A stretch of DNA of 64,000 nt from an uncultured Acidobacteriota bacterium (GTDB taxonomy: Bacteria > Acidobacteriota > Thermoanaerobaculia > Multivoradales > JAHEKO01): the NCBI GenBank assembly GCA_963713825.1, contig CAVQNG010000025.1:800001-864000 (forward strand), in the 5' to 3' direction. Both the position numbers and the translations under genes were made by a program. The stretch's first letter is position 1. The number at the start of each line of letters is the position of its first letter. Positions 1 through 64,000 of this stretch are shown piece by piece. Below the pieces are notes generated by a model. The model worked only from the letters and a program-made list of their open reading frames with translations. It had not been told where the DNA came from and made no database searches.

Positions 1-867
1 CCACCATCTCCGACGGCCAGAGAACGAGTGAGCGGAGGGACCGAGACCGAGGTAGGGCGCATGAGTCCAGTATTTCTGGTTGTGGAGGGACCGGTGCTCC
101 CGGCCGGCTGCAAAATTGGAGACCTCGTAGCCCGGCAGACCGCCGTTGCCCAGGTGATGATGGGTGAGCAGGAAGAGGTCGGCTTGCTCGTCGTTGCCCA
201 TCTCCACCAGTTCACCCCGCTGTTGGCGGAAGCCGAAAGGGGTTCGGGGATGAACGGTCAGCTGATAGCAGGAGAGATGTTGTGGCCCCGCTGCCAGAGC
301 CTGGTCGAGATCGCGGCGCCAGTCCATCGGGGTCTGGCCTGGCAGGCCGTAGATTAGATCCATGGCAACGGTGTCGAAGCCAGCTTCGAGGGCGATGTCG
401 AGACTCTGCTTGGCGATTCGCGGCGAGTGTTGTCGGCCCAGAAAGGAAAGAGAGCGCTGGGAAAAGGACTGTACGCCCAGACTGATCGTCCGAAATCCCA
501 TCTCTCGCCACGCCGTCACCGAGTCTGCGTTGACATCCTCCGGATTGGCCTCGAGGAACAACCAGACATCGTCGCGGACTTGCAGTTTGGATCGAACGGC
601 TTCGAGCAGCCTCTCGAGATCCCTCGGCGGCAGCATCGAGGGAGTGCCGCCACCGAGGTAGATCGTCTCGAACAGCCGTTGTGGCGGATCCCGCAGCAGG
701 TCTGGCCAGCCGGAGTCCGCCAGCAGCTCGATCTCGAGCAACAGGTGGGTCAGGTAGCGGTCCTGCCAGGAGCGATCTCCAGTCAGGACCGAGAAATCGC
801 AATAGGGGCAGATGTGGGTACAGAACGGAACGTGGATGTAGAGCCCTGGGCCGTTGAAATCACTCAC
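1..867 (-). CDS. hemW: Radical SAM heme chaperone HemW (HemN-like); 3' end runs off the window; absent from the ORF track
   Basis: Manual minus-strand translation from GTG at 867, which overlaps the lepA stop (GTGA), gives MSDFNGPGLYIHVPFCTHICPYCDF (CxxxCxxC motif). DLIYGLPGQ follows in the same frame at about 360-334. lepA-hemW is a common gene order. Confidence 0.92.
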   Translation of the reverse strand, partial: MSDFNGPGLYIHVPFCTHICPYCDFSVLTGDRSWQDRYLTHLLLEIELLADSGWPDLLRDPPQRLFETIYLGGGTPSMLPPRDLERLLEAVRSKLQVRDDVWLFLEANPEDVNADSVTAWREMGFRTISLGVQSFSQRSLSFLGRQHSPRIAKQSLDIALEAGFDTVAMDLIYGLPGQTPMDWRRDLDQALAAGPQHLSCYQLTVHPRTPFGFRQQRGELVEMGNDEQADLFLLTHHHLGNGGLPGYEVSNFAAGREHRSLHNQKYWTHAPYLGLGPSAHSFSGRRRWW

Positions 868-2663
868 TTCTGGGAGTCGGACTTGAGTACCGCCATGAAC
901 GCTGATTGTGGGATCTCCACGGCCCCGACCACCTTCATCCGCTTCTTGCCTTCGCGCTGCTTTTCCAGCAGCTTTCTCTTGCGAGTGATGTCTCCGCCGT
1001 AGCACTTGGCCGTCACATCTTTGCGGTAGGCGTTGATCGTGGACCGGGCGATGATCTGGCCGCCGATCGCCCCCTGAATAGCGATCTTGAACTGCTGACG
1101 TGGGATCGTCTCTTCGAGCCGCTCGCAGTAGCGCATTGCCCTGGCTCGGGACATGTCCCGATGCACCAGTTGTGAGAGTGCGTCGACCGGCTCGCCATTC
1201 ACCAGAATATCGACCTTGACCAGATCGGTTGGCCGGTAGTCCAGCATGTCGTAGTCGAAGGACCCATACCCTTGCGTGACGGTCTTGAGCTTGTCGTAGA
1301 AATCGAACAACACCTCGGCCAGCGGCAGCTCGGAAGTCAGCTCGACTCGGCCAACGGCCAAGTAGTTGAAGGTCGTGTTCAATCCGCGCTTCTCACGACA
1401 CAGCTCCATGACGACCCCGATGTAGCGCTCGGGCATCATGATCGAGGCCTTGATGTAGGGCTCGGTGGCACTCTCGATCTGGGACGGGTCGGGATAGAGG
1501 GTCGGATTGTCGACGGCGATCTCCTCGCCACTGCTGAGCGTGATTTCGTATCGCACGGATGGAGCCGACAAAATCAGGGACAGGTCGTATTCCCGTCGCA
1601 GCCTCTCTTGCACGACATCGAGGTGTAGCAGGCCCAGGAACCCGCAGCGAAAGCCGAATCCGAGGGCGGCGGAAGAGTCCTTTTCGTAGGTCAGGGCGGC
1701 GTCATTGAGGGCCAGCTTGTCGAGAGCTGTTGCGAGATCCTCGTAGTCGTCCGTTGACATTGGATAGATCGAAGAGAAGACGACGGGTTTGGCTTCCTTG
1801 TAGCCAGGCAGAGGCTCGCTGGCTGGGCTCTTGGCATCGGTGATGGTGTCGCCGATCGCGATGTCTCGTACGGTCTTGATGCCAGCAATGACGTAGCCTA
1901 CCGATCCGGCAGACAATTCGTCGGTCTCGACCCTGCGAAGCTGCAGTTGCCCGACTTCTTCCACTTCGAATTCCTTGTCGGAGTGCATCAGACGAATTCG
2001 TTGGCCTGCTCGAAGACGACCTTCCTTGACGCGACAGAGCATGACGACACCTCGATAGACGTCGTACTGCGCATCGAAGATCAGTGCCTGGAGCCTGGCT
2101 GCGGGGTCTCCGGTGGGTGGAGGGAGCTTCTGAACCACCGCTTCGAGCACAGCCTCGATGCCGGTGCCCTGTTTGGCTGAGCAGAGTGCAGCTTCGTAGG
2201 GATCGAGTCCGAGGTCTTCTGAAATCTCCTCTCGCGCCCGCTCGACATCGGCGGACGGCAAGTCGATCTTGTTGATGACCGGCACCACCTCGAGGTCGTA
2301 CTCCAGTGCCAAGTAGAGGTTGGCCACGGTCTGCGCCTCGACACCCTGAGATGCATCGACTAGCAGCAGTGCGCCTTCGCAGGACATCAGAGAACGGCGA
2401 ACCTCGTGCGAAAAGTCGACATGTCCGGGTGTGTCGATCAGGTTGAGCGTGTACTGATTGCCATCCTGAGCTTTGTAGAGGAGGCTCACGGTATTGCTCT
2501 TGATCGTGATCCCACGCTCTCGTTCAATATCCATGGAGTCGAGAATCTGGTCCCGAAACTCCCGGTCTTCGACCCCACCACAGCTCTGGATCAGTCGATC
2601 GGCCAGCGTCGACTTGCCATGATCGATGTGAGCGATGATGCAGAAATTGCGGATCAGTTCCAC
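864..2663 (-). CDS. lepA: Translation elongation factor 4 (LepA)
   Basis: IRNFCIIAHIDHGKSTLAD, ERERGITIK, DTPGHVDF, NKID, GFRCGFLGLLH and C-terminal KDVTAKCYGGDITRKRKLLEKQ. Confidence 0.99.
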   Translation of the reverse strand: MELIRNFCIIAHIDHGKSTLADRLIQSCGGVEDREFRDQILDSMDIERERGITIKSNTVSLLYKAQDGNQYTLNLIDTPGHVDFSHEVRRSLMSCEGALLLVDASQGVEAQTVANLYLALEYDLEVVPVINKIDLPSADVERAREEISEDLGLDPYEAALCSAKQGTGIEAVLEAVVQKLPPPTGDPAARLQALIFDAQYDVYRGVVMLCRVKEGRLRAGQRIRLMHSDKEFEVEEVGQLQLRRVETDELSAGSVGYVIAGIKTVRDIAIGDTITDAKSPASEPLPGYKEAKPVVFSSIYPMSTDDYEDLATALDKLALNDAALTYEKDSSAALGFGFRCGFLGLLHLDVVQERLRREYDLSLILSAPSVRYEITLSSGEEIAVDNPTLYPDPSQIESATEPYIKASIMMPERYIGVVMELCREKRGLNTTFNYLAVGRVELTSELPLAEVLFDFYDKLKTVTQGYGSFDYDMLDYRPTDLVKVDILVNGEPVDALSQLVHRDMSRARAMRYCERLEETIPRQQFKIAIQGAIGGQIIARSTINAYRKDVTAKCYGGDITRKRKLLEKQREGKKRMKVVGAVEIPQSAFMAVLKSDSQK

Positions 2664-2836
2664 GCTTGATGTTCTCCCGACTTCGACTCCGGCCCCGGTG
2701 TCGTCGGGACCTCGGCCTTTCGAGCCGTGAGTTTACCTCCGATGCTCCCGGCGTGAGACGACAATTCACAGCCGAGAGTCGGTTTTGGCGCTAGAATGGG
2801 GGCAACCGTTAGCCTAGTGGCGCCCGGATTTACCTG

Positions 2837-4507
2837 ATGACCGGCTACCCCCAGGACCCTACGTCGTCGAGTAGCTCGCCTGTCGAGCCGGATGAACCGC
2901 TCGTTGTTCTGGAATTCTCCAGCTTCGAGGATTTTCTCAACAGCTGCGCCTCCAGGATCTCCCCATCGGGATTGTTTCTCGAGGTCGAGCCCAGGGAACG
3001 AGTCAGCTCGCCCCTGCGCTTCGAGTTGCGCATTCGCGATGGATTCCGCCTGCTGCGAGGCGAAGGAAAAGTCACTCGAGTGCACGACCCGCTGCCAACG
3101 ACGGGCGATGTTGCTGGCGTGACCGTGCGCTTCACAAGCCTCGATGAGGCCAGCCAGAAGCTCTTGCCGGTAGTGCTGGATCACTATCATCAGAGAGGCG
3201 TGCCCTTGCTGGACATGGAGGTGGAGAGTCCTGGAGTCGAAGTCGAGGTCACGGAGCAGGAGACAGCGCGAGACGTAGCCGCCGAAGTCACACTGGACGA
3301 TCTCTGGGAGGAGTTCGAGGTCGTTGCGGAGCGTCCACTGGAGACACCGGCCGACGAGAGCTCAGGGGTGGGCGAATCGGAACCACGTCTGATCGAGGCA
3401 GAGCAGTTCGTGACCGACACCAACTCGCAAGAGACTGGCGACGAGTTGGAGGTGGCTCTGGAGTCCGTCGACCGGTCGGAGCCGGGGGTCGAAACCCTCG
3501 AGACAATCGAAGGCGAGGACAGCAAGACCGAGATTGCCGAGGCGGCAGAGCTCGAGCCGGAGATTGCGGAGGCAGTCGAAGACGAGGCAGAGCATGTAGA
3601 AGAGGTCATCGAAGCTGTGGTGCAGGAGACGGTCCTCGAGGAGGACCCTCTCGACCTCGCTGGTGTGCTTCCGACCGCACCTGGGGCATCGATTTCGTCG
3701 AGTGAGGATTTCGAGCTCCTGCCGGACGATGGTGCCGAGCTCGAAGAAGCGCAACCGAAACCCTGGTGGCAGCGTCGCGAGCTCTGGCTTTTTCTCCTCA
3801 TGGCCTTTCTGGGCATTCTTGTCGGCATCGTCGTCTATCTGAAGTACATGGATGGATACGAGTGGCCCTGGTCCAGCAGCTCGGATCGGGGGCAAACGAC
3901 GCCTGCCGAGGTTGTCGTGACGGATGGCAAAGAGGTGCCTGACGGCAGAGACATCATTGCCGTCTATGACTTCGAGGACCCTACCCAGGTCGAGGCCAGA
4001 TTGGGGGACGCGGAAGGAGAGGACACTACGTCCGAATCACTGACGCCAAGCCAGAGTAGTCGAGGAGAGCCAACTCCCCGAGCTCGCCCGAAGCAGGCCG
4101 GCAAGCAGAACCAGAAGCAGGCCGGCACGCAAAGGAAGACCCCCGCCCGTCCACCTGCCGATCTGGTGCTGACCGGCGTCGATCGCATTACCTGGCAGGA
4201 GTCCCAGGATCAGACTGTCCTGACTCTGTGGGGCGATGGTCCCTTCGACACCGATCAGTTGGTGGTCTTTCGATTGGATACCGGTACTCCGAGGCAGGTC
4301 GTCAAGATTCTGGGTATCTCCCGACCCTTCTCAGATCGCAATCTGGCGGTCGGTACGAGCCACGTTTCGGCAATCCGGACTGGCCTTCATACTGGGGATG
4401 TAGGTCAGGAGCTGCATGTCGTGGCCGATCTCGAAGATCCAGCGGTGCGGATGCGCCGCGTGGAGTCCGAGGGCTCCCAACTCCACGTCTACTTTTCGAG
4501 GCTCTGA
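2837..4507 (+). CDS. Membrane-anchored protein: degenerate PilZ-like N-terminal domain, acidic linker, single TM helix, AMIN-like C-terminal domain
   Basis: N-terminal ISPSGLFL...GEGKVTRV...GVTVRFTSLD resembles a PilZ barrel. A Glu/Asp-rich middle region is followed by TM LWLFLLMAFLGILVGIVVY. C-terminal FRLDTGTPRQVVKI...IRTG...LHVVADL resembles AMIN. Confidence 0.65.
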   Translation: MTGYPQDPTSSSSSPVEPDEPLVVLEFSSFEDFLNSCASRISPSGLFLEVEPRERVSSPLRFELRIRDGFRLLRGEGKVTRVHDPLPTTGDVAGVTVRFTSLDEASQKLLPVVLDHYHQRGVPLLDMEVESPGVEVEVTEQETARDVAAEVTLDDLWEEFEVVAERPLETPADESSGVGESEPRLIEAEQFVTDTNSQETGDELEVALESVDRSEPGVETLETIEGEDSKTEIAEAAELEPEIAEAVEDEAEHVEEVIEAVVQETVLEEDPLDLAGVLPTAPGASISSSEDFELLPDDGAELEEAQPKPWWQRRELWLFLLMAFLGILVGIVVYLKYMDGYEWPWSSSSDRGQTTPAEVVVTDGKEVPDGRDIIAVYDFEDPTQVEARLGDAEGEDTTSESLTPSQSSRGEPTPRARPKQAGKQNQKQAGTQRKTPARPPADLVLTGVDRITWQESQDQTVLTLWGDGPFDTDQLVVFRLDTGTPRQVVKILGISRPFSDRNLAVGTSHVSAIRTGLHTGDVGQELHVVADLEDPAVRMRRVESEGSQLHVYFSRL

Positions 4508-5562
4508 CTCCCAGGTCGAAGCACGACCTTGAGGCTTTCGCGGCGCAGCATGCTGTCTAGGGCCTCTGCCGTGTGCTCCAAAGGCATCTCGCGAGACAGG
4601 AGTATGCCGACCGGCAGGCAATGACGCGCCAGAAGGTCGAGGGCTCTCGTGACTGTGGCGGGACGGTGATGGTAGGCGCCCCGAACGACGATCTCGTCAT
4701 AGTGGATTCTGGTCGTGTCGAGGGACAGCCTGGTCCCCGGGGGGCAGCCTCCGAATAACAGCACTTCGCCGCCTGGCCGGATGCAGACGGTGGCCAGCTC
4801 CCAGCCAGAGACCGTACCCGTGGCATCGACAGCGAGGTCGAATCCGAGGCCGCTGTCAGCCAACCCCAGGATCGCCGCAACCGCTTCTGAGTCCACTGGT
4901 TCGAGAGCGGCGTCAGCACCCATTTGGATTGCCACCTCCCGCCGCCCAGAGTGCGGATCGACAAGAACCACCCGATGGCCTGCCGAGGAGAGGGCGCCAA
5001 CAAGCAGTTGGCCGATGGGGCCGCCCCCGAGGACGACTACATCTCTGGCCGCTGACAGTGAACACGCCTCGATTCCGTGCAGGACACAGGCGAGAGGCTC
5101 GGTCAGGCAGGCATGCTCGGCGGACAATCCGGGTGGTACTGGATAGGTGCTCCTCCTGACGAAGCGTGCCGGCACCGGCAGATAGTCGGCAAAGGCGCCG
5201 TTGAGGTAGAGCAGGTCCCGACAGAGATTCTCTCGACCGGCAGTACAGTACTGGCAGTGACTGCAAGACGCCGAGTTGAGGACGACCACGACGTCGCCCG
5301 GCCGCTGATGCTCGACTCCCTCACCAACCGCGACGACAGTGCCGGCGCATTCATGGCCGAAAGGCGATGGCACCTGAAGCATTCGCGGGTGACCCCCTTG
5401 CTTGTAGACCTTGAGATCGGTGCCGCACGTCGTTGCGACATCGACGCGCAGCGTCAGCTCACCGGCTTGGGGCTCTGGCAGTTCCAGGTCTCTGATCTCG
5501 ATCCGTTCCGGGCCGAGCAGGCAGGCGGCCCGATAGCTCTCAGGGAGCTGCATGGCCACCAT
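4489..5562 (-). CDS. Zinc-dependent medium-chain dehydrogenase (threonine/sorbitol dehydrogenase-like)
   Basis: CGTD, GHE, structural Zn motif CSHCQYC...C, EPLAC, GGGPIG nucleotide-binding motif. Confidence 0.9.
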   Translation of the reverse strand: MVAMQLPESYRAACLLGPERIEIRDLELPEPQAGELTLRVDVATTCGTDLKVYKQGGHPRMLQVPSPFGHECAGTVVAVGEGVEHQRPGDVVVVLNSASCSHCQYCTAGRENLCRDLLYLNGAFADYLPVPARFVRRSTYPVPPGLSAEHACLTEPLACVLHGIEACSLSAARDVVVLGGGPIGQLLVGALSSAGHRVVLVDPHSGRREVAIQMGADAALEPVDSEAVAAILGLADSGLGFDLAVDATGTVSGWELATVCIRPGGEVLLFGGCPPGTRLSLDTTRIHYDEIVVRGAYHHRPATVTRALDLLARHCLPVGILLSREMPLEHTAEALDSMLRRESLKVVLRPGSQSLEK

Positions 5563-6637
5563 CTTCCACTCCGGGCTCGAGCAGGATCTTGAGGGCCTTC
5601 TGCTGGCTGGCCAGCTCGACGGCTCTCTGGAAGTTCCGCAGCGGCAGGCGATGACTGACCAGGGGAGTCGGATCGAGCCGCCCCGAAGTCAAGAGTGCGA
5701 AGACCCTGCTCTGCTCGTTCAAAGATCCCGAGTAGGTGCCAATCACTCGTCGCTCGTGCTTGAAGATCTGATTCATCTGTACCGCCAGGGGGGCACCCGG
5801 TCTCGCATGAGCGAACAGGATCAAGCTACCTCCCTCTCGAGTCAACGGCAGTGCCTCTGCGGTGGCAGCTGGGAGGCCCACAGTGTCGAAGACGACATCG
5901 GCTCCGGCTCCTTCGCAGAGGTGCTCGACCGCTTCGGCGAGCGTCTCGGGTGAGGTCACGACGTCGGCTCCCAGGGCTCTGGCGTGCTGTCGCCGCTCGG
6001 GAATCGGATCACTCATGGCGACGCGAATGCCGCGATATAGAGCGCGGAGTAGCAGCAAATGAAGCAGACCCATGCTGCCGCAGCCGAGGACGATCGCCGA
6101 GATGGGCTGCTGGGACGAGGAATCGGCACTGGGAAGTCCCGCTCTGTCGATGCCCCTGAGGACGCAAGCAGCCGGTTCCATGAAGATCGCCGCCGCGTCG
6201 GGTAGCTCGGAGGGCAACGCTCGGGCAGCTCTCTCGACGGCTGGCCTCTTGACCAGTACGAACTCGCTGAAGCCTCCGGGAGCCAGTTGGTTCTCTCGGA
6301 AAGTCGAACAGAGAGTCTCGCTTCCACGCCGACAAAGGGAACACTTCCCACAGGCTACGTGGTGAGGGACGGTGATTCTCTGATCCAGCTGGAAGCGGGC
6401 CACTCCTGGTCCCAGCGCCGCTACGCTGCCGACCAACTCGTGGCCGAGGACGGTACCGATCGCAATGGCGTCATTCTCGAGCTTGAAGAGATCGGTTCCG
6501 CAGAAGCCGCAGCAGCGCAGTCTGAGCAGGATCTCGCCTTCGGCAGGCTCGGGAATCGAGAGCTCTTCCAGTCGGGACTCGCCCCGCCCGGCGTAGAGAA
6601 CTGCCCGCATCGTCCCGACTTCGACTGGCTCATCCAT
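5540..6637 (-). CDS. Zinc-dependent medium-chain dehydrogenase (tandem paralog); the start may be MRAVL at about 6610
   Basis: CGTD, GHE, CGKCSLC...C, EPAAC, GCGSMG. Confidence 0.9.
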   Translation of the reverse strand: MDEPVEVGTMRAVLYAGRGESRLEELSIPEPAEGEILLRLRCCGFCGTDLFKLENDAIAIGTVLGHELVGSVAALGPGVARFQLDQRITVPHHVACGKCSLCRRGSETLCSTFRENQLAPGGFSEFVLVKRPAVERAARALPSELPDAAAIFMEPAACVLRGIDRAGLPSADSSSQQPISAIVLGCGSMGLLHLLLLRALYRGIRVAMSDPIPERRQHARALGADVVTSPETLAEAVEHLCEGAGADVVFDTVGLPAATAEALPLTREGGSLILFAHARPGAPLAVQMNQIFKHERRVIGTYSGSLNEQSRVFALLTSGRLDPTPLVSHRLPLRNFQRAVELASQQKALKILLEPGVEDGGHAAP

Positions 6638-7831
6638 TCAGGAGAGGTAGACCTCCCTGACGGCGTCCATAGCAGCTATTCCCCGGCTGGGATCGGAGGT
6701 CGAGCAGAGCAGATCGCTCAGAGCCTTGAGAAGGGTGTGTACATTCTCGCGCCGGGCAGATTCGCCCATCAGGCCGACTCGCCATACTTTGCCGGCAAAC
6801 TCACCGAGGCCGCCACCGATCTCGATGCTGTGCTCGTCGAGAATTCGCCGTCTAACCTGAGCCTCGTCCAGACCGTCCGGTACCCAGACCGCGTTGAGAA
6901 CAGGCAGTCGGTGACCTTGTTGTGCGGCCGGTTCGAAGCCGAGCTCATGCAAGCCCGCCATCAGAGCACGGCTGTGAAGGCGGTGTCGGGCATAGCGGCA
7001 TTCGAGCCCCTCTTCGAGGACCACTGCCAGGGCTTCGTGGAGGGCGTAGTTCATGGAGATGGGCGCCGTGTGGTGATAGGTCCTTTGGCGCTCGGTCCAG
7101 TACTGCTGAATCATGGCCAGGTCCAGGTACCAACTGATCACCTTGGACCTGCGCCGGCCGAGTTTCTCGATGGCTCTCGGTCCGAATGTCAGCGGCGCGA
7201 GGCCGGGCGGGCAGCTGAGGCATTTCTGAGTTGCCGAGTAGCAGGCATCGATCAGCCACTCGTCGATCTTCAGCTCGATTCCCGCCAGCGAAGTCACGGC
7301 ATCGACGATCAGAAGACAGTCACGCTCCCGGCAGAGTCGACCGATCTCGACCAAGGGCTGGCAGGCTCCCGTCGAGGTCTCGGCATGGACGATGGCGACA
7401 ATTCGAGTGTCGGGAAATCGATCCAGGGCCGCTTCGATCTCTTCCGGCTCGAAGACCTCTCCCCAGGGGCGGTCGATGCGATGCAACTGGCCGCCGATGC
7501 GCTCGACGATGTCGCTCATCCGATTACCGAAGACACCGTTGACGCAGACCAGCACCCCGTCACCGGGCTCGACGAGATTGACGAAAGCCGCCTCCATTCC
7601 AGCGCTGCCGGTCCCCGAGATGGCAATCGTCAACTGGTTCTCGGTGCAGAAGACGTCCCTCAGGCGCTGCTGCGTCTGCGTCATCAGCTCCAGAAACTGA
7701 GGATCCAGGTGACCCACCAGCGGCCGCCCGATCGCCTCGTAGACACGCGAATGGACCATGGACGGTCCCGGGCCCAGCAGGATTCGTCGGGTTGGAGATT
7801 CAACGACCGAGGTTTCGAATTCAGTGGTCAT
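6638..7831 (-). CDS. Alanine/serine-glyoxylate aminotransferase family (class V PLP enzyme)
   Basis: LLGPGPS, SGTGSAGME, VHAETSTG, VDAVTS, SATQKCL (PLP Lys), YHHTAP. Start moved to ATG 7831 because the longer ORF overlaps the upstream gene. Confidence 0.93.
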   Translation of the reverse strand: MTTEFETSVVESPTRRILLGPGPSMVHSRVYEAIGRPLVGHLDPQFLELMTQTQQRLRDVFCTENQLTIAISGTGSAGMEAAFVNLVEPGDGVLVCVNGVFGNRMSDIVERIGGQLHRIDRPWGEVFEPEEIEAALDRFPDTRIVAIVHAETSTGACQPLVEIGRLCRERDCLLIVDAVTSLAGIELKIDEWLIDACYSATQKCLSCPPGLAPLTFGPRAIEKLGRRRSKVISWYLDLAMIQQYWTERQRTYHHTAPISMNYALHEALAVVLEEGLECRYARHRLHSRALMAGLHELGFEPAAQQGHRLPVLNAVWVPDGLDEAQVRRRILDEHSIEIGGGLGEFAGKVWRVGLMGESARRENVHTLLKALSDLLCSTSDPSRGIAAMDAVREVYLS

Positions 7832-7899
7832 ACGACATAGCGTGTCACAGGACTCTGGACCAGGGGAAGCGCGGTGTTGGTCGGTCGGGTGGGCGCGAT

Positions 7900-8664
7900 C
7901 TAGGGCTTGATCCAGTCGTCGACAGTGTCTGTGACGTAGGCGGGACGGGTGGTCTCCGACCAGGGCCAGTCGATGAGCAGACCGCTCCCGATGCCCTTGG
8001 CGACGGACTCGCCGAAGAGCAGGTCGACGAGATACATGGCGACGTCGTAGCTGCGGGCTCCACCTTGCGACGTCAGCACCTTGCCGTCGTGAACGAAGCT
8101 CGCATTGACGCGCACGTCCAGGTCCGGGAAGGCCTCGGCAAAAGTCTGGTAGTCGGCTGGAAATGTCGTGCAGGCGTGACCATCCAAGAGCCCTGCTTCG
8201 GCCAGGATGAAGGCTCCCCAGCACAGTGAAACGACGAACCGCGCATCCCCTCCCGCTGCCTTGACCCAGGCCACCAAACGCTCGTCGCTCCGGTTGTCGT
8301 CCCGACTGTGTTCAGCGCTCGGTACGACGAGAATGTCGAGTTTGGGCGCCGTGTCGAAAGTGTAGTCGGGCAGGATTCGGAGACCCTCTGCGGTCGTGAT
8401 GGGACGCTCGTCGGGAGCGACCGTAAAGACTTCGATGCCGGGGTGCGGGGCCGAGTGGGAGGCGGTGTGCTGAAAGACGTCCCAGGGGGCCATCAGCTCG
8501 GTGTTGTAGACGCCGTCGACAATCAGAAAGCCGGCGCGAATCGGGCGGTTCTGAGGCAGGGTCTCAGCGGCCCTGGCAGGCCACGGAATGCCGCCAAGAA
8601 CGACGAGCAGGGCGAGGGCGAAGCCCCGCCCAAAATGCACAGCATGCGGCGTCCCCTTCATCAA
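7900..8664 (-). CDS. Exported DJ-1/PfpI family protein
   Basis: Signal peptide ending ARA-AE, GVYNTEL, nucleophile elbow SLCWGAFILAEAGLLDG, HDGKVLTSQGG. Confidence 0.85.
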   Translation of the reverse strand: MMKGTPHAVHFGRGFALALLVVLGGIPWPARAAETLPQNRPIRAGFLIVDGVYNTELMAPWDVFQHTASHSAPHPGIEVFTVAPDERPITTAEGLRILPDYTFDTAPKLDILVVPSAEHSRDDNRSDERLVAWVKAAGGDARFVVSLCWGAFILAEAGLLDGHACTTFPADYQTFAEAFPDLDVRVNASFVHDGKVLTSQGGARSYDVAMYLVDLLFGESVAKGIGSGLLIDWPWSETTRPAYVTDTVDDWIKP

Positions 8665-8828
8665 TCTCGACCTCCCCGGTGATTGTTGAACAACTGCGGA
8701 AGTCTAGCACCAGGGTGTGCAGTCGGCCCCTCATTCGGGCCTGGTTCGTGGTTGTCATAGAATACGCGCCAACCCAGTCTCCCGAGAGGCTGCACAACCA
8801 GTCGCTATCACTTCCAGGAGGTGTAGTA

Positions 8829-9263
8829 GTGCCTTACAGTCCCCTGATAGTAAACCCCATGAAGGCGGAGCTGACTTCGATCGGGTTCCAAGAGCTCCTG
8901 ACATCTGACGATGTCGATGCGTTCATGACCGACATGCAGGGAACAGCTCTGCTGGTCATCAACTCGGTTTGCGGCTGCGCCGCAGGTCAGGCGCGGCCCG
9001 GAGTTCATCTGGCTCTGCAAAACGAAACTCGCCCCGATCACCTGGTCACGGTTTTTGCCGGACAGGAGACCGAGGCCACCAAGCGAGCTCGGAGCTACTT
9101 CGAGGACATTCCTCCCAGCAGCCCCTGCATCGCGCTGTTCAAAGATGGAGAGTTGGTCTACTTCGTGCCTCGCCACCGGATCGAGAGCCGCACTGCGGAG
9201 GATGTCGCGGCGGATCTCCAATCGGCTTTCGACCGCTATTTCGCTACATCTCCCGCTTCCTGA
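8829..9263 (+). CDS. BrxA/BrxB (YphP) family bacilliredoxin
   Basis: INSVCGCAAGQARPG (CGC motif), TVFAGQE, PPSSPCIALFKDG. GTG start after a CAGGAGG RBS. Confidence 0.92.
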   Translation: MPYSPLIVNPMKAELTSIGFQELLTSDDVDAFMTDMQGTALLVINSVCGCAAGQARPGVHLALQNETRPDHLVTVFAGQETEATKRARSYFEDIPPSSPCIALFKDGELVYFVPRHRIESRTAEDVAADLQSAFDRYFATSPAS

Positions 9264-9536
9264 ATGGGCACTTTCCACCAGGACAAGGGGGAGCTGCACG
9301 GCATCACCGTCGTCGTCGACACGGTAGGCGATGAGGTCTACATCGGTCGCTGCGACGAGATGACGGAACAGCAGATCATCCTCCACGACGTCGATGTTCA
9401 TCGGGACGGTGAGGAGGGGCGGTCGAAAGAGGACTACGTAGTCCGAGCCGCCCAGTTCGGAATCTGGAAGCAGTTCGAACGGCTGGCGATTCCAGCCGCA
9501 TCCATCGCCTCCGTGCGGCGACTTGGAGATCTCTGA
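9264..9536 (+). CDS. Small hypothetical protein (90 aa), possibly Sm/LSm-like beta fold
   Basis: ATG directly follows the bacilliredoxin stop (TGAATG). Codon usage is typical and the sequence has a beta-strand pattern (GITVVVDT...VYIGRC...IILHDVDV). Confidence 0.75.
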   Translation: MGTFHQDKGELHGITVVVDTVGDEVYIGRCDEMTEQQIILHDVDVHRDGEEGRSKEDYVVRAAQFGIWKQFERLAIPAASIASVRRLGDL

Positions 9537-9539
9537 GCA

Positions 9540-9908
9540 GTGGCTGCGATGATACTGGCGGCTGGGGCGCTGTGGTGCGCTCTGGCTGTAGCCGCGGGAG
9601 CCTTCGGTGCCCATGCCCTGGCCGACCGTCTCGATGTCCGCTCGCTCGCCCTCTGGGAGACGGCAGCGCGGTACCTGATGTATGGCGGCCTGGGTGCTGC
9701 TCTCGTTGGCATGGCGGGAGTGCAGTGGCCACGTGATGGGCTGGTCTATGCGGGGATCAGCCTTCTCGCTGGAGCTCTCGTCTTCAGCGGCACAGTGGGC
9801 GCCATCGCTCTGGGGGCGCCGCGCTGGCTCGGGGCCGTGACGCCGATTGGCGGCCTCCTCATGATTGCTGGATTCCTCGTTTTTGCCTGGACCGCTTGGC
9901 GGCTCTAG
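9540..9908 (+). CDS. DUF423 (YgdD/TMEM256) family membrane protein
   Basis: AVAAGAFGAHAL, WETAARY, FSGT, GAVTPIGG. Confidence 0.9.
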   Translation: MAAMILAAGALWCALAVAAGAFGAHALADRLDVRSLALWETAARYLMYGGLGAALVGMAGVQWPRDGLVYAGISLLAGALVFSGTVGAIALGAPRWLGAVTPIGGLLMIAGFLVFAWTAWRL

Positions 9909-9971
9909 CCGGCGGCCTCGAACATCGTCTCGAGCAATTGCACCTGGCGCGACTCGGCGATACGATGAGCC

Positions 9972-9996
9972 AGGATCCCTTTCGGGTCCTCTTTCT
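9972..9996 (+). terminator. Hairpin followed by a pyrimidine tract: weak terminator or 5'-UTR hairpin of pruA
   Basis: AGGATCC-ctttc-GGGTCCT (7 bp with one G-U) followed by ctttct. Confidence 0.35.
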
Positions 9997-10030
9997 CACG
10001 AAACGACTTCTCATCACGGAGGTTTGATTC

Positions 10031-11662
10031 ATGGCCAACGGCATCGTGCGCGTTCCGGAACCGATCAATGAGCCCATTCAGCCCTATGGGCCCGGCTCAG
10101 CGGAGAAGGCTTCATTGAAGCAGAGACTCGACCAGATGCTGGTCGAGCAGGTCGAGGTCCCTGTCATCGTCGGTGGTCAGGAGATTCGGACAGGAAAGAC
10201 GGTAGAGACGGTCTGCCCTCATGATCACGGTCACGTGTTGGCGACGGTTCACCAGGCTGGAGCCGCCGAGGTGGACAAGGCTGTGGCAGCGGCGGGGGAG
10301 GCCTGGAAAGAATGGTCAGAGATGAGTTGGGAGGCTCGTGCGGCGGTGTTCCTGAAGGCCGCCGACCTGCTGGCCGGGCCTTGGCGGGACACGCTCAACG
10401 CCGCCACGATGTTGAATCAATCGAAGACCGTGTTCCAAGCCGAGATCGACTCGGCTTGCGAGTTGGTCGATTTCTGGCGTTTCAACCCCTACTACATGCG
10501 GCAGCTCTATACCGAGCAACCCGGTTCGGTGCGTGGGCTCTGGGACTATGTCGAGTTTCGGGCTCTCGAGGGTTTTGTTTTTGCGGTAACACCGTTCAAC
10601 TTCACGTCGATCGCCGGCAATCTTCCCACCGCACCAGCGCTCATGGGCGACGTGGTCTTGTGGAAGCCGGCCTCCACCTCACCGCTGTCGGGTTACTACA
10701 TCATGAAGCTCTTGGAAGAGGCGGGCCTGCCTCCCGGGGTCATCAACTTCCTGCCAGGCCGCGGCTCTCAGGTCGGCAATCCAGTCATGGCGCGGCCCGA
10801 GTTGGCCGGCATCCACTTCACAGGTTCCACGGCCGTGTTCCAGGGGATGTGGAAGCAGATCGGTAGCGATATCGCCAACTACCAAACCTATCCCCGCATC
10901 GTCGGTGAAACCGGTGGCAAAGACTTCGTATTCGCCCACCCTTCAGCCGATGTCCAGTCTGTGGTGATCGCCCTGGTACGGGGCGCCTTCGAGTACCAGG
11001 GACAGAAGTGCTCGGCTGCCTCACGAGCCTACATCCCGAAATCGCTTTGGAGTCGGGTCAGGAGCGGTTTGGAGAAGGAAGTCAGCGATATCGCAGTGGG
11101 AACGCCGATGGACTTCCGGAATTTCATGTGCGCCGTCATCGACGAAGCCAGTTTCGACAACACCATGAGCTATATCGACTATGCCAAGTCGACCGACGGT
11201 TTCGAGATCGTCTGTGGAGGTGAAGGGGACAAGACGGAGGGCTACTACATTCAGCCCACGGTCGTGCTGTCCACGGATCCGCGCTCGAAGCTCATGCAGG
11301 AGGAGATCTTCGCCCCGGTCCTGACCATTCACGTCTACGACGATGCCGCTCTGGAGGAGACGTTGGAGCTCTGTGATACGACGAGCCCGTATGCCTTGAC
11401 AGGTGCGATCTTCGCCACCGACCGCAGGGACATCACCAAGATGGCGAATGCTCTGCGGCACTCGGCCGGCAACTTCTACATCAATGACAAGCCGACCGGC
11501 GCTGTCGTTGGCCAACAGCCCTTCGGTGGTTCGCGGGCCTCGGGTACCAATGACAAGGCCGGATCGATGATGAACCTGCTCCGGTGGACCTCGCAGCGCT
11601 CGATCAAAGAGACCTTTGTCTCACCCACCTCGTTCGCCTATCCGCATATGGGCGAGGAGTAG
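10031..11662 (+). CDS. pruA: L-glutamate gamma-semialdehyde (P5C) dehydrogenase
   Basis: PINEPI, AEIDSACE, PFNFTSIAGNL, FTGST, GETGGKDF, FEYQGQKCSA, EEIFAP, NDKPTGAVVGQQPFGG. Confidence 0.96.
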   Translation: MANGIVRVPEPINEPIQPYGPGSAEKASLKQRLDQMLVEQVEVPVIVGGQEIRTGKTVETVCPHDHGHVLATVHQAGAAEVDKAVAAAGEAWKEWSEMSWEARAAVFLKAADLLAGPWRDTLNAATMLNQSKTVFQAEIDSACELVDFWRFNPYYMRQLYTEQPGSVRGLWDYVEFRALEGFVFAVTPFNFTSIAGNLPTAPALMGDVVLWKPASTSPLSGYYIMKLLEEAGLPPGVINFLPGRGSQVGNPVMARPELAGIHFTGSTAVFQGMWKQIGSDIANYQTYPRIVGETGGKDFVFAHPSADVQSVVIALVRGAFEYQGQKCSAASRAYIPKSLWSRVRSGLEKEVSDIAVGTPMDFRNFMCAVIDEASFDNTMSYIDYAKSTDGFEIVCGGEGDKTEGYYIQPTVVLSTDPRSKLMQEEIFAPVLTIHVYDDAALEETLELCDTTSPYALTGAIFATDRRDITKMANALRHSAGNFYINDKPTGAVVGQQPFGGSRASGTNDKAGSMMNLLRWTSQRSIKETFVSPTSFAYPHMGEE

Positions 11663-11719
11663 CAAAGTTGGCCGATCAGAGGTGAGGGTGGTTCTCAGGG
11701 CGCCAGGTGGGAAAAATCG

Positions 11720-13453
11720 ATGAACGGTGGTGACCTCATTGCGCAGGTCCTCGAGAAGCACGGTGTGCGCTTCCTCTTCACCCTGTGCGGTGGGCACATA
11801 TCGCCGATTCTGGTAGGCGCGAAACAGCTCGGCATTCGGGTCGTGGATGTGCGCCACGAAGCCACGGCTGTCTTTGCGGCCGACGCGGTAGCCAGACTGT
11901 CGGGAACACCGGGTGTCGTGGCTGTGACGGCGGGGCCAGGGGTCACGAACACGATCACGGCCCTGAAGAACGCCCAGATGGCGCAGTCCCCCATCCTGGT
12001 GTTGGGAGGCGCGACGGGCACTGTCTTGAAGGGTCGGGGCGCGCTGCAGGACATCGACCAGATGGCCCTGGTGGCGCCACACGTCAAATGGGCGACCTCG
12101 GTCAGCCGTGTGCGCGACCTGGTGCCTGCAGTCCAAAAGGCGCTCGATCTGGCACGGAGCGGCGTGCCTGGTCCAGTGTTTGTGGAGTGTCCCCTGGATC
12201 TGCTCTACGACGAAGAGCTGGTCCGCGGGATGTATGGCGCCAAAGCGTCAGCAGGCAAGACTCGGAGCCTCGGTCAACGGGCTCTCGGAGCCTATTTGCG
12301 ACGTCATGTGAACCGACTGTTCGCCGGAGCGCAGGACGTCGATATCTCGGAGCCTGTCGCTTCGCCGGTCCCTCTGCCTGCGAGCCGGGAGCTTCGCAAG
12401 GCGGCCAGGATCCTCGCTGCGGCTCGCAGTCCGGTTCTCATGGTTGGCAGCCAGGCCCTTCTCGAGACGGACCAGGTCGAGGCTCTGGCGGCGTCCGTCG
12501 AGAGGCTGGGAATCCCCGTCTATCTGTCCGGGATGGCGAGAGGGCTGTTGGGTAGGAATCACCCTTTGCAGCTCCGCCACAAGCGCCGCGAGGCATTGCG
12601 CCAGGCCGACCTTGTGTTGTTGGCCGGAGTGCCCTGCGATTTTCGACTCGACTATGGACGTCAGATCCCGCGCCAAGCCCGCCTGGTTGCGGTGAATCGA
12701 AGTGCAACCGAGGTACGGAAGAATCGCCGTCCCACCCTCGGTGCGGTGGCCGACCCCGGGCTCTTTCTGATTCGCCTGGCGCAGCTCACGAAGGTCGGAG
12801 AGTCATGGGCCGGTTGGCTGTCGACCCTGCGAGAAAGGGATGAAGAGCGGCAGCGGGAAATCGCTCACCAGGCCAGTACGACGATCGAGAACCTGAACCC
12901 CATCGACTTTCTGCAATCGATCGAAAAGGTCCTTCCCGACGATAGCGTGCTGGTGGTCGATGGTGGCGATTTCGTGGCGACAGCCTCCTATGTTCTTTCT
13001 CCCCGTGGTCCTCTGAGCTGGCTCGATCCGGGCGCGTTTGGCACCCTGGGCGTCGGCGCGGGCTTTGCCCTCGGCGCCAAGCTCTGCCGTCCCGAGGCCG
13101 AGGTATGGCTGTTGTACGGCGACGGATCCTGCGCCTACAGCCTGGCCGAGATCGACACGTTTGTGCGCCATCAGCTGCCGGTGATCGCAGTGGTCGGCAA
13201 CGATGCCAGCTGGGCGCAAATCGCCCGGGATCAGATCGAGCTTCTGAAGGATGATGTGGGTACTGTGCTGCTCCACACGGACTACGATGTCGTTGCCGAG
13301 GGCTATGGCGGCAAGGGCATTCGACTCGCTTCGCCTGCAGGAGCCTCAGCCGCTCTCGCCAATGCTCGTCAGGTGGCCGCAGCCGGCAAACCCGTCCTGA
13401 TCAACGCGATCATCGGCAAGACCGACTTCCGCAAAGGCTCGATCTCGGTGTGA
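11720..13453 (+). CDS. Thiamine-diphosphate-dependent enzyme (acetolactate synthase-like, ILVBL/2-hydroxyacyl-CoA lyase group)
   Basis: [46 protein letters not shown], ThDP motif GDGS...GND. Confidence 0.9.
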
Positions 13454-13470
13454 CCCCCCTCCCACCCTGA

Positions 13471-13897
13471 GGGTCGAGGCGGCCGGCGTACCTTCGGCCG
13501 ATCTTTGAGGGCTTGGGGGCGTAGGGGCGGGGCCGTTATGTCAGTTTGGCTGCTGAGCTGACCATTTTGCGTGCTAAGTGGTGCTTTTTCGAGGGTAGGC
13601 TGGCACTGCTGGCCGGCACAGGTCCGGCCGCTTCAAGACTCGGACGACCCGAACGGACCCTTGGCACCGGTGAGGGTAGTAGGGGCTTAGGAGCATAGGG
13701 GCTTAAGGGCGTAGGGGGTGAGTCAGTAGTCGGAATCTCGATGTGTCTCGAGGATGGTAGATCGGGCCATGGGTCTCCCTCGTCGGAGGGGCATGGTCGG
13801 GTGAGGCCGCAGACGGGGGAGATCCCTGGCCCGATCGGCCGTCTCAACGCCAAGACCTCAAAGATCGGCCGGAAGGTACGACCGGACACCTCAATCC
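13471..13897. repeat. Palindromic intergenic element, copy 1 (REP/MITE-like)
   Basis: About 50-bp imperfect terminal inverted repeats (13471-13520 vs about 13848-13897), 8-bp TAGGGGCN tandem repeats (13680-13719) and a 25-bp hairpin. 71 bp (13755-13825) are identical to 59545-59615. Confidence 0.8.
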
Positions 13898-14598
13898 TGG
13901 AGGCCCATTTCGCGGTCGAGTGCGGCGGTCAGGGTGTTCATACGGTTCTCGATCTCCAGACGACCGGCTTCGATCGCCTCTGCGTCGGCGTTTCTTGGGA
14001 TCTCCACGAAGCCCTCGACGCGGTAGAGCATTCTGGCAAAGGGCTTCGGCAGAATGAACCGATCCCAGCTGTTGAACTGCCAGGCTCGGTCGGTGCTCCA
14101 GGTTACCCAGACGACCGGCAGCCCAGTCAGGGCGGCCACGAGGGCAACGCCTTGTTTGGCTTGGTAGCGGGGTCCGAGAGGACCGTCGGGCGTGATGGCG
14201 AGGTGACTCTCGCGCGAGGCGGTCACCAGTTGCCTGACTGCGGCCTTGCCACCGCGTGTCGAGCTCCCTCGTACCGAGCCGATGCCGAATCGTTCGACGA
14301 TGCGAGCGATGATCTCGCCGTCGCCGTGCCGACTGATCAGCACTTGGACGGGCTGTAGCTCATCGGCGACCCGAAGCAGACCGATTTGTCGGTTGTGCCA
14401 GAAAGCGAGGATGACCTTGCCGCTCTCTCGTAGTCTTTGCAGGTGCCCAGGTAGGTCGAGCTCGACGCGCCAACTCCTGATCAGGAGGGGAAGGAGGAAG
14501 CCACCAAAGACATGAATGGCGAACCACTCGAGTAGATGCCGCTTCCACCGCTTGCGTCGGGGCGGTCTGGCGCTTTCGGTGTCTTGCACGGCTGCCAT
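13891..14598 (-). CDS. DUF374 lysophospholipid acyltransferase family protein
   Basis: LAFWH, LISRHGDGEII, VRGSSTRGG, AITPDGPLGP, SWDRFILPKPF. Confidence 0.9.
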   Translation of the reverse strand: MAAVQDTESARPPRRKRWKRHLLEWFAIHVFGGFLLPLLIRSWRVELDLPGHLQRLRESGKVILAFWHNRQIGLLRVADELQPVQVLISRHGDGEIIARIVERFGIGSVRGSSTRGGKAAVRQLVTASRESHLAITPDGPLGPRYQAKQGVALVAALTGLPVVWVTWSTDRAWQFNSWDRFILPKPFARMLYRVEGFVEIPRNADAEAIEAGRLEIENRMNTLTAALDREMGLQD

Positions 14599-14705
14599 TC
14601 TAACGCCGCAGGAGTGGGGAAATGGGGAGCTGTCTCGGCTACACTAGTCGGTGGAGGCAGTGGCCTCCCGCCACGTTGTCGTCCAACCTTCAGGAGGGGA
14701 AGATC

Positions 14706-16754
14706 ATGATTCGACGGACAGCCGGTTTGGCCTTGGGGTTGCTGTGTGTGAGCAGTGGCCTGATGGCGGCTTCGCTTGCCGGGTTTTCGGCCCAGGATCT
14801 GGTGACCATGGACCGAATCTCGGATCCTCAGCCGTCTCCCGACGGCGAGAGTATTGCCTTTGTGAGACGACAAACGGACTTGGAGGCAGACAGGGGGCGT
14901 ACCGACATCTGGATGATCGATGCGACGGGCGCCAACCTTCGTCGGGTCACCAAGCACGAAGCCTCCGACAGCAGTCCCAGATGGTCCGCTGACGGGCGCC
15001 ACCTCTACTTTCTCTCGTCCAGATCAGACTCCTCCCAGGTGTGGCAGGTACGAGCCGGTGGGGGGGATCTGAAACAGGTCACCGATCTTCCGCTGGACGT
15101 CAGCGGTTTTGTGCTGTCGCCTGACGGAGCGAGTGTGGCCCTCGCCCTGGATGTCTTTGTCGATTGCGATGGACTCGATTGCACGCGTCAGAGACTCGAG
15201 GAGCGGGAGGCCGCCAAGGAGACCGGCCGGATCTACGACCAGCTGTTCGTGCGACATTGGGATACATGGAAGGATGGCCGCCGGTCGCACCTGTTCATCC
15301 ACCCGATCGGAGGGGGTCAGGTTGTCGACCTTATGCCCGGGATGATGGCCGACAGCCCCTCGAGGCCGTTCGGCGGTACCGAAGAGATTGCCTTTACGCC
15401 TGATGGCAGGGGCCTTGTCTTCACGGCTCGCGACGTCGGTCCGGCCGAGCCCTGGTCCACCGACTTCGATCTCTACTATGTACCTGTGGATGCTTCGTCA
15501 CCTCCTCGTTGCTTGACCGAAGCGAACGAGGCCTGGGACACCCAACCGGTCTTCTCGCCCGATGGAAAGACCCTGGCCTACCTGGCGATGGAACGACCCG
15601 GGTTCGAAGCCGATCGCTTTCGTATCGTGTTGATGGACTGGAATACCGGGGAACAAGCCGTCTTGACGGAAGACTGGGACTACTCGGCTGGCTCGATCGC
15701 TTTTTCTGCAAGCGGAGACACCATATACACCACGGCTTCAGATCGTGGTCAGGTGTCCCTCTTCTCTATCGACGTCAAGTCCGGCAAGCCTCTGATGCTC
15801 TTGGGTGAGGGCCATGTCCGCTCGCCTGCGGTTGTCGGTGAGAGTATCGTCTTCGGTCTCGACACCTTGAGCTCGCCGGTGGACCTCTTCCTGATGGATC
15901 TCGGGAGCGGCGACTTCCGTCAACTGACCCATGTGAACGCCGATCGTCTCGCCGGCGTCGCGCTGGGGGAAGCGGAGCAGTTCTCGTTTCCGGGCTGGAA
16001 TGGGGAAACCGTCTACGGCTATGTCGTCAAGCCCGCGAATTTCGATCCGTCCCGGGCCTATCCGGTCGCCTTTCTGATCCACGGCGGCCCCCAGGGATCC
16101 TTCGGCAACGACTTCCACTATCGCTGGAATCCCCAGACCTACACCGGTGCCGGATACGCGGCCGTGATGATCGATTTTCATGGCTCGGTCGGCTATGGGC
16201 AGGCCTTCACAGATTCCATCCGGGGCGATTGGGGTGGCAAGCCCCTGGAGGATCTCCAGAAGGGGTTAGCAGCCGCCTTGAAGAACAACCCGTGGATGGA
16301 TGGTGAGCGCGTCTGCGCCTTGGGCGCCTCCTACGGTGGCTACATGATCAACTGGATCGCGGGCAATTGGCCAGAGCGATTTCGCTGCTTGGTCAATCAC
16401 GATGGAACGCTCGATCAACGGATGATGTACTTCTCCACGGAGGAGCTGTGGTTTCCCGAGTGGGAGCACGGAGGCCCCTTCTGGGAGAACCCCGAGGGGC
16501 ACGAGCGACACAATCCGGTCCTGTTCGTGGAGCAGTGGCAGACGCCGATGTTGGTGATCCACGGAGCGCTGGATTTTCGTCTCCCCGAGACCCAGGGCCT
16601 GGCAGCGTTCACGGCCCTGCAGCGGCGGGGTATTCCCAGTCGGTTGCTGTACTTCCCGGACGAGAACCACTGGGTGCTGAGGCCCTCCAACAGCCTCTTG
16701 TGGCACCAGACCGTACTGGACTGGCTCGATCGTTGGCTGAAAGAAGATGGCTAG
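14706..16754 (+). CDS. Secreted S9 family peptidase (dipeptidyl-peptidase 5-like) with TolB/PD40-type propeller
   Basis: Signal peptide, SPDG repeats, IHGGPQG, GASYGG nucleophile, HGALDFR, DENHW. Start placed after a GGAGGGGA RBS. Confidence 0.93.
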   Translation: MIRRTAGLALGLLCVSSGLMAASLAGFSAQDLVTMDRISDPQPSPDGESIAFVRRQTDLEADRGRTDIWMIDATGANLRRVTKHEASDSSPRWSADGRHLYFLSSRSDSSQVWQVRAGGGDLKQVTDLPLDVSGFVLSPDGASVALALDVFVDCDGLDCTRQRLEEREAAKETGRIYDQLFVRHWDTWKDGRRSHLFIHPIGGGQVVDLMPGMMADSPSRPFGGTEEIAFTPDGRGLVFTARDVGPAEPWSTDFDLYYVPVDASSPPRCLTEANEAWDTQPVFSPDGKTLAYLAMERPGFEADRFRIVLMDWNTGEQAVLTEDWDYSAGSIAFSASGDTIYTTASDRGQVSLFSIDVKSGKPLMLLGEGHVRSPAVVGESIVFGLDTLSSPVDLFLMDLGSGDFRQLTHVNADRLAGVALGEAEQFSFPGWNGETVYGYVVKPANFDPSRAYPVAFLIHGGPQGSFGNDFHYRWNPQTYTGAGYAAVMIDFHGSVGYGQAFTDSIRGDWGGKPLEDLQKGLAAALKNNPWMDGERVCALGASYGGYMINWIAGNWPERFRCLVNHDGTLDQRMMYFSTEELWFPEWEHGGPFWENPEGHERHNPVLFVEQWQTPMLVIHGALDFRLPETQGLAAFTALQRRGIPSRLLYFPDENHWVLRPSNSLLWHQTVLDWLDRWLKEDG

Positions 16755-16763
16755 AATCGGCTC

Positions 16764-17618
16764 GTGACTATCAGAGCCGGTGAAGTCAGCGTGGTCGTCC
16801 CGACCTTCGATCGGGCGTCGGTGTTGCCGCGCGCCCTCGATTCGGTGATCGAACAGACACGCCTGCCGGCAGAAGTGATCGTCGTCGACGACGGATCGAC
16901 CGACGCCACCGCTGAGCTGGTCGAGTCCCGATTCCCAGGAGTTCGCCTGCTGCGCCAGGAGAACCTCGGCGTCAGCGCGGCCCGCAATCGGGGAATCGAA
17001 GCCTCGACGGGCGAGTGGATAGCGCTACTGGACTCGGATGACGAGTGGCAGCCGCGAAAGCTCGAACGCCAGGTAGCCGCGTTGGGAGACCAGCCGGATA
17101 TGAGGGTCTGTCACACCGACGAGATCTGGATTCGCCATGGGCGGCGTGTCAATCCGCGACACATTCATGCCAAGCACGGCGGCTGGATCTTCGAGCACTG
17201 CCTGCCCCTTTGTGCCATGTCGCCTTCGTCGATTCTGATTCATCGCAGCGTCTTCGAAGCGGTCGGGATATTCGACGAGGACCTGCCCGCCTGTGAGGAC
17301 TATGACCTCTGGCTCCGCATCTGTAGCCGCTACCCGGTCCTCTACCTCGGCGAGCCTCTGGTGGTGAAGTACGGTGGGCACGAGGACCAGTTGTCGCGGC
17401 AGGTATGGGGTCTCGATCGGTTCCGAATTCGAGCTCTCGAAAAGGTCCTGGAGGCGGGACATCTAGGTCCTCCAGAATGGCAGGCCGCCGCTGCGACGTT
17501 GCTTCAGAAAATCGAGGTCTACTTGGCGGGGGTGAGGAAGAGAGGCAGATTGGAGGAGGCCGCCGAATACGAGAGGCGTTTCGAACACTGGCGGGTCGAG
17601 CTGGATCGAGTAGGGTGA
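16764..17618 (+). CDS. Glycosyltransferase family 2
   Basis: VSVVVPTFDR, VVDDGSTD, GVSAARN, LDSDD, CEDYDLWLR. Confidence 0.93.
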   Translation: MTIRAGEVSVVVPTFDRASVLPRALDSVIEQTRLPAEVIVVDDGSTDATAELVESRFPGVRLLRQENLGVSAARNRGIEASTGEWIALLDSDDEWQPRKLERQVAALGDQPDMRVCHTDEIWIRHGRRVNPRHIHAKHGGWIFEHCLPLCAMSPSSILIHRSVFEAVGIFDEDLPACEDYDLWLRICSRYPVLYLGEPLVVKYGGHEDQLSRQVWGLDRFRIRALEKVLEAGHLGPPEWQAAAATLLQKIEVYLAGVRKRGRLEEAAEYERRFEHWRVELDRVG

Positions 17619-18232
17619 TGATTCAACTCGTCGTCGCTTTACCGGCCGAAGCCCGAGGTCTCGCTAAGGGTCTGGGGCTGCGGAGAATCCGGGCCAGCTA
17701 CAGATCGTGTCGGATCTATCGCGCTAGGGCTCTCGGTCTCCAGGTCTCGGGCCCGGGTCGGGGTCGTGCTGCGCGTGCCGTGGAGTCGATCGTCGAGCGA
17801 CTGGAGTCCCCGGAGTCGCAGGGCTGGCTCAACGTCGGGATCGCCGGTCACCCGGATCTCGCTCCAGGGACCTGTCTGCTCGCCGAGGAGATTGTCGAGA
17901 CGGCCACTGGCCGCTCCTGGCGACCGAGAATCCCTTTCCAGACGAGCTGCATCAGAGCCTCGGTTCGAACCGTCGACCGTCCAGAGACTGAGTTCCCATT
18001 CCATGCCGCGTTCGACATGGAGGCCTCCGGCTTCTTTGCCGCTGCCAGCCGGATCGCCACCCCTGGCCAGGTGCAGGTACTCAAAGTTGTCTCCGACAAT
18101 CGCGGCGACGACTTGAATGCACTGACCGGCAAACGGGTCGAGGAGTTGATGCTCGACGCCTGTCCCCAGATCGCAGAGCTCCTGGGCCGTATGGCGAGGC
18201 TCTGCGGGCAGCGAGATTACGTGGTGGATTGA
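17618..18232 (+). CDS. Nucleoside phosphorylase/nucleosidase-like protein (PNP/Pfs fold)
   Basis: VVALPAEA, SGPG, LNVGIAG, FDMEASGF, LKVVSDN. ATG overlaps the GT2 stop. Confidence 0.75.
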   Translation: MIQLVVALPAEARGLAKGLGLRRIRASYRSCRIYRARALGLQVSGPGRGRAARAVESIVERLESPESQGWLNVGIAGHPDLAPGTCLLAEEIVETATGRSWRPRIPFQTSCIRASVRTVDRPETEFPFHAAFDMEASGFFAAASRIATPGQVQVLKVVSDNRGDDLNALTGKRVEELMLDACPQIAELLGRMARLCGQRDYVVD

Positions 18233-18258
18233 CAGTCGAGGAGATCCCGGGTTAGCCT
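18229..18258 (+). promoter_or_regulatory. Sigma70-type promoter of the his leader/operon
   Basis: TTGACA (18229-18234), 18-nt spacer, TAGCCT (18253-18258). Confidence 0.65.
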
Positions 18259-18276
18259 CGCGGTCGGAGATTATTC

Positions 18277-18345
18277 ATGAGCTTTGCGAATCGTCACCAC
18301 CATCATTCTCATGACAACCCCAGAAGGGGCGGAGTGATGGTGTAG
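18277..18345 (+). CDS. hisL: his operon leader peptide MSFANRHHHHSHDNPRRGGVMV*
   Basis: GGAG RBS and a 22-codon ORF with five His codons in six positions, directly upstream of a terminator and hisG. Confidence 0.85.
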   Translation: MSFANRHHHHSHDNPRRGGVMV

Positions 18346-18372
18346 GCACGAGTTCCAAAGACCGAAACCAGA

Positions 18373-18403
18373 GCGCCGGCCCCGAGCCGGCGTTTTTCTT
18401 TCT
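18373..18403 (+). terminator. Attenuator (intrinsic terminator) of the his operon
   Basis: GCGCCGGC-cccga-GCCGGCGT followed by TTTTCTTTCT, between the leader ORF and hisG. Confidence 0.85.
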
Positions 18404-18445
18404 ACGGAGATCGAGGCGTCGGCCGGGGGAGGCGGGGAGGAGAGC

Positions 18446-19312
18446 ATGGCGACAAGACCGAAGCTTCGATTGGCGATTCCCAAGGGCCGCATGCAGGACG
18501 GTGTGGTCGATGTACTGGCTGGAGCCGGGATCCGTCTCAGCGACACAGCGCGGGGCTACCGCCCCTTCATTTCCCTGCCAGACTGCGAAGTCAAGCTCCT
18601 CAAGCCCCAGAACATCGTCGAGATGCTTCAGGCCGGTTCTCGAGATCTCGGCTTCTCAGGCGCGGACTGGGTGTCGGAGCTCGATGGTCGACTCGAGGAG
18701 CTAGTAGATACCGGATTGGATCCGGTCCAGCTGGTGGTGGCGGCGCCGGCAGAGCTTCTCGACCGGGGTTGTCTACCGGAACGTCCTCTAGTCGTTGCCT
18801 CCGAATACGAGCGGCTGACCCGAGGCTGGATCGAGACCCGGTGTATCACCGCCAAGTTCGTCCATTCCTACGGAGCAACCGAGGTCTTTCCTCCCGAAGA
18901 TGCCGATCTGATCGTCGACAACACGGCTACGGGTTCGACGCTCGTGGCCAATGGATTGCAGATTGTCGATCAGCTGATGGAGTCGTCGACCCGGCTCTAC
19001 GCCAGTCCCGAGGCCATGCGGGATCCAGGTAGACGGCAGTCGATCGAGGACTTCGTGCTGCTGGTGAGATCCGTGCTCGAGGCGCGAAGTCGGGTCATGG
19101 TCGAGGTCAATGTCGCTCCTGACCGACTCGAGAGTGTACTGGAGGTCCTTCCGTGTATGCGAGAGCCGACGGTCTCTCCGTTGGCTGGTGGTACTGGCTT
19201 CGCAGTCAAGGCAGCGGTTCCCAGCCTCGATATTCCCTCGATCATTCCCACTTTGAAGAGCCGCGGAGGTGCAGATGTCGTGGTGACACGACTCGCGCAG
19301 ATCGTGCCATGA
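18446..19312 (+). CDS. hisG: ATP phosphoribosyltransferase, long form
   Basis: LRLAIPKGRM, DLGFSGADW, SYGATEV, IVDNTATGSTLVANGL, C-terminal regulatory domain (LPCMREPTVSPL). Confidence 0.96.
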   Translation: MATRPKLRLAIPKGRMQDGVVDVLAGAGIRLSDTARGYRPFISLPDCEVKLLKPQNIVEMLQAGSRDLGFSGADWVSELDGRLEELVDTGLDPVQLVVAAPAELLDRGCLPERPLVVASEYERLTRGWIETRCITAKFVHSYGATEVFPPEDADLIVDNTATGSTLVANGLQIVDQLMESSTRLYASPEAMRDPGRRQSIEDFVLLVRSVLEARSRVMVEVNVAPDRLESVLEVLPCMREPTVSPLAGGTGFAVKAAVPSLDIPSIIPTLKSRGGADVVVTRLAQIVP

Positions 19313-21024
19313 GCGCTATCTCGACGGTCTTGCGTCCACGGCCCAGTGTGGCCGAGATTTCCACCTACGAGCCTCACCAGCGCAGGGTCGGCATCGATCT
19401 CTGGCTGGATGCCAACGAGGCCATCGCTCCGCTTCCTGAGCTGGCCAAGAGTCTACGAAGGGCGTTCGACTCGGTGCATCGGTACCCGAACAACGTTGAG
19501 CTGGAGAGCCTTCTGTCGCAGTCCTTCGGAATCGAGCCCGAGCAGGTTCTGATCACGGCGGGGGGTGACGATGGACTCGAGAGGGGTGTGCGGGCTGTCT
19601 GCTCACCCGGACGTGAAGTGATTCTCACCAGTCCGAGCTTCGAGATGCTGCAGCGGTATGTGCTGCTGAATGGTGGATCGATCACCGAGCTGTCCTGGTG
19701 GTCGGGTGAGTGGCCGGTCGACGAGGCGTTGGCAAAGGCCTCCTCGCGCACCTGTGCAATTGCTGTGGTGAGCCCGAACAATCCGACTGGCAGTGTCATT
19801 ACTGCGGAGGCGCTGAGGCGCCTGGCGAAGTCGCTGCCGGGCGTGCTGCTGCTTCTCGATCACGCCTACGTGGACTTCGCCGATGAGGACCTGACAGCGA
19901 CGGCTTTGGAATATCCGAACGTCGTGGTCCTTCGAACGCTCTCCAAGGCCTGGGCGGCGGCCGGCTTGCGGGTCGGCTATGCGTTGGGGGACGCGCAAGT
20001 CATTTCGTGGCTCAGGGCGGCTGGCCAGCCGTATCCAGTCAGCGGCCCCTCCCTGATCGCGGCCAATCGACTTCTTTCAGAGCCCCAGAGGATCGCTCCA
20101 TCAGTCGAGAGGGTTCGGCGACAACGCTACCGGATCCTCGAAGGGCTCCGGGCCGTGGGTCTAGAGGCGATGGACTCGCAGGCCAACTTCGTTCTGGCAC
20201 GATCTCGGGATTCGGACTGGATCCTCGACGGCTTGGCTGGTCTGGGAATCGCGGTACGCGCTTTTCCGGGAAGACCCGACCTCGAAGATTGTTTGCGCAT
20301 TACAGTTCCGAGCGAGGAGGTCCATGTCGACCGGTTGCTGCGAGCCATTCGGACTACTCTCGAACCGCAGGCTGTGCTGTTTGACCTCGATGGTGTTCTT
20401 GCCGATGTGTCCAGATCCTATCGTTTAGCGATCATCGAGACGGCACGGGTCTTTGGAGTCGAGCTGACCGCAGAGGAGATTACCCAATCCAAGGCGGCTG
20501 GCAACAGTAACAACGACTGGCTCTTGACGCAGGTGTTGCTGCGACAGCGCGGGCTGGAAAAGCCATTGGCGAAGATCCGAGATGTTTTCGAATCTTTCTA
20601 TCAGGGGACTGATGGGCAGGCTGGATTGTGGAAGGACGAGCCTTTGCTGATCGACCGCGATGTTCTGCGCGATCTGGCCGCGAGGTACCCACTGGCGATC
20701 GTGACCGGAAGGCCCAGGTCCGATGCTGTCCGGTTCCTCGAGATGCACCGCATACGGAAGTTCTTCTCTGCACTGACGACGATGGAGTACGGGCCCGCCA
20801 AACCCGATCCGGCACCAGTCCTGTCGGTCCTCGATTCCCTGTCCATAGAGCGAGCCTGGATGATCGGTGATACGCCCGACGACATCTTGGCGGCCCGCGC
20901 GGCCGGTGTGCTTCCGATCGGTGTGATGTCTCCCGCCGACGAGGCAGAGCAGGCTCGGAGGGGCCTCACACAGGCCTCCAGGGTACTTCGAACTGTCAAC
21001 CAGATTCAGGAGATGCTGCCATGA
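19309..21024 (+). CDS. hisC: Histidinol-phosphate aminotransferase fused to a C-terminal HAD-family phosphatase
   Basis: LDANE, SPNNPTG, DHAY, RTLSKAWAAAGLRVGY, then HAD motifs FDLDGVLAD, VTGR, KPDP, GDTPDD. ATGA overlap with hisG. Confidence 0.9.
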   Translation: MSAISTVLRPRPSVAEISTYEPHQRRVGIDLWLDANEAIAPLPELAKSLRRAFDSVHRYPNNVELESLLSQSFGIEPEQVLITAGGDDGLERGVRAVCSPGREVILTSPSFEMLQRYVLLNGGSITELSWWSGEWPVDEALAKASSRTCAIAVVSPNNPTGSVITAEALRRLAKSLPGVLLLLDHAYVDFADEDLTATALEYPNVVVLRTLSKAWAAAGLRVGYALGDAQVISWLRAAGQPYPVSGPSLIAANRLLSEPQRIAPSVERVRRQRYRILEGLRAVGLEAMDSQANFVLARSRDSDWILDGLAGLGIAVRAFPGRPDLEDCLRITVPSEEVHVDRLLRAIRTTLEPQAVLFDLDGVLADVSRSYRLAIIETARVFGVELTAEEITQSKAAGNSNNDWLLTQVLLRQRGLEKPLAKIRDVFESFYQGTDGQAGLWKDEPLLIDRDVLRDLAARYPLAIVTGRPRSDAVRFLEMHRIRKFFSALTTMEYGPAKPDPAPVLSVLDSLSIERAWMIGDTPDDILAARAAGVLPIGVMSPADEAEQARRGLTQASRVLRTVNQIQEMLP

Positions 21025-21611
21025 AGACGCGGAGTATTCACATCGACAGAAGAACCTCGGAGACAGCCGTGACGGTTGATCTGGAGCTCCTTGGTACTCG
21101 GCAGGTCGAGATCGCAACGGGCATAGGATTTCTCGATCACCTTTTATCGGCGCTGGCCTTTCATGCCGGGTGGAACCTGAGTCTCACGTGCACGGGCGAC
21201 CTCGGGATCGACGATCACCATACGGCCGAAGACAGTGCCTTGGCGCTCGGAGAGGCAGTGGGGAGCCTGCTCGGTGACCGTAGCGGCATTCGCCGCTTTG
21301 GATCGGCTCATGTGCCCTTGGACGAGTCGCTGGCGCGGGCGGTGGTGGATCTTTCAGCACGCCCTTGGCCGGAGATTCACCTTGGTTTGGCGCGGGAGCG
21401 GCTGGGAGGCCTGTCGGCTGAGAACGTGGGGCACGTGCTGACCTCGTTTGCGATGCAGGCCCGATGTGCTCTGCATGTCGATCTCTTGCGGGGTACCAAT
21501 GATCATCACAGAGCCGAAGCTGCTTTCAAGGCTACCGCTCTGGCCTTTCGGCAGGCCTTGGAGCCAGCAGACTTTCAGGGTGTACCGAGCACCAAAGGGA
21601 GGCTCGCATGA
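21021..21611 (+). CDS. hisB: Imidazoleglycerol-phosphate dehydratase (monofunctional)
   Basis: RRTSET, TGIGFLDH, DDHHTAED, PLDE, NDHHRAEAAFKA, PSTKG. Confidence 0.97.
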   Translation: MKTRSIHIDRRTSETAVTVDLELLGTRQVEIATGIGFLDHLLSALAFHAGWNLSLTCTGDLGIDDHHTAEDSALALGEAVGSLLGDRSGIRRFGSAHVPLDESLARAVVDLSARPWPEIHLGLARERLGGLSAENVGHVLTSFAMQARCALHVDLLRGTNDHHRAEAAFKATALAFRQALEPADFQGVPSTKGRLA

Positions 21612-22219
21612 GCGTCGCTTCGGTCGCTGTGGTGCGCACCGGCGCGGCGAACTTGGCCTCGGTACTGGTAGCCCTGAGACGAGCTGGCAGCCGGCCCGAT
21701 CTCGTGGCCTCCCCAGAAGGGGTGGAATCGGCTGGAGCGCTGGTGCTTCCGGGAGTGGGAGCCTTCGAGTCCGTGATGAGTCGACTAAATGCGGCTGGGC
21801 TTGTCGAGCCTCTTGTCGAAAGGATTCGCGGTGGCCGACCGACACTGGCGATCTGCCTCGGCCTGCAGCTGCTCGCCGAGTCGAGCGAGGAAGCGCCTGG
21901 AGTTCGAGGACTCGGTGCGCTTCGGACCCAAGTCAGCCGTTTTCCCGCCTCGGTCAGAGTACCGCAGCTAGGCTGGAATCGAGTTATCGCAGGCCCTGGA
22001 TGCCATCTCCTTGAAGATGGTGTCGCCTACTTCGCAAACTCGTTTCGATTGCGGGCGGCCCCGGATTGGGTTTCGGCGACTGCCGACCACGGGGGTCCCT
22101 TCGTGGCTGGGGTCGAGAAGGGGGCCGTTCTCGGATGCCAGTTCCATCCCGAGCTCTCTGGAGCTTGGGGCCAGCGGCTCCTGCAACGCTGGCTTTCTGC
22201 TGCCCAGGGAGCCTCGTGA
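21608..22219 (+). CDS. hisH: IGP synthase glutamine amidotransferase subunit
   Basis: LPGVGAF, ICLGLQLL, QFHPELS. Confidence 0.96.
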   Translation: MSVASVAVVRTGAANLASVLVALRRAGSRPDLVASPEGVESAGALVLPGVGAFESVMSRLNAAGLVEPLVERIRGGRPTLAICLGLQLLAESSEEAPGVRGLGALRTQVSRFPASVRVPQLGWNRVIAGPGCHLLEDGVAYFANSFRLRAAPDWVSATADHGGPFVAGVEKGAVLGCQFHPELSGAWGQRLLQRWLSAAQGAS

Positions 22220-22971
22220 TGCTCTTGCCACGAGTCATACCCTGTCTGGACGTCGCCGGCGGTCGGGTCGTGAAAGGAGTTCGGTTTCAGGGCCTGAGGG
22301 ACACGGGTGATCCGGTGGTACTGGCCCGAACCTATGCGGAATCCGGTGCTGACGAGATCGTGATTCTCGACGTCGGAGCGACGCCGGAGATGCGAGATCA
22401 CAGCGTGGAGACGGTGCACGCAGTCCGTGAGGTCCTACCCCTGCCACTCACCGTTGGCGGTGGAGTGCGCCAGGTAGCCGACGCCGAAGCCCTGCTCGAA
22501 GCCGGTGCTGACAAGGTCGCTGTCAACACGGCGGCGGTCGAGGACCCGAGCCTGCTGTCACGATTGGCGTCACGCTTTGGCTGCCAGTGCACAGTTCTGG
22601 CGATCGACGCGGCCCTCGATGGGGAGCGATGGTCGATCGTCGTTCGTTCGGGCCGTGATCGACTCGACCACGACGCTGTCGAGTGGGCTCGTCGGGCTGC
22701 CGATCTCGGTGCGGGAGAGATCCTGTTGACGAGCTGGGATCGGGACGGAACGCGCAGCGGCTACGACCTTGAGCTCTTGTCCGCGATCCGTCGAGCCGTG
22801 ACCGTTCCGGTGATCGCTTCAGGTGGTGCGGCAGGACCTGAACACATGGTGGCAGCGATTCGAGCCGGGGCCGACGCGGTTCTGGCCGCCTCGATCTTCC
22901 ACGAAGGCCACTACACGGTAAATGACCTGAAACGAGATCTGGAGAAGCAGGGATTGGAGGTGCGTCGATGA
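22219..22971 (+). CDS. hisF: IGP synthase cyclase subunit
   Basis: RVIPCLDV, VVKGV, LTVGGG, GADKV, EILLTSWDRDGT, ASGGAA, LAASIFH. Confidence 0.97.
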   Translation: MLLPRVIPCLDVAGGRVVKGVRFQGLRDTGDPVVLARTYAESGADEIVILDVGATPEMRDHSVETVHAVREVLPLPLTVGGGVRQVADAEALLEAGADKVAVNTAAVEDPSLLSRLASRFGCQCTVLAIDAALDGERWSIVVRSGRDRLDHDAVEWARRAADLGAGEILLTSWDRDGTRSGYDLELLSAIRRAVTVPVIASGGAAGPEHMVAAIRAGADAVLAASIFHEGHYTVNDLKRDLEKQGLEVRR

Positions 22972-24263
22972 TCGTACCGTCGATCGACTTGATGAACGGT
23001 CATGCTGTGCAGCTTGTCGGGGGTAGGGATCTGGCGATCGATGCTGGCGACCCGATGGCGGTAGCGGAGCGCTTTTCAGTGGCCGGAGAGCTGGCCGTCA
23101 TCGACCTGGATGCAGCGCTCGGGCGAGGTTCGAATCGACGCCTGATCGAGCGCCTCGTACGACGCTTTCGGTGTCGGGTCGGAGGTGGGATACGGTCTGT
23201 CGATGCTGCCTTGGACTGGATCGACGCGGGAGCGGAGCAGGTGATCCTCGGCACTGCAGCGACGCCCGGGATCCTGCAGGAGCTACCTCGGGATCGGGTC
23301 ATTGCTGCGGTCGACAGCGTCGAAGGTCGGGTGGTGGTGGACGGTTGGCGTCGCGAGGCGGGGGACCGCCTGATGGATCGCATCACCGCACTCGAGGGAT
23401 TGGTCGGCGGCTTTCTGGTGACCTTCGTCGAGCGGGAGGGCCGCCTTGAAGGTACCGATCTGGAGCGGGCTCGAGCTGTCGTTGGTGGCGCGGGTGGGGC
23501 GACAGTTACTGTCGCTGGCGGCGTCTCTAACACCGAGGAGATCGCGGCTCTCGACGCAATTGGCGCTGACGCCCAGGTGGGCATGGCTCTCTACAATGGT
23601 CAGCTACCTCTGGCGGCTGGAATCGAGGCTCCGCTCAAGTCGGATAGACCGGACGGGCTATGGCCGACCGTCGTCTGCGATGAGGACGGTCGGGCGCTCG
23701 GCCTGGTTTTCTCGAGCTCAGAGAGCCTACGCCAGGCTGTCGACCGCAGGCAGGGAATCTACGAATCGCGACGGCGCGGTTTGTGGGTTAAAGGAGAGAC
23801 CTCGGGGAACTTCCAAGAGTTGCTGGAGGTCAGGCCCGATTGTGATCGTGATGCGCTTCGCTTCACTGTCCGCCAGGCCGGGCAAGGCCACTGCCATCGA
23901 GGTACTCGGACCTGTTGGGGTCCCGACGGTGGATTGGGAGCGCTGGAGCGACGACTGGCCGAGCGCCTGGGCTCCGACGATATCGATTCCTACTCGCGGA
24001 TACTGGCCGGTGATTCTGACCGTCTCCGGAGCAAGCTCAACGAAGAAGCCGACGAGCTCGCTGTGGCCCTTGAGCATCATGACGTGGTGTGGGAAGCGGC
24101 GGACCTTTTGTACTTCGCGGCGCTGAAGTTGGCGTCTGCTGAAGTGTCCTGGTATGAGGTGCTTCGAGAGCTCGACCGCAGAGATCGAGTGAGCCGCCGC
24201 CGCGACGGGAGCCGCAAATTTTCGATGAGCAGTTCGATCGATCGACCAGGAGGCGTGCAGTGA
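22968..24263 (+). CDS. Trifunctional HisA-HisI-HisE fusion (ProFAR isomerase / PR-AMP cyclohydrolase / PR-ATP pyrophosphatase)
   Basis: N-terminal IVPSIDL..G.AVQL, VIDLDAA, VGGGIR (HisA). Middle LWVKGETSGN, DCDRDAL, CHRGTRTC (HisI). C-terminal KLNEEADEL, WEAADLLYF (HisE). Confidence 0.9.
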   Translation: MIVPSIDLMNGHAVQLVGGRDLAIDAGDPMAVAERFSVAGELAVIDLDAALGRGSNRRLIERLVRRFRCRVGGGIRSVDAALDWIDAGAEQVILGTAATPGILQELPRDRVIAAVDSVEGRVVVDGWRREAGDRLMDRITALEGLVGGFLVTFVEREGRLEGTDLERARAVVGGAGGATVTVAGGVSNTEEIAALDAIGADAQVGMALYNGQLPLAAGIEAPLKSDRPDGLWPTVVCDEDGRALGLVFSSSESLRQAVDRRQGIYESRRRGLWVKGETSGNFQELLEVRPDCDRDALRFTVRQAGQGHCHRGTRTCWGPDGGLGALERRLAERLGSDDIDSYSRILAGDSDRLRSKLNEEADELAVALEHHDVVWEAADLLYFAALKLASAEVSWYEVLRELDRRDRVSRRRDGSRKFSMSSSIDRPGGVQ

Positions 24264-25543
24264 CGCACTTTCGATGGGCGCGACTGACTCCTGACGAGGT
24301 TCACGAGCTCCCTCGCCTCCCGGTCGACCAGTTGACTCTGGCGACGGCCGGGGAGATTGTCGAAGCGGTAGAACGACAGGGAGAGACCGCGGTCCGGCGA
24401 TACGCGGAGCACTTTGGCGAGCTCGAACCTGGCAGGCCCTGGATGCTCGATGCTGACGATCTGAGGCGGGCCCTGACGGCTCTCGACAGCTCCCAGCGAG
24501 CCCTGTTGGAGCGAGCGGCGGAGCGAATCGAGCGCTTCGCCGTCGCACAACGGGATTCGATTCGAGATTTCTCCCTCTCCGTACCCGGTGGTCTCGTGGG
24601 TCAGGAGCTGGTGCCGATTCAAAGAGCGGGGTGCTACGCCCCCGGTGGGCGGTATCCGCTTCCTTCGTCCGTCCTGATGACCGCCTTGACGGCTCGCGTT
24701 GCAGGTGTCGATGAGGTTTGGGTGGCGTCACCTCGGCCGCAGCCGATCCAGATTGCGGCCGCGGCGGTAGCGGGTGCCAACGGACTCCTGGCTGTCGGTG
24801 GAGCGCATGCGATCGCCGCCCTTGCATTCGGAGTTGGATGTAGGCAGCCATGTGACGTTGTCGTCGGTCCTGGAAACCGCTGGGTTACCGCTGCCAAGCA
24901 TCTGGTGGCGGGCAGGGTTGGCATCGACATGCTCGCTGGGCCTTCCGAGCTCGTCGTGCTAGCTGACACCAGTGCCCAACCAACCCTCGTTGCCGCGGAT
25001 CTCCTGGCTCAGGCCGAGCACGATCCTGATGCTCTTCCGATTCTGGTAAGCGTCGATACTCGGCTCGTCGATCAGGTCGAATCGGCCCTCATGGCACAAC
25101 TCGAGAGCCTTCCAACAGCCGAGATTGCAGTGATCGCACTCCAGCGCGGCTTCGCGGTCACGGCCGGCAGCCTCTCGGAGGCTGCAGCGATCTGCGACCG
25201 TCTGGCTCCTGAGCATCTACAGGTGGTGACGGAGCACCCTGATCGGGACGCGGGTCTCCTGCACCACTACGGTGCCCTGTTTCTGGGCCCGTCGAGCGCC
25301 GAGGTCTTTGCGGACTACGGAATCGGCCCAAACCACACCTTGCCAACCGGAGGTAGTGCCAGGTATCGGGGGGGTCTTTCAGTGCTGGATTTTCTTCGAG
25401 TCCGTACCTGGATGGCGCTCAACAGCAAGACATCGGAGATGTCACTAGTTGAGGACAGTGCCGAATTCGCCCGACTTGAGGGCCTCGAGGCGCATGCTCG
25501 ATCAGCCCTGATTCGAAATCCGAGGGGCGTTGGGATGAAGTAG
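24260..25543 (+). CDS. hisD: Histidinol dehydrogenase
   Basis: GCYAPGG, SSVLM, VGPGNRWV, IDMLAGPSE, DLLAQAEH, APEHL, DYGIGPNHTLPT, EGLEAHA. Confidence 0.97.
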   Translation: MTHFRWARLTPDEVHELPRLPVDQLTLATAGEIVEAVERQGETAVRRYAEHFGELEPGRPWMLDADDLRRALTALDSSQRALLERAAERIERFAVAQRDSIRDFSLSVPGGLVGQELVPIQRAGCYAPGGRYPLPSSVLMTALTARVAGVDEVWVASPRPQPIQIAAAAVAGANGLLAVGGAHAIAALAFGVGCRQPCDVVVGPGNRWVTAAKHLVAGRVGIDMLAGPSELVVLADTSAQPTLVAADLLAQAEHDPDALPILVSVDTRLVDQVESALMAQLESLPTAEIAVIALQRGFAVTAGSLSEAAAICDRLAPEHLQVVTEHPDRDAGLLHHYGALFLGPSSAEVFADYGIGPNHTLPTGGSARYRGGLSVLDFLRVRTWMALNSKTSEMSLVEDSAEFARLEGLEAHARSALIRNPRGVGMK

Positions 25544-25553
25544 CTCGTCCGGA

Positions 25554-26729
25554 TCATGGGGCCGAGTAGCCGGTCAGCTCGACGTAGCCTCGGCCCGAGA
25601 TCGGTATCCCCTGGCGGTCGCCTTCCACCCGTACTGCGCCTTCCCAATAGAGAACCGACAGGCGAAGCTCTTGATCCTGCAGGACTGGCTCGATCGTCAG
25701 CTCCAGTCCCTCTTCTGGCACAGTCAGGAGCCAGCCCGAGGGGTACTGCACTCCGGTCTCTGAACTGGTCCACCTGTCCAGGACCTCGAGTCGGAAGTCG
25801 TTCCACAATAAGGAGGAGCGTGAGCCCTCTGCCTCGATGAGGCTGCCGCTGCTCATCGGATCGGCAGTCCCATCGTCACGCCGTATCTGATAGACCATCA
25901 GGTCGGTACCATCGTCGAGTTGCAACGCGAACCAGTCCCAGCCGCTCTGGTTCGCCTCGAGAGCGCTGGTGCTCCACTCTCGGTCGAACCAGCTGTTGCC
26001 TCGAACCTCGAGCTCGCGCCCTTCGAGGTGGATCTGGCCGGACGTTGCAAGTCGAGTGAAGGCATAGTAGTACGAGGCGTTGCCCGGCTCGCTTCCTTTG
26101 CGGCTCAGACCGGCCTCGCCTTGGAGCACGATGGGCTTTGTTGCGACGAGCTCCAGGTCCAGTGCGAGCTCTCCAGCCGAAGCCTTCAATCGAAACGTGG
26201 AAGAGGAGTCGTCTCTGCTCAACTCCCAGTCTTCGAGCCAGGCCCGAAATGGCGCCGGCTCGACACCGGCCAGGCCGGCGGCGCCGCGCGCGAACCTCTC
26301 GACGGCAAAGAAGCGGCTGTTCTCGACATCGGTCAGAGCGAGATGGCCCATATAGACCTGCCGTGTGGCCCACCGCGATCGCCTTGGTGTCTGCTCGGCT
26401 GCCAGGGCATTTCGAAACAGGGTGAATTGGTAGCCGAATCGACGTCCCGACGAGGTGGTCAGATTGCCGGTCAAATACCACCATTCGGTGCGAAAGTCGG
26501 GGTGGGAGCCAAGGTCCTCGGGGAAGACGAACAGCCTCGGCTCAGTGGCGCGAGCGAAGCCCTCCGCCTCTCCTGACAGCAAGTGGGAAAGCTCGAGGCC
26601 GGCGGTCGCAACTGGCCTATTCTCATCGGTCAGCTGGTCATCAGGAGGAGTGCGGCAGCCAACGAAGGACAGCACCGTCAAAACCAGCAGGTGCCGCAGG
26701 AAACCATTCCACACGACAGGCCAGCGCAT
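25554..26729 (-). CDS. AttH/CrtC-like double-lipocalin-domain lipoprotein
   Basis: Lipobox-like FVGC, HPDFRTEWWY, GYQFTLFR, SYYY, WFDREWS, GWDWFALQLDDG, YWEGAV, GYVELTGY. Confidence 0.88.
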   Translation of the reverse strand: MRWPVVWNGFLRHLLVLTVLSFVGCRTPPDDQLTDENRPVATAGLELSHLLSGEAEGFARATEPRLFVFPEDLGSHPDFRTEWWYLTGNLTTSSGRRFGYQFTLFRNALAAEQTPRRSRWATRQVYMGHLALTDVENSRFFAVERFARGAAGLAGVEPAPFRAWLEDWELSRDDSSSTFRLKASAGELALDLELVATKPIVLQGEAGLSRKGSEPGNASYYYAFTRLATSGQIHLEGRELEVRGNSWFDREWSTSALEANQSGWDWFALQLDDGTDLMVYQIRRDDGTADPMSSGSLIEAEGSRSSLLWNDFRLEVLDRWTSSETGVQYPSGWLLTVPEEGLELTIEPVLQDQELRLSVLYWEGAVRVEGDRQGIPISGRGYVELTGYSAP

Positions 26730-26730
26730 G

Positions 26731-29292
26731 CTACTCCTCCCGCAGCGCTTCGGAGGGCCGTGTGCGAGCCATCCGCCACGCCGGGTAGAGGCCGGCAAGC
26801 AATGCCGCTACAACACCCACCGCGACGGCTTGGACCAGAGTGAGAGGAAAGAGATCCAATTCGAGGCTCCAACCGAACGATCGCCGATTGATGGTGTAGA
26901 CCATGATGGCGGCCATCGACACACCAACAGGCAAGGAAAGCAGCCCGGCAGTCAAACCCATGAGGCCCGTCTGCTGGGTCACCAGCATCCACAGCTGACC
27001 TGGGGTCAGGCCGCAGGCTCGCATCACGCCCAGCTCCCGGGTGCGCTCGAGCTGCAGCGCCAGCAGTGCGCTCAGAACTCCGACGAAGGCGACGAGGACC
27101 GCCAATGTGCGCAGTACTCCGGTGATGACGAAGGTGCGATCGAAAATGCGCATCGACTCTTGCCGCAATTGGCTGTTGCTGCTGAGCCGCACCCGCAGGT
27201 CGGGTGGTAGGCGGCCACGGATTAGCTCGCTCAGCTCGTCGAGATTCGTGCCGGCTGCGGTATGAATGGAGAGGGCCGTCGCTCCATCATCGCTCCAGCC
27301 CCGCTGGTAGAGGGATCGATCGAGCATCAGCAGGCCCTGTTCGGTCGAGTAGTCGTAGAAGATTCCGGCGATGGGCAGCTCGAAGACCTCTTTCGCTGAG
27401 AGGATCCTGACGCTGTCACCCTCCTCGAGGCCGCGTCGATAGGCGAAGGACTCTGAGACCATGACGGCCTCGCCTGCCTCGATTCGGCGCCAGATCGCCG
27501 TCGGATCTCCTTGCCGAAAAGCAAATGCTCCGTGGCTTTCCGGCGACAGCTCGAAGGCCACGGCTTGAACGGACTCGCCGTCGACGACTGCCGAGAAGTG
27601 GGTGAGGAGGTTGATCGCGAGAACCTGATCGAGGTCCGTGATCGTGTCGATCGTCGCCTGGTCGATGGTGACACCGCCCGGCGAGAAGCGGCGGGCGGGT
27701 GCTGTGAATACCGACAAATAGAGATCCGCCGGCAGCGCATATTCGAGCCATCGGTTCACCGTGCCACGGAAGCTCCGCACCATGAGATCCACCCCGACCG
27801 TCACCGAGAGCGCCATCATCAGGGCGGCGATGGCGATTCCGGTGCGGCTGAGAGCGGTTACGACTCCGCGCGTGGCGATCCGGCCGAGCTGACCGGAAAT
27901 TGCGCCGGCGAAAGGTGTCAGCCAGCGCATGAGTGCCATCGTGGCGAGCGGTGTCAGCAAGGCGTAGCCAACCAGTACAGCGAACAGGCCAACAAAGGCG
28001 AGCCACAGGGCGCCGCTCGGAAGGAAGATCAGGCCGGTACCGAGAATCAGCAGCAGGACTCCAAGAAACGACAGCGCAGGAATAGCGCGGTGAACCCGTG
28101 ACTCGAGCTCGGAGCGCACCAATGCCTCCCGGGGCTCCGTGTTGGTCGCTTCGATAGAGGGTGCAATCGCCGCCGCTGCCGTCGCCGTCAACCCAAGGAG
28201 ACCTCCTTTCAGGAGCGTCCATGGGGCCACTGCCACTTCTCGGACGTCGACTGCGAAATAGAGATCGTTGATGGTCTGGGTGACGCGACCGATGAGGCTC
28301 TGACCGAGCCACAGACCGGCCAGCTCGCCGAGGATGGTGCCCGCAGCTCCGATGAGCACAGCCTCCCCCAAGATCAGCAGGAAGATCTCTCTACGGGTCG
28401 TTCCCAGTACCCGCAGAATCGCCAGAAGGGGACGCCGTTGCACGACAGCGAAGGTCATGGTGTTGTAGATGAGGAAGGCGCCGCAAAGCAGGGCCAGTAG
28501 GCTCAGTGCCTGCAGGTTGAGCCGGAAAGCCCGGGTCATCTGCTCCGCCGTCGACGTTCGACCGCGCCTGGATCGTAGGTCGGTGGTCGGTGGCAAGATC
28601 GCCGCGACACTCTCCTCGAACTCGGCTTCTGTCAGTGCGGGCGGTCGAATCAAGTCGATGCGCGTCAGACTCCCGACAAGACCGAGAGTCTCCTGGGCCG
28701 TAGCTATGTCGACGACGAGTAGGTCCCGGATTGCGGCCAGCTGGGCATCGTCCGTCGCCTGCAGATGGCCTACCAAAACCAAGGTTCGCACCGCGCCGCC
28801 AATGTCGACCTCGAATTCGTCTCCGGGCTCGATGCCGAGAGAGCTCGCGGCGTCAGCGGCCAGAAGGGCAGCCCCCGGTAGGGTCAGGAAGACCCCGAGA
28901 TCGAGGCTGCCCTGTGGCCCCGAGCTGGTGAAGTTGCGAAACCGGGCTTCAGCGAACGGCTCGATGCCCATGATGGAAAAGGTTGGGGAGTCTGGCCTCA
29001 GAAGCTTGGCATGGCCCTCGACCACCGGGGCCACGCGACGCAAGCCGAGATCGATGCGGAGCTGCTGGTAGAGCTCCTCGGGGACGACACCGTCGAGACC
29101 GACAATCTGGTGTGTCGCTTTGCCGGCGATCGTGTCCGTGGAAAGCTCGAATGCTCTGAGAGCACTGCCGTTGGCGACATCGATACCGACGACGACGGCG
29201 ACACCGAGAGCAACTCCCAGAATGGCCAGGGCGAGCTGCAGGGGATGGCGCTGCAGGTGCCGAAGACTCGACTTCCAAAGGAGTCTCTTCAC
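26731..29292 (-). CDS. ABC transporter permease (FtsX/MacB-type, AttF/G-like, duplicated)
   Basis: LAILGVALGVAVVV, two periplasmic domains, and two MacB-type TM blocks (QRR..AILRVLG; ERTRELGVMRACG). Confidence 0.9.
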   Translation of the reverse strand: MKRLLWKSSLRHLQRHPLQLALAILGVALGVAVVVGIDVANGSALRAFELSTDTIAGKATHQIVGLDGVVPEELYQQLRIDLGLRRVAPVVEGHAKLLRPDSPTFSIMGIEPFAEARFRNFTSSGPQGSLDLGVFLTLPGAALLAADAASSLGIEPGDEFEVDIGGAVRTLVLVGHLQATDDAQLAAIRDLLVVDIATAQETLGLVGSLTRIDLIRPPALTEAEFEESVAAILPPTTDLRSRRGRTSTAEQMTRAFRLNLQALSLLALLCGAFLIYNTMTFAVVQRRPLLAILRVLGTTRREIFLLILGEAVLIGAAGTILGELAGLWLGQSLIGRVTQTINDLYFAVDVREVAVAPWTLLKGGLLGLTATAAAAIAPSIEATNTEPREALVRSELESRVHRAIPALSFLGVLLLILGTGLIFLPSGALWLAFVGLFAVLVGYALLTPLATMALMRWLTPFAGAISGQLGRIATRGVVTALSRTGIAIAALMMALSVTVGVDLMVRSFRGTVNRWLEYALPADLYLSVFTAPARRFSPGGVTIDQATIDTITDLDQVLAINLLTHFSAVVDGESVQAVAFELSPESHGAFAFRQGDPTAIWRRIEAGEAVMVSESFAYRRGLEEGDSVRILSAKEVFELPIAGIFYDYSTEQGLLMLDRSLYQRGWSDDGATALSIHTAAGTNLDELSELIRGRLPPDLRVRLSSNSQLRQESMRIFDRTFVITGVLRTLAVLVAFVGVLSALLALQLERTRELGVMRACGLTPGQLWMLVTQQTGLMGLTAGLLSLPVGVSMAAIMVYTINRRSFGWSLELDLFPLTLVQAVAVGVVAALLAGLYPAWRMARTRPSEALREE

Positions 29293-30005
29293 GCTGGGCC
29301 TTCCTTGTCGAGCTCGACGAGCCGCCCGTTCTCGATGGTGAGGATGCGGTCGGCCAGCCCGACGACCTGCTGACTGTGAGTAGCCATCAGCAAAGTGCGA
29401 CCACTCTGGCGGGTCAGGCTGTCGAGCAGGTCGATGACTTGCCGGCCCGTCCCGACATCCAAATTGCCGGTGGGTTCGTCGGCCAGAATGAGCTGCGGCT
29501 GATGGATCAGGCCTCGCGCCACCGCAACCCGCTGTCGCTCACCGCCGGAAAGACGGTCCGGGAAAGAGTCGGCTCGGTCGACAAGTCCAACCGCTGAGAG
29601 CATCTCCAGACAAGGCCCCCGCATCACCTCGGTGCTGGCCCCATCGAGCTCGAGAGGCAGAAGCAGGTTTTCCAGAACCGTCAATGTCGGCAGCAGATTG
29701 AAGAACTGGAAGATGAAACCGATGTTGCGTCTTCGAAACAGGGTGCGATCTCGCTCCCCAAGGCTGGTGATCTCGATGCCGCCAATCGCAACACTTCCGC
29801 TGTCGGGCTGATCGAGTCCGCCGAGAAGGTTGAGCAGTGTCGACTTCCCGGAGCCGCTTCTCCCCAAGAGGACGACCAGCTCCCCTGGCTGAACGAGTAA
29901 GTCGACGCCTTCGAGAACGATGTGATCCCGATCTGCCTCGCGATAGCTCTTCGAGACACCGCTCAAGTCGATCGTCGGTGCTCGATCGGATAGATCAGTG
30001 GTCAT
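29289..30005 (-). CDS. ABC transporter ATP-binding protein (LolD/AttE-like)
   Basis: GRSGSGKST, FIFQFFNLLP, LSGGERQRV, ILADEPTGNLD, ATH. Start set at MTTDL after a GAGGAG RBS. Confidence 0.95.
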   Translation of the reverse strand: MTTDLSDRAPTIDLSGVSKSYREADRDHIVLEGVDLLVQPGELVVLLGRSGSGKSTLLNLLGGLDQPDSGSVAIGGIEITSLGERDRTLFRRRNIGFIFQFFNLLPTLTVLENLLLPLELDGASTEVMRGPCLEMLSAVGLVDRADSFPDRLSGGERQRVAVARGLIHQPQLILADEPTGNLDVGTGRQVIDLLDSLTRQSGRTLLMATHSQQVVGLADRILTIENGRLVELDKEGPA

Positions 30006-30083
30006 GGAACGGCTCCTCTCGCGCGTCTGGCAATTGGCGTGGTGGCTGAACTGATGTCCGCTAGAATGCCACAGGAGGATTGA

Positions 30084-30503
30084 ATGAGCGAGCGCAAGTA
30101 CAAGCAGAGCGGTTACCAGGACGATGAGCCCCGCGAGAAGAGGTCGCGGCCTTCGGGGCCGCGCGAGAAATCCGACAAGCCACGCGGCCGTGGTTTGGGC
30201 AAGCCGACGAAGTCGGTCTTCCGGTGCAGCCGATGCGGCCAGAGTCAGGCAGTGGGGCAGGATGTGGCGTTCGATGCGACCTGCTCTGGATGTGGCGACG
30301 ATCTGCATGCCTGCACGAATTGCACGCACTTCGACAGCTCGGCACCGATGGAATGCCGCTTGGAGATTCCACAGCCCATCGCCAAGAAGTCGAAGCGCAA
30401 TCAGTGTGACCTCTTCGAACCCAAAACGACTCAGGAGTTCGAAAAGGAAACTCCACCGCCTGATGACGCGAGGGCGGCCTTCGATGCTCTATTCAAGCTA
30501 TAG
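30084..30503 (+). CDS. Small Cys-rich, probably Zn-binding hypothetical protein
   Basis: Strong AGGAGG RBS. CSRC, CSGC, CTNC plus two further Cys, basic N-terminus, C-terminal ARAAFDALFK. Confidence 0.8.
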   Translation: MSERKYKQSGYQDDEPREKRSRPSGPREKSDKPRGRGLGKPTKSVFRCSRCGQSQAVGQDVAFDATCSGCGDDLHACTNCTHFDSSAPMECRLEIPQPIAKKSKRNQCDLFEPKTTQEFEKETPPPDDARAAFDALFKL

Positions 30504-30548
30504 CGGCTGCTTGTCCCATAACTGACCGAGTGATTCCTGCGGGAGAGC

Positions 30549-31910
30549 ATGATGTCCGATCCCACAGCCGTTGTTCAGAAGATCGGGGACTTTGTATGGG
30601 GTCCTTTTCTGCTCATTCCTCTCCTGCTGCTGACCGGTCTGTACCTGACGATTCGCCTTCGCGGTATCCAGTTCCGCAAGCTCTGGCACTCCCTCTACGT
30701 TGCTCTGATCGTCCGACGGGAGAAGGGGGCTGAAGGCGACATCTCTCACTTTCAGGCGCTGATGACGGCGCTGGCAGCCACGGTTGGGACTGGAAACATC
30801 GTCGGGGTGGCAACAGCGATCGCAACCGGCGGCCCGGGGGCGCTCTTCTGGATGTGGATGACCGGTCTGGTGGGGATGGCGACCAAGTTCTCCGAGGCCC
30901 TGCTGTCGGTCAAATTCCGCGTTACCGACGAGAGGGGAGAGCAGTGCGGTGGCCCGATGTACTACTTGGCCAACGGTATCCGGTGGCGAGGCCTGGGCAA
31001 GACCCTTGGGTGGCTCTTCGCGTTGTTCGCGGTCTTTGCCTCATTCGGCATCGGCAACATGGTGCAGTCGAACTCGGTGGCGCACGCGCTGAACTCGTCC
31101 TTCAGATTGCCGGTCTGGGTCACCGGGTTGATTCTGGCGGTTGCAGCAGGACTGGTGATCCTCGGTGGAATCAAGTCCATCGGCAGATTTACCGGGATCT
31201 TCGTACCGGTCATGATTGCCGCCTACATGCTCGGCTCAGGGCTGGTGTTGATTCGGTTTGCAGGCCAGATTCCCGCGGCGCTCGGCCTGGTGTTCGAAGG
31301 CGCCTTCAGCGGTACCGCGGCTGTCGGCGGTTTTGCGGGGGCGGCTGTTCGTCAGGCGATTCGATTCGGCGTGGCCCGGGGAATTTTCTCCAACGAATCG
31401 GGTCTCGGTTCGGCGGGCATCGCTGCTGCCGCGGCGCAGACCAAGGAGCCGGTGCGCCAGGCTCTGGTTTCCATGACGCAGACTTTCATCGACACCATCG
31501 TCGTGTGCTCGTTCACTGGCCTGGCCATCCTGGTGACCGGTGGCTGGCAAGAGGGTCTCAATGGCGCCGCCCTGACCCAGTTCGCATTCGCTCACGGGCT
31601 GCCAGGGGAGTGGGGAGGATGGATCGTGGCGGTCTGCCTGTCGATGTTCGCTTTCTCGACCATGCTCGGGTGGAGCTACTACGGAGAGAAGAGCGTCGAA
31701 TACCTGATGGGAGAGCGGTTCATTCTGCCGTATCGGATCCTCTTCATCGGCGCCATCTTTTTTGGTGCCATTCGGAGCCTCGACTTCGTCTGGGGACTGT
31801 CCGACGTCATGAATGGACTCATGGCGCTTCCCAACCTCGTGGGCTTGCTGCTGCTGAGCGGGGTCATCGTCAAAGAGACGCGCGACTACTTCAAGCGCAC
31901 AGGCGAGTAG
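30549..31910 (+). CDS. Sodium:alanine/glycine symporter (AGCS family)
   Basis: [55 protein letters not shown]. Confidence 0.95.
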
Positions 31911-31912
31911 AT

Positions 31913-32284
31913 TTGCTCTTCTCAGTGGCCGCCGACCTGGTGGCGTCACTGCACTTTGCGTTTGTTGTTTTTGTGTTGTTGGGCGGCCTCCTCGTGGTGC
32001 GTTGGCCCCAATGGGCGTGGCTACATCTGCCGGCGGTGGCATGGGGCGTTTCGATCGAGCTCATGGGATGGCTCTGCCCCCTGACTCCGCTCGAGAACCG
32101 ATTGCGCAATGAGGCTGGGCTTGCAGGCTACGAGGGTGGATTCGTCGAGCACTACCTGCTTCCAGTTCTCTATCCGGAGTCTCTCACCCGCTCGATGCAG
32201 ATCGTGTTGGGTCTGTTGGTTCTGCTGATCAACGTCGGTCTCTACGGCTCGATGCTCAGAAAGAGAGGTCGCGACTCGAATTAG
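31913..32284 (+). CDS. DUF2784 family membrane protein (start uncertain)
   Basis: ADLV..LHFAFVVFVLLGG, WLHLPAVAWG, CPLTPLEN, GFVEHYL..LYP. Confidence 0.85.
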   Translation: MLFSVAADLVASLHFAFVVFVLLGGLLVVRWPQWAWLHLPAVAWGVSIELMGWLCPLTPLENRLRNEAGLAGYEGGFVEHYLLPVLYPESLTRSMQIVLGLLVLLINVGLYGSMLRKRGRDSN

Positions 32285-32334
32285 ACGGCCCTGCCTCTCC
32301 CATGACGCAGGCGCCTGTGCTAGATTTCCCGATC

Positions 32335-32832
32335 ATGAAAACACTAGTCAGCGTCATCATGGGCTCGCGCTCCGATTGGGGTGTCATGGAGCACGCCATC
32401 AAGACCCTCGAGAGCCTCGGCATCGAGCACGATGTCAGGATCCTCTCGGCTCATCGGACTCCCGATGCGCTTGTCACTTACATGGCCGAGGCGGAGGATG
32501 GCGGCACGGAGGTCTTTATCGGTGCGGCTGGCGGTGCCGCACATCTGGCCGGCGTCATGGCGGCCCAAACTGTGCTGCCGGTTTTGGGAGTGCCAATGGA
32601 ATCGAAGCTCCAGGGAATCGACTCCCTGCTCTCCATGGTGCAGATGCCTGCGGGCATCCCGGTGGCGACCTTCGCTGTGGGCAAGGCCGGTGCGATCAAT
32701 GCGGCCCTGTTTGCGGCGGCGGTTCTGGCGGCGACGCACCCAGAGGTCGGAGAGGCTCTGCGGGTCTTCCGCAAGGCCCAGTCGGAGAAGATCCTGGCAG
32801 ACCCCGATCCCCGGCTACCCGCACCGGACTGA
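32335..32832 (+). CDS. purE: N5-CAIR mutase
   Basis: IMGSRSD, SAHRTP, AGGAAHLAG, PVLGVP, SMVQMPAGIPVAT. Confidence 0.97.
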   Translation: MKTLVSVIMGSRSDWGVMEHAIKTLESLGIEHDVRILSAHRTPDALVTYMAEAEDGGTEVFIGAAGGAAHLAGVMAAQTVLPVLGVPMESKLQGIDSLLSMVQMPAGIPVATFAVGKAGAINAALFAAAVLAATHPEVGEALRVFRKAQSEKILADPDPRLPAPD

Positions 32833-32890
32833 GCGGTCCTCGAATCCGCAGACGCTGCTCATCCAGAAGACGTTCAGATACCAGGGCTCG

Positions 32891-34519
32891 CTAGTTCAGG
32901 CCGGGCTGGGTGAGAACGAATCCTTCTTCCTCTTTGGTCTGTCGGACGATCTCCCGGACATCGGCCAGCAGCTGCTTGGCGTCGAATACGATGCCGTCCT
33001 TGATGGTGTAGCGCACGCCACCGACGCGGACGACCTCGTTGTTCTCGTTCAGCTTGATGGCGCCAGTGCCGTAGAGGACCTTGAGGTTCTCCAGCGGATT
33101 GGCGTCGACAATCACCAAGTCAGCGAGCTTTCCCGCCTCCACTGAACCGATCTCGTCGTCCCGGCCGAGGGCCTCAGCGCCATTCAGCGTCGCGGCGCGA
33201 ATCACCTCGAGTGGATGAAAGCCGGCCTCCTGCAGCAGCTCCAACTCGCGAATGTAGCCGAAGCCATAGATCTTGTAGATGTAGCCGGAATCCGAACCCG
33301 TGGTGACTCTTCCTCCCCGGTTCTTGAAATCGTTGACGAAGCTCATCCAAAGACGGAAGTTCTCCTTCCAGGCGATCTCGTCGGCGGTTGTCCAGTAGTA
33401 CCAGTAAGAGGCGTGATTCTCGCGGTTGGGTGCGAAAAACCTCCACAAGGAGGGCAAGGTGTACATCTCATGCCATTCATCGCCGCGGATCCGCATCAGG
33501 TCGCGGTTCGCTTCGTAGGGAGTGAATGTCGGGTTGATGGTGAAGTCGAGCTCGATGAGCTCGTCCATGACCTCGTACCAGAGCTCGCTCCCTCGGGGCG
33601 CTGCCTGCTTCCATAGCTGGCCGGCCTGGCCGAAGCGATCGAGCTCGTTGGCGTAGTTGTAGTCCAAGGGGTAGTCCTGGACGGTCTGGCCGGTGAACAG
33701 GGCTTCGGGCAGCCCGTACCAGTGCTCCATGCTGGTCAGTCCCCATCGCGCCGTGTCGAGAACGTTGACCCGGGTCACCGCCATCTGGGCATGGTGGCAG
33801 GCGCTGCGCAGTCCCTGAATTTCGGCTTCGTCCAGGGCGGCTTCCATGATCTTGGGAGGGGCGCCGAAGAACTTGATGCCTTCGGCCCCCCGAGCAGCAG
33901 CCTCCCGGACCCATTCACGGGCCTGATCCGGGGTCGTGAACGGTTCCTGTCTGCCCGCTCCGAAGAACAGATAGGGATGAATCCGTGGCGCAGTGATCTC
34001 GTTGCGGGCGCTCTTGGCCTGGTGCTCCAGGACCCAATCGAGACCGTTGCCACTGCCAGGCTCTCGTATCGTCGTGATGCCGTGGCCCATCCACAGCTTG
34101 AGGACGTATTCGGCCGGCGTGCCCTGCTCGACCCCGCCGATGTGACCGTGCATGTCGATGAGCCCTGGCAGGATGTACATGCCTTCGACGTCGATCTCCC
34201 GGTCGTCGGGTCCAGCTTGGGGCCTGCTCTCTGCGTCGACCGCAACGCCTGGAACTCCCACGTTCCGGATGTCGACGATCCGATTGCCCTCGACGATGAT
34301 GTCGACGGGCCCGATCGCCGGTGCGCCCGTACCGTCGATCAGCGTGCCACCTCGCAGGATCAATCGCTGGAACGGGCCCTCGCCTTCATTGCGTGGTGGG
34401 GCTTCGGGTATCGATCGGGGTGTGTCCTCGGCTGGCAGAACCGCTGCGGACAACAGCGAGAGTGCGACCACGGCAGATCGGATCGTCCAGCGGAACATCG
34501 AGCGTCGAGCCTGTCTCAT
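32891..34519 (-). CDS. Secreted amidohydrolase family protein
   Basis: Signal peptide, IDGTG, PGLIDMHGH (HxH), TGSDSG, AATLNGA, GSVEAGKLADLVIV. Confidence 0.88.
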   Translation of the reverse strand: MRQARRSMFRWTIRSAVVALSLLSAAVLPAEDTPRSIPEAPPRNEGEGPFQRLILRGGTLIDGTGAPAIGPVDIIVEGNRIVDIRNVGVPGVAVDAESRPQAGPDDREIDVEGMYILPGLIDMHGHIGGVEQGTPAEYVLKLWMGHGITTIREPGSGNGLDWVLEHQAKSARNEITAPRIHPYLFFGAGRQEPFTTPDQAREWVREAAARGAEGIKFFGAPPKIMEAALDEAEIQGLRSACHHAQMAVTRVNVLDTARWGLTSMEHWYGLPEALFTGQTVQDYPLDYNYANELDRFGQAGQLWKQAAPRGSELWYEVMDELIELDFTINPTFTPYEANRDLMRIRGDEWHEMYTLPSLWRFFAPNRENHASYWYYWTTADEIAWKENFRLWMSFVNDFKNRGGRVTTGSDSGYIYKIYGFGYIRELELLQEAGFHPLEVIRAATLNGAEALGRDDEIGSVEAGKLADLVIVDANPLENLKVLYGTGAIKLNENNEVVRVGGVRYTIKDGIVFDAKQLLADVREIVRQTKEEEGFVLTQPGLN

Positions 34520-34722
34520 GAGTTGATCTTTCCCCCCTGGAGCGGGCAGCCTTGCCGAAATGACTTACCGACCGCACTGCATCGTAGGGTCTTTCTATCA
34601 GGGAGAACCCGACCAAGCAATCCGTCTGGTGAGGGTGTGGTGCTTCGGCGTTGGCCGTCCATGAGTCGGCTGCCTTCTCACTCTGGCTTCCACGAAATAG
34701 AGGGCTTCCGTACAATCGGCGG

Positions 34723-36114
34723 ATGGGGCCTGGTCAGGAGCTTTCGGTGAGGTGGAGAAGAGATCGATGGGTCGGCTGCTCGAGAGCGATCAGGCTCCTC
34801 GGGTCGATGCTCCTGCTGCTGGCCATGGCAGGCTGCTCCGATCGCACTGGCGGTTCTGGAGACAGCGTCGTCCTCGTCATGGTGGATACCCTACGGGCGG
34901 ATCACCTCGGCTGCTACGGCTACGAGCGCGATACCTCACCCCATCTGGACAGCCTGGCGTCGGCAGGAGTGCTGTTCGAGAACTTCTATTCGGTGGCTCC
35001 CTGGACGAATCCCTCGATCGCTTCGCTGTTCACCGGCAGATATCCGCGCGCTGTCTTCCCGCCCCTGCCGCACAAGAAGGCCATTGGCATCCCCCTGCCG
35101 AGTCAGCTCCCGACGCTGGCCGAGCGGCTGCAGCTGGAGGGCTATCGCACGGTCGCACTGGTAGACCACCCAGGCATCAATCCGGAGCTGCAGTTCGACC
35201 AGGGCTTCGAGCGCTGGAGCAACCTGTTTCGGGAAGGCGATTTCGACACCTGGGCCGTGACAGATTCGGACTTCGTTCTAGAACAGGTCGAGGCTGCTTT
35301 GGACGAGCTCGGAGGAGAGACGTTCTTCCTCTATCTCCACCTGGTCTATCCCCATCGTCCCTACGCGCCTCCACCGCCGTACGACACGATGTTCGGACCC
35401 TCGGGGCCGAAGACGGGGCGTGCCCACCGACAGACCATGATCAACGCCTACGACGGCGAAGTTCGGTACACCGATGACCTGATCGGCCGTGTCGCCGGTG
35501 TCCTGGAGGGGCGAGGCTTGACTGCATCGACCTGGCTGGTGGTGACCTCCGACCATGGGGAGGGCTTTTGGGAGCACAACCAGGCCGAGCACGGCAACTC
35601 CTTCTTCAACGAGCTGATCCGGGTACCCCTGGTCTTGGTTCCGCCGCGTCGGGAAGGTGTGGCTGGGCTCCGAGTCGAGTCTCCGGCCAGCCTGGTCGAT
35701 TTGAAGCCGACGATCCTGGGTCTGGCTGGCGTCGAGCCGGTGGCGGATCTGGAAGGTCGTGATCTGCGCACCAGTTGGTTGAACCCTGCCGAGTTCGAGG
35801 CTCCCCGGTGGTTGTTTCTCGCCAGCCCTCATTCGAAGGATGTAGAGGCTGCCGCTGTCGTTCGTGGAGATCTGAAGTACATCGACCGGCTGCCCTGGCG
35901 ACGGGCCAGACCGGCCCTCTACGATCTGTCTGAGGACCCGGATGAGAAGCACAACCTGGCCGAGTCTTCTCCCAGGGCGGCGGAAATGAGCCGCCGGTTG
36001 CAGGCTCACCTGAATCAGACCGAGCAGCAGCGCGCTGGCCTGCTGGGCGAAGACGAGGTGGAGCTCGACGAAGAGGTTCTCGATCGCCTCCGGGCTCTGG
36101 GGTATCTCCAATAG
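34723..36114 (+). CDS. Sulfatase-like hydrolase/transferase (alkaline phosphatase superfamily), probable lipoprotein; start uncertain
   Basis: MAGC lipobox-like, VDTLRADH, WTNPSIASLFTG, HLVYPHRPY, TSDHGEG, LYDLSEDPDE, LRALGYL. Confidence 0.85.
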   Translation: MGPGQELSVRWRRDRWVGCSRAIRLLGSMLLLLAMAGCSDRTGGSGDSVVLVMVDTLRADHLGCYGYERDTSPHLDSLASAGVLFENFYSVAPWTNPSIASLFTGRYPRAVFPPLPHKKAIGIPLPSQLPTLAERLQLEGYRTVALVDHPGINPELQFDQGFERWSNLFREGDFDTWAVTDSDFVLEQVEAALDELGGETFFLYLHLVYPHRPYAPPPPYDTMFGPSGPKTGRAHRQTMINAYDGEVRYTDDLIGRVAGVLEGRGLTASTWLVVTSDHGEGFWEHNQAEHGNSFFNELIRVPLVLVPPRREGVAGLRVESPASLVDLKPTILGLAGVEPVADLEGRDLRTSWLNPAEFEAPRWLFLASPHSKDVEAAAVVRGDLKYIDRLPWRRARPALYDLSEDPDEKHNLAESSPRAAEMSRRLQAHLNQTEQQRAGLLGEDEVELDEEVLDRLRALGYLQ

Positions 36115-36143
36115 GATAGGGCCTGGTTGAGGGGAGAGAAGAG

Positions 36144-37919
36144 ATGAGCGCACTCGTCACGGCATTGTGCTTCGTGGGCTACTTTTTCGGCTACGTCTTC
36201 TACTCCCGATTCCTGGCCAGACGGCTTTTTGAGCTCGACCCTGCTGCGGAAACGCCATCTCATCAACTGCGCGACGGCGTCGACTACGTGCCGACGAATC
36301 GCTTTGTCCTCTTTGGCCACCACTGGGCGTCGATCACCGGCCTTTCCCCAATGCTGGGGCCGGCTGTTGCGGTGATCTGGGGCTGGCTCCCTGCCATGCT
36401 CTGGGTGCTCTTGGGCGCTCTCTTCGTGGGCTGCGTGCACGATTTCGGCTCGCTCGTCGTCAGCATGCGGGCCAAGGGAATGTCCATCGGCAAGGTGACC
36501 GAAGGCATCATCGGCAAGCGGGCCAAGACGCTCTTCCATCTCATCATCTTCTTCGGAATCGCCCTGGCCATGGGGGTCTTCGTCTACGTCATCGCGGTGA
36601 TGTTCTCGATCAGCGACGCCTGGGATCCCGAGCAGCCGATGGCCGATCCGTCGTCCTTTCCGTCGGCGGTGTTCCCGTCCGGCGTTCTCATCGGTCTCGC
36701 CATGATCATGGGCTACCTGCTCTACAAGAAGAAGTTCCCCTTGCTGCCGACCACGGTCGTTGGCTTCGTGCTGATGTTGGCTGCGGTATGGGGAGGACTG
36801 CGCTTCCCGCTGCTGTGGATGGATCGTGCTGACTGGCCCGACTTGAATGTCTGGATCGTGATTCTTCTGCTCTACTCCTTCGTGGCCTCGGTGCTGCCTG
36901 TGTGGAGCCTTCTGCAGGCCAGGGACTTCCTCAACTCCCTCCTGCTCTACCTCGGCCTGGCCCTCTGCTATCTGGGTGTCTTCGTGTGGCGGCCGGAGTT
37001 CGCCGCACCCGCTTTTCGGGCCCATCCCGAAGGCGCTCCCAGCTTCTATCCCTTCGTATTCATCATCATCGCCTGTGGTGCGGCCAGCGGCTTTCACTCC
37101 CTGGTCGCCTCGGGCACCACGGCCAAGCAGATCGACAAAGAGACCGATGCCCGATTCATCGGCTATGGCGGCATGGTGGGCGAGTCCCTGTTGGGACTAT
37201 TGGCAGTCCTGGCTTGTACCGCTGGAATTCTGGGCACGGGTGGATATCAGCCCGCGGAGGTTTGGGCCAATACCTATCGGGATTGGGATTCGATGGCGTC
37301 GCTCGGCACCCAGGTCGGGGTCTTTATCACTGGGGCGGCGCAGTTCATCGAGAAGCTGGGGGTGGCGGATCACCGCCTGGCAACAGCCTTCATCGCCGTG
37401 GTCGTCGTCTCGTTTGCCCTGACAACACTCGACTCGGCCACCCGTCTCTTGCGATTCAACATCGCGGAGATCGGTGAAACGCTGCATCTGCGAGTTCTCG
37501 ACAACCGATTCCTGAGCTCTTTTCTGGCGGTGGGTGTCATTGCCTTCTTCGCGTTTTACAAGATCGGCGGCCGGCCGGCTGGCCTGGCCCTGTGGCGACT
37601 GTTCGGCACGACCAACCAACTGCTGGCAGGTCTGGCCTTGCTGGCGGTGACTCTCTATCTGGTCCAGAGGGGCAAGAGCCCCTGGTTCACGGGTGTGCCG
37701 ATGCTATTCATGGCGGTGACGACGATTCTCGCCATGGTCTCCAACCTGAAGGACTTTTGGGCCCAAAGGGGTGAAGGCGGTGGGCCGCTGTTCGCGATCG
37801 GACTGATCCTGCTGGTACTGGCGATCTGGCTCATGGCCGAGGGAGTCATGGCCCTGTTCCGCTTTCGCAAGCAGAAGCCGATCGACACCATGCAGGTGAT
37901 CTACTCCGATGACAGCTGA
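36144..37919 (+). CDS. cstA: Carbon starvation protein A family transporter
   Basis: DGVDYVP, LFGHHWASITG, GCVHDF, LPVWSLLQARDF, IACGAASGFHSL, LTTLDSATR, LFGTTNQLL. Confidence 0.93.
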   Translation: MSALVTALCFVGYFFGYVFYSRFLARRLFELDPAAETPSHQLRDGVDYVPTNRFVLFGHHWASITGLSPMLGPAVAVIWGWLPAMLWVLLGALFVGCVHDFGSLVVSMRAKGMSIGKVTEGIIGKRAKTLFHLIIFFGIALAMGVFVYVIAVMFSISDAWDPEQPMADPSSFPSAVFPSGVLIGLAMIMGYLLYKKKFPLLPTTVVGFVLMLAAVWGGLRFPLLWMDRADWPDLNVWIVILLLYSFVASVLPVWSLLQARDFLNSLLLYLGLALCYLGVFVWRPEFAAPAFRAHPEGAPSFYPFVFIIIACGAASGFHSLVASGTTAKQIDKETDARFIGYGGMVGESLLGLLAVLACTAGILGTGGYQPAEVWANTYRDWDSMASLGTQVGVFITGAAQFIEKLGVADHRLATAFIAVVVVSFALTTLDSATRLLRFNIAEIGETLHLRVLDNRFLSSFLAVGVIAFFAFYKIGGRPAGLALWRLFGTTNQLLAGLALLAVTLYLVQRGKSPWFTGVPMLFMAVTTILAMVSNLKDFWAQRGEGGGPLFAIGLILLVLAIWLMAEGVMALFRFRKQKPIDTMQVIYSDDS

Positions 37920-38986
37920 GCGCTTCGCAGCTGTACTCCTCGCTCGACGCCCGGAATTTCGGTAATCAAGTCGGAACCGAAGGCTCCAGCTGGAGTCCAG
38001 GCGCCGGGCTCCAGGGCGCCAGCCAGTATTCTCGATACGAGCTCAACGGCCGCGGATGCCGTCAACGCGTAGCCCTCCGGGACTTCGAGGGTCGCCTCTC
38101 GACTGGCGCCCGCCTCGTTTCGGGCTTCGCCCCACAAGTGGACTCTGGCTCCGGTGCGGGTCTCGGCGTCGGGCCCCACGATGGTCCTCCCGATCCACCA
38201 CTGGAGAAGGCGTTTGACCGGTACCGTACCGATGACCGGCAGCAAGGGCCGCAGTCTCCGCAGCTGCCGAATGCGCGGTTCGGGTGTCCCTGTGTAGACA
38301 CGGATATTGGGGATCCCCGTAGTGTGAAACGCGGTGGAGACATCCCCCCAGGGAATCGTCATCGCCCAGCGCGATCCGCAGGCGAACTCGATTCGACGGG
38401 CGTCCTGCGCCAACGGAGTTGCGACAATCTTCCCGTCGCGTCGTTCGGCACCGGCATGCGGCATGGCTTCCACAGCGGTACGGAGTGTGCCCCGACTGGC
38501 ACTGCCGCGGTCCGAAGTGAACGCCAGATCCAGATGGGTGGCGTCGGGTAGAGCGTGCGCCAGGGTGGCTGCCAGACAATCGCTGGGCACCACGTCGAAG
38601 CCGACGCCAGGAAGCAACACCACGCCAGCCGCGCGGGCCGCCTCATCACGATGCAAGATCGATTCGAATACGCCGATCTCGCCAGTGATGTCGAGGTAGT
38701 GGGTTGCCGTGGCAAGGCATGCGTCCACCATCGGACGGCTTGTTTGAATGAAAGGGCCGGCAGCATGTAGAACGGCCGAGACCTTCTCGAGAGTAGCCCG
38801 GAGAGAACCAGGGTCGTTCAGCTCGAGGACCTTCGCCTCGAGTCCGAGTTCGTCAGCCAACTTTTGGAGGGGCTGCCGTCTTCTACCGGCCAGGACAGGT
38901 GCAAGTCCCCTTCGAGCGGCCTCTCTGGCGATCAGCTCTCCAGTGTAGCCATAGGCGCCGTACAGCAGCCAAGGGGTCGAAGGCAT
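37901..38986 (-). CDS. Saccharopine dehydrogenase-like NAD(P)-binding oxidoreductase
   Basis: YGAYGYTG, LAGR, HAAGPF, HYLDITGE, GVGFDVVPSD, IPWGDV. Confidence 0.88.
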   Translation of the reverse strand: MPSTPWLLYGAYGYTGELIAREAARRGLAPVLAGRRRQPLQKLADELGLEAKVLELNDPGSLRATLEKVSAVLHAAGPFIQTSRPMVDACLATATHYLDITGEIGVFESILHRDEAARAAGVVLLPGVGFDVVPSDCLAATLAHALPDATHLDLAFTSDRGSASRGTLRTAVEAMPHAGAERRDGKIVATPLAQDARRIEFACGSRWAMTIPWGDVSTAFHTTGIPNIRVYTGTPEPRIRQLRRLRPLLPVIGTVPVKRLLQWWIGRTIVGPDAETRTGARVHLWGEARNEAGASREATLEVPEGYALTASAAVELVSRILAGALEPGAWTPAGAFGSDLITEIPGVERGVQLRSAQLSSE

Positions 38987-39054
38987 GGCTCGTAATTTCT
39001 ATTCTTGCTGGGAGCTCGGATAGCGATCCGAGGCCCCAATTGTCAGTCGTCGTC

Positions 39055-40104
39055 TCAAAGGACTTCGAGCCTCGAGTGGCCCTCCACGACTTCTCCTACC
39101 AGAGCAGCAGTGTGGCCGGCGTCGAGGAGTGCCTGGAGCAGGGGTTCCACTTGAATGGGTGGCGTGGCCAGAAGCAGGCCGCCGGAAGTCTGCGGGTCGA
39201 AGAGCAGTTCTCGCTGGGGCTTCTTGAGTCCGGCTTGGATCTCGATCTCGTCTTCCACGTTCGCTTCGTTGGCGACGGTCGACAGGGTCGAAACCCCTTT
39301 CTTCACCAGCCGATAAAAGCTCTCGTAGACGGGCAGGTCCGAAAATCTCAGCCGAACCCCGACTTTCGATGCCCTGGCGATTTCCATTGCGTGACCAGCG
39401 ATCCCGAAGCCGGTGATGTCCGTGGCGGCTTTGACACCGTGACGCAGAGCGAGTTGTGCTGCGGCATGGTTCAATCGTTCCATTTCGACCAGCGCCGGCT
39501 CGAGCTCGGCCGCATCCATTTTGCCGGCTTTGAAGGCGTTGATCAGCACGCCAGTGCCCAGGGGCTTGGTGAGGATGAGCTGCTCTCCAGGGCGAGCATT
39601 CGAGTTGGTCAGGATTTGCTCGGGGTCGGCCTCGCCGATGACCGACAGGCCGAACTTGAGCTCGTCGTCCTCGACCGAGTGACCGCCGAGGAGCACGGCT
39701 CCCGACTCGGCTATCGCCTCGGCAGCCCCCTGCAGAATCTCGCCGTAGACACCGTCCGGAATCCCCTTGGCAGGGAAGCAGCAGATGTTGAGCGCAAACA
39801 GGGCTTTGCCTCCCATGGCAAACACATCCGAGAGAGAGTTCGCAGCCGAGATCCTGCCATAGCGAAAGGGGTCGTCGCAGACGGGAGTGATGAAGTCCAG
39901 GGTCGCGACCAGGGCTCTGTCCCCCAGCAGATAGACGCCGGCGTCGTCGGCTGTTTCCGGGCCGACCAGGACCTTCGGATCTCCACCGGCCACTTGCATC
40001 AGTGGCGCGACCATTTCATGTAGGTCCCCCGGACCTACCTTGGCGGCTCACCCGCCGGTCGTGGCGCAGTCTGTGAGTCGGAACTTGCGTCGAAACAATG
40101 CCAT
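39055..40104 (-). CDS. selD: Selenide, water dikinase containing selenocysteine (UGA at codon 19)
   Basis: ATG 40104 gives MALFRRKFRLTDCATTGG-UGA-AAKVGPGDL, in frame with the 39055-40014 ORF (DDAGVY, DFITP, ANSLSDVFAMGG, GGHS, TDITGFG, DPQTSGGLL). Confidence 0.95.
40020..40038 (-). promoter_or_regulatory. Bacterial SECIS-like hairpin of selD
   Basis: mRNA reads UGA GCCGCCAAG GUAGGUCC-GGG-GGACCUAC: a perfect stem with a G-rich loop about 17 nt downstream of the UGA. Confidence 0.8.
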
Positions 40105-40195
40105 GGCAATGTCGATGTTAGCTCATTCGGGCTACCTGAGATGACAGCGCAACGGGCGATAGGTGGTCCGACACCACGAGAGTAGAATGGCTTCG

Positions 40196-41569
40196 ATGAG
40201 CACTGCAGCCGAGATCGACCTGTCCGTCAGCAGCTTGCCCTTGCTGGTTCGGGGTGGGACGGTTCTCACCCTCGATGACCAGGCGACCGTGCTCGACGGT
40301 GCAGACCTGTTGATTGTCGAAGGTCGCATCCAGGAGATGGGCAGTACGGTGGTGCCTCCCGCCGGCAGTCAGATCCTCGATGTCGATGGCTGCCTGGTGC
40401 TGCCCGGAATGATTCAGGGTCACATCCATCTCGGGCAGACCTTCTTCCGCGGGCTGGCCGAGGGCCGCACACTCCTTTCCTGGCTCCAGGAGCGCATCTG
40501 GCCCTTGGAAGCGGCACACGACGATGAGAGTGCCTATTGGTGCGGGATGCTCGGAGCGGCGGAGTGCCTGTTGTCGGGCACGACCACAGTCCAGGACATC
40601 GGACTTGGGCCCGGAGCCCGCGGTCTCCTCGCCGCAATTCGAAAGTCGGGACTGCGCGGCCTGGCAGGTATCTGCCTCATGGATGGTGGCGAGGGCATGC
40701 CGGCGACGTTGGCTGGTGACACCGACAACGTGCTGTCCGAGACAGCGTCGCTCGGGGATGAGGTCGATGGTTGGGAGGGAAGTCGGGTCGGCTACGTCCT
40801 CAACCCGAGGTTCATTCTGAGCTGCACTGACGAGCTCTGGAGCGGCATCCGGCACTTGGCGAGCGAAAAGGGCTGGCCCATCCATACCCATGCCCTGGAG
40901 CAAAAGGAAGAATCCCTGGCCGTCATGCAGTTGAAGGGTGGATTGGACGAGATCGACTACTTCGACGCCACCGGCATCCTGGCTTCAGATCTGAGAATCG
41001 CCCATGGGGTCCAGCTCGATGCGCGGCATTTGCAGCGGCTCTCCAGGGAGTCGTTCAGTGTCGTGCATTGCCCGAGCGCCAACCTGAAGCTGGGTTCGGG
41101 CATCGCCGACGTCGTCGGTATCCGCGCGGCTGGGATCCCCGTCGGGATCGGTGCAGATGGAGCACCCTGCAACAACGATCTCGATATTCTGGAGGAGGTG
41201 CGATTGGCGGCCCTGCTGCAGCAGGTCGGTCACGGTCCTGCCGCTTTCACCGGGCTCGACGCACTGCGGCTGGCGACGAGTGAAGGTGCAACAGCCATCG
41301 GACTCGGAGCGGATGCCGGTAGCCTCGAGGTCGGGAAGATGGCGGATCTGGTCGTCCTGAGCGCCGACCGACCGGAGCTGCTAGCCGCCTCGATGGTCGA
41401 TCTGCATGACCTCGTCGCATTTGGCGCTTCACGTGCCTCCGTGCGCCACGTTGTCGTCGGTGGCGAGATCCTCGTCGAGAACGGTCGACTCATTGGTCTG
41501 GATCTGGCGGAGATTCGACAGGAAGCGTCGCGCTGTCTGGAAGAGCTCCTTCAGAGAGTGCGTTTCTAG
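40196..41569 (+). CDS. Metal-dependent deaminase (MTA/SAH or 5'-deoxyadenosine deaminase-like amidohydrolase)
   Basis: PGMIQGHIHLGQT, IHTHALE, IAHGV, HCPSANLKLGSG, GADGAPCNN, GSLEVGKMAD. Confidence 0.88.
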   Translation: MSTAAEIDLSVSSLPLLVRGGTVLTLDDQATVLDGADLLIVEGRIQEMGSTVVPPAGSQILDVDGCLVLPGMIQGHIHLGQTFFRGLAEGRTLLSWLQERIWPLEAAHDDESAYWCGMLGAAECLLSGTTTVQDIGLGPGARGLLAAIRKSGLRGLAGICLMDGGEGMPATLAGDTDNVLSETASLGDEVDGWEGSRVGYVLNPRFILSCTDELWSGIRHLASEKGWPIHTHALEQKEESLAVMQLKGGLDEIDYFDATGILASDLRIAHGVQLDARHLQRLSRESFSVVHCPSANLKLGSGIADVVGIRAAGIPVGIGADGAPCNNDLDILEEVRLAALLQQVGHGPAAFTGLDALRLATSEGATAIGLGADAGSLEVGKMADLVVLSADRPELLAASMVDLHDLVAFGASRASVRHVVVGGEILVENGRLIGLDLAEIRQEASRCLEELLQRVRF

Positions 41570-42632
41570 TTCCGCGCTGCCTGCTCATCGTCGCTCCACA
41601 GTAGACGAGGGATGGCAGGCCTAGCGTCAAAACCAGCAGATAGTGGATTCCCCGGTAGAGGAGCACTCCGGCCGTGGCTTCGACGCCATCGAGTCCGAAG
41701 GAGACGTAGAGGCCGACCATGGCGGCTTCCGTTGTGGCAACGCCGCCGGGAGTACCGGTGACCAGTCCTGCCGCCAGGCCGAGGGCAATCGCTGCGCCGA
41801 CGGCCATCGGCCGCACCGGCGTTCCCAGGCTGTCGAAGATCAGCCACTGTGCTGCTACATTCAACGAGAAGATCAGGATTCCGGTTGCCGCCATGCGAGC
41901 CTGCAGGGCAACATCGGAGAAGCTCTGGAGAAGGCTGCGGAAGAGCTCTTGTCCGCCGGCAAACAGGGGGCCGAGCCTTTTGCCCCTCCTTTCCGCCTTG
42001 AGTCCAATCAGCGTCGCGATCGGTCGGGCGTTGTCAGCCCGGGCCTGCTGCCGCCAGAATGCCAGCGCCCCCACGATCAGGACCAGGCTCAGACCGAGCC
42101 CGATCGCCAAATCGGTGAATCCGGACCAAGCTGCGACCGCGATCAAGGCAAGCCAGGTAGCTGCACCGAGCACGATCTGGTGCGAGACCTGATCGACCAG
42201 GACGGTGGCGTAGATCTTCGAGAAGGGTTGGTCGAGCTGCCGGCTGACACAGCGAGCACGGAGTATGCCGCCAAAGAGGCGCGCCGTGGGCGTTAGATGA
42301 TTCACCAACACCGCGGCGAGCTGTGCAGCCTGGCCGAGGAGCCAGGGCGGACGAAAGCCAGCTGCCCCGAGGACCAGGGCCCAGCGAAGGTAGAGCAGAA
42401 GAAATCTCCCTGTCAGGGCTGCTGCGGCTGCGATCATCCCGGCATGGCTAACGCCTTTCATCTGCAGCTTCAGCTGACTCCAGCCGACCTGCTCGAGAAG
42501 GCGCCAGGCAAGGACGAGGACCGCAACCAGCACTATCAGTTGCGCCGCCCTGATCAGCCAGCGACTCACCGGCATCCGGCCTCGAATCAGGGCTGCCGGC
42601 TGGCTGGAGGTCTCCGAGGTCGAGTCAACCAT
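41490..42632 (-). CDS. Lysylphosphatidylglycerol-synthase TM / flippase-like membrane protein (UPF0104)
   Basis: Multiple TM helices, LRW, NHLTPTARLFGG, TPGGVATTE, LLYRGI. Confidence 0.82.
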   Translation of the reverse strand: MVDSTSETSSQPAALIRGRMPVSRWLIRAAQLIVLVAVLVLAWRLLEQVGWSQLKLQMKGVSHAGMIAAAAALTGRFLLLYLRWALVLGAAGFRPPWLLGQAAQLAAVLVNHLTPTARLFGGILRARCVSRQLDQPFSKIYATVLVDQVSHQIVLGAATWLALIAVAAWSGFTDLAIGLGLSLVLIVGALAFWRQQARADNARPIATLIGLKAERRGKRLGPLFAGGQELFRSLLQSFSDVALQARMAATGILIFSLNVAAQWLIFDSLGTPVRPMAVGAAIALGLAAGLVTGTPGGVATTEAAMVGLYVSFGLDGVEATAGVLLYRGIHYLLVLTLGLPSLVYCGATMSRQRGTRNALSEGALPDSATLPVESPPDPDQ

Positions 42633-42682
42633 CGTCAGGTCACCCTATCGCGGTCGTCTAAATCTGGTAGATTGCCGCGGTT

Positions 42683-44044
42683 ATGAGGTGCCGAAAGATC
42701 TTTTCGCGGGTGCTACCCACCCTCGCGTTCCTGAGCCTTCTCCTGCCTGGGCCCTCCTTGGGTGCTGCCGAGCTGCGGCCCAACATTCTGGTGATATCGG
42801 TAGACACCTTGCGGGCCGATCGCATGGGGAGCTACGGTTACTCGCGCCGAACATCCCCTCATATCGACGGTCTTCTGGCCAAGGGAGTCCGGTTCGCAGA
42901 GGCCCGCACCGTGGAGCCGTTGACCGCTCCGGCCCTGGCCTCGATGCTGACCTCACTGACGCCGCACGAGCATGGCTCGACCCGCAACGGTCTTCGTGTT
43001 CGACCGGAACTGCCATCGCTGCCAAAGGTCCTCAGGCGCCACGGCTACCAGACCGGCGCTTTCGTGGGCAGTTGGACCTTGCGAGAAAAGCTCTGGGCGA
43101 TGTCAGGCCACTTCGATCACTTCGAAGAAGTGCTGACAAAGGCTCGATGGCTCGGCATGGTCAAGCGCGAAGCGACGGCTGAAGACCTCAATGAAGTGGC
43201 GCTCGAATGGCTTTCTGGGCAGGTCGAGGGTGGCTCATCGCGTCCGGTCTTCCTTTGGGTCCACTACGTCGAGCCGCATGCACCGTACGTGTTGCAACGG
43301 GACTTCATGGATCAGATCGGTAGCGCGCCGGACCACAACAACTATTCGGACAGCAACAAGTACGACTCGGAGATCGCCTATGTCGACTTCCAGATCGCGA
43401 AGCTCCTCGAAGCGGTCGAGGCGCTGGTGCCGAATGGCAACACCATGGTCCTGTTCGTGTCGGACCATGGCGAGAGTCTGGGTGAGCATGGCTATTGGGG
43501 CCACGGCAGGCATCTCTACGAACCGACGCTGCACATTCCCATGGGCATCACGTGGCCCGGACACGTCGAGCCGAGAGTCGTCGCGGCGCCGGCACTCATC
43601 ATCGACCTGGCACCGACGGTCGTCGGTCTTCTCGGGATCGAAGTGCCCGATTTCTTCCAGGGAATGGACTGGTCCAAGGTCTTCGCAGGCGCGGCGGAAG
43701 AGCCGACTGACCGCGTGACCTTTTATCAGGCCCACCGTGGTTCAGTGGGGGCGAAGGAAGATCAGACCAAGGTCCGCGAGAAGGGCTTGCTGGAAGTGGC
43801 GCAGTTGGAGAATGGCAAGAAGGAGATCCTTCGGGTCACCAACGGCCGTCGGCGAGTTTTCGATCTTGCGAGCGATCCGGGAGAGCTGGAAAGCCTCGTA
43901 CTGGAGCAGTCGGAGATTTCCGAAGGTCTACAGCGTTGGTTGGAGCGAGTCAAGGCCGGGCTTGTTCTGGCAGACGAGCTGCCGCCACCATCCATCAGCG
44001 ATGAAGACATGGATGCGCTCCGTGCCCTTGGGTACCTGGAGTAG
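42683..44044 (+). CDS. Secreted sulfatase-like hydrolase/transferase
   Basis: Signal peptide, PNILVISVDTLRAD, LTAPALASMLTS, HYVEPHAPY, SDHGESLGEH, LRALGYL. Confidence 0.85.
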   Translation: MRCRKIFSRVLPTLAFLSLLLPGPSLGAAELRPNILVISVDTLRADRMGSYGYSRRTSPHIDGLLAKGVRFAEARTVEPLTAPALASMLTSLTPHEHGSTRNGLRVRPELPSLPKVLRRHGYQTGAFVGSWTLREKLWAMSGHFDHFEEVLTKARWLGMVKREATAEDLNEVALEWLSGQVEGGSSRPVFLWVHYVEPHAPYVLQRDFMDQIGSAPDHNNYSDSNKYDSEIAYVDFQIAKLLEAVEALVPNGNTMVLFVSDHGESLGEHGYWGHGRHLYEPTLHIPMGITWPGHVEPRVVAAPALIIDLAPTVVGLLGIEVPDFFQGMDWSKVFAGAAEEPTDRVTFYQAHRGSVGAKEDQTKVREKGLLEVAQLENGKKEILRVTNGRRRVFDLASDPGELESLVLEQSEISEGLQRWLERVKAGLVLADELPPPSISDEDMDALRALGYLE

Positions 44045-44049
44045 GGGGA

Positions 44050-45144
44050 CTATCGGCCTCGCCAGATTTTCCAGCGGTCGATCACCCGATCCCCGCGAAC
44101 CACCACATACTCGTCGAAACAGGCCACCGCCAAGCAGGAGTGCACCGGTGCGATTCGAACCCGCGCTCCGACAGCAAGAGAGCTGTCTACAATGCCGTGC
44201 TCCTGGGAGAGAGAGCTAACGCGGGTAGGTTTCGGCTGCGGGGTAGGCGGCAGGACTTCGAGAATCTTCCCAAAGTTGGCGTCGCCACCGGTTGTGGAGA
44301 GTGCGTCCTTCGATAGAGCGAGTGCTCCCGCGTCGATGACGCTATGGCTGGCCTCCGGTTGACAGGAGACCACGCTTGCGAGGACGGTCACCGCGCAATC
44401 GTCGATACTGCAAGAGCCTAGCTCTGCCTGCATCTGATCGTAGAAGACGTAGTTGCCGGGCCGCATTTCATCGACGCCCGTTAGGTCTGTCACCACCGAC
44501 ATCGTAGGTGTGGATCCCACCGAGACCGACGGGACTTCGATCCCCGATCCTCGAAGTCTCTCGGCAAGCCTGACAAGGGAGGAGCGCTCTTGCTCAGCCA
44601 CCGCCGACAGCTCGGCTCGGGTGCGGGTCTTGTATGCATGGCCGGCGTGGGTCAGAAGTCCATTGAAGCGGAGAGTCGAGGATGCGTCGAGCCTCTGGGC
44701 CAGCTCGTGGGCGAGGGGACCGTCAGGGTCGACTCCGGCCCTGTGGTAGCCGCAATCGACCTTCATCCAGACTCGAAGAGCATGGCCCGATGCCTCGAGA
44801 GCTTCCAAGGTTGCGATCGAGTCTGCAACGAGCCCCAGATCGATTTCGTGGGCAATGTGTATCGCCTCGTCGAGCCGGTTGAGGATGACAGGAAATGCCC
44901 AGGTCAAATCGTCGAAACCATGCTCGGCGAAGACTCTGGCCTCTTCGAGAGTGGAGACCGTCAGGCCGGAGCACCCCAGATCCCTCTGCAGTCGTGCAAT
45001 CTCCAGGCACTTGTGAGTCTTGATGTGTGGACGAAGCCCGACGCCGAGCGCGGCCGCCCGTTCACTCATTCGGCGGAGGTTTCCTTCCACACGGTCCAGG
45101 TCCAGGATCAGTGCAGGGGTGGGAATCTCTTCGAGGGTCTTCAC
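44050..45144 (-). CDS. Fold-type III PLP enzyme (DSD1 D-serine dehydratase / D-threonine aldolase family)
   Basis: TPALILD, LRPHIKTHK, HRAGV, THAGHAY, GSTPT, RPGNYVFYD, DAGALALS, SQEHG, HSC. GTG start overlaps the addA stop. Confidence 0.9.
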   Translation of the reverse strand: MKTLEEIPTPALILDLDRVEGNLRRMSERAAALGVGLRPHIKTHKCLEIARLQRDLGCSGLTVSTLEEARVFAEHGFDDLTWAFPVILNRLDEAIHIAHEIDLGLVADSIATLEALEASGHALRVWMKVDCGYHRAGVDPDGPLAHELAQRLDASSTLRFNGLLTHAGHAYKTRTRAELSAVAEQERSSLVRLAERLRGSGIEVPSVSVGSTPTMSVVTDLTGVDEMRPGNYVFYDQMQAELGSCSIDDCAVTVLASVVSCQPEASHSVIDAGALALSKDALSTTGGDANFGKILEVLPPTPQPKPTRVSSLSQEHGIVDSSLAVGARVRIAPVHSCLAVACFDEYVVVRGDRVIDRWKIWRGR

Positions 45145-48100
45145 GATCGGGTGTACCTCCTGTCGGCCCAAAGGAACCAGAGCTCGGTATCGGGTCGGCT
45201 CTCGAGGTTCATCGCTCGCTGCACCGCCGCAGCGTACAGGTCCTCTTGCGGGGCATAGGCCTCGGCCCGCGCCGCCAGGTCCTCAGCGGCCTCAATACGG
45301 TCGGTTTTGAAGTCGACGATGATCAGCGCTTTGCTCTCAGGACACCGATAGAGCAGATCGATAGCGCCAGAGTAGAAGCCGGTGGGGCCAGTGTCGTCGT
45401 CCGGTGGTGCCAGAAGCACGGGAATCTCACGTCCCAGCACTGCCTCTTGCAGATCGGTAAATCGTTGCAGCAGCTCGCCGCTGCCGATTCGCTCCAGAAG
45501 CTCGGTTGCCCTTTCAGTGGTAGCGGACAGCTCGCCTTGCGGTGCCGATGTGCTCAGATCTGCAAGTAAGGCCTTGCGTTGCCGCTGCCACTCGGCCTCT
45601 GGTGGCTCCTGTAGATTCCAGGTCTCGAACAGGCGATGGATCAACTCTCCTACCACGCGTGCCCCAGATCGTCGGCCAGCCTCGACCCGAGCCTCCCTGC
45701 CTTCGTCCAGTAGGCGTTCTAGCCGAGCTCCGGCGTCGGACGACATCGAGGACTGGAAGGGTCGGGCCATCCGATGGCCAGCTGCCACCGCCTGATCCGC
45801 CAGCGTCCGCGAGTCGCTCAGGGCCCTCTGTAGCGAGATCGACTGGGAGACCGGTTCGGCTCCTTTGATCTCATCGCCGCTCGAGGCGCCGAGGGCCGGG
45901 AACTTCCACCGTGCAAGTCCGGAGTCCTGAAAGGCGACGCCGTTCTCGAGGCAGTCAGCCGCGAGACGGCCGGGTCGGGTCGGGATGTCGGCTCGATGGG
46001 ACAAGAGATCCAGGTAGGTCTTGGCTCTTTCCGGCGCCGTCTCGGCGAGCTCTTTGGGCCAATTCCCAGCCACGACGAGTCGATCCTCAGCTCGGGTCAT
46101 GGCCACGTAGAGCGTGCGCACGAGCTCGGCGGATTCCACCCGTTGCCGGTGTTCGTCAACCTGGCGAAAGCCGAGCGTCGGACTTCGGAAGAGCACGTAC
46201 TCTGCCGGCTTGCCGGGAATCCATCGCGGGTCCAGGTCGATGGACTGGCGCCGTTTCGGCGGTGGGGAAGCGTGCGCCTGAGCCAGATAGACGTGACGAA
46301 ACTGTAGACCCTTCGCGCCGTGAATGGTCATGACCTGTACTGCATCCAGGACCGCGTCCTCGGGCAGCGCCTCCTTTTCATCCTCGGCTTCCGACACACC
46401 TCGCCTGAGGGACCTCAAGATCGCCTGGATGTCGCCTCCCCGCTCCTCGAGAGAGGTCTCCAGGCGACGGAAGAACCGCTCGAGGTTGGCGAGCCGATAG
46501 TGGCCAAGGTAGCGGGCTGTTTCGGTTACGTCGAACAGGAGTCGTCGGCGCAGTAGCTCCACGAACCGGTCGGGCGGGTCCTGGCGGAAGGATCGACGGA
46601 GGAGAGCCAGGTTGGCGACAGCCTCCTGGACGCTGACCTGCCAATCCTCGATGCTGTCGATCCCCGGTATCGATTCGTCGAGCCCCTTGGCCGCCTCGTC
46701 GATCAGGACCAGGGCCTGATCGAGCCCAGAATCCGAGGGCCCTGCAAGGTCGGTGAGTAGCGCCGGGAAGTCGGTCGCCCAGAGGCGGAGCAATGCAGCG
46801 TCGGGAAGGCCGGCGGTTGCCGAGCGCAGAAATGCCACCACGGCAACGTGATCGACCGGGTGAATGATGGCACGCACCAGAGACGAGGCCTCGATGATCT
46901 CGCGCCGGCGGTAGTATTGCCTGCTACTGCCAACGAGGAAGGGTAGGCCATGATCCCGAAACGCGTCGAGATAGGTCTCCAGGTGGGTCGTGGCGCGCAG
47001 CAGGAGTCCGAAGTCACTCCACGACGCATCAGCCTCGTCATGCAGGCGACGGATGTCACCGGCGATGGCTAGCGCTTCGCACTCGGCCACTGCGTCTGCT
47101 TTGGCGTCGGGCAGCGGAGCCGCGGAGTCATCGCACCTGGGCCAGGAGATCCAGTACTCGACCGCTGCGGGGTCGTTCGCCGTGCTGGAAGAGAAGTCGA
47201 TCGGATCCCGATGCGGGAGGAGCGGCTCGAAAGTGGGCTGCAGGCCTTCGCGGTGGACCATGATGGGATGAAACGCGCGCTCGACCTCCTCCAATACCGC
47301 CGCAGTCGACCGGAAGTTGACAGCCAGTTGGCAGACCTCGGCCCCCTCCCCCTTGGCTCGCTCGACGAACGCATCGAAGGAGGCCAGGTCGGCGTTGCGC
47401 CACCCATAGATGGACTGCTTGGGATCCCCGACGACGAATAGGCCGGGTCGCTTCCCGACGTCCCCTTCCAGAGCCAGGCTTTGAACGATCTCACTCTGCA
47501 GCCGGTCGGTGTCCTGAAACTCGTCGACCAGGAGCTGGCGGAGCCGACCGCGCTCTCGCGCCAGCGCCAGTGAGCCCGGCTTCAAGAGGCGATGCGCTCC
47601 GGCGAGAAGGGACTGGAAGGTGGCTATACCCCTGGCTCGAAGCTCGACCTCCAACTGGGCCATCAGTGGTTGGAGACTGCGGCGCGCCAGATCGAAAAGC
47701 AGTGGGTCGATCTGCAGGAGATGCTTTAGCGTCGTATGGAGCTCGAGAGCCGCTCGGGCGAGGGGCTCTTCGAGGGGCCCGAGGGCCGCACTCTCCGACT
47801 GGTTGAAGCGTCCTGAGCTCCATTCCTGGAGCCGCTTGAGGAGGTTGTCGGTCCACTCGTCAGCGAGAGCGGCCAGAAGGCTCGCCAGAGTGGCTGCATC
47901 GGCATCCTCCGCGGCCGTGGCTGCGTCTCGGCTGTGATCCACGGCAGCGGCGACGGCCAGAGCCAACTTGGAGCGTTTCTGGGATCGAATGGCGGCCCCA
48001 CTAATGTCCTGGAATCGGGCGCAGGTAGTGATCAGGTCCTCGCGAACCCGACGCACCGCCGAGCGATCGAACGGGTCGCGCTCGAGCGCCTGAGCCGTCA

Positions 48101-48794
48101 AGCCCCGGCTGGCCAGCTCGTAGAGGGCGTCGGCCACTTCCTGTGGTCCTTGCCCCAGGGTTGCCAGTCGGGACAGGGGTTCGTCTGGTGAGGTTGAAAA
48201 GGAGCTCTTGGCGGCTGATTCCACGAGCCGATGACAGGTCTCCCTCAGCAGGCGCCCTTCTGCATCGACCTGGAGGTCTGTGGCCAGTCGGGCTTCCAGC
48301 GAGTAGGTCGTGAGCAGGGTTCTGCAGTAGGAGTGGATCGTCCGGATCGTCAGATGGTCCAGCCCACCGATCAGCGCCCGGGCTCGACGCTCGAGGAGGT
48401 CGGTGGAGGGCTCGAATGGAAGCCAGTCCGGACGGAACCAGACCAGCTCGGCAAGATCACCGCCGGCGATCTGCGCCAGGGTTGCGGCGACCCGGTTGGC
48501 CATTTCGGCGGCGGCGGCCTCGGTGAAGGTGATGGCGACCACCCCCTCCAGAACTCGGCGAGCTACGGTCGCCTCGCTGGCCTCGCCTCGCTTGGCAGCT
48601 TCGGGTTCGAGCTCCTCGAGGGTTTGGAGTGCCCCTTCCCAGCCCGGACTGAGGCACCAGGAGAGAATCCGCGAGACGAGGATCGTGGTCTTGCCGGTAC
48701 CGGCGCCTGCCATCACCACCAGGGGGCGATCGAATACCGAATGAGCCGCTCGGCGAGCTCTCTCGTCGCGAACCTGCAAATCACTCGACATCAT
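45141..48794 (-). CDS. addA: AddA/RecB-type helicase-nuclease
   Basis: AGAGTGKT, ITFTEAAAAEM, TIHS, VDEFQDT, VGDPKQSIY, NFRS, MTIHGAKGLQF, YVAMTRA, and C-terminal nuclease GAIDLL...VDFKT. Confidence 0.9.
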   Translation of the reverse strand: MMSSDLQVRDERARRAAHSVFDRPLVVMAGAGTGKTTILVSRILSWCLSPGWEGALQTLEELEPEAAKRGEASEATVARRVLEGVVAITFTEAAAAEMANRVAATLAQIAGGDLAELVWFRPDWLPFEPSTDLLERRARALIGGLDHLTIRTIHSYCRTLLTTYSLEARLATDLQVDAEGRLLRETCHRLVESAAKSSFSTSPDEPLSRLATLGQGPQEVADALYELASRGLTAQALERDPFDRSAVRRVREDLITTCARFQDISGAAIRSQKRSKLALAVAAAVDHSRDAATAAEDADAATLASLLAALADEWTDNLLKRLQEWSSGRFNQSESAALGPLEEPLARAALELHTTLKHLLQIDPLLFDLARRSLQPLMAQLEVELRARGIATFQSLLAGAHRLLKPGSLALARERGRLRQLLVDEFQDTDRLQSEIVQSLALEGDVGKRPGLFVVGDPKQSIYGWRNADLASFDAFVERAKGEGAEVCQLAVNFRSTAAVLEEVERAFHPIMVHREGLQPTFEPLLPHRDPIDFSSSTANDPAAVEYWISWPRCDDSAAPLPDAKADAVAECEALAIAGDIRRLHDEADASWSDFGLLLRATTHLETYLDAFRDHGLPFLVGSSRQYYRRREIIEASSLVRAIIHPVDHVAVVAFLRSATAGLPDAALLRLWATDFPALLTDLAGPSDSGLDQALVLIDEAAKGLDESIPGIDSIEDWQVSVQEAVANLALLRRSFRQDPPDRFVELLRRRLLFDVTETARYLGHYRLANLERFFRRLETSLEERGGDIQAILRSLRRGVSEAEDEKEALPEDAVLDAVQVMTIHGAKGLQFRHVYLAQAHASPPPKRRQSIDLDPRWIPGKPAEYVLFRSPTLGFRQVDEHRQRVESAELVRTLYVAMTRAEDRLVVAGNWPKELAETAPERAKTYLDLLSHRADIPTRPGRLAADCLENGVAFQDSGLARWKFPALGASSGDEIKGAEPVSQSISLQRALSDSRTLADQAVAAGHRMARPFQSSMSSDAGARLERLLDEGREARVEAGRRSGARVVGELIHRLFETWNLQEPPEAEWQRQRKALLADLSTSAPQGELSATTERATELLERIGSGELLQRFTDLQEAVLGREIPVLLAPPDDDTGPTGFYSGAIDLLYRCPESKALIIVDFKTDRIEAAEDLAARAEAYAPQEDLYAAAVQRAMNLESRPDTELWFLWADRRYTRS

Positions 48795-51700
48795 CAGGAG
48801 TTTCCATCTCCTGCACGATCGGCCTCGTCGAGCTCGGCAAGTCGCTTCGAGTCCAGAACCCAGATTCCGATTCCACTGCGCTCGGCGCTGGCGGGCTCGT
48901 CGGGTCCGACGACGTAGGTCTCCAGGTGCTCCGCCATCCAGGTTCGCAGACGACCTCGCGCTCCTGAATCGTGCCGCAAGCAGGCTTCCGCCACCTCGCA
49001 GAAGTCACAACGCCGCGGCGCCTTGTCCCTGTCCGCTTCGATGAGGCGAGGCAGGAAGGAGCCCTGTCTCCAAGCATCGATCAGAGTCGAAGTGGCCCTG
49101 TGGAAGGCACGTTGCGCTTCCTCGTTGCCATTGTCGATGCCAATGTCACGAGCCGCTTCCGGGCCTTCGATGTCGGGCTTGAGAAAGAGATATCTGCCAC
49201 GCGATCGCGGTGTTCCTGCGGCCTGAGCATAGGCAATGGCCTGGAGCGACTTACCAGCCCGAATCCTCTTGATCAGGTTCTTTTGGCGCGTGGCGCCGGT
49301 TGCAGCGGTGCTGATGTCGTTCCTGCCGGTCTTGTAGTCGACCAGATTCTCATGGCCGCCATCGATATCCACCCGGTCTGCCCGGAAGTGGAGGTCTTGC
49401 TCTTCGCCGTCTTCGAGGCGCAACGTCAGCCGACCTTCGATCTCCACCGCCACGGTGGGCACTCCGACTCCGGAGGCCCACTCGAGGTGGCAGGCCTGGT
49501 CGAGGTATGGCCTGGCGACTCGTGCGAGCATCTTGGAGAAGCCCCGCATTCCGATGCCGTGCCGGCGGGCCACGAGTTCTGCCTGGCGGTCCAGGAGGTC
49601 GTCGAGTTCCCGGTCGGCGGGCCACTTCACGGTGTGCGGAGCCATGGAGCGAGCTGTCTCGAGGTCGGTGGCTGGAGTTGGTAGCTGAGACCTGACGATG
49701 CGCTCGAGGCAACGGTGGACCAGGTCGCCCACCAGCACGGGGCTGATTCCGGGCAGGATCTCCAGAGGATCGGGGAGGGCCTCGAGCCGCAGCAGTCGCT
49801 CGAGAAACGTCTGCCAGGGGCAGGCTGCAAGGGCCTCGAGGGCAGTGACGTAGAGACGACGCCCGGCCCGCAGGTCCTGGTCGTCGAGAATGGGTCCGAC
49901 GAAGCCGAAGAAGGGACCCAGCCTCCCGAACGTGAGCTCTCCTTCGCCTCCACCCCGGACGGGGTCCAGTTCGCCGAGAACTCGGAGTCGAGCTCTTGCG
50001 AGCCTGTCAGGGCTGGAAATTGCAGGCAGAAGCTCGGCCTGGTCGATGTACTTCCAGTCCACTGGAGTTCTGGTGCTCTCGGCCATCGCTGCGGAGAGGA
50101 AGCCTTCGAGATCCTCTCGAGGTCGCCAAATGGCGGCGTTGACAGCATGTTCGTAGGCCGGTCGGGAGATTCTCGATCCGTTGAATTCGGCTTTCGGCGT
50201 CAGAGTGAACAGGGGCTGGACGGTTGGCGGGTCACGCCATTCTTGGAGATTCTGTGCCGCCTCCGACCAGCGCATTCTCTCGACGAGTGGCGACACGCTG
50301 AGCGGGCTGCCATCGTCGTCGACGCCCTGCCAGGAGAGAGTCACGGCAGGACTGGAGGCGAGGAGCTGCGCGAAGAGGAAGCGCTCCTCTGAGAATCCCG
50401 CGAGCTTTCGGGCGAGGTCAGGCAGGACTCCGTAGCCCTCCCGACTCATCACCTGGCGCAGCGAGTCCGGAAGCAGCGGGTCTTCTCGCACCACCCGTGG
50501 AAAGACTCCCCGATTCAGTCCGGCGACGAAGAGATGCTCGAACGTGCGTCCACGAGCTTCGGTCACATCGAGAACTTGGACGCCGCCGCCGTCGCCGCCG
50601 AGAGAATCGCGGCCGAGCTCTGACCACCCCGAGTCCAGCCACGTCACCAGCTCATCGAAAGTCAGGGGCAGGGTAGCGCGGGTCTGCTCCAGGAGTCGGT
50701 CGGCCGTTCGGTTGAGCACCAGAGCCTCCTCTCCATCAGCCGGCCACTGCAGGTCGTCGAGGAGGAATCCTCTCAGCTCATTGGCGTGTTGCTCGAGTGT
50801 CTTCACCTTGTACCAGCGATCGAGGCGCTGGCAGATTCGGCGCGCTTCGTGCCTTGCTCGTACAACCTCGAGGCCCGGGATCGTGCGGCGCTCCAAGTTG
50901 CGATTCGGGATTCCTTCAGCGTCCTCGTGCTCGGAGAACGTGCCGTGAACGGGCAAGGGGAGGCTGTTGTCCGCCGTGTCCCTGGCAAGCTCGAGATCGG
51001 CCGTTTCCTCGAGCCTCGCGGCGCCGAAGCCATAGAGGGCTAGCTTCAAATCGAAGCTGTCTTTTTCACTCCATGCCAAACTAGCGTCGAGCCAGCGCTC
51101 GACCGGCGCCGAGCTGCCCTGTTTCAGGACGTCCAGGACGGCCCCAACTCGCCTCCCGAACTCGGTTCGCGGTCCGCCAGCACCAATGGCCGAGAACGGA
51201 ATTCCCATGCGCCAGAATTGGGTGCGAAGGATCGAAACATAGGGGTCGAGCTGTCGCGCCACGACACCGATGCTCTCTGGTCTGGCCCCGCCGTCGAGCA
51301 GGAGGCGAATCTGATCCGCTATGTGACGGATCTCGGCTTGACCACCCAGAGATCGAAAGAGTTGTATCGAACCCCGTGGATGACTGGTTGGTTCGATATC
51401 CGCATCTCCAGTAACCAGGAAGAGGCGCTCCTCGAATCGACGGCCGAAAGCGATCCCCTCATCGGTTTCCTCGGGCCACGCCGGGTCGGGAGGTCGGTCG
51501 AGATACAAAATGCCCGGCTTCGCTTCGAGTAGTGCCTGAATCAGGTCGGTCGCAACACCCGTCGCGTCGGCGAATCCGTAAACCAGGACCTTTCTGGCTG
51601 CAACGGCCTCCGGGTGGGCTCGAATCCACTCTGCGGCGTGCCGCATGAGAGAGGAGGGCCTCGTGTCGCCCTCTTCGAAAAGGTTCTCAGCACACCGGCT

Positions 51701-52228
51701 GGCGATCCTGATCAGAGCCCGGGACCGTTCCAGTTCTGCATTGGAGGCCCGCTCGAGGCCCTCCTCTTCCAGGACTTCGTCGATGGCTTCTGCCAGGGCC
51801 GGGTCGAACCCGGCATCCATGAGGTCTTCGATCGGACGCACCACCGAGGTGTAGCCATCATGTAGATGGTCGAGCGAGCGCCGCAGGGAGGGTTCCTGTG
51901 AGGCCAATCGCCGCACCAGAATGGGCAGCAGGTCGGCACCTCCCTGGTCGATCCCTGCGGTTCGAGAAGCGATGTCTCTGGCGATCCCGTAGAGAGTCAG
52001 ACACTGGATCCCAGCCGAGGCCCCTCGCTGATGGGCCACGATTCGGTCCAGGAGATGCAACCGGAGACTTTTCGAGGGGACTACGACCAGAAGGGGCTGC
52101 GCCAGAGCTTCATCGCCGGCACTCTCGAGCTCGTCGTCGAGGTCTGCAAGCAACAGCCGCTCGCAGGCCATGGGTCCACGACCTACCCGAAGTCTGGGCC
52201 TTTGGGCTGGGCGAATCCCTTCGTGCAC
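48794..52228 (-). CDS. addB: AddB-type inactive helicase / PD-(D/E)XK nuclease partner
   Basis: Upstream of and coupled to addA. RADRVD...VDYKT nuclease motif, and ACPW plus CDFC...C cysteines typical of the AddB Fe-S staple. Confidence 0.85.
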   Translation of the reverse strand: MHEGIRPAQRPRLRVGRGPMACERLLLADLDDELESAGDEALAQPLLVVVPSKSLRLHLLDRIVAHQRGASAGIQCLTLYGIARDIASRTAGIDQGGADLLPILVRRLASQEPSLRRSLDHLHDGYTSVVRPIEDLMDAGFDPALAEAIDEVLEEEGLERASNAELERSRALIRIASRCAENLFEEGDTRPSSLMRHAAEWIRAHPEAVAARKVLVYGFADATGVATDLIQALLEAKPGILYLDRPPDPAWPEETDEGIAFGRRFEERLFLVTGDADIEPTSHPRGSIQLFRSLGGQAEIRHIADQIRLLLDGGARPESIGVVARQLDPYVSILRTQFWRMGIPFSAIGAGGPRTEFGRRVGAVLDVLKQGSSAPVERWLDASLAWSEKDSFDLKLALYGFGAARLEETADLELARDTADNSLPLPVHGTFSEHEDAEGIPNRNLERRTIPGLEVVRARHEARRICQRLDRWYKVKTLEQHANELRGFLLDDLQWPADGEEALVLNRTADRLLEQTRATLPLTFDELVTWLDSGWSELGRDSLGGDGGGVQVLDVTEARGRTFEHLFVAGLNRGVFPRVVREDPLLPDSLRQVMSREGYGVLPDLARKLAGFSEERFLFAQLLASSPAVTLSWQGVDDDGSPLSVSPLVERMRWSEAAQNLQEWRDPPTVQPLFTLTPKAEFNGSRISRPAYEHAVNAAIWRPREDLEGFLSAAMAESTRTPVDWKYIDQAELLPAISSPDRLARARLRVLGELDPVRGGGEGELTFGRLGPFFGFVGPILDDQDLRAGRRLYVTALEALAACPWQTFLERLLRLEALPDPLEILPGISPVLVGDLVHRCLERIVRSQLPTPATDLETARSMAPHTVKWPADRELDDLLDRQAELVARRHGIGMRGFSKMLARVARPYLDQACHLEWASGVGVPTVAVEIEGRLTLRLEDGEEQDLHFRADRVDIDGGHENLVDYKTGRNDISTAATGATRQKNLIKRIRAGKSLQAIAYAQAAGTPRSRGRYLFLKPDIEGPEAARDIGIDNGNEEAQRAFHRATSTLIDAWRQGSFLPRLIEADRDKAPRRCDFCEVAEACLRHDSGARGRLRTWMAEHLETYVVGPDEPASAERSGIGIWVLDSKRLAELDEADRAGDGNS

Positions 52229-52568
52229 AATGTCGCTATGCGAGCATGCCGACAGGGCACTGTCAATAGAGACTCTCTATCCGGAGCACCGTACGGACAA
52301 GATTGGTGGCAAACGGTCGATCGCCTCTCACCTGAGCGTCGAGACTAGATGGCAGAAGGACAGTGGCCATTGGGACCTCGTTGCATCTCGGATCCCACGT
52401 CTACGGTCCGGCTTCTGGGACAGCTGAACGCTGCCAGATACTAGCTCAGATCGAGCCAGGGAGAGGATCTGATGCCAGTCGAGAGATCCTGAATGAGGCC
52501 CTGACCGTGTAGGCTTGATGTAGGCTATGGCGAGGCTCTGAGGGTTGACCGGGCCGAGAGAGGAGACC

Positions 52569-53870
52569 ATGGGGGAGCTGATACTGATCGTAGACGACGA
52601 GCCGGGCATCCTGACCGCGCTGGCCGGCGTCTTGAACGATGAGGGATACGAGACGGCCTGCACCCAGAGTGGGGAAGAGGCTCTGACTTTGTACGAGGAA
52701 CAACACCCGGCGGTCGTCTTTCTCGATATCTGGCTGCCCGACCGGGATGGGCTGGAAACACTACAGGCTCTCCGGGAAGCGGACCCGGCGGCCGCCGTGG
52801 TCATGATGTCGGGACATGGCACGGCCTCGACGGCTGTCAAAGCGATCAAGATGGGTGCCTTCGACTACGTCGAAAAGCCCATCTCCTACAACCAGGTCGT
52901 GGATAGCGTAGTGGGCGCTCTGAAATATCGTCAGTCTCTTGCCTCCGATGCTTCACTTCTGAGCTCCCTGGAGCGGACGAAGACCCGGCTCGACCAGGAA
53001 CGAAATCTGACGCCGGCACCGGAGCTGCCCCTGCTCCAAGAGGGTACACAGCCTCAGCGCACCATCCATAAGAGCGTTGTCTTATACGGTCTCGGCTTGC
53101 ACTCGGGTCGTCGGACCGGAATGGCCATCCAACCGCTACCCCCGAACAGTGGCATCCACTTCGTTACGCTACCCGCCAATACCCACATCCCGGCGTTTGT
53201 CGGCGAGGTCGCCGAAACCGACTACGCCACGACGGTCTCCAGCAACGGCGACAGCATCCGGACGGTGGAGCATCTGCTGTCGGCGCTGCACGCCTATGGC
53301 GTTACCAATCTACTGATCAAGGTGCATGGGGAGATCCCGGTTCTGGACGGCTCGGCGCTGGAGTTCTGCAAGTCGCTGGAGGATGCCGGAGTCGAAGAGC
53401 AGAACGAGCCACGCAAGGAGCTCGTCATCGATCGCCGCTACGAGGTCGGGGACAACGAAGAGAAGGTCTTGTCGGTGGAACCTTCCGACGATTTCTCGAT
53501 TTCCTATCGGCTGAGCTATCCGCCTCCCGTTGGGGAGCAGTCCTTCGACTTTCGCCTCACGACCCCTCAGCAGTACAGACAGGAGATCGCACCGGCCCGA
53601 ACTTTCGGGTTCATGCGTGACATGAAGATGATGAACGAGCTCGGACTGGCTTCGGGTGGAAGGCTGGACAACTGCATTCTGGTCGGTGAGGACAACGTGA
53701 TCAACACAGAGCTTCGATTCGCGGACGAGTTCGTCAGGCACAAGATTCTGGACATCATTGGGGACCTCTACCTGTTGGGCTATCCGATCCGAGGACGGGT
53801 GACCGCTCAGCTGACCGGGCATCGCAATAACATCGCGCTGCTGCGTACGATTCAGGAGGCCAACGTCTGA
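52569..53870 (+). CDS. lpxC: Response-regulator receiver domain fused to UDP-3-O-acyl-GlcNAc deacetylase LpxC
   Basis: Receiver: ILIVDDE, FLDIWLP, MMSGHG, EKP. LpxC from about 53055: QRTI, GLHSG, TVEHLLSAL, EIPVLDGS, APARTFGF, RHKILD..GDLYLLG, GH. AGGAG RBS. Confidence 0.92.
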   Translation: MGELILIVDDEPGILTALAGVLNDEGYETACTQSGEEALTLYEEQHPAVVFLDIWLPDRDGLETLQALREADPAAAVVMMSGHGTASTAVKAIKMGAFDYVEKPISYNQVVDSVVGALKYRQSLASDASLLSSLERTKTRLDQERNLTPAPELPLLQEGTQPQRTIHKSVVLYGLGLHSGRRTGMAIQPLPPNSGIHFVTLPANTHIPAFVGEVAETDYATTVSSNGDSIRTVEHLLSALHAYGVTNLLIKVHGEIPVLDGSALEFCKSLEDAGVEEQNEPRKELVIDRRYEVGDNEEKVLSVEPSDDFSISYRLSYPPPVGEQSFDFRLTTPQQYRQEIAPARTFGFMRDMKMMNELGLASGGRLDNCILVGEDNVINTELRFADEFVRHKILDIIGDLYLLGYPIRGRVTAQLTGHRNNIALLRTIQEANV

Positions 53871-55369
53871 CTCTGGAGCACTCGAAGGTTTGTATGGTGG
53901 CAGCGGAAGCCGTACCGTTTGCCAAAGTCGGAGGCCTGGGTGACTTCACGCCGGCGCTGGCCCAGAATCTGAGCCTGGTCGGGCACGAGGTGCGTCTGTT
54001 CTTCCCCTTCTACGGGAGCATCGACCGCCACTCCCTGGATTTCGGACCGGTAGAGTTCCTGCAAGACGTCGAAGTCGAGATGGGTGCACGGGTCATTCAG
54101 TTCTCGGTCATGTACACGTGGCTTGCGGGCAGCTCTCTGCAGGTCTATCTCGTCGATTGCCCCGAGCTCTACCATCGACCGGGTGTCTATACCGAGGATC
54201 CGGACGAGGTGGTTCGATTCGGTTTGCTGTGCCGGGCGGCTCTCGAGAGCTGTCAGCGGATGGGCTGGTCCCCCGACATCATCCACTGCAACGACTGGCA
54301 CACGGCCTTGATCCCCACCTATCTTCGTGCACTCTACGCATGGGACGAGCTGCTGGCAGGCGCCAAGACCGTGCTCACCATGCACAATGTTGGTTATCAG
54401 GGGATCTTCAGCGCCTCGGTGCTAGAGGATCTCGGGCTGGCAGACTACTCCTCCTACTTCGATGCCGAGGACTTGCAGTCGGGCACGGTAAATCTCCTGA
54501 AGACGGGGCTACTGCATGCCGACCAGCTGACCACGGTGAGTCCGACGCACGCCGAGGAGATCCAGACACCCGAGTTTGGTATGGGGCTGGAGAGCTTGCT
54601 GCGATCCCGCTCCGACCGGCTGGAAGGAATCTTGAATGGTGTCGACTATGGCGAGTGGAATCCGGCTACCGACTCGCTGATTCCGTTCAACTACTCGGCA
54701 GAAGATCTGAGTGGCAAAGAGCGCAACAAGCGGGCGCTGATGCAGGATCTGTCACTGCCCTACGATCCGCAGGCGCCGGTCCTGGGCGTCGTCTCTCGGC
54801 TCGTGCACCAGAAGGGGATCGACCTTCTCGAGGGCGCATTACCAGAGCTTCTGGACTCGTTGGACCTCCGTCTGGTGGTTCTGGGAACCGGGGAACCGCA
54901 GTTCGAATCGATGTTTCGGTCGCTGCACAACCAATTCCCGCGCAAGGTGTCGTTCTACAGGGGCTATAGCAACGAGTTGGCCCATCGAATCGAAGCCGGG
55001 AGTGACCTGTTCCTGATGCCCTCACTCTACGAGCCCTGCGGGCTGAATCAGATGTACAGCCTGCACTACGGCACCGTACCCGTCGTGCGGGCCACCGGTG
55101 GCCTGGCCGATTCCATCCAGCCTTGGGATCCCAGGGCCGGTACCGGTACCGGCTTTCTGTTCGAGGAGTACTCGAGCGAGGCCCTGTCCGAAGCCGTCCA
55201 TCGCGCACTCAATGCCTTTCGGGACCAACCCGCTTGGCGCAAGCTGATGCTCAACGGTATGGGCCAGGATTTCTCCTGGAGAAAGCAGGTCGGGAAGTAC
55301 GAAGCGCTTTACGAGCGCGTGCTGCAGAGGGCGGATGAGCGACCTTCTAGCTCCCAGCTCGAGATCTGA
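53867..55369 (+). CDS. glgA: Glycogen synthase; likely non-canonical CTG start at 53867 (first ATG is at 53894)
   Basis: KVCMVAAEAVPFAKVGGLGD, HCNDWHT, TMHNVGYQG, TVSPTHA, GILNGVD, SRLVHQKG, PSLYEPCGLNQM, RATGGLAD. Confidence 0.93.
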   Translation: MTLEHSKVCMVAAEAVPFAKVGGLGDFTPALAQNLSLVGHEVRLFFPFYGSIDRHSLDFGPVEFLQDVEVEMGARVIQFSVMYTWLAGSSLQVYLVDCPELYHRPGVYTEDPDEVVRFGLLCRAALESCQRMGWSPDIIHCNDWHTALIPTYLRALYAWDELLAGAKTVLTMHNVGYQGIFSASVLEDLGLADYSSYFDAEDLQSGTVNLLKTGLLHADQLTTVSPTHAEEIQTPEFGMGLESLLRSRSDRLEGILNGVDYGEWNPATDSLIPFNYSAEDLSGKERNKRALMQDLSLPYDPQAPVLGVVSRLVHQKGIDLLEGALPELLDSLDLRLVVLGTGEPQFESMFRSLHNQFPRKVSFYRGYSNELAHRIEAGSDLFLMPSLYEPCGLNQMYSLHYGTVPVVRATGGLADSIQPWDPRAGTGTGFLFEEYSSEALSEAVHRALNAFRDQPAWRKLMLNGMGQDFSWRKQVGKYEALYERVLQRADERPSSSQLEI

Positions 55370-55387
55370 CGTCGCTCAGGACTACTA

Positions 55388-56494
55388 CTACTCCAACCCC
55401 TCTTTGGTCTCCGCGACCAGGTGGTCGACGACCGCCTCCAGATCTCCCGTCTCCTGATAGACGGCCAGCTGCCGATCGGCGCTCGTCCCCTCTTTGAGGA
55501 TCGTGTGCACGTACTCGACTTCCTTGCGAACGTTGAGCTCGTCGACGACGTCCTCGATGATCTCCAGAAGCTCGCAAATCAGGTCCCGGGCCGGTACTTC
55601 CCGGCCGCGTCCGAAGTCGATCAGGTTGCCCTGAATACCGTAGCGGACGGCCCGCCATTTGTTCTCTTCGATCAGATGATGACGGTAGCGGCGCCACGAG
55701 CGATTCGACTGTCGAAGGCGGATGAGTTTGCCGACGATGGCCAGCATGAGGGCCGCCAGACAGATGGCTTCGTCCACCTTGGTGCAGATGTCGCAGACTC
55801 GAAACTCGAGTGTCGGGAAGTTCGGGTGTGGGCGAATGTCCCACCAGATTGTGGTGGCATCTTGAATGCTGCCCGTCTTGACCAATAGGTCGACGAATCG
55901 TTGATGCTCGGCCCAGGACTGGAACGAAGGCGGTGGTCCGGATCGCGGTAGACCCTCGAAAACAATGGACCGATAGGACTTGAGGCCGGTGTTCCGACCA
56001 TGCCAGAAGGGTGAGCTGGTCGACAGCGCCAGCAGATGAGGCAGGAAGTATCGGGCCTGATCCATGACGTCGATCATCAGCTCGCGATCGTCGATCCCGA
56101 TGTGGACGTGCATCCCGAAGATGAGCATCCGTCGGGCTACTTCGGCCATCTGCTCGAGGTGGCGCGAGTAGCGCTCCATCTCGGTGACTTCTTGGTTCTT
56201 CCAACTCGAGAAGGGGTGCGTGCTGGCAGCCAACACCTGGAGCCCGTTGGACTCGGCGAGCTCGGCCACCGACTGGCGCAGTCGCACCAGCTCGGAGCGA
56301 GCCTCTTGCATGTCATGACAGATGCGACTGCCAACCTCGACCTGGGACTGCAGTAGCTCGGCCTTGATCTGATCTTTGAGTACCAACTGTCCCTGCTCGA
56401 GGATCTCCTGGATGTAGGAGGTCAGCTCGCAAGTGGCCGGGTCGATGACCTGGTACTCCTCTTCGATTCCGATGGTGAGCTTGGGTAGCGCCAT
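55388..56494 (-). CDS. Carboxylate-amine ligase (YbdK / glutamate-cysteine ligase family 2)
   Basis: TIGIEEEYQ, SQVEVGS, ASTHPF, FGMHVHIG, SSPFW, WWDIRPHP, TLEFRVCD, ENKWRAVRYG. Confidence 0.93.
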   Translation of the reverse strand: MALPKLTIGIEEEYQVIDPATCELTSYIQEILEQGQLVLKDQIKAELLQSQVEVGSRICHDMQEARSELVRLRQSVAELAESNGLQVLAASTHPFSSWKNQEVTEMERYSRHLEQMAEVARRMLIFGMHVHIGIDDRELMIDVMDQARYFLPHLLALSTSSPFWHGRNTGLKSYRSIVFEGLPRSGPPPSFQSWAEHQRFVDLLVKTGSIQDATTIWWDIRPHPNFPTLEFRVCDICTKVDEAICLAALMLAIVGKLIRLRQSNRSWRRYRHHLIEENKWRAVRYGIQGNLIDFGRGREVPARDLICELLEIIEDVVDELNVRKEVEYVHTILKEGTSADRQLAVYQETGDLEAVVDHLVAETKEGLE

Positions 56495-56636
56495 GGGGAT
56501 CTCCTCCGCAGTGCCGTCACGAATGCCGGCAGTGTAGCACCTGCGCGGCCTCGGCGATCGATGCCGGGCTCCCAGGCGCGTGCTACGATTATCGCTCGTC
56601 AGTCCTGCATGACTGCCTCAGCCTGCATCTCCGGCT

Positions 56637-59063
56637 ATGACGTCTGAGAACACCATGTCGCCTCAGGAGCGCGTCACGTTTCACTTCACTCGCGAGAGCA
56701 TCGTTCGCGACTACCGGATCGCCTACCAGAGTCGACAGGCCAGCCTCCTTGGCCGCAAGGAGGTGCTCACCGGCAAGGCCAAATTCGGCATTTTCGGTGA
56801 TGGCAAGGAAGTGGCTCAGGTCGCTCTGGCGCGGGCCTTCCGCAAAGGCGACTTTCGGTCGGGCTACTACAGGGATCAAACCCTGATGTTTGCGCTGGGG
56901 CTGCTGAGAATCGACGAGTTTTTCGCGCAGCTCTATGCCGATTCCGAGCCGGATCGAGATCCGTCGTCGGGCGGCCGACAAATGAACTCGCACTTCGCGA
57001 CTCGACTGCTGACCGAAGACGGCAACTGGAAGCCGCTGACGGACTCGTTCAATTCGACAGCCGATCTGTCACCGACGGGAGCGCAGATGCCGCGCCTCGT
57101 TGGTTTGGCGTTTGCTTCGAGACTCTACCGGCACCTGGAAGGGCTCGATCACTTGAGCGGATTCTCGAAGCATGGAGATGAGATCGCCTTCGGGACCATC
57201 GGTGACGCCAGCTGCGCAGAAGGGGTCTTCTGGGAATCCGTCAACGCTGCTGGCGCTCTGAAGGCTCCCATGTTGCTGTCGATTTGGGACGATGGCTACG
57301 GTATCTCGGTGCCGACCGAGTTTCACATCACGAAGGGCCATTTGTCGTCGATTCTGCGGGGCTTCCAGCGTGCCCCGGGCGACGACGAGGGGTTCGATCT
57401 CTACACCGTCAAGGGCTGGGACTATCCAGCCTTGTGCGAGACGTACCTCAATGCCGCCGAAGTCGTGCGGCGAGAGCATGTCCCTGCCATCGTCCATGTG
57501 GCAGAGCTGACGCAGCCGCAAGGTCATTCCACCTCTGGAAGCCATGAGCGGTACAAGTCGGAGGAGAGGTTGGGCTGGGAGCGAGACCATGATTGCCTGG
57601 TTCGCATGCGGGAGTGGATGATCGAAGAGAAAATCGCGCCGCACGAAGAGCTGAGCCGTTTTGAAGACGAGGACCGGCAACTCGTCGAAGAGCTCCAACG
57701 TCGCGCTTGGGAGAGTTGTCGCAGGCCGGTCGAAGATGAGAAGAGGGTCCTGATCCAGCTGACTTCGGAGCTAGCCGAGGCCTCGGCCCATGAGGCCCAG
57801 ATCGAAGGCGTTCTGAAGCGCCTGGGGCGATTGGCCAATCCGCACCGGCGGGATCTCCTCGGGGCAGCGCAGGAGTCACTGATCCACACCCGTACGGAGA
57901 AGAGCCAGATTCGGGACCAACTGGTCGAGTGGCGCGACGAGATGGAGGAGGCCGGTTACCAACGCTACGGTAGCTATCTACACAGCGAGTCGGAGGCTTC
58001 GGCTCTCACGGTGGAGGTCGTCGAGGCACAGTTCAGCGACAGCTCTCCGCTTGTCAACGGCTTCGAAGTTCTCAATCGGTGCTTCGACGAGGCACTCGGC
58101 CGCTATCCCAACCTGGTGGCGTTCGGTGAGGATGTCGGGCAACTCGGTGACGTCAATCAGGGATTCATGGGACTGCAGGAGAAGTACGGTGACCTGAGGG
58201 TTTCGGACACCGGAATCCGCGAGGCTACGATCCTCGGTCAGGCCATCGGCATGGCATTGCGAGGTCTGCGCCCTCTGGCGGAGATTCAGTATCTCGACTA
58301 TGTACTCTACGCTTTACAGATCATGTCGGATGACCTGGCAACTCTGCACTGGCGTACGCGAGGCGGTCAGAAAGCTCCTGTGATCGTCCGTACACGCGGC
58401 CACCGGCTCGAGGGAATCTGGCACTCGGGCTCGATGATCTCCGGCATTCTGAATCTGGTCCGTGGAATGCACGTTTGCGTGCCCCGCAACATGGTGCAGG
58501 CAGCCGGCATGTTCAACACCCTGCTGCGGTCGGACGATCCGGCTCTGCTCATCGAGGTGTTGAACGGCTACAGGTTGAAAGAGCGTCTGCCGGACAATAT
58601 CGGCGAGTTCACGGTCCCCCTCGGTCGACCCGAAGTCCTCCGAGAAGGCCGGGATGTGACGCTGGTGACGTATGGAGCTTGCTGCCGCCTGGCGATCGAA
58701 GCAGCTGAAATGCTGACCCAGGTGGGAATCGACCTGGAGGTCATCGACGTCCAGACGCTCGATCCCTTCGATCTGGAGGGGAGGGTGAGGGCCTCTCTCG
58801 AGAAGACGAACCGCATCGTGTTTCTCGACGAGGACGTCCCCGGCGGCACGACCGCCTACATGATGCAAAAGGTCCTGGAGGTTCAGGGAGGGTTCGATTG
58901 GCTGGACGCTCCGCCCCGCACGTTGTCAGCGCAGGCACATCGACCGGCCTACGGGTCCGATGGTGACTACTTCTCCAAGCCCAACCGCGAGCAGATCTTC
59001 TCGACGGTCTACGACCTGATGCATCACTCAGACCCAGCCCGCTTTCCTTCACTCGGTACCTGA
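56637..59063 (+). CDS. 2-oxoacid (probably branched-chain) dehydrogenase E1, fused alpha/beta
   Basis: GYYRDQ, GGRQMNSH, GDASCAEG (ThDP), GHSTSGS, then beta part FGEDVG, DTGIRE, AEIQYLDY, GIWHSG. Confidence 0.9.
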   Translation: MTSENTMSPQERVTFHFTRESIVRDYRIAYQSRQASLLGRKEVLTGKAKFGIFGDGKEVAQVALARAFRKGDFRSGYYRDQTLMFALGLLRIDEFFAQLYADSEPDRDPSSGGRQMNSHFATRLLTEDGNWKPLTDSFNSTADLSPTGAQMPRLVGLAFASRLYRHLEGLDHLSGFSKHGDEIAFGTIGDASCAEGVFWESVNAAGALKAPMLLSIWDDGYGISVPTEFHITKGHLSSILRGFQRAPGDDEGFDLYTVKGWDYPALCETYLNAAEVVRREHVPAIVHVAELTQPQGHSTSGSHERYKSEERLGWERDHDCLVRMREWMIEEKIAPHEELSRFEDEDRQLVEELQRRAWESCRRPVEDEKRVLIQLTSELAEASAHEAQIEGVLKRLGRLANPHRRDLLGAAQESLIHTRTEKSQIRDQLVEWRDEMEEAGYQRYGSYLHSESEASALTVEVVEAQFSDSSPLVNGFEVLNRCFDEALGRYPNLVAFGEDVGQLGDVNQGFMGLQEKYGDLRVSDTGIREATILGQAIGMALRGLRPLAEIQYLDYVLYALQIMSDDLATLHWRTRGGQKAPVIVRTRGHRLEGIWHSGSMISGILNLVRGMHVCVPRNMVQAAGMFNTLLRSDDPALLIEVLNGYRLKERLPDNIGEFTVPLGRPEVLREGRDVTLVTYGACCRLAIEAAEMLTQVGIDLEVIDVQTLDPFDLEGRVRASLEKTNRIVFLDEDVPGGTTAYMMQKVLEVQGGFDWLDAPPRTLSAQAHRPAYGSDGDYFSKPNREQIFSTVYDLMHHSDPARFPSLGT

Positions 59064-59071
59064 CAGCTGTC

Positions 59072-59850
59072 GACTTGAGGTCCGTCCGGGTGGTTTGCAG
59101 GAGTGCTGGGCCCCAGGATATCTGGCGGTCTTCGAGGGGTTCGACGCGTGGCCCCCAGGGGGCTATCCTCCCTTCCACAGCAACCAACCCCCTGGAGGTC
59201 CCCACGCCGAACCCTCACCCGTTGGAGAGACCTCGCACCGAGCTGTGGACCCCCAGGCCCTTACGCCCCTAAGCCCTTAGTGCCGTTACCGGTGCCAGAG
59301 GTTCGTCCGGATGGCCCGCCGGGGGACGGCGTCGGCTACTCAGACTGCAACGGGGGGCCGCCGCCTCGTCTCGTCATCGCGCCTCATCTCCTGTGAACTC
59401 TGACGGCTCTTGCGCTGCGCTCGACTCGGCGCCCCCTGTCGAACCACCCGAACGAACCTCTGGCACCGATGAGGGCTTAGGGATGTAGGGGCCTAAGGGC
59501 GTAAGGGGCGAGTCAGTAGACGGATTCTTGACATGCTTCGAGGGTGGTAGATCGGGCCATGGGTCTCCCTCGTCGGAGGGGCATGGTCGGGTGAGGCCGC
59601 AGACGGGGGAGATCCATGGTTCGATCGGCCGTCTCGACCCTCAAACCCCCAAAGGCCGGCTGGAGCAAGCGACAGCCGCCTCAACCCCAAGCCCTCAAAG
59701 AACACCCGGCGGTGAGCCGGGTGCCTCAACCTGGAACGAGGCACCGTTCATCCGAGCGAGCTCCCGTGAGAGCTCGCTCAAAAGGACGGTGCTGTAGAGA
59801 AAGGGCTCCAGCGCCCCTCGGCGGGTCAAGCCCACACCGAGGGACGGCTG
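59072..59850. repeat. Palindromic intergenic mosaic element, copy 2 (REP/BIME/MITE-like, multi-hairpin)
   Basis: About 210 bp (59447-59660) are homologous to 13648-13870, including 71 identical bp. Internal inverted repeat 59288-59314 / 59444-59470, 8-bp G-rich tandem repeats and several perfect hairpins. Confidence 0.8.
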
Positions 59851-59882
59851 AAGCTGAGGTGGACGGCGGAGTATCGGCCCGA

Positions 59883-61313
59883 CTAGTTGGCTCCGACCGT
59901 CTCCTCGAAGGCTCTGGCACCCCAGCCGAAGGCCTCCTCATTGAGCTCGATCATGGCGCAGTTGTGTCGCAGCGCCTGTCGAACGGACGTCAGGAAGGTC
60001 TCCTTGGGGAACAATTGGGTCGCAGCCTGCAGGGCTCCCAGTGCTACGACGTTTTTCACTTTGGCGGCGCCCAGATCCATGGCGATCTCGGTGCATGGGA
60101 CTCCAACCATCGTTACCGATGGATCGAGCTCTGGCGGCTCCGCAATGACGGAGCTGTCGTAGACGACCGTGCCGCCAGGCAGGACGGTGGGTCCGAACTT
60201 CTCCAAGCTGGGGGCGTTGAAGGCGACCAGCAGGTGGGGTCTCGGAGCTGCGGGAGACAGCACTTCTTCGTTGGCGACGTGCACGTCGGCATAGGAGGTG
60301 CCGCCCCGGGACTCCGGCCCATAGCTGGGGATGTGCGTGGAGTCGAATCCTTCGGTCACCGCTGCCTTGGCGATGAGCATCGCCGCGGTCTGAGCCCCGT
60401 CGCCGCCGGCGCCTGCCAGTTTGAGGCCAATGTCGTGCTCGTCGATGTGGACCGGAAACCCCTCGCAGTGGCGCTCGACCGCTGCCGATGTGGCACCGAC
60501 CACCTCGACGATCCGGTCCGGTTCGAAGCTCGGTTTGTCGAGGTGGAACCAGGGGTCGTTGTCCAGATCCTTCTTGACGCCGAGTGGGAAGATGGGTTCC
60601 ATGTTCTCCCTAACCCATTTCTCCGTTTCGACAGGAGTCAACTTGAGATGGGTCGGGCACTCCGCGAGGACCTCGACGAATCCCACACCCCGATTGTCGA
60701 TCTGACACTGCAGGGCCTTCTTGATGGCTTTCTTGGTCCGCATCCGGAGCTTGTTGTCGTACAGTGCGACGCGCTCGACGTAGACCGTGCCGTCGAGCAA
60801 GGCCATGGTCTCGGCAACCTTCATCGGTAGACCGGTGATGCGCTCGCGGCCCGCTGGCGTCGTGGCGCTCTTCTGACCCATCAGCGTGGTGGGGGCCATT
60901 TGACCGCCCGTCATCCCGTAGATGGCGTTGTTGACGAAGATGACGGTGAGGGGAATGCCCATTTGCGCCGCCTGGACGATTTCCGCGATGCCGATAGAAG
61001 CAAGGTCGCCATCTCCCTGGTAGCTGATCAGGACCGCGTCCGGATTGGCAACCTTGTGGCCAATGGCGACGGCCGGAGCCCGACCATGAGCGGCCTGGGT
61101 ATTGCCGACGTCCAGGTAGTAGTACATGAATACGCTACAGCCGACAGGAGAGACCGCGATCGTGCGATCCTGGATCTCCAGCTCGGCGATGCACTCGGCG
61201 AGGTACTTCTGGATCAACCCGTGACCACAGCCGGGGCAATAGTGGGTGCTCTGCCCTTTGAGTCCCTCGCCATGGGAGTGACGTTCGAACTTCTCATAGA
61301 AGACGTTGCTCAT
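59883..61313 (-). CDS. 2-oxoacid:ferredoxin oxidoreductase, fused beta-gamma subunit (Vor-like)
   Basis: THYCPGCGHG, SPVGCS, HGRAPA, YQGDGD, NNAIYGMTGGQ, then gamma part AGAGGDG, PSYGPESRGGTS, NVVALGA. Confidence 0.92.
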   Translation of the reverse strand: MSNVFYEKFERHSHGEGLKGQSTHYCPGCGHGLIQKYLAECIAELEIQDRTIAVSPVGCSVFMYYYLDVGNTQAAHGRAPAVAIGHKVANPDAVLISYQGDGDLASIGIAEIVQAAQMGIPLTVIFVNNAIYGMTGGQMAPTTLMGQKSATTPAGRERITGLPMKVAETMALLDGTVYVERVALYDNKLRMRTKKAIKKALQCQIDNRGVGFVEVLAECPTHLKLTPVETEKWVRENMEPIFPLGVKKDLDNDPWFHLDKPSFEPDRIVEVVGATSAAVERHCEGFPVHIDEHDIGLKLAGAGGDGAQTAAMLIAKAAVTEGFDSTHIPSYGPESRGGTSYADVHVANEEVLSPAAPRPHLLVAFNAPSLEKFGPTVLPGGTVVYDSSVIAEPPELDPSVTMVGVPCTEIAMDLGAAKVKNVVALGALQAATQLFPKETFLTSVRQALRHNCAMIELNEEAFGWGARAFEETVGAN

Positions 61314-62716
61314 GCTGCCACCTCCAGGAGTGAGGTGAGTTTGTCGACAATCTCCTCGAGTGACGGCAGGATGCCGCCGAAGTGTCGGACATTCTCGATC
61401 CGAGGGTCACCAATGCCGGCGTGGCTCAAGGCGAGCCGCAGTTCGTCTTCGAGCTGCCCATTGCTACCTTCCACGACAAGCAGGCCTTCGACGTTGTCGA
61501 TGATGCCGGTCAGGGCGTCGATGGGGAAGGGCCATAGAGTGATCGGACGGAAGAGGCCGGCCTTGATCCCTTCCTGCCGCAGCTTCTGGACCGCACCCTT
61601 GGCCATCCGGGCCGGTGTGTTGCAGGCCACGATCAGCCAGTCGGCGTCGTCGCATTGGTAGAGATCGGCCCGCTGTTCCGCCGCTGCCATCCGCTCGTAC
61701 TTCTCGTTGAGGTGGATGTTGTGAGCTTCGAGATCGGGCTCGGAGAGGAAGATCGAGCTGATGAGATTACCGCGATGCATCTCGTCTCCCCAGACCGCCC
61801 ACTCCGGAAGACCCGGCTTGACCATCGAGTCGGGGAGCGTCACCCGCCCGGTCATCTGCCCCAGGTAACCGTCACCGGCGATGACCACGGGATGGCGGTA
61901 CTTGAACGCCAGTTCGAAGGCCAGCATGGCCATCTCGAGCATTTCTTGTGGCGTCGATGGTGCAAGCACCGGTGCGTGCGTATTGCCATGCCCGAGGCCG
62001 CGACAGAGCAGCTTGATGTCGGCCTGTTCGGGTGCGATGTTCCCCAGGCCCGGGCCGCCTCGCATGACGTCCACGATGACGCCCGGGACTTCGGCTCCGA
62101 TCATGTAGGAGATGCCCTCCACCATGAGGCTGAAGCCAGGCGAGGAGGTGAAGGTCATGCAGCGCATCCCGGCGCCACCGCAGCCGTACATCATGTTGAT
62201 GGTCGCGACTTCGCTAACCGCCTGAATGAACACGCCATCGATTTCGGGCAGCAGCTTGGCCATCAGCTCCGCTCCCTCGGTCGAAGGCGTGATGGGGTAG
62301 CCGAAGAAGTGGCGACAGCCGGCGAGGATGGCGCCGATCGACGCAGCGTGATTGCCCTTCAGAACGAGAGGCTCCAGGGCGGGCAACGGAACTCGCTCGT
62401 CGGGAATGGCGACCGGCTCCTGGTGGGCCGTCGTCTCTTTCGGGCCGAAGAGCTTCGCCGGGTCGAACATCTCGGTCTCGAACTCGTTGGGCACGGGGGC
62501 CAGGCCGAAAGGCTCGGGACAGGCACTGAAGCAGAGACCGCAGCCAGAACAGGCTTCGAGATCGAGGACGATCGGTGTGAAGCCGGTTGAGGGTTCGATT
62601 TCGGTGCCCAGTGTGATGCAGCCCTTGGGACAGGCGTCGATGCACCGTCCACAGGCCTTGCAGAACTGCGGCATGACGTAGGGTTTGGGTCGGGTTTTGG
62701 GGTTTTCGGTAGGCAT
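61310..62716 (-). CDS. 2-oxoacid:ferredoxin oxidoreductase, fused ferredoxin(delta)-alpha subunit (VorB-like)
   Basis: CKACGRCIDACP and CSGCGLCFSACP (two 4Fe-4S motifs), then KGNHA, FGYPITPS, TSSPGFSL, RGGPGLG, RPITLWPFP. GAGGAG RBS. Confidence 0.92.
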   Translation of the reverse strand: MPTENPKTRPKPYVMPQFCKACGRCIDACPKGCITLGTEIEPSTGFTPIVLDLEACSGCGLCFSACPEPFGLAPVPNEFETEMFDPAKLFGPKETTAHQEPVAIPDERVPLPALEPLVLKGNHAASIGAILAGCRHFFGYPITPSTEGAELMAKLLPEIDGVFIQAVSEVATINMMYGCGGAGMRCMTFTSSPGFSLMVEGISYMIGAEVPGVIVDVMRGGPGLGNIAPEQADIKLLCRGLGHGNTHAPVLAPSTPQEMLEMAMLAFELAFKYRHPVVIAGDGYLGQMTGRVTLPDSMVKPGLPEWAVWGDEMHRGNLISSIFLSEPDLEAHNIHLNEKYERMAAAEQRADLYQCDDADWLIVACNTPARMAKGAVQKLRQEGIKAGLFRPITLWPFPIDALTGIIDNVEGLLVVEGSNGQLEDELRLALSHAGIGDPRIENVRHFGGILPSLEEIVDKLTSLLEVAA

Positions 62717-62907
62717 AACACTCCTCTTCAGATCTTGCAGGAGTCCGCTAGAAACGGCGCGCTTGAATCGTCGGGCCGACGAGGTGGAGCGCCTTCGGAG
62801 CACTCGCGAAAAGCATGCACGACACGGCGGTTTTCGCCAATACCCGATGAGGTGGGACGTCCCACCCACCTGTAGGGGTGGCCGCGGTTTTCAGTACGAG
62901 AAATGGT

Positions 62908-63453
62908 CTACATGAAGCCGAGCTGCAGCCGCGCAGCGTCGGTCATCATGTTGGGGTTCCAGGGCGGGTCGAAGACGATTTCGACCTCGGTCTCTTCGAT
63001 GCCGGAGATCGCTTCGAGGCGAGCGCGGACATCTTCGGCCAACACAGGTCCCATACCGCAACCAGGGGCTGTGAGAGTCATCTTGATCTCGACTCGGAAG
63101 CCGCCTTCCGACCGGTCTTCGACCTGGCAGTTGTAGATCAGCCCCAAGTCGACGATATTGACCGGTATCTCGGGATCGAAGCACTTCTTCATTTCCGACC
63201 AGATGAGCTGTTCGAGAGACTCCGCGTCAGCTGGAGCGGCCGCTGCGCTGGCGCTCTCCACCGGCTCTTTGCCGAGTGCATCGGCGTTGCGCTCGTCGAT
63301 GCGATACATGGCACCTCGATCGGTCATGACGGTAAAGCTACCGCCCAGGCTCTGGGTGATGAGAACCTTGGTCCCCTCCGGTATCGTTACCGGTGAACCG
63401 TCGGGAATCTGGATCGCCCCGACCTCCCGTTGGATGCTCACTTCTTCGTACAT
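62908..63453 (-). CDS. sufT: Fe-S cluster assembly protein SufT (DUF59)
   Basis: ITQSLGGSFTV, RID...DALG, CFDPEIPVNIVDLGLIY, MTLTAPGCGMG, FDPPW. Confidence 0.93.
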   Translation of the reverse strand: MYEEVSIQREVGAIQIPDGSPVTIPEGTKVLITQSLGGSFTVMTDRGAMYRIDERNADALGKEPVESASAAAAPADAESLEQLIWSEMKKCFDPEIPVNIVDLGLIYNCQVEDRSEGGFRVEIKMTLTAPGCGMGPVLAEDVRARLEAISGIEETEVEIVFDPPWNPNMMTDAARLQLGFM

Positions 63454-63553
63454 ACGGTCTGTCCTCGCCGCTGACCCCGGGTCCATCTAGACGCCTTATC
63501 GAGGCAGGATGCCGGAGTATAGCAACCGCAGCGTGCCGGAGCAGACGGCGCTC

Positions 63554-64000
63554 TCAACGGTCCAAGTGGGGGGCGGGCACGAGGGGAACTCCCAGCTCCT
63601 CGATCCGAGAGTAGCCGGCCTGGGCGAGGGCCTCGAGGAGCTGCTCGATGTGCTGTCGGTTCTTGACCTCCAGGGTGAGCTCGACGTCGACCTGCCAGAA
63701 GGCTGTTTCGGTAAAGACGCGATTGTGGAGAATGTGGAGGACGTTGGCTTCTCGTTCGGCGACGACGGCCAGCATCCGCGCCAACCCCCCTGGACGGTCC
63801 TTGACCGTGATTCCCAGCCTTACGAGTCGATGCTGCTTGAGCAACGAGCGCTCGATAATCCGCCCGAGGATGTTGAGATCGATATTGGCGCCGCAGAGAA
63901 TGACCACCACCTTCTTGCCGGCGAGCTGGGGAAATCTCCCATTGCGAATGGCGCAGTAGCCAGCCGCGCCTGCTCCCTCGGCCAGGCTCTTGCCGGTCTC
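63554..64000 (-). CDS. ilvA: Threonine ammonia-lyase, C-terminal part with ACT domain (5' end outside the window)
   Basis: Frame open to the window edge: KSLAEGAGAAG...KKVVVILCGANID, followed by ACT motif DRPGGLA...ANVLHI. Confidence 0.85.
   Translation of the reverse strand, partial: ETGKSLAEGAGAAGYCAIRNGRFPQLAGKKVVVILCGANIDLNILGRIIERSLLKQHRLVRLGITVKDRPGGLARMLAVVAEREANVLHILHNRVFTETAFWQVDVELTLEVKNRQHIEQLLEALAQAGYSRIEELGVPLVPAPHLDR

Follow-up and report, generated by a model that had tools for sequence, protein, structure and literature searches.

A receiver-LpxC fusion as the sole LpxC of an Acidobacteriota bacterium, and its possible direct control by an NtrY-type kinase

Within the window, the 64,000-nucleotide stretch of an uncultured Acidobacteriota genome analysed here, the gene at 52569..53870 (+) encodes a protein in which the receiver domain (REC) of a response regulator is joined to LpxC. 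It represents the short form within a wider fusion family that is apparently undescribed. A sole LpxC with a built-in receiver suggests a hitherto undescribed direct control of outer-membrane synthesis, and we consider it rather probable, from comparisons of sequence and gene order, that phosphorylation of Asp53 in the receiver by an NtrY-type kinase controls LpxC directly.

Results

The gene is a single open frame of 433 codons and a stop, and translation from ATG 52569 encounters no internal stop, as the initial annotation had described. The ORF listing gives a longer open frame, 52545..53870 (+), corresponding to 441 aa counted from a TTG at 52545. The ATG at 52569 is the likely start, given that the homologues begin at the equivalent residue (a Met or Val that is the start residue in 20/20 homologues from other genomes) and that GAGAGGAG, a purine-rich Shine-Dalgarno-like stretch at 52556..52565 (+) identified by inspection, with chance level not computed, ends 4 nt 5´ of it. 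A scan of 52150-54000 for promoters and terminators returned 0 sites of either kind, with 0.6 and 1.1 expected. Pfam places the receiver at residues 5-113 and LpxC at residues 163-429 and detects neither an AAA+ nor an HTH domain in the 433-aa protein, in line with the domain content first proposed. The linker proposed between them is present, though at 49 residues between the Pfam limits it is longer than the ~40 aa first estimated. The source organism is a sediment bacterium.

The fusion is neither an assembly chimera nor a singleton. Two contigs bridge the receiver-LpxC junction, both from samples other than that of the window: a 1985-nt DNA contig from another run spans 52300-53425 with 3 differences, and a 470-nt contig from an RNA library (which may hold DNA, and whose contigs cover part of the gene) spans 52697-53166 with 7 differences. 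Architecture and length are shared by the 120 best database relatives, which come from many sources, and the fusion is found in 27/401 genomes sampled across Acidobacteriota. It is also the only lpxC. The source genome, 96.36% complete, has one PF03331 match, and with the 10/10 further fusion-bearing genomes in which the fusion is likewise the sole LpxC, this holds for 11/11. LpxB and LpxD are present in the source genome.

The receiver (52581..52907, +) matches Pfam PF00072 at E 6.9e-30, with 103.9 bits against a cut-off of 30.2, and is of the NtrX/NtrC type. NtrC-family receivers in the PDB match it at E 1e-23 to 1e-19, and NtrX (NF051870) is the top receiver-bearing NCBIfam model. That match of 106.3 bits, far from the cut-off of 600, covers the receiver part only (profile positions 4-122 of 452). 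By sequence, then, the receiver is NtrX-like and NtrX-derived, and the whole protein is not an NtrX. The motifs named at the outset for the receiver and for LpxC are all present, those of the receiver being D9, D10 and E11, D53 in FLDIW, S81 in SGHG and K103 in EKP. Conservation among homologues predicts Asp53 (codon at 52725..52727, +) as the phospho-acceptor. D9, D10, D53, S81 and K103 are invariant in 48/48 aligned sequences with identity down to 43%, and the acceptor Asp is retained in 59/61 fused proteins of all three length classes described below, among whose representatives identity to the window protein falls as low as 34%. The two members missing the acceptor imply that LpxC is able to work without the switch.

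The linker, residues 114-162 (52908..53054, +), was characterised with an AlphaFold2 (AF2) model, the alignment consensus and the longer family members. In the model the region holds helices at residues 107-126, 128-135 and 137-140, with the alpha-5 helix of the receiver extended into the linker, and pLDDT falls below 50 at residues 131-144. A P-x-L-P-L-L motif in the linker is conserved within the clade. In our reading, the linker may be the remnant of a lost AAA+/HTH part.

The LpxC domain (53055..53855, +) matches PF03331 over profile positions 1-267 of 268 at E 2.9e-88, with 296.3 bits (cut-off 27), and scores 248.9 bits against the TIGR00325 lpxC equivalog cut-off of 187.25. The catalytic and Zn residues are present in E234-H235, H391-K392...D395 and G417-H418, and E234, H235, H391, K392, D395, D399 and H418 are retained in 61/61 fused proteins. 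Solved LpxC chains match at E 2.9e-51. In an alignment with a P. aeruginosa LpxC chain of 305 residues, positions 159-428 of the window protein correspond to positions 6-280 of that chain, and TVEH, HKILD and GH pair residue for residue. By our count, EH in that chain is E77-H78, a site that we take to be equivalent to the one in E. coli LpxC numbering. The Zn ligands of E. coli LpxC are His79, His238 and Asp242 in the available text of PMC10254716. As the sole LpxC match in a genome that also has LpxB and LpxD, the protein is predicted to deacetylate UDP-3-O-acyl-GlcNAc. A complex prediction for residues 1-128 against 150-433 (48-row alignments) scored 0.00 against a mark of 0.32, a value with no bearing on intramolecular contact.

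At its C-terminus, the protein ends 4 residues past the Pfam LpxC domain, and residue 428 pairs with positions 278-280 in P. aeruginosa chains of 303-305 residues. The alignment therefore shows no counterpart of the ~25-residue C-terminal tail of gamma-proteobacterial LpxC. In E. coli that tail carries the FtsH degron, LAXXXXXAVLA (PMC12444477, available sections). Since the protein stops at the LpxC core, the region of the E. coli-type degron is absent, and the protein differs in this from LpxCs under E. coli-type FtsH/LapB control. Compared with ordinary LpxC, the window protein has the full-length catalytic domain with EH, HKxxD and GH, gains an N-terminal receiver and linker and lacks the gamma-proteobacterial tail.

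A survey of REC and LpxC architectures returned a series of REC-AAA+-HTH-LpxC, REC-HTH-LpxC and REC-LpxC proteins in several lineages. The long forms (650-749 aa) consist of REC, a decayed AAA+, HTH and LpxC; the AAA+ part is wholly missing from the middle and short forms. Long and middle forms were found in Nitrospinota, Thermodesulfobacteriota and Entotheonellia, and short forms are known from several further lineages. In the AAA+ of the long forms, the Walker B Glu is substituted and a GAFTGA-like loop was not seen. One long form was annotated as NtrX by JGI. The likeness to NtrX/NtrC receivers first reported thus stands and goes further, as the long relatives are whole NtrX-like regulators joined to LpxC. 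In a tree, the window LpxC domain groups almost wholly with fused forms, and a branch with SH-aLRT 99 splits this group from 59 ordinary LpxCs, which include all 25 unfused ones sampled from Acidobacteriota. Retention of the phospho-site while AAA+ and HTH decayed or were lost is the pattern expected from selection on the switch itself, and such selection appears to act here.

An NtrY-type kinase (NtrY_N, HAMP, PAS, HisKA and HATPase_c domains) lies directly upstream on the same strand in 9/24 related fusion loci scanned, a count among the matches listed and from related genomes that are not independent. The nine loci comprise 2 long and 7 short forms, in MAGs labelled Thermodesulfobacteriota, Syntrophobacter(aceae), Thermodesulfovibrionia, Binatia/Binataceae and delta proteobacterium, and in them the fused protein is the sole regulator gene directly after ntrY. 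DUF4390 genes are also adjacent in related loci. The association extends to unfused LpxC: of the 58 genomes of this kind whose matches were listed with both coordinates, 27 have lpxC just upstream of ntrY, and the order lpxC, [DUF4390], ntrY, ntrX-like was confirmed in 6/8 loci scanned.

In the genome studied here, NtrY is not next to the fusion. The contig does carry an orphan DUF4390-NtrY pair (G000:C25:431205-433998) at a distance of 421 kb, in which DUF4390 is upstream of ntrY; the 4 called genes to each side of it include no regulator. For 9/9 of the adjacent NtrY kinases, this orphan NtrY is the best match in the source genome (full-length matches of 302-402 bits, with the runner-up at 182-216 bits). 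A search for HisKA cores, a query blind to kinases of other core types, found none in the window and 23 in the genome as a whole; on the contig, the closest precedes the window by ~56 kb. The initial annotation was therefore right that the window holds no histidine kinase of this type, and incomplete in leaving out the orphan NtrY 421 kb away. A second kinase (C34:119.4-120.7k) resembles NtrY kinases in its C-terminal half. The source genome also has an orphan NtrX-like activator (C1:316041-317429) with no kinase core nearby, which could be the only partner of NtrY.

The window receiver is 45-56% identical to the receivers of NtrX-like regulators adjoining ntrY in relatives, and 42% identical to its closest paralogue in the source genome. 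At the 29 positions of the specificity segments it shares 11-16 residues with NtrY-linked receivers versus 4-13 with 19 paralogues from the source genome, a modest similarity in which the two ranges overlap. As no kinase adjoins the fusion in this clade, the pairing of fusion and NtrY rests on orthology and elimination, and we regard the NtrY-type gene as a candidate kinase by its orthology and by adjacency in other genomes.

Across the window and 20 Acidobacteriota loci, neither a kinase nor a lipid A gene is conserved beside the fusion (neighbouring ORFs in GC-rich loci being heuristic calls, chosen by a rule on third-codon-position GC, GC3), and an adjacent kinase is absent from the Thermoanaerobaculia-type loci L083, L084, L088 and L096. 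Individual loci have a HAMP kinase and a sigma54 regulator (L024), a PilS-like kinase (L032 and L033, with a sigma54 regulator scanned beside PilS in L032 only), Reg_prop kinases (L025 and L027), LpxL (L023) or LpxD (L030) near the fusion. PilS/PilR was rejected as a general partner, being confined to one family.

Discussion

Phospho-control of LpxC is plausible because the acceptor Asp is so widely kept (59/61), the fusion is the sole LpxC in all genomes checked (11/11) and an NtrY-type kinase adjoins it in 9/24 loci. In the mechanism that we propose, the fused LpxC would carry an N-terminal, phosphorylatable receiver descended from an NtrX-type response regulator. Asp53 would be phosphorylated by an NtrY-type sensor kinase, for which the orphan DUF4390-NtrY pair is the candidate. 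The change at the alpha4-beta5-alpha5 face, together with the helix running from alpha5 into the linker, would then alter LpxC output through occlusion, dimerisation or stability and with either sign. Lipid A flux would thereby follow an envelope-related signal post-translationally, bypassing the transcription step, and the same kinase may also serve the orphan NtrX-like activator. Phosphorylation of the fusion, NtrY as its donor and the change in LpxC activity are all three steps that we infer.

The receiver might instead set the amount of LpxC and not its rate, with phosphorylation exposing or hiding a degradation signal or recruiting a protease such as FtsH, Lon or ClpXP; the proteolytic control known from E. 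coli would then be built into the protein. The accessible parts of a 2025 review describe FtsH/LapB proteolysis of E. coli LpxC and a possible action of Lon on alphaproteobacterial LpxC (PMC12444477). Disorder is predicted for linker residues 131-144, a ClpB-like AAA+ gene lies directly upstream in two loci of one family (f49; L030 and L091), and a distant LapB-like protein with TPR and a Zn-ribbon in the genome leaves room for a proteolytic route. That ORF scores 83 bits, however, far under the cut-off of 363, and the Zn_ribbon_LapB model also matches in Gram-positive controls. With the tail that bears the E. coli degron absent and no protease gene tied to the locus in most genomes scanned, we judge control of amount to be unlikely.

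Progressive loss of regulator parts across the family, the two members without the acceptor Asp and the lack of an adjacent kinase in this clade would also fit a receiver that is left over from an ancestral NtrX-LpxC fusion and serves as a constitutive dimerisation or folding module, its phosphorylation being irrelevant. Such a leftover is hard to reconcile with five phospho-site residues that stayed invariant (48/48, at identities down to 43%), and with an acceptor Asp kept in nearly every member, over the same spans in which AAA+ and HTH decayed or vanished; we consider it improbable.

Phosphate sinks occur among single-domain receivers, and this genome, with an orphan NtrY as well as an orphan NtrX-like activator, could have a branched pathway. 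The receiver could in that case be a sink or competitor through which the amount of LpxC tunes NtrY-to-NtrX signalling, with catalysis unaffected. A sink, however, has no need of fusion to an essential enzyme, and it would leave unexplained why every genome checked has the fusion in place of the normal lpxC and why, in nine related loci, no regulator gene other than the fusion directly follows ntrY. We find this reading highly improbable. That assembly or gene calling joined two separate genes, for which we found no supporting point, is practically excluded by the open frame, the 120 like-built relatives, the 27 genomes and the two junction-spanning contigs.

Direct control of LpxC by an NtrY-type kinase, which we prefer, has partial parallels. 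Response regulators with enzyme outputs include the CheB methylesterase, the PleD and WspR cyclases and RpfG; phosphorylation lifts occlusion in CheB and drives dimerisation in PleD. The window protein resembles these in that a flexible linker joins receiver and enzyme domain, whereas the enzyme joined to the receiver here is Zn-dependent and biosynthetic, belongs to a core pathway and is not a signalling enzyme. LpxC-FabZ (PRK13188 type; P0245 and P0265 among our representatives) is also a natural LpxC fusion and couples LpxC to membrane-lipid balance. Its partner is a C-terminal metabolic dehydratase, in contrast to the N-terminal signalling partner here, and its LpxC domain was placed among ordinary LpxCs in the tree. 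The long relatives keep the REC, AAA+, HTH layout of NtrX without the GAFTGA-like loop; the window protein has lost both the AAA+ and the DNA-binding part and has an enzyme as its output.

In the available text of the 2025 review, the modes of LpxC control are FtsH/LapB proteolysis with a possible role of Lon, a Neisseria LapB homologue and transcription via NtrYX and ChvGI, with NtrYX repressing lpxC transcription in R. sphaeroides and C. crescentus (PMC12444477). Loss of ntrYX raised lpxC mRNA 8.8-fold and increased LPS, with no NtrX site at lpxC (PMC7240162, sections available). The effect of NtrYX on lpxC is thus known as transcriptional and indirect, whereas here the regulator is covalently joined to the enzyme. 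DUF4390 (PlrP) is described as the periplasmic third component of an NtrYX-family system (PMC13001219, in part). PlrSR-PlrP of Bordetella is counted among these systems. The terms "fusion", "fused", "receiver" and "response regulator" are absent from the review (PMC12444477). Neither there nor in the literature searched did we find a receiver-LpxC fusion described, and the literature searched holds no mention of LpxC as a response-regulator output, in agreement with the early view that this regulatory mode had not been characterised.

LPS synthesis is controlled at LpxC, which is also a major target of antibiotics. A receiver within the sole LpxC would control it in another way, by letting a sensor kinase act on the enzyme itself, and one protein with a phosphodonor would make a simple in vitro system for allosteric LpxC regulation. 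The signal and core function of the NtrYX family are still debated, and the fusion is a physical link between this family and LPS, which the lpxC-ntrY gene clusters support independently. With somewhat less than even confidence, we suggest that direct post-translational gating of LpxC by NtrY may extend across several lineages, at least Acidobacteriota, Nitrospinota and Thermodesulfobacteriota, and that control of LPS and the envelope may be an ancient core task of NtrYX. If so, the fusion series and the lpxC-DUF4390-ntrY-ntrX clusters would be a "Rosetta stone" for an ancient envelope role of NtrYX and would explain its so far indirect effect on lpxC in alphaproteobacteria.

A receiver domain joined to a complete LpxC

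The gene proposed in the initial annotation to encode a receiver fused to LpxC occupies one open frame in the window (52545..53870, forward strand) which, translated from the ATG at 52569, yields 433 stop-free residues. A purine-rich stretch upstream of this ATG ends 4 nt from it, and homologues start at the equivalent residue. Pfam scans assigned residues 5-113 of the protein to Response_reg (E 6.9e-30) and residues 163-429 to LpxC (E 2.9e-88, profile positions 1-267 of 268). The NCBIfam lpxC equivalog model was satisfied (248.9 bits versus a cut-off of 187.25), and comparison with solved LpxC chains (E 2.9e-51) aligned the EH, RTFGF, HKILD and GH stretches residue for residue. The N-terminus was matched by NtrC-family receivers, and the best receiver-bearing NCBIfam model was NtrX, matched by the receiver part only. 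By sequence, the protein passes as both an LpxC and a receiver. The motifs and coordinates assigned initially are therefore correct. Classification as an NtrX fails (106 versus 600 bits, with no AAA+ or HTH domain).

An AF2 model computed from a 48-row alignment (mean pLDDT 85.2, pTM 0.71) has a standard receiver with helix alpha-5 extended to residue 126, followed by short helices, low confidence at residues 131-144 and a confident LpxC from residue 156 on. The protein lacks the C-terminal region in which the FtsH degron of E. coli LpxC is located (PMC12444477).

The fusion is recurrent and is the sole LpxC

The fusion is neither an assembly chimera nor a singleton, the two objections raised at the outset. 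In a comparison with 5.8 billion proteins, 7993 of 8000 scored candidates passed the E 0.001 threshold. Each of the 120 best of these has both Pfam domains, a length of 428-462 aa and 69-97% identity to the window protein; where the source is named, it is Thermoanaerobaculia or Acidobacteriota. Two contigs from other samples also cross the junction: a 1985-nt contig from a sediment metagenome run (spanning 52300-53425, 3 differences) and a 470-nt contig from an RNA-library run (52697-53166, 7 differences). The latter is only a hint of transcription because the library may contain DNA.

Full-length matches (42-100% identity) were found in 27 of 401 sampled genomes of the phylum, the remaining 374 having either a match confined to the LpxC part or a weaker one; these tallies take in three unpublished genomes (G024, G049 and G152), none among the 27. 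The distribution among families is patchy. The fusion is present in 4/4 genomes of the window's family and 10/11 of family f49, is absent from 9/9 genomes of f4, a family of the same order as the window, and is mixed in families f11 and f22. It provides the single PF03331 match in its own genome (96.36% complete) as well as in all ten further fusion-bearing genomes examined. LpxB and LpxD are encoded elsewhere in the genome. REC-LpxC is thus the predicted housekeeping LpxC.

Both the switch and the active site are conserved

Across 48 aligned fusions, D9, D10, D53 (the predicted phospho-acceptor), S81 and K103 are invariant, as are E234, H235, T345, H391, K392, D395, D399 and H418 of the LpxC part. 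The Zn ligands of E. coli LpxC are His79, His238 and Asp242 (PMC10254716). In a wider set of 61 fused proteins of all lengths, with representatives as low as 34% identity to the window protein, the acceptor Asp is retained in 59, the seven Zn and catalytic residues in all 61, and T345 in 60, the sole change being Thr to Ser. This pattern of conservation suggests that the receiver switch is under selection. The two proteins that depart at the acceptor are P0150 (Asn) and P0151 (Ser). P0151, a long form, has lost the acidic pair and the Lys besides; the LpxC active site is intact in both, making them natural "switch-dead" variants.

Three architectures surround one kind of LpxC

A survey of REC+LpxC architectures, as the initial annotation had proposed, revealed short, middle and long forms in several bacterial lineages. 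We searched 1.84 billion cluster representatives and scanned 39 hits with Pfam, which gave three architectures around one kind of LpxC: REC-LpxC (short form, 412-461 aa), REC-HTH_8-LpxC (middle form, 491-505 aa) and a long form (650-749 aa) with REC, Sigma54_activat, AAA_lid_14, sometimes HTH_8, and LpxC. Long forms match the AAA+ models weakly (E 1e-7 to 1e-41, compared with ~1e-70 in the NtrX-like regulators of ntrY clusters). Across 16 aligned long forms, another residue stands in for the Walker B Glu and no GAFTGA-like loop is visible. By source name, long forms come from Nitrospinota and middle forms from Nitrospinota and Entotheonellia. Database annotation calls the fused proteins simply LpxC or NtrX, and the JGI label of one long form is "NtrX". 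Scanning one genome per species turned up further long forms under the MAG labels Thermodesulfobacteriota, Desulfomonile and Nitrospina/Nitrospinaceae, and short forms under the MAG labels Thermoanaerobaculia, Holophagae, Terriglobia, Syntrophobacteraceae, Desulfocapsaceae, Thermodesulfovibrionia, Binatia/Binataceae and "Deltaproteobacteria".

In an unrooted LpxC-domain tree of 130 rows (IQ-TREE quick search, LG+G4; 35, or half, of 70 unfused representatives plus all other rows), a branch with SH-aLRT 99 separates 59 ordinary LpxCs, including all 25 sampled unfused Acidobacteriota sequences and both LpxC-FabZ fusions, from every short, middle and long form. Three short, apparently unfused proteins (P0157, P0187 and P0199) that may be fragments fall on the side of the fused forms. 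The window protein belongs to a 17-member clade of short forms (support 98), and short forms are interspersed with the long and middle forms at five or more distinct positions. We read this unrooted quick tree, which does not itself order the events, as a single joining of an NtrX-type regulator to LpxC, after which the AAA+/HTH part would have been lost repeatedly and the fusion would have spread between lineages.

An orphan NtrY-type kinase is a candidate phosphodonor

In the window and 20 Acidobacteriota loci, the fusion has no conserved neighbourhood and no regularly neighbouring kinase. Among 24 other loci scanned, nine have an NtrY-type kinase (NtrY_N, HAMP, PAS, HisKA and HATPase_c; 734-779 aa) directly upstream of the fusion on the same strand, next to long forms in L059 and L060 and short forms in L070, L073, L074, L080, L082, L087 and L093. 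A DUF4390 gene precedes the kinase in L060 and L074; L062, outside the scanned set, has gene sizes as in L060. DUF4390 (PlrP) is reported to act in the periplasm as a third component of PlrSR, a system of the NtrYX family (PMC13001219).

The window's genome has one NtrY_N match, a 737-aa HAMP-PAS-HisKA-HATPase_c kinase (C25:431205-433418, reverse strand) that forms an orphan pair with a DUF4390 gene directly upstream (C25:431205-433998). The pair lies on the window's contig, outside the window and 421 kb upstream, with SelB downstream, SmpB upstream and no regulator within four called genes on either side. All nine fusion-adjacent kinases have this gene as their best match in the genome (302-402 bits, full length), the next match reaching 182-216 bits over the C-terminal half only. 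We give about an even chance that this orphan kinase is the phosphodonor to REC-LpxC.

Genomes with an unfused LpxC provide an independent link between lpxC and ntrY. Full-length relatives of the kinase (E <= 1e-70) occur in 354 of the 401 genomes. Where coordinates of both genes are listed (58 genomes, unpublished G024 and G152 left out), lpxC is directly upstream of ntrY on the same strand in 27, separated from it by about 230-430 bp or 650-1140 bp, and does not adjoin it in 31, mostly lying on a different contig; these are counts over listed rows of related genomes rather than a statistical test. In Pfam scans of eight such Acidobacteriota loci (L144-L151), six have the layout lpxC, [DUF4390], ntrY, NtrX-like sigma54 activator. 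The other two are without the regulator: G341 has lpxC, ntrY, and G186, from the window's order, has lpxC, DUF4390, ntrY, SelB. The DUF4390-ntrY-SelB order is therefore common to G186 and the window's genome, where no lpxC stands beside it and the fused gene is found 421 kb away instead.

The window receiver shares 45-56% identity (109-134 bits) with receivers of NtrX-like regulators beside ntrY in relatives and 43-52% with those of long and middle fusions. Its best own-genome paralogue (42%, 92.8 bits; the other 18 are at most 38%) belongs to an orphan 462-aa NtrX-like sigma54 activator (C1:316041-317429), with which the cluster NtrX-like regulators also give their highest own-genome scores (377-436 bits) and near which no kinase core lies. 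Partner choice in receivers is attributed to the alpha1 and beta5-alpha5 segments. At these positions the window receiver shares 11-16/29 with NtrY-linked receivers and 4-13/29 with the 19 own-genome paralogues, so that the ranges overlap. A branched pathway is the simplest model: NtrY would signal both to the NtrX-like activator, possibly a second target of the orphan kinase, and to REC-LpxC.

Genes around the fusion

A GlgA-like starch synthase gene (53894-55369, forward strand) begins 24 nt past the fusion's stop codon and likewise follows the fusion in the same-genus locus L014; in L027 and L095 (Holophagae), a branching-enzyme-like gene and a GH57/DUF3536 gene are directly upstream. This recurrence of glycogen genes may link carbon storage to UDP-GlcNAc use, or may be chance. 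Divergent from the fusion is an AddAB-like pair (45141-52228, reverse strand), also found in L014; one member is a UvrD-type helicase of 1217 aa that carries a PD-(D/E)XK nuclease domain, the other a PD-(D/E)XK protein of 1144 aa. A single-chain E1 dehydrogenase of 808 aa (E1_dh, Transket_pyr, Transketolase_C; 56637-59063, forward strand) is close to the fusion in the window and in three more loci of the order (L014, L015 and L028). In the window it is flanked by a GCS2 carboxylate-amine ligase (55388-56494) and 2-oxoacid:ferredoxin oxidoreductase genes (59883-62869), all on the reverse strand.

The gene context in family f49 is unlike that of other fusion clades. Its short fusions L032 and L033 have in their vicinity a regulatory set of type IV pilus-like character, made up of T2SSF, a PilS-like kinase bearing a 6TM_PilS domain, and DUF6677. 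Scans showed a sigma54 regulator at L032 and at L031, a 1.7-kb stretch after the kinase at L033 lying outside the scan. DUF507 genes are close to the f49 fusions. Elsewhere on the window's contig, a TPR protein of 469 aa with a Zn ribbon at its C-terminus (C25:147223-148629) aligns to LapB models over the models' full length, but at 83 bits against a cut-off of 363, as a distant LapB-like protein.

Discussion

The initial proposal that phosphorylation gates LpxC is plausible and strengthened, though unproven, and we consider phosphorylation-dependent control of LpxC moderately probable. Known enzyme-output regulators act through occlusion or dimerisation. In R. sphaeroides without NtrYX, lpxC mRNA is up 8.8-fold and LPS is increased, with no NtrX site reported at lpxC (PMC7240162). 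By analogy only, the phosphorylated state might lower LpxC output. In the literature outside subscription journals, we found no description of a receiver-LpxC or NtrX-LpxC fusion, which a response-regulator census in a subscription journal might mention, nor of lpxC-ntrY clusters; a word search of a 2025 review of lipid A regulation (PMC12444477) gave no "fusion", "fused", "receiver" or "response regulator". REC-LpxC would be an enzyme-output response regulator with the committed enzyme of LPS synthesis as its output, and what appeared to be one odd gene becomes a family across several bacterial lineages, with a candidate kinase.
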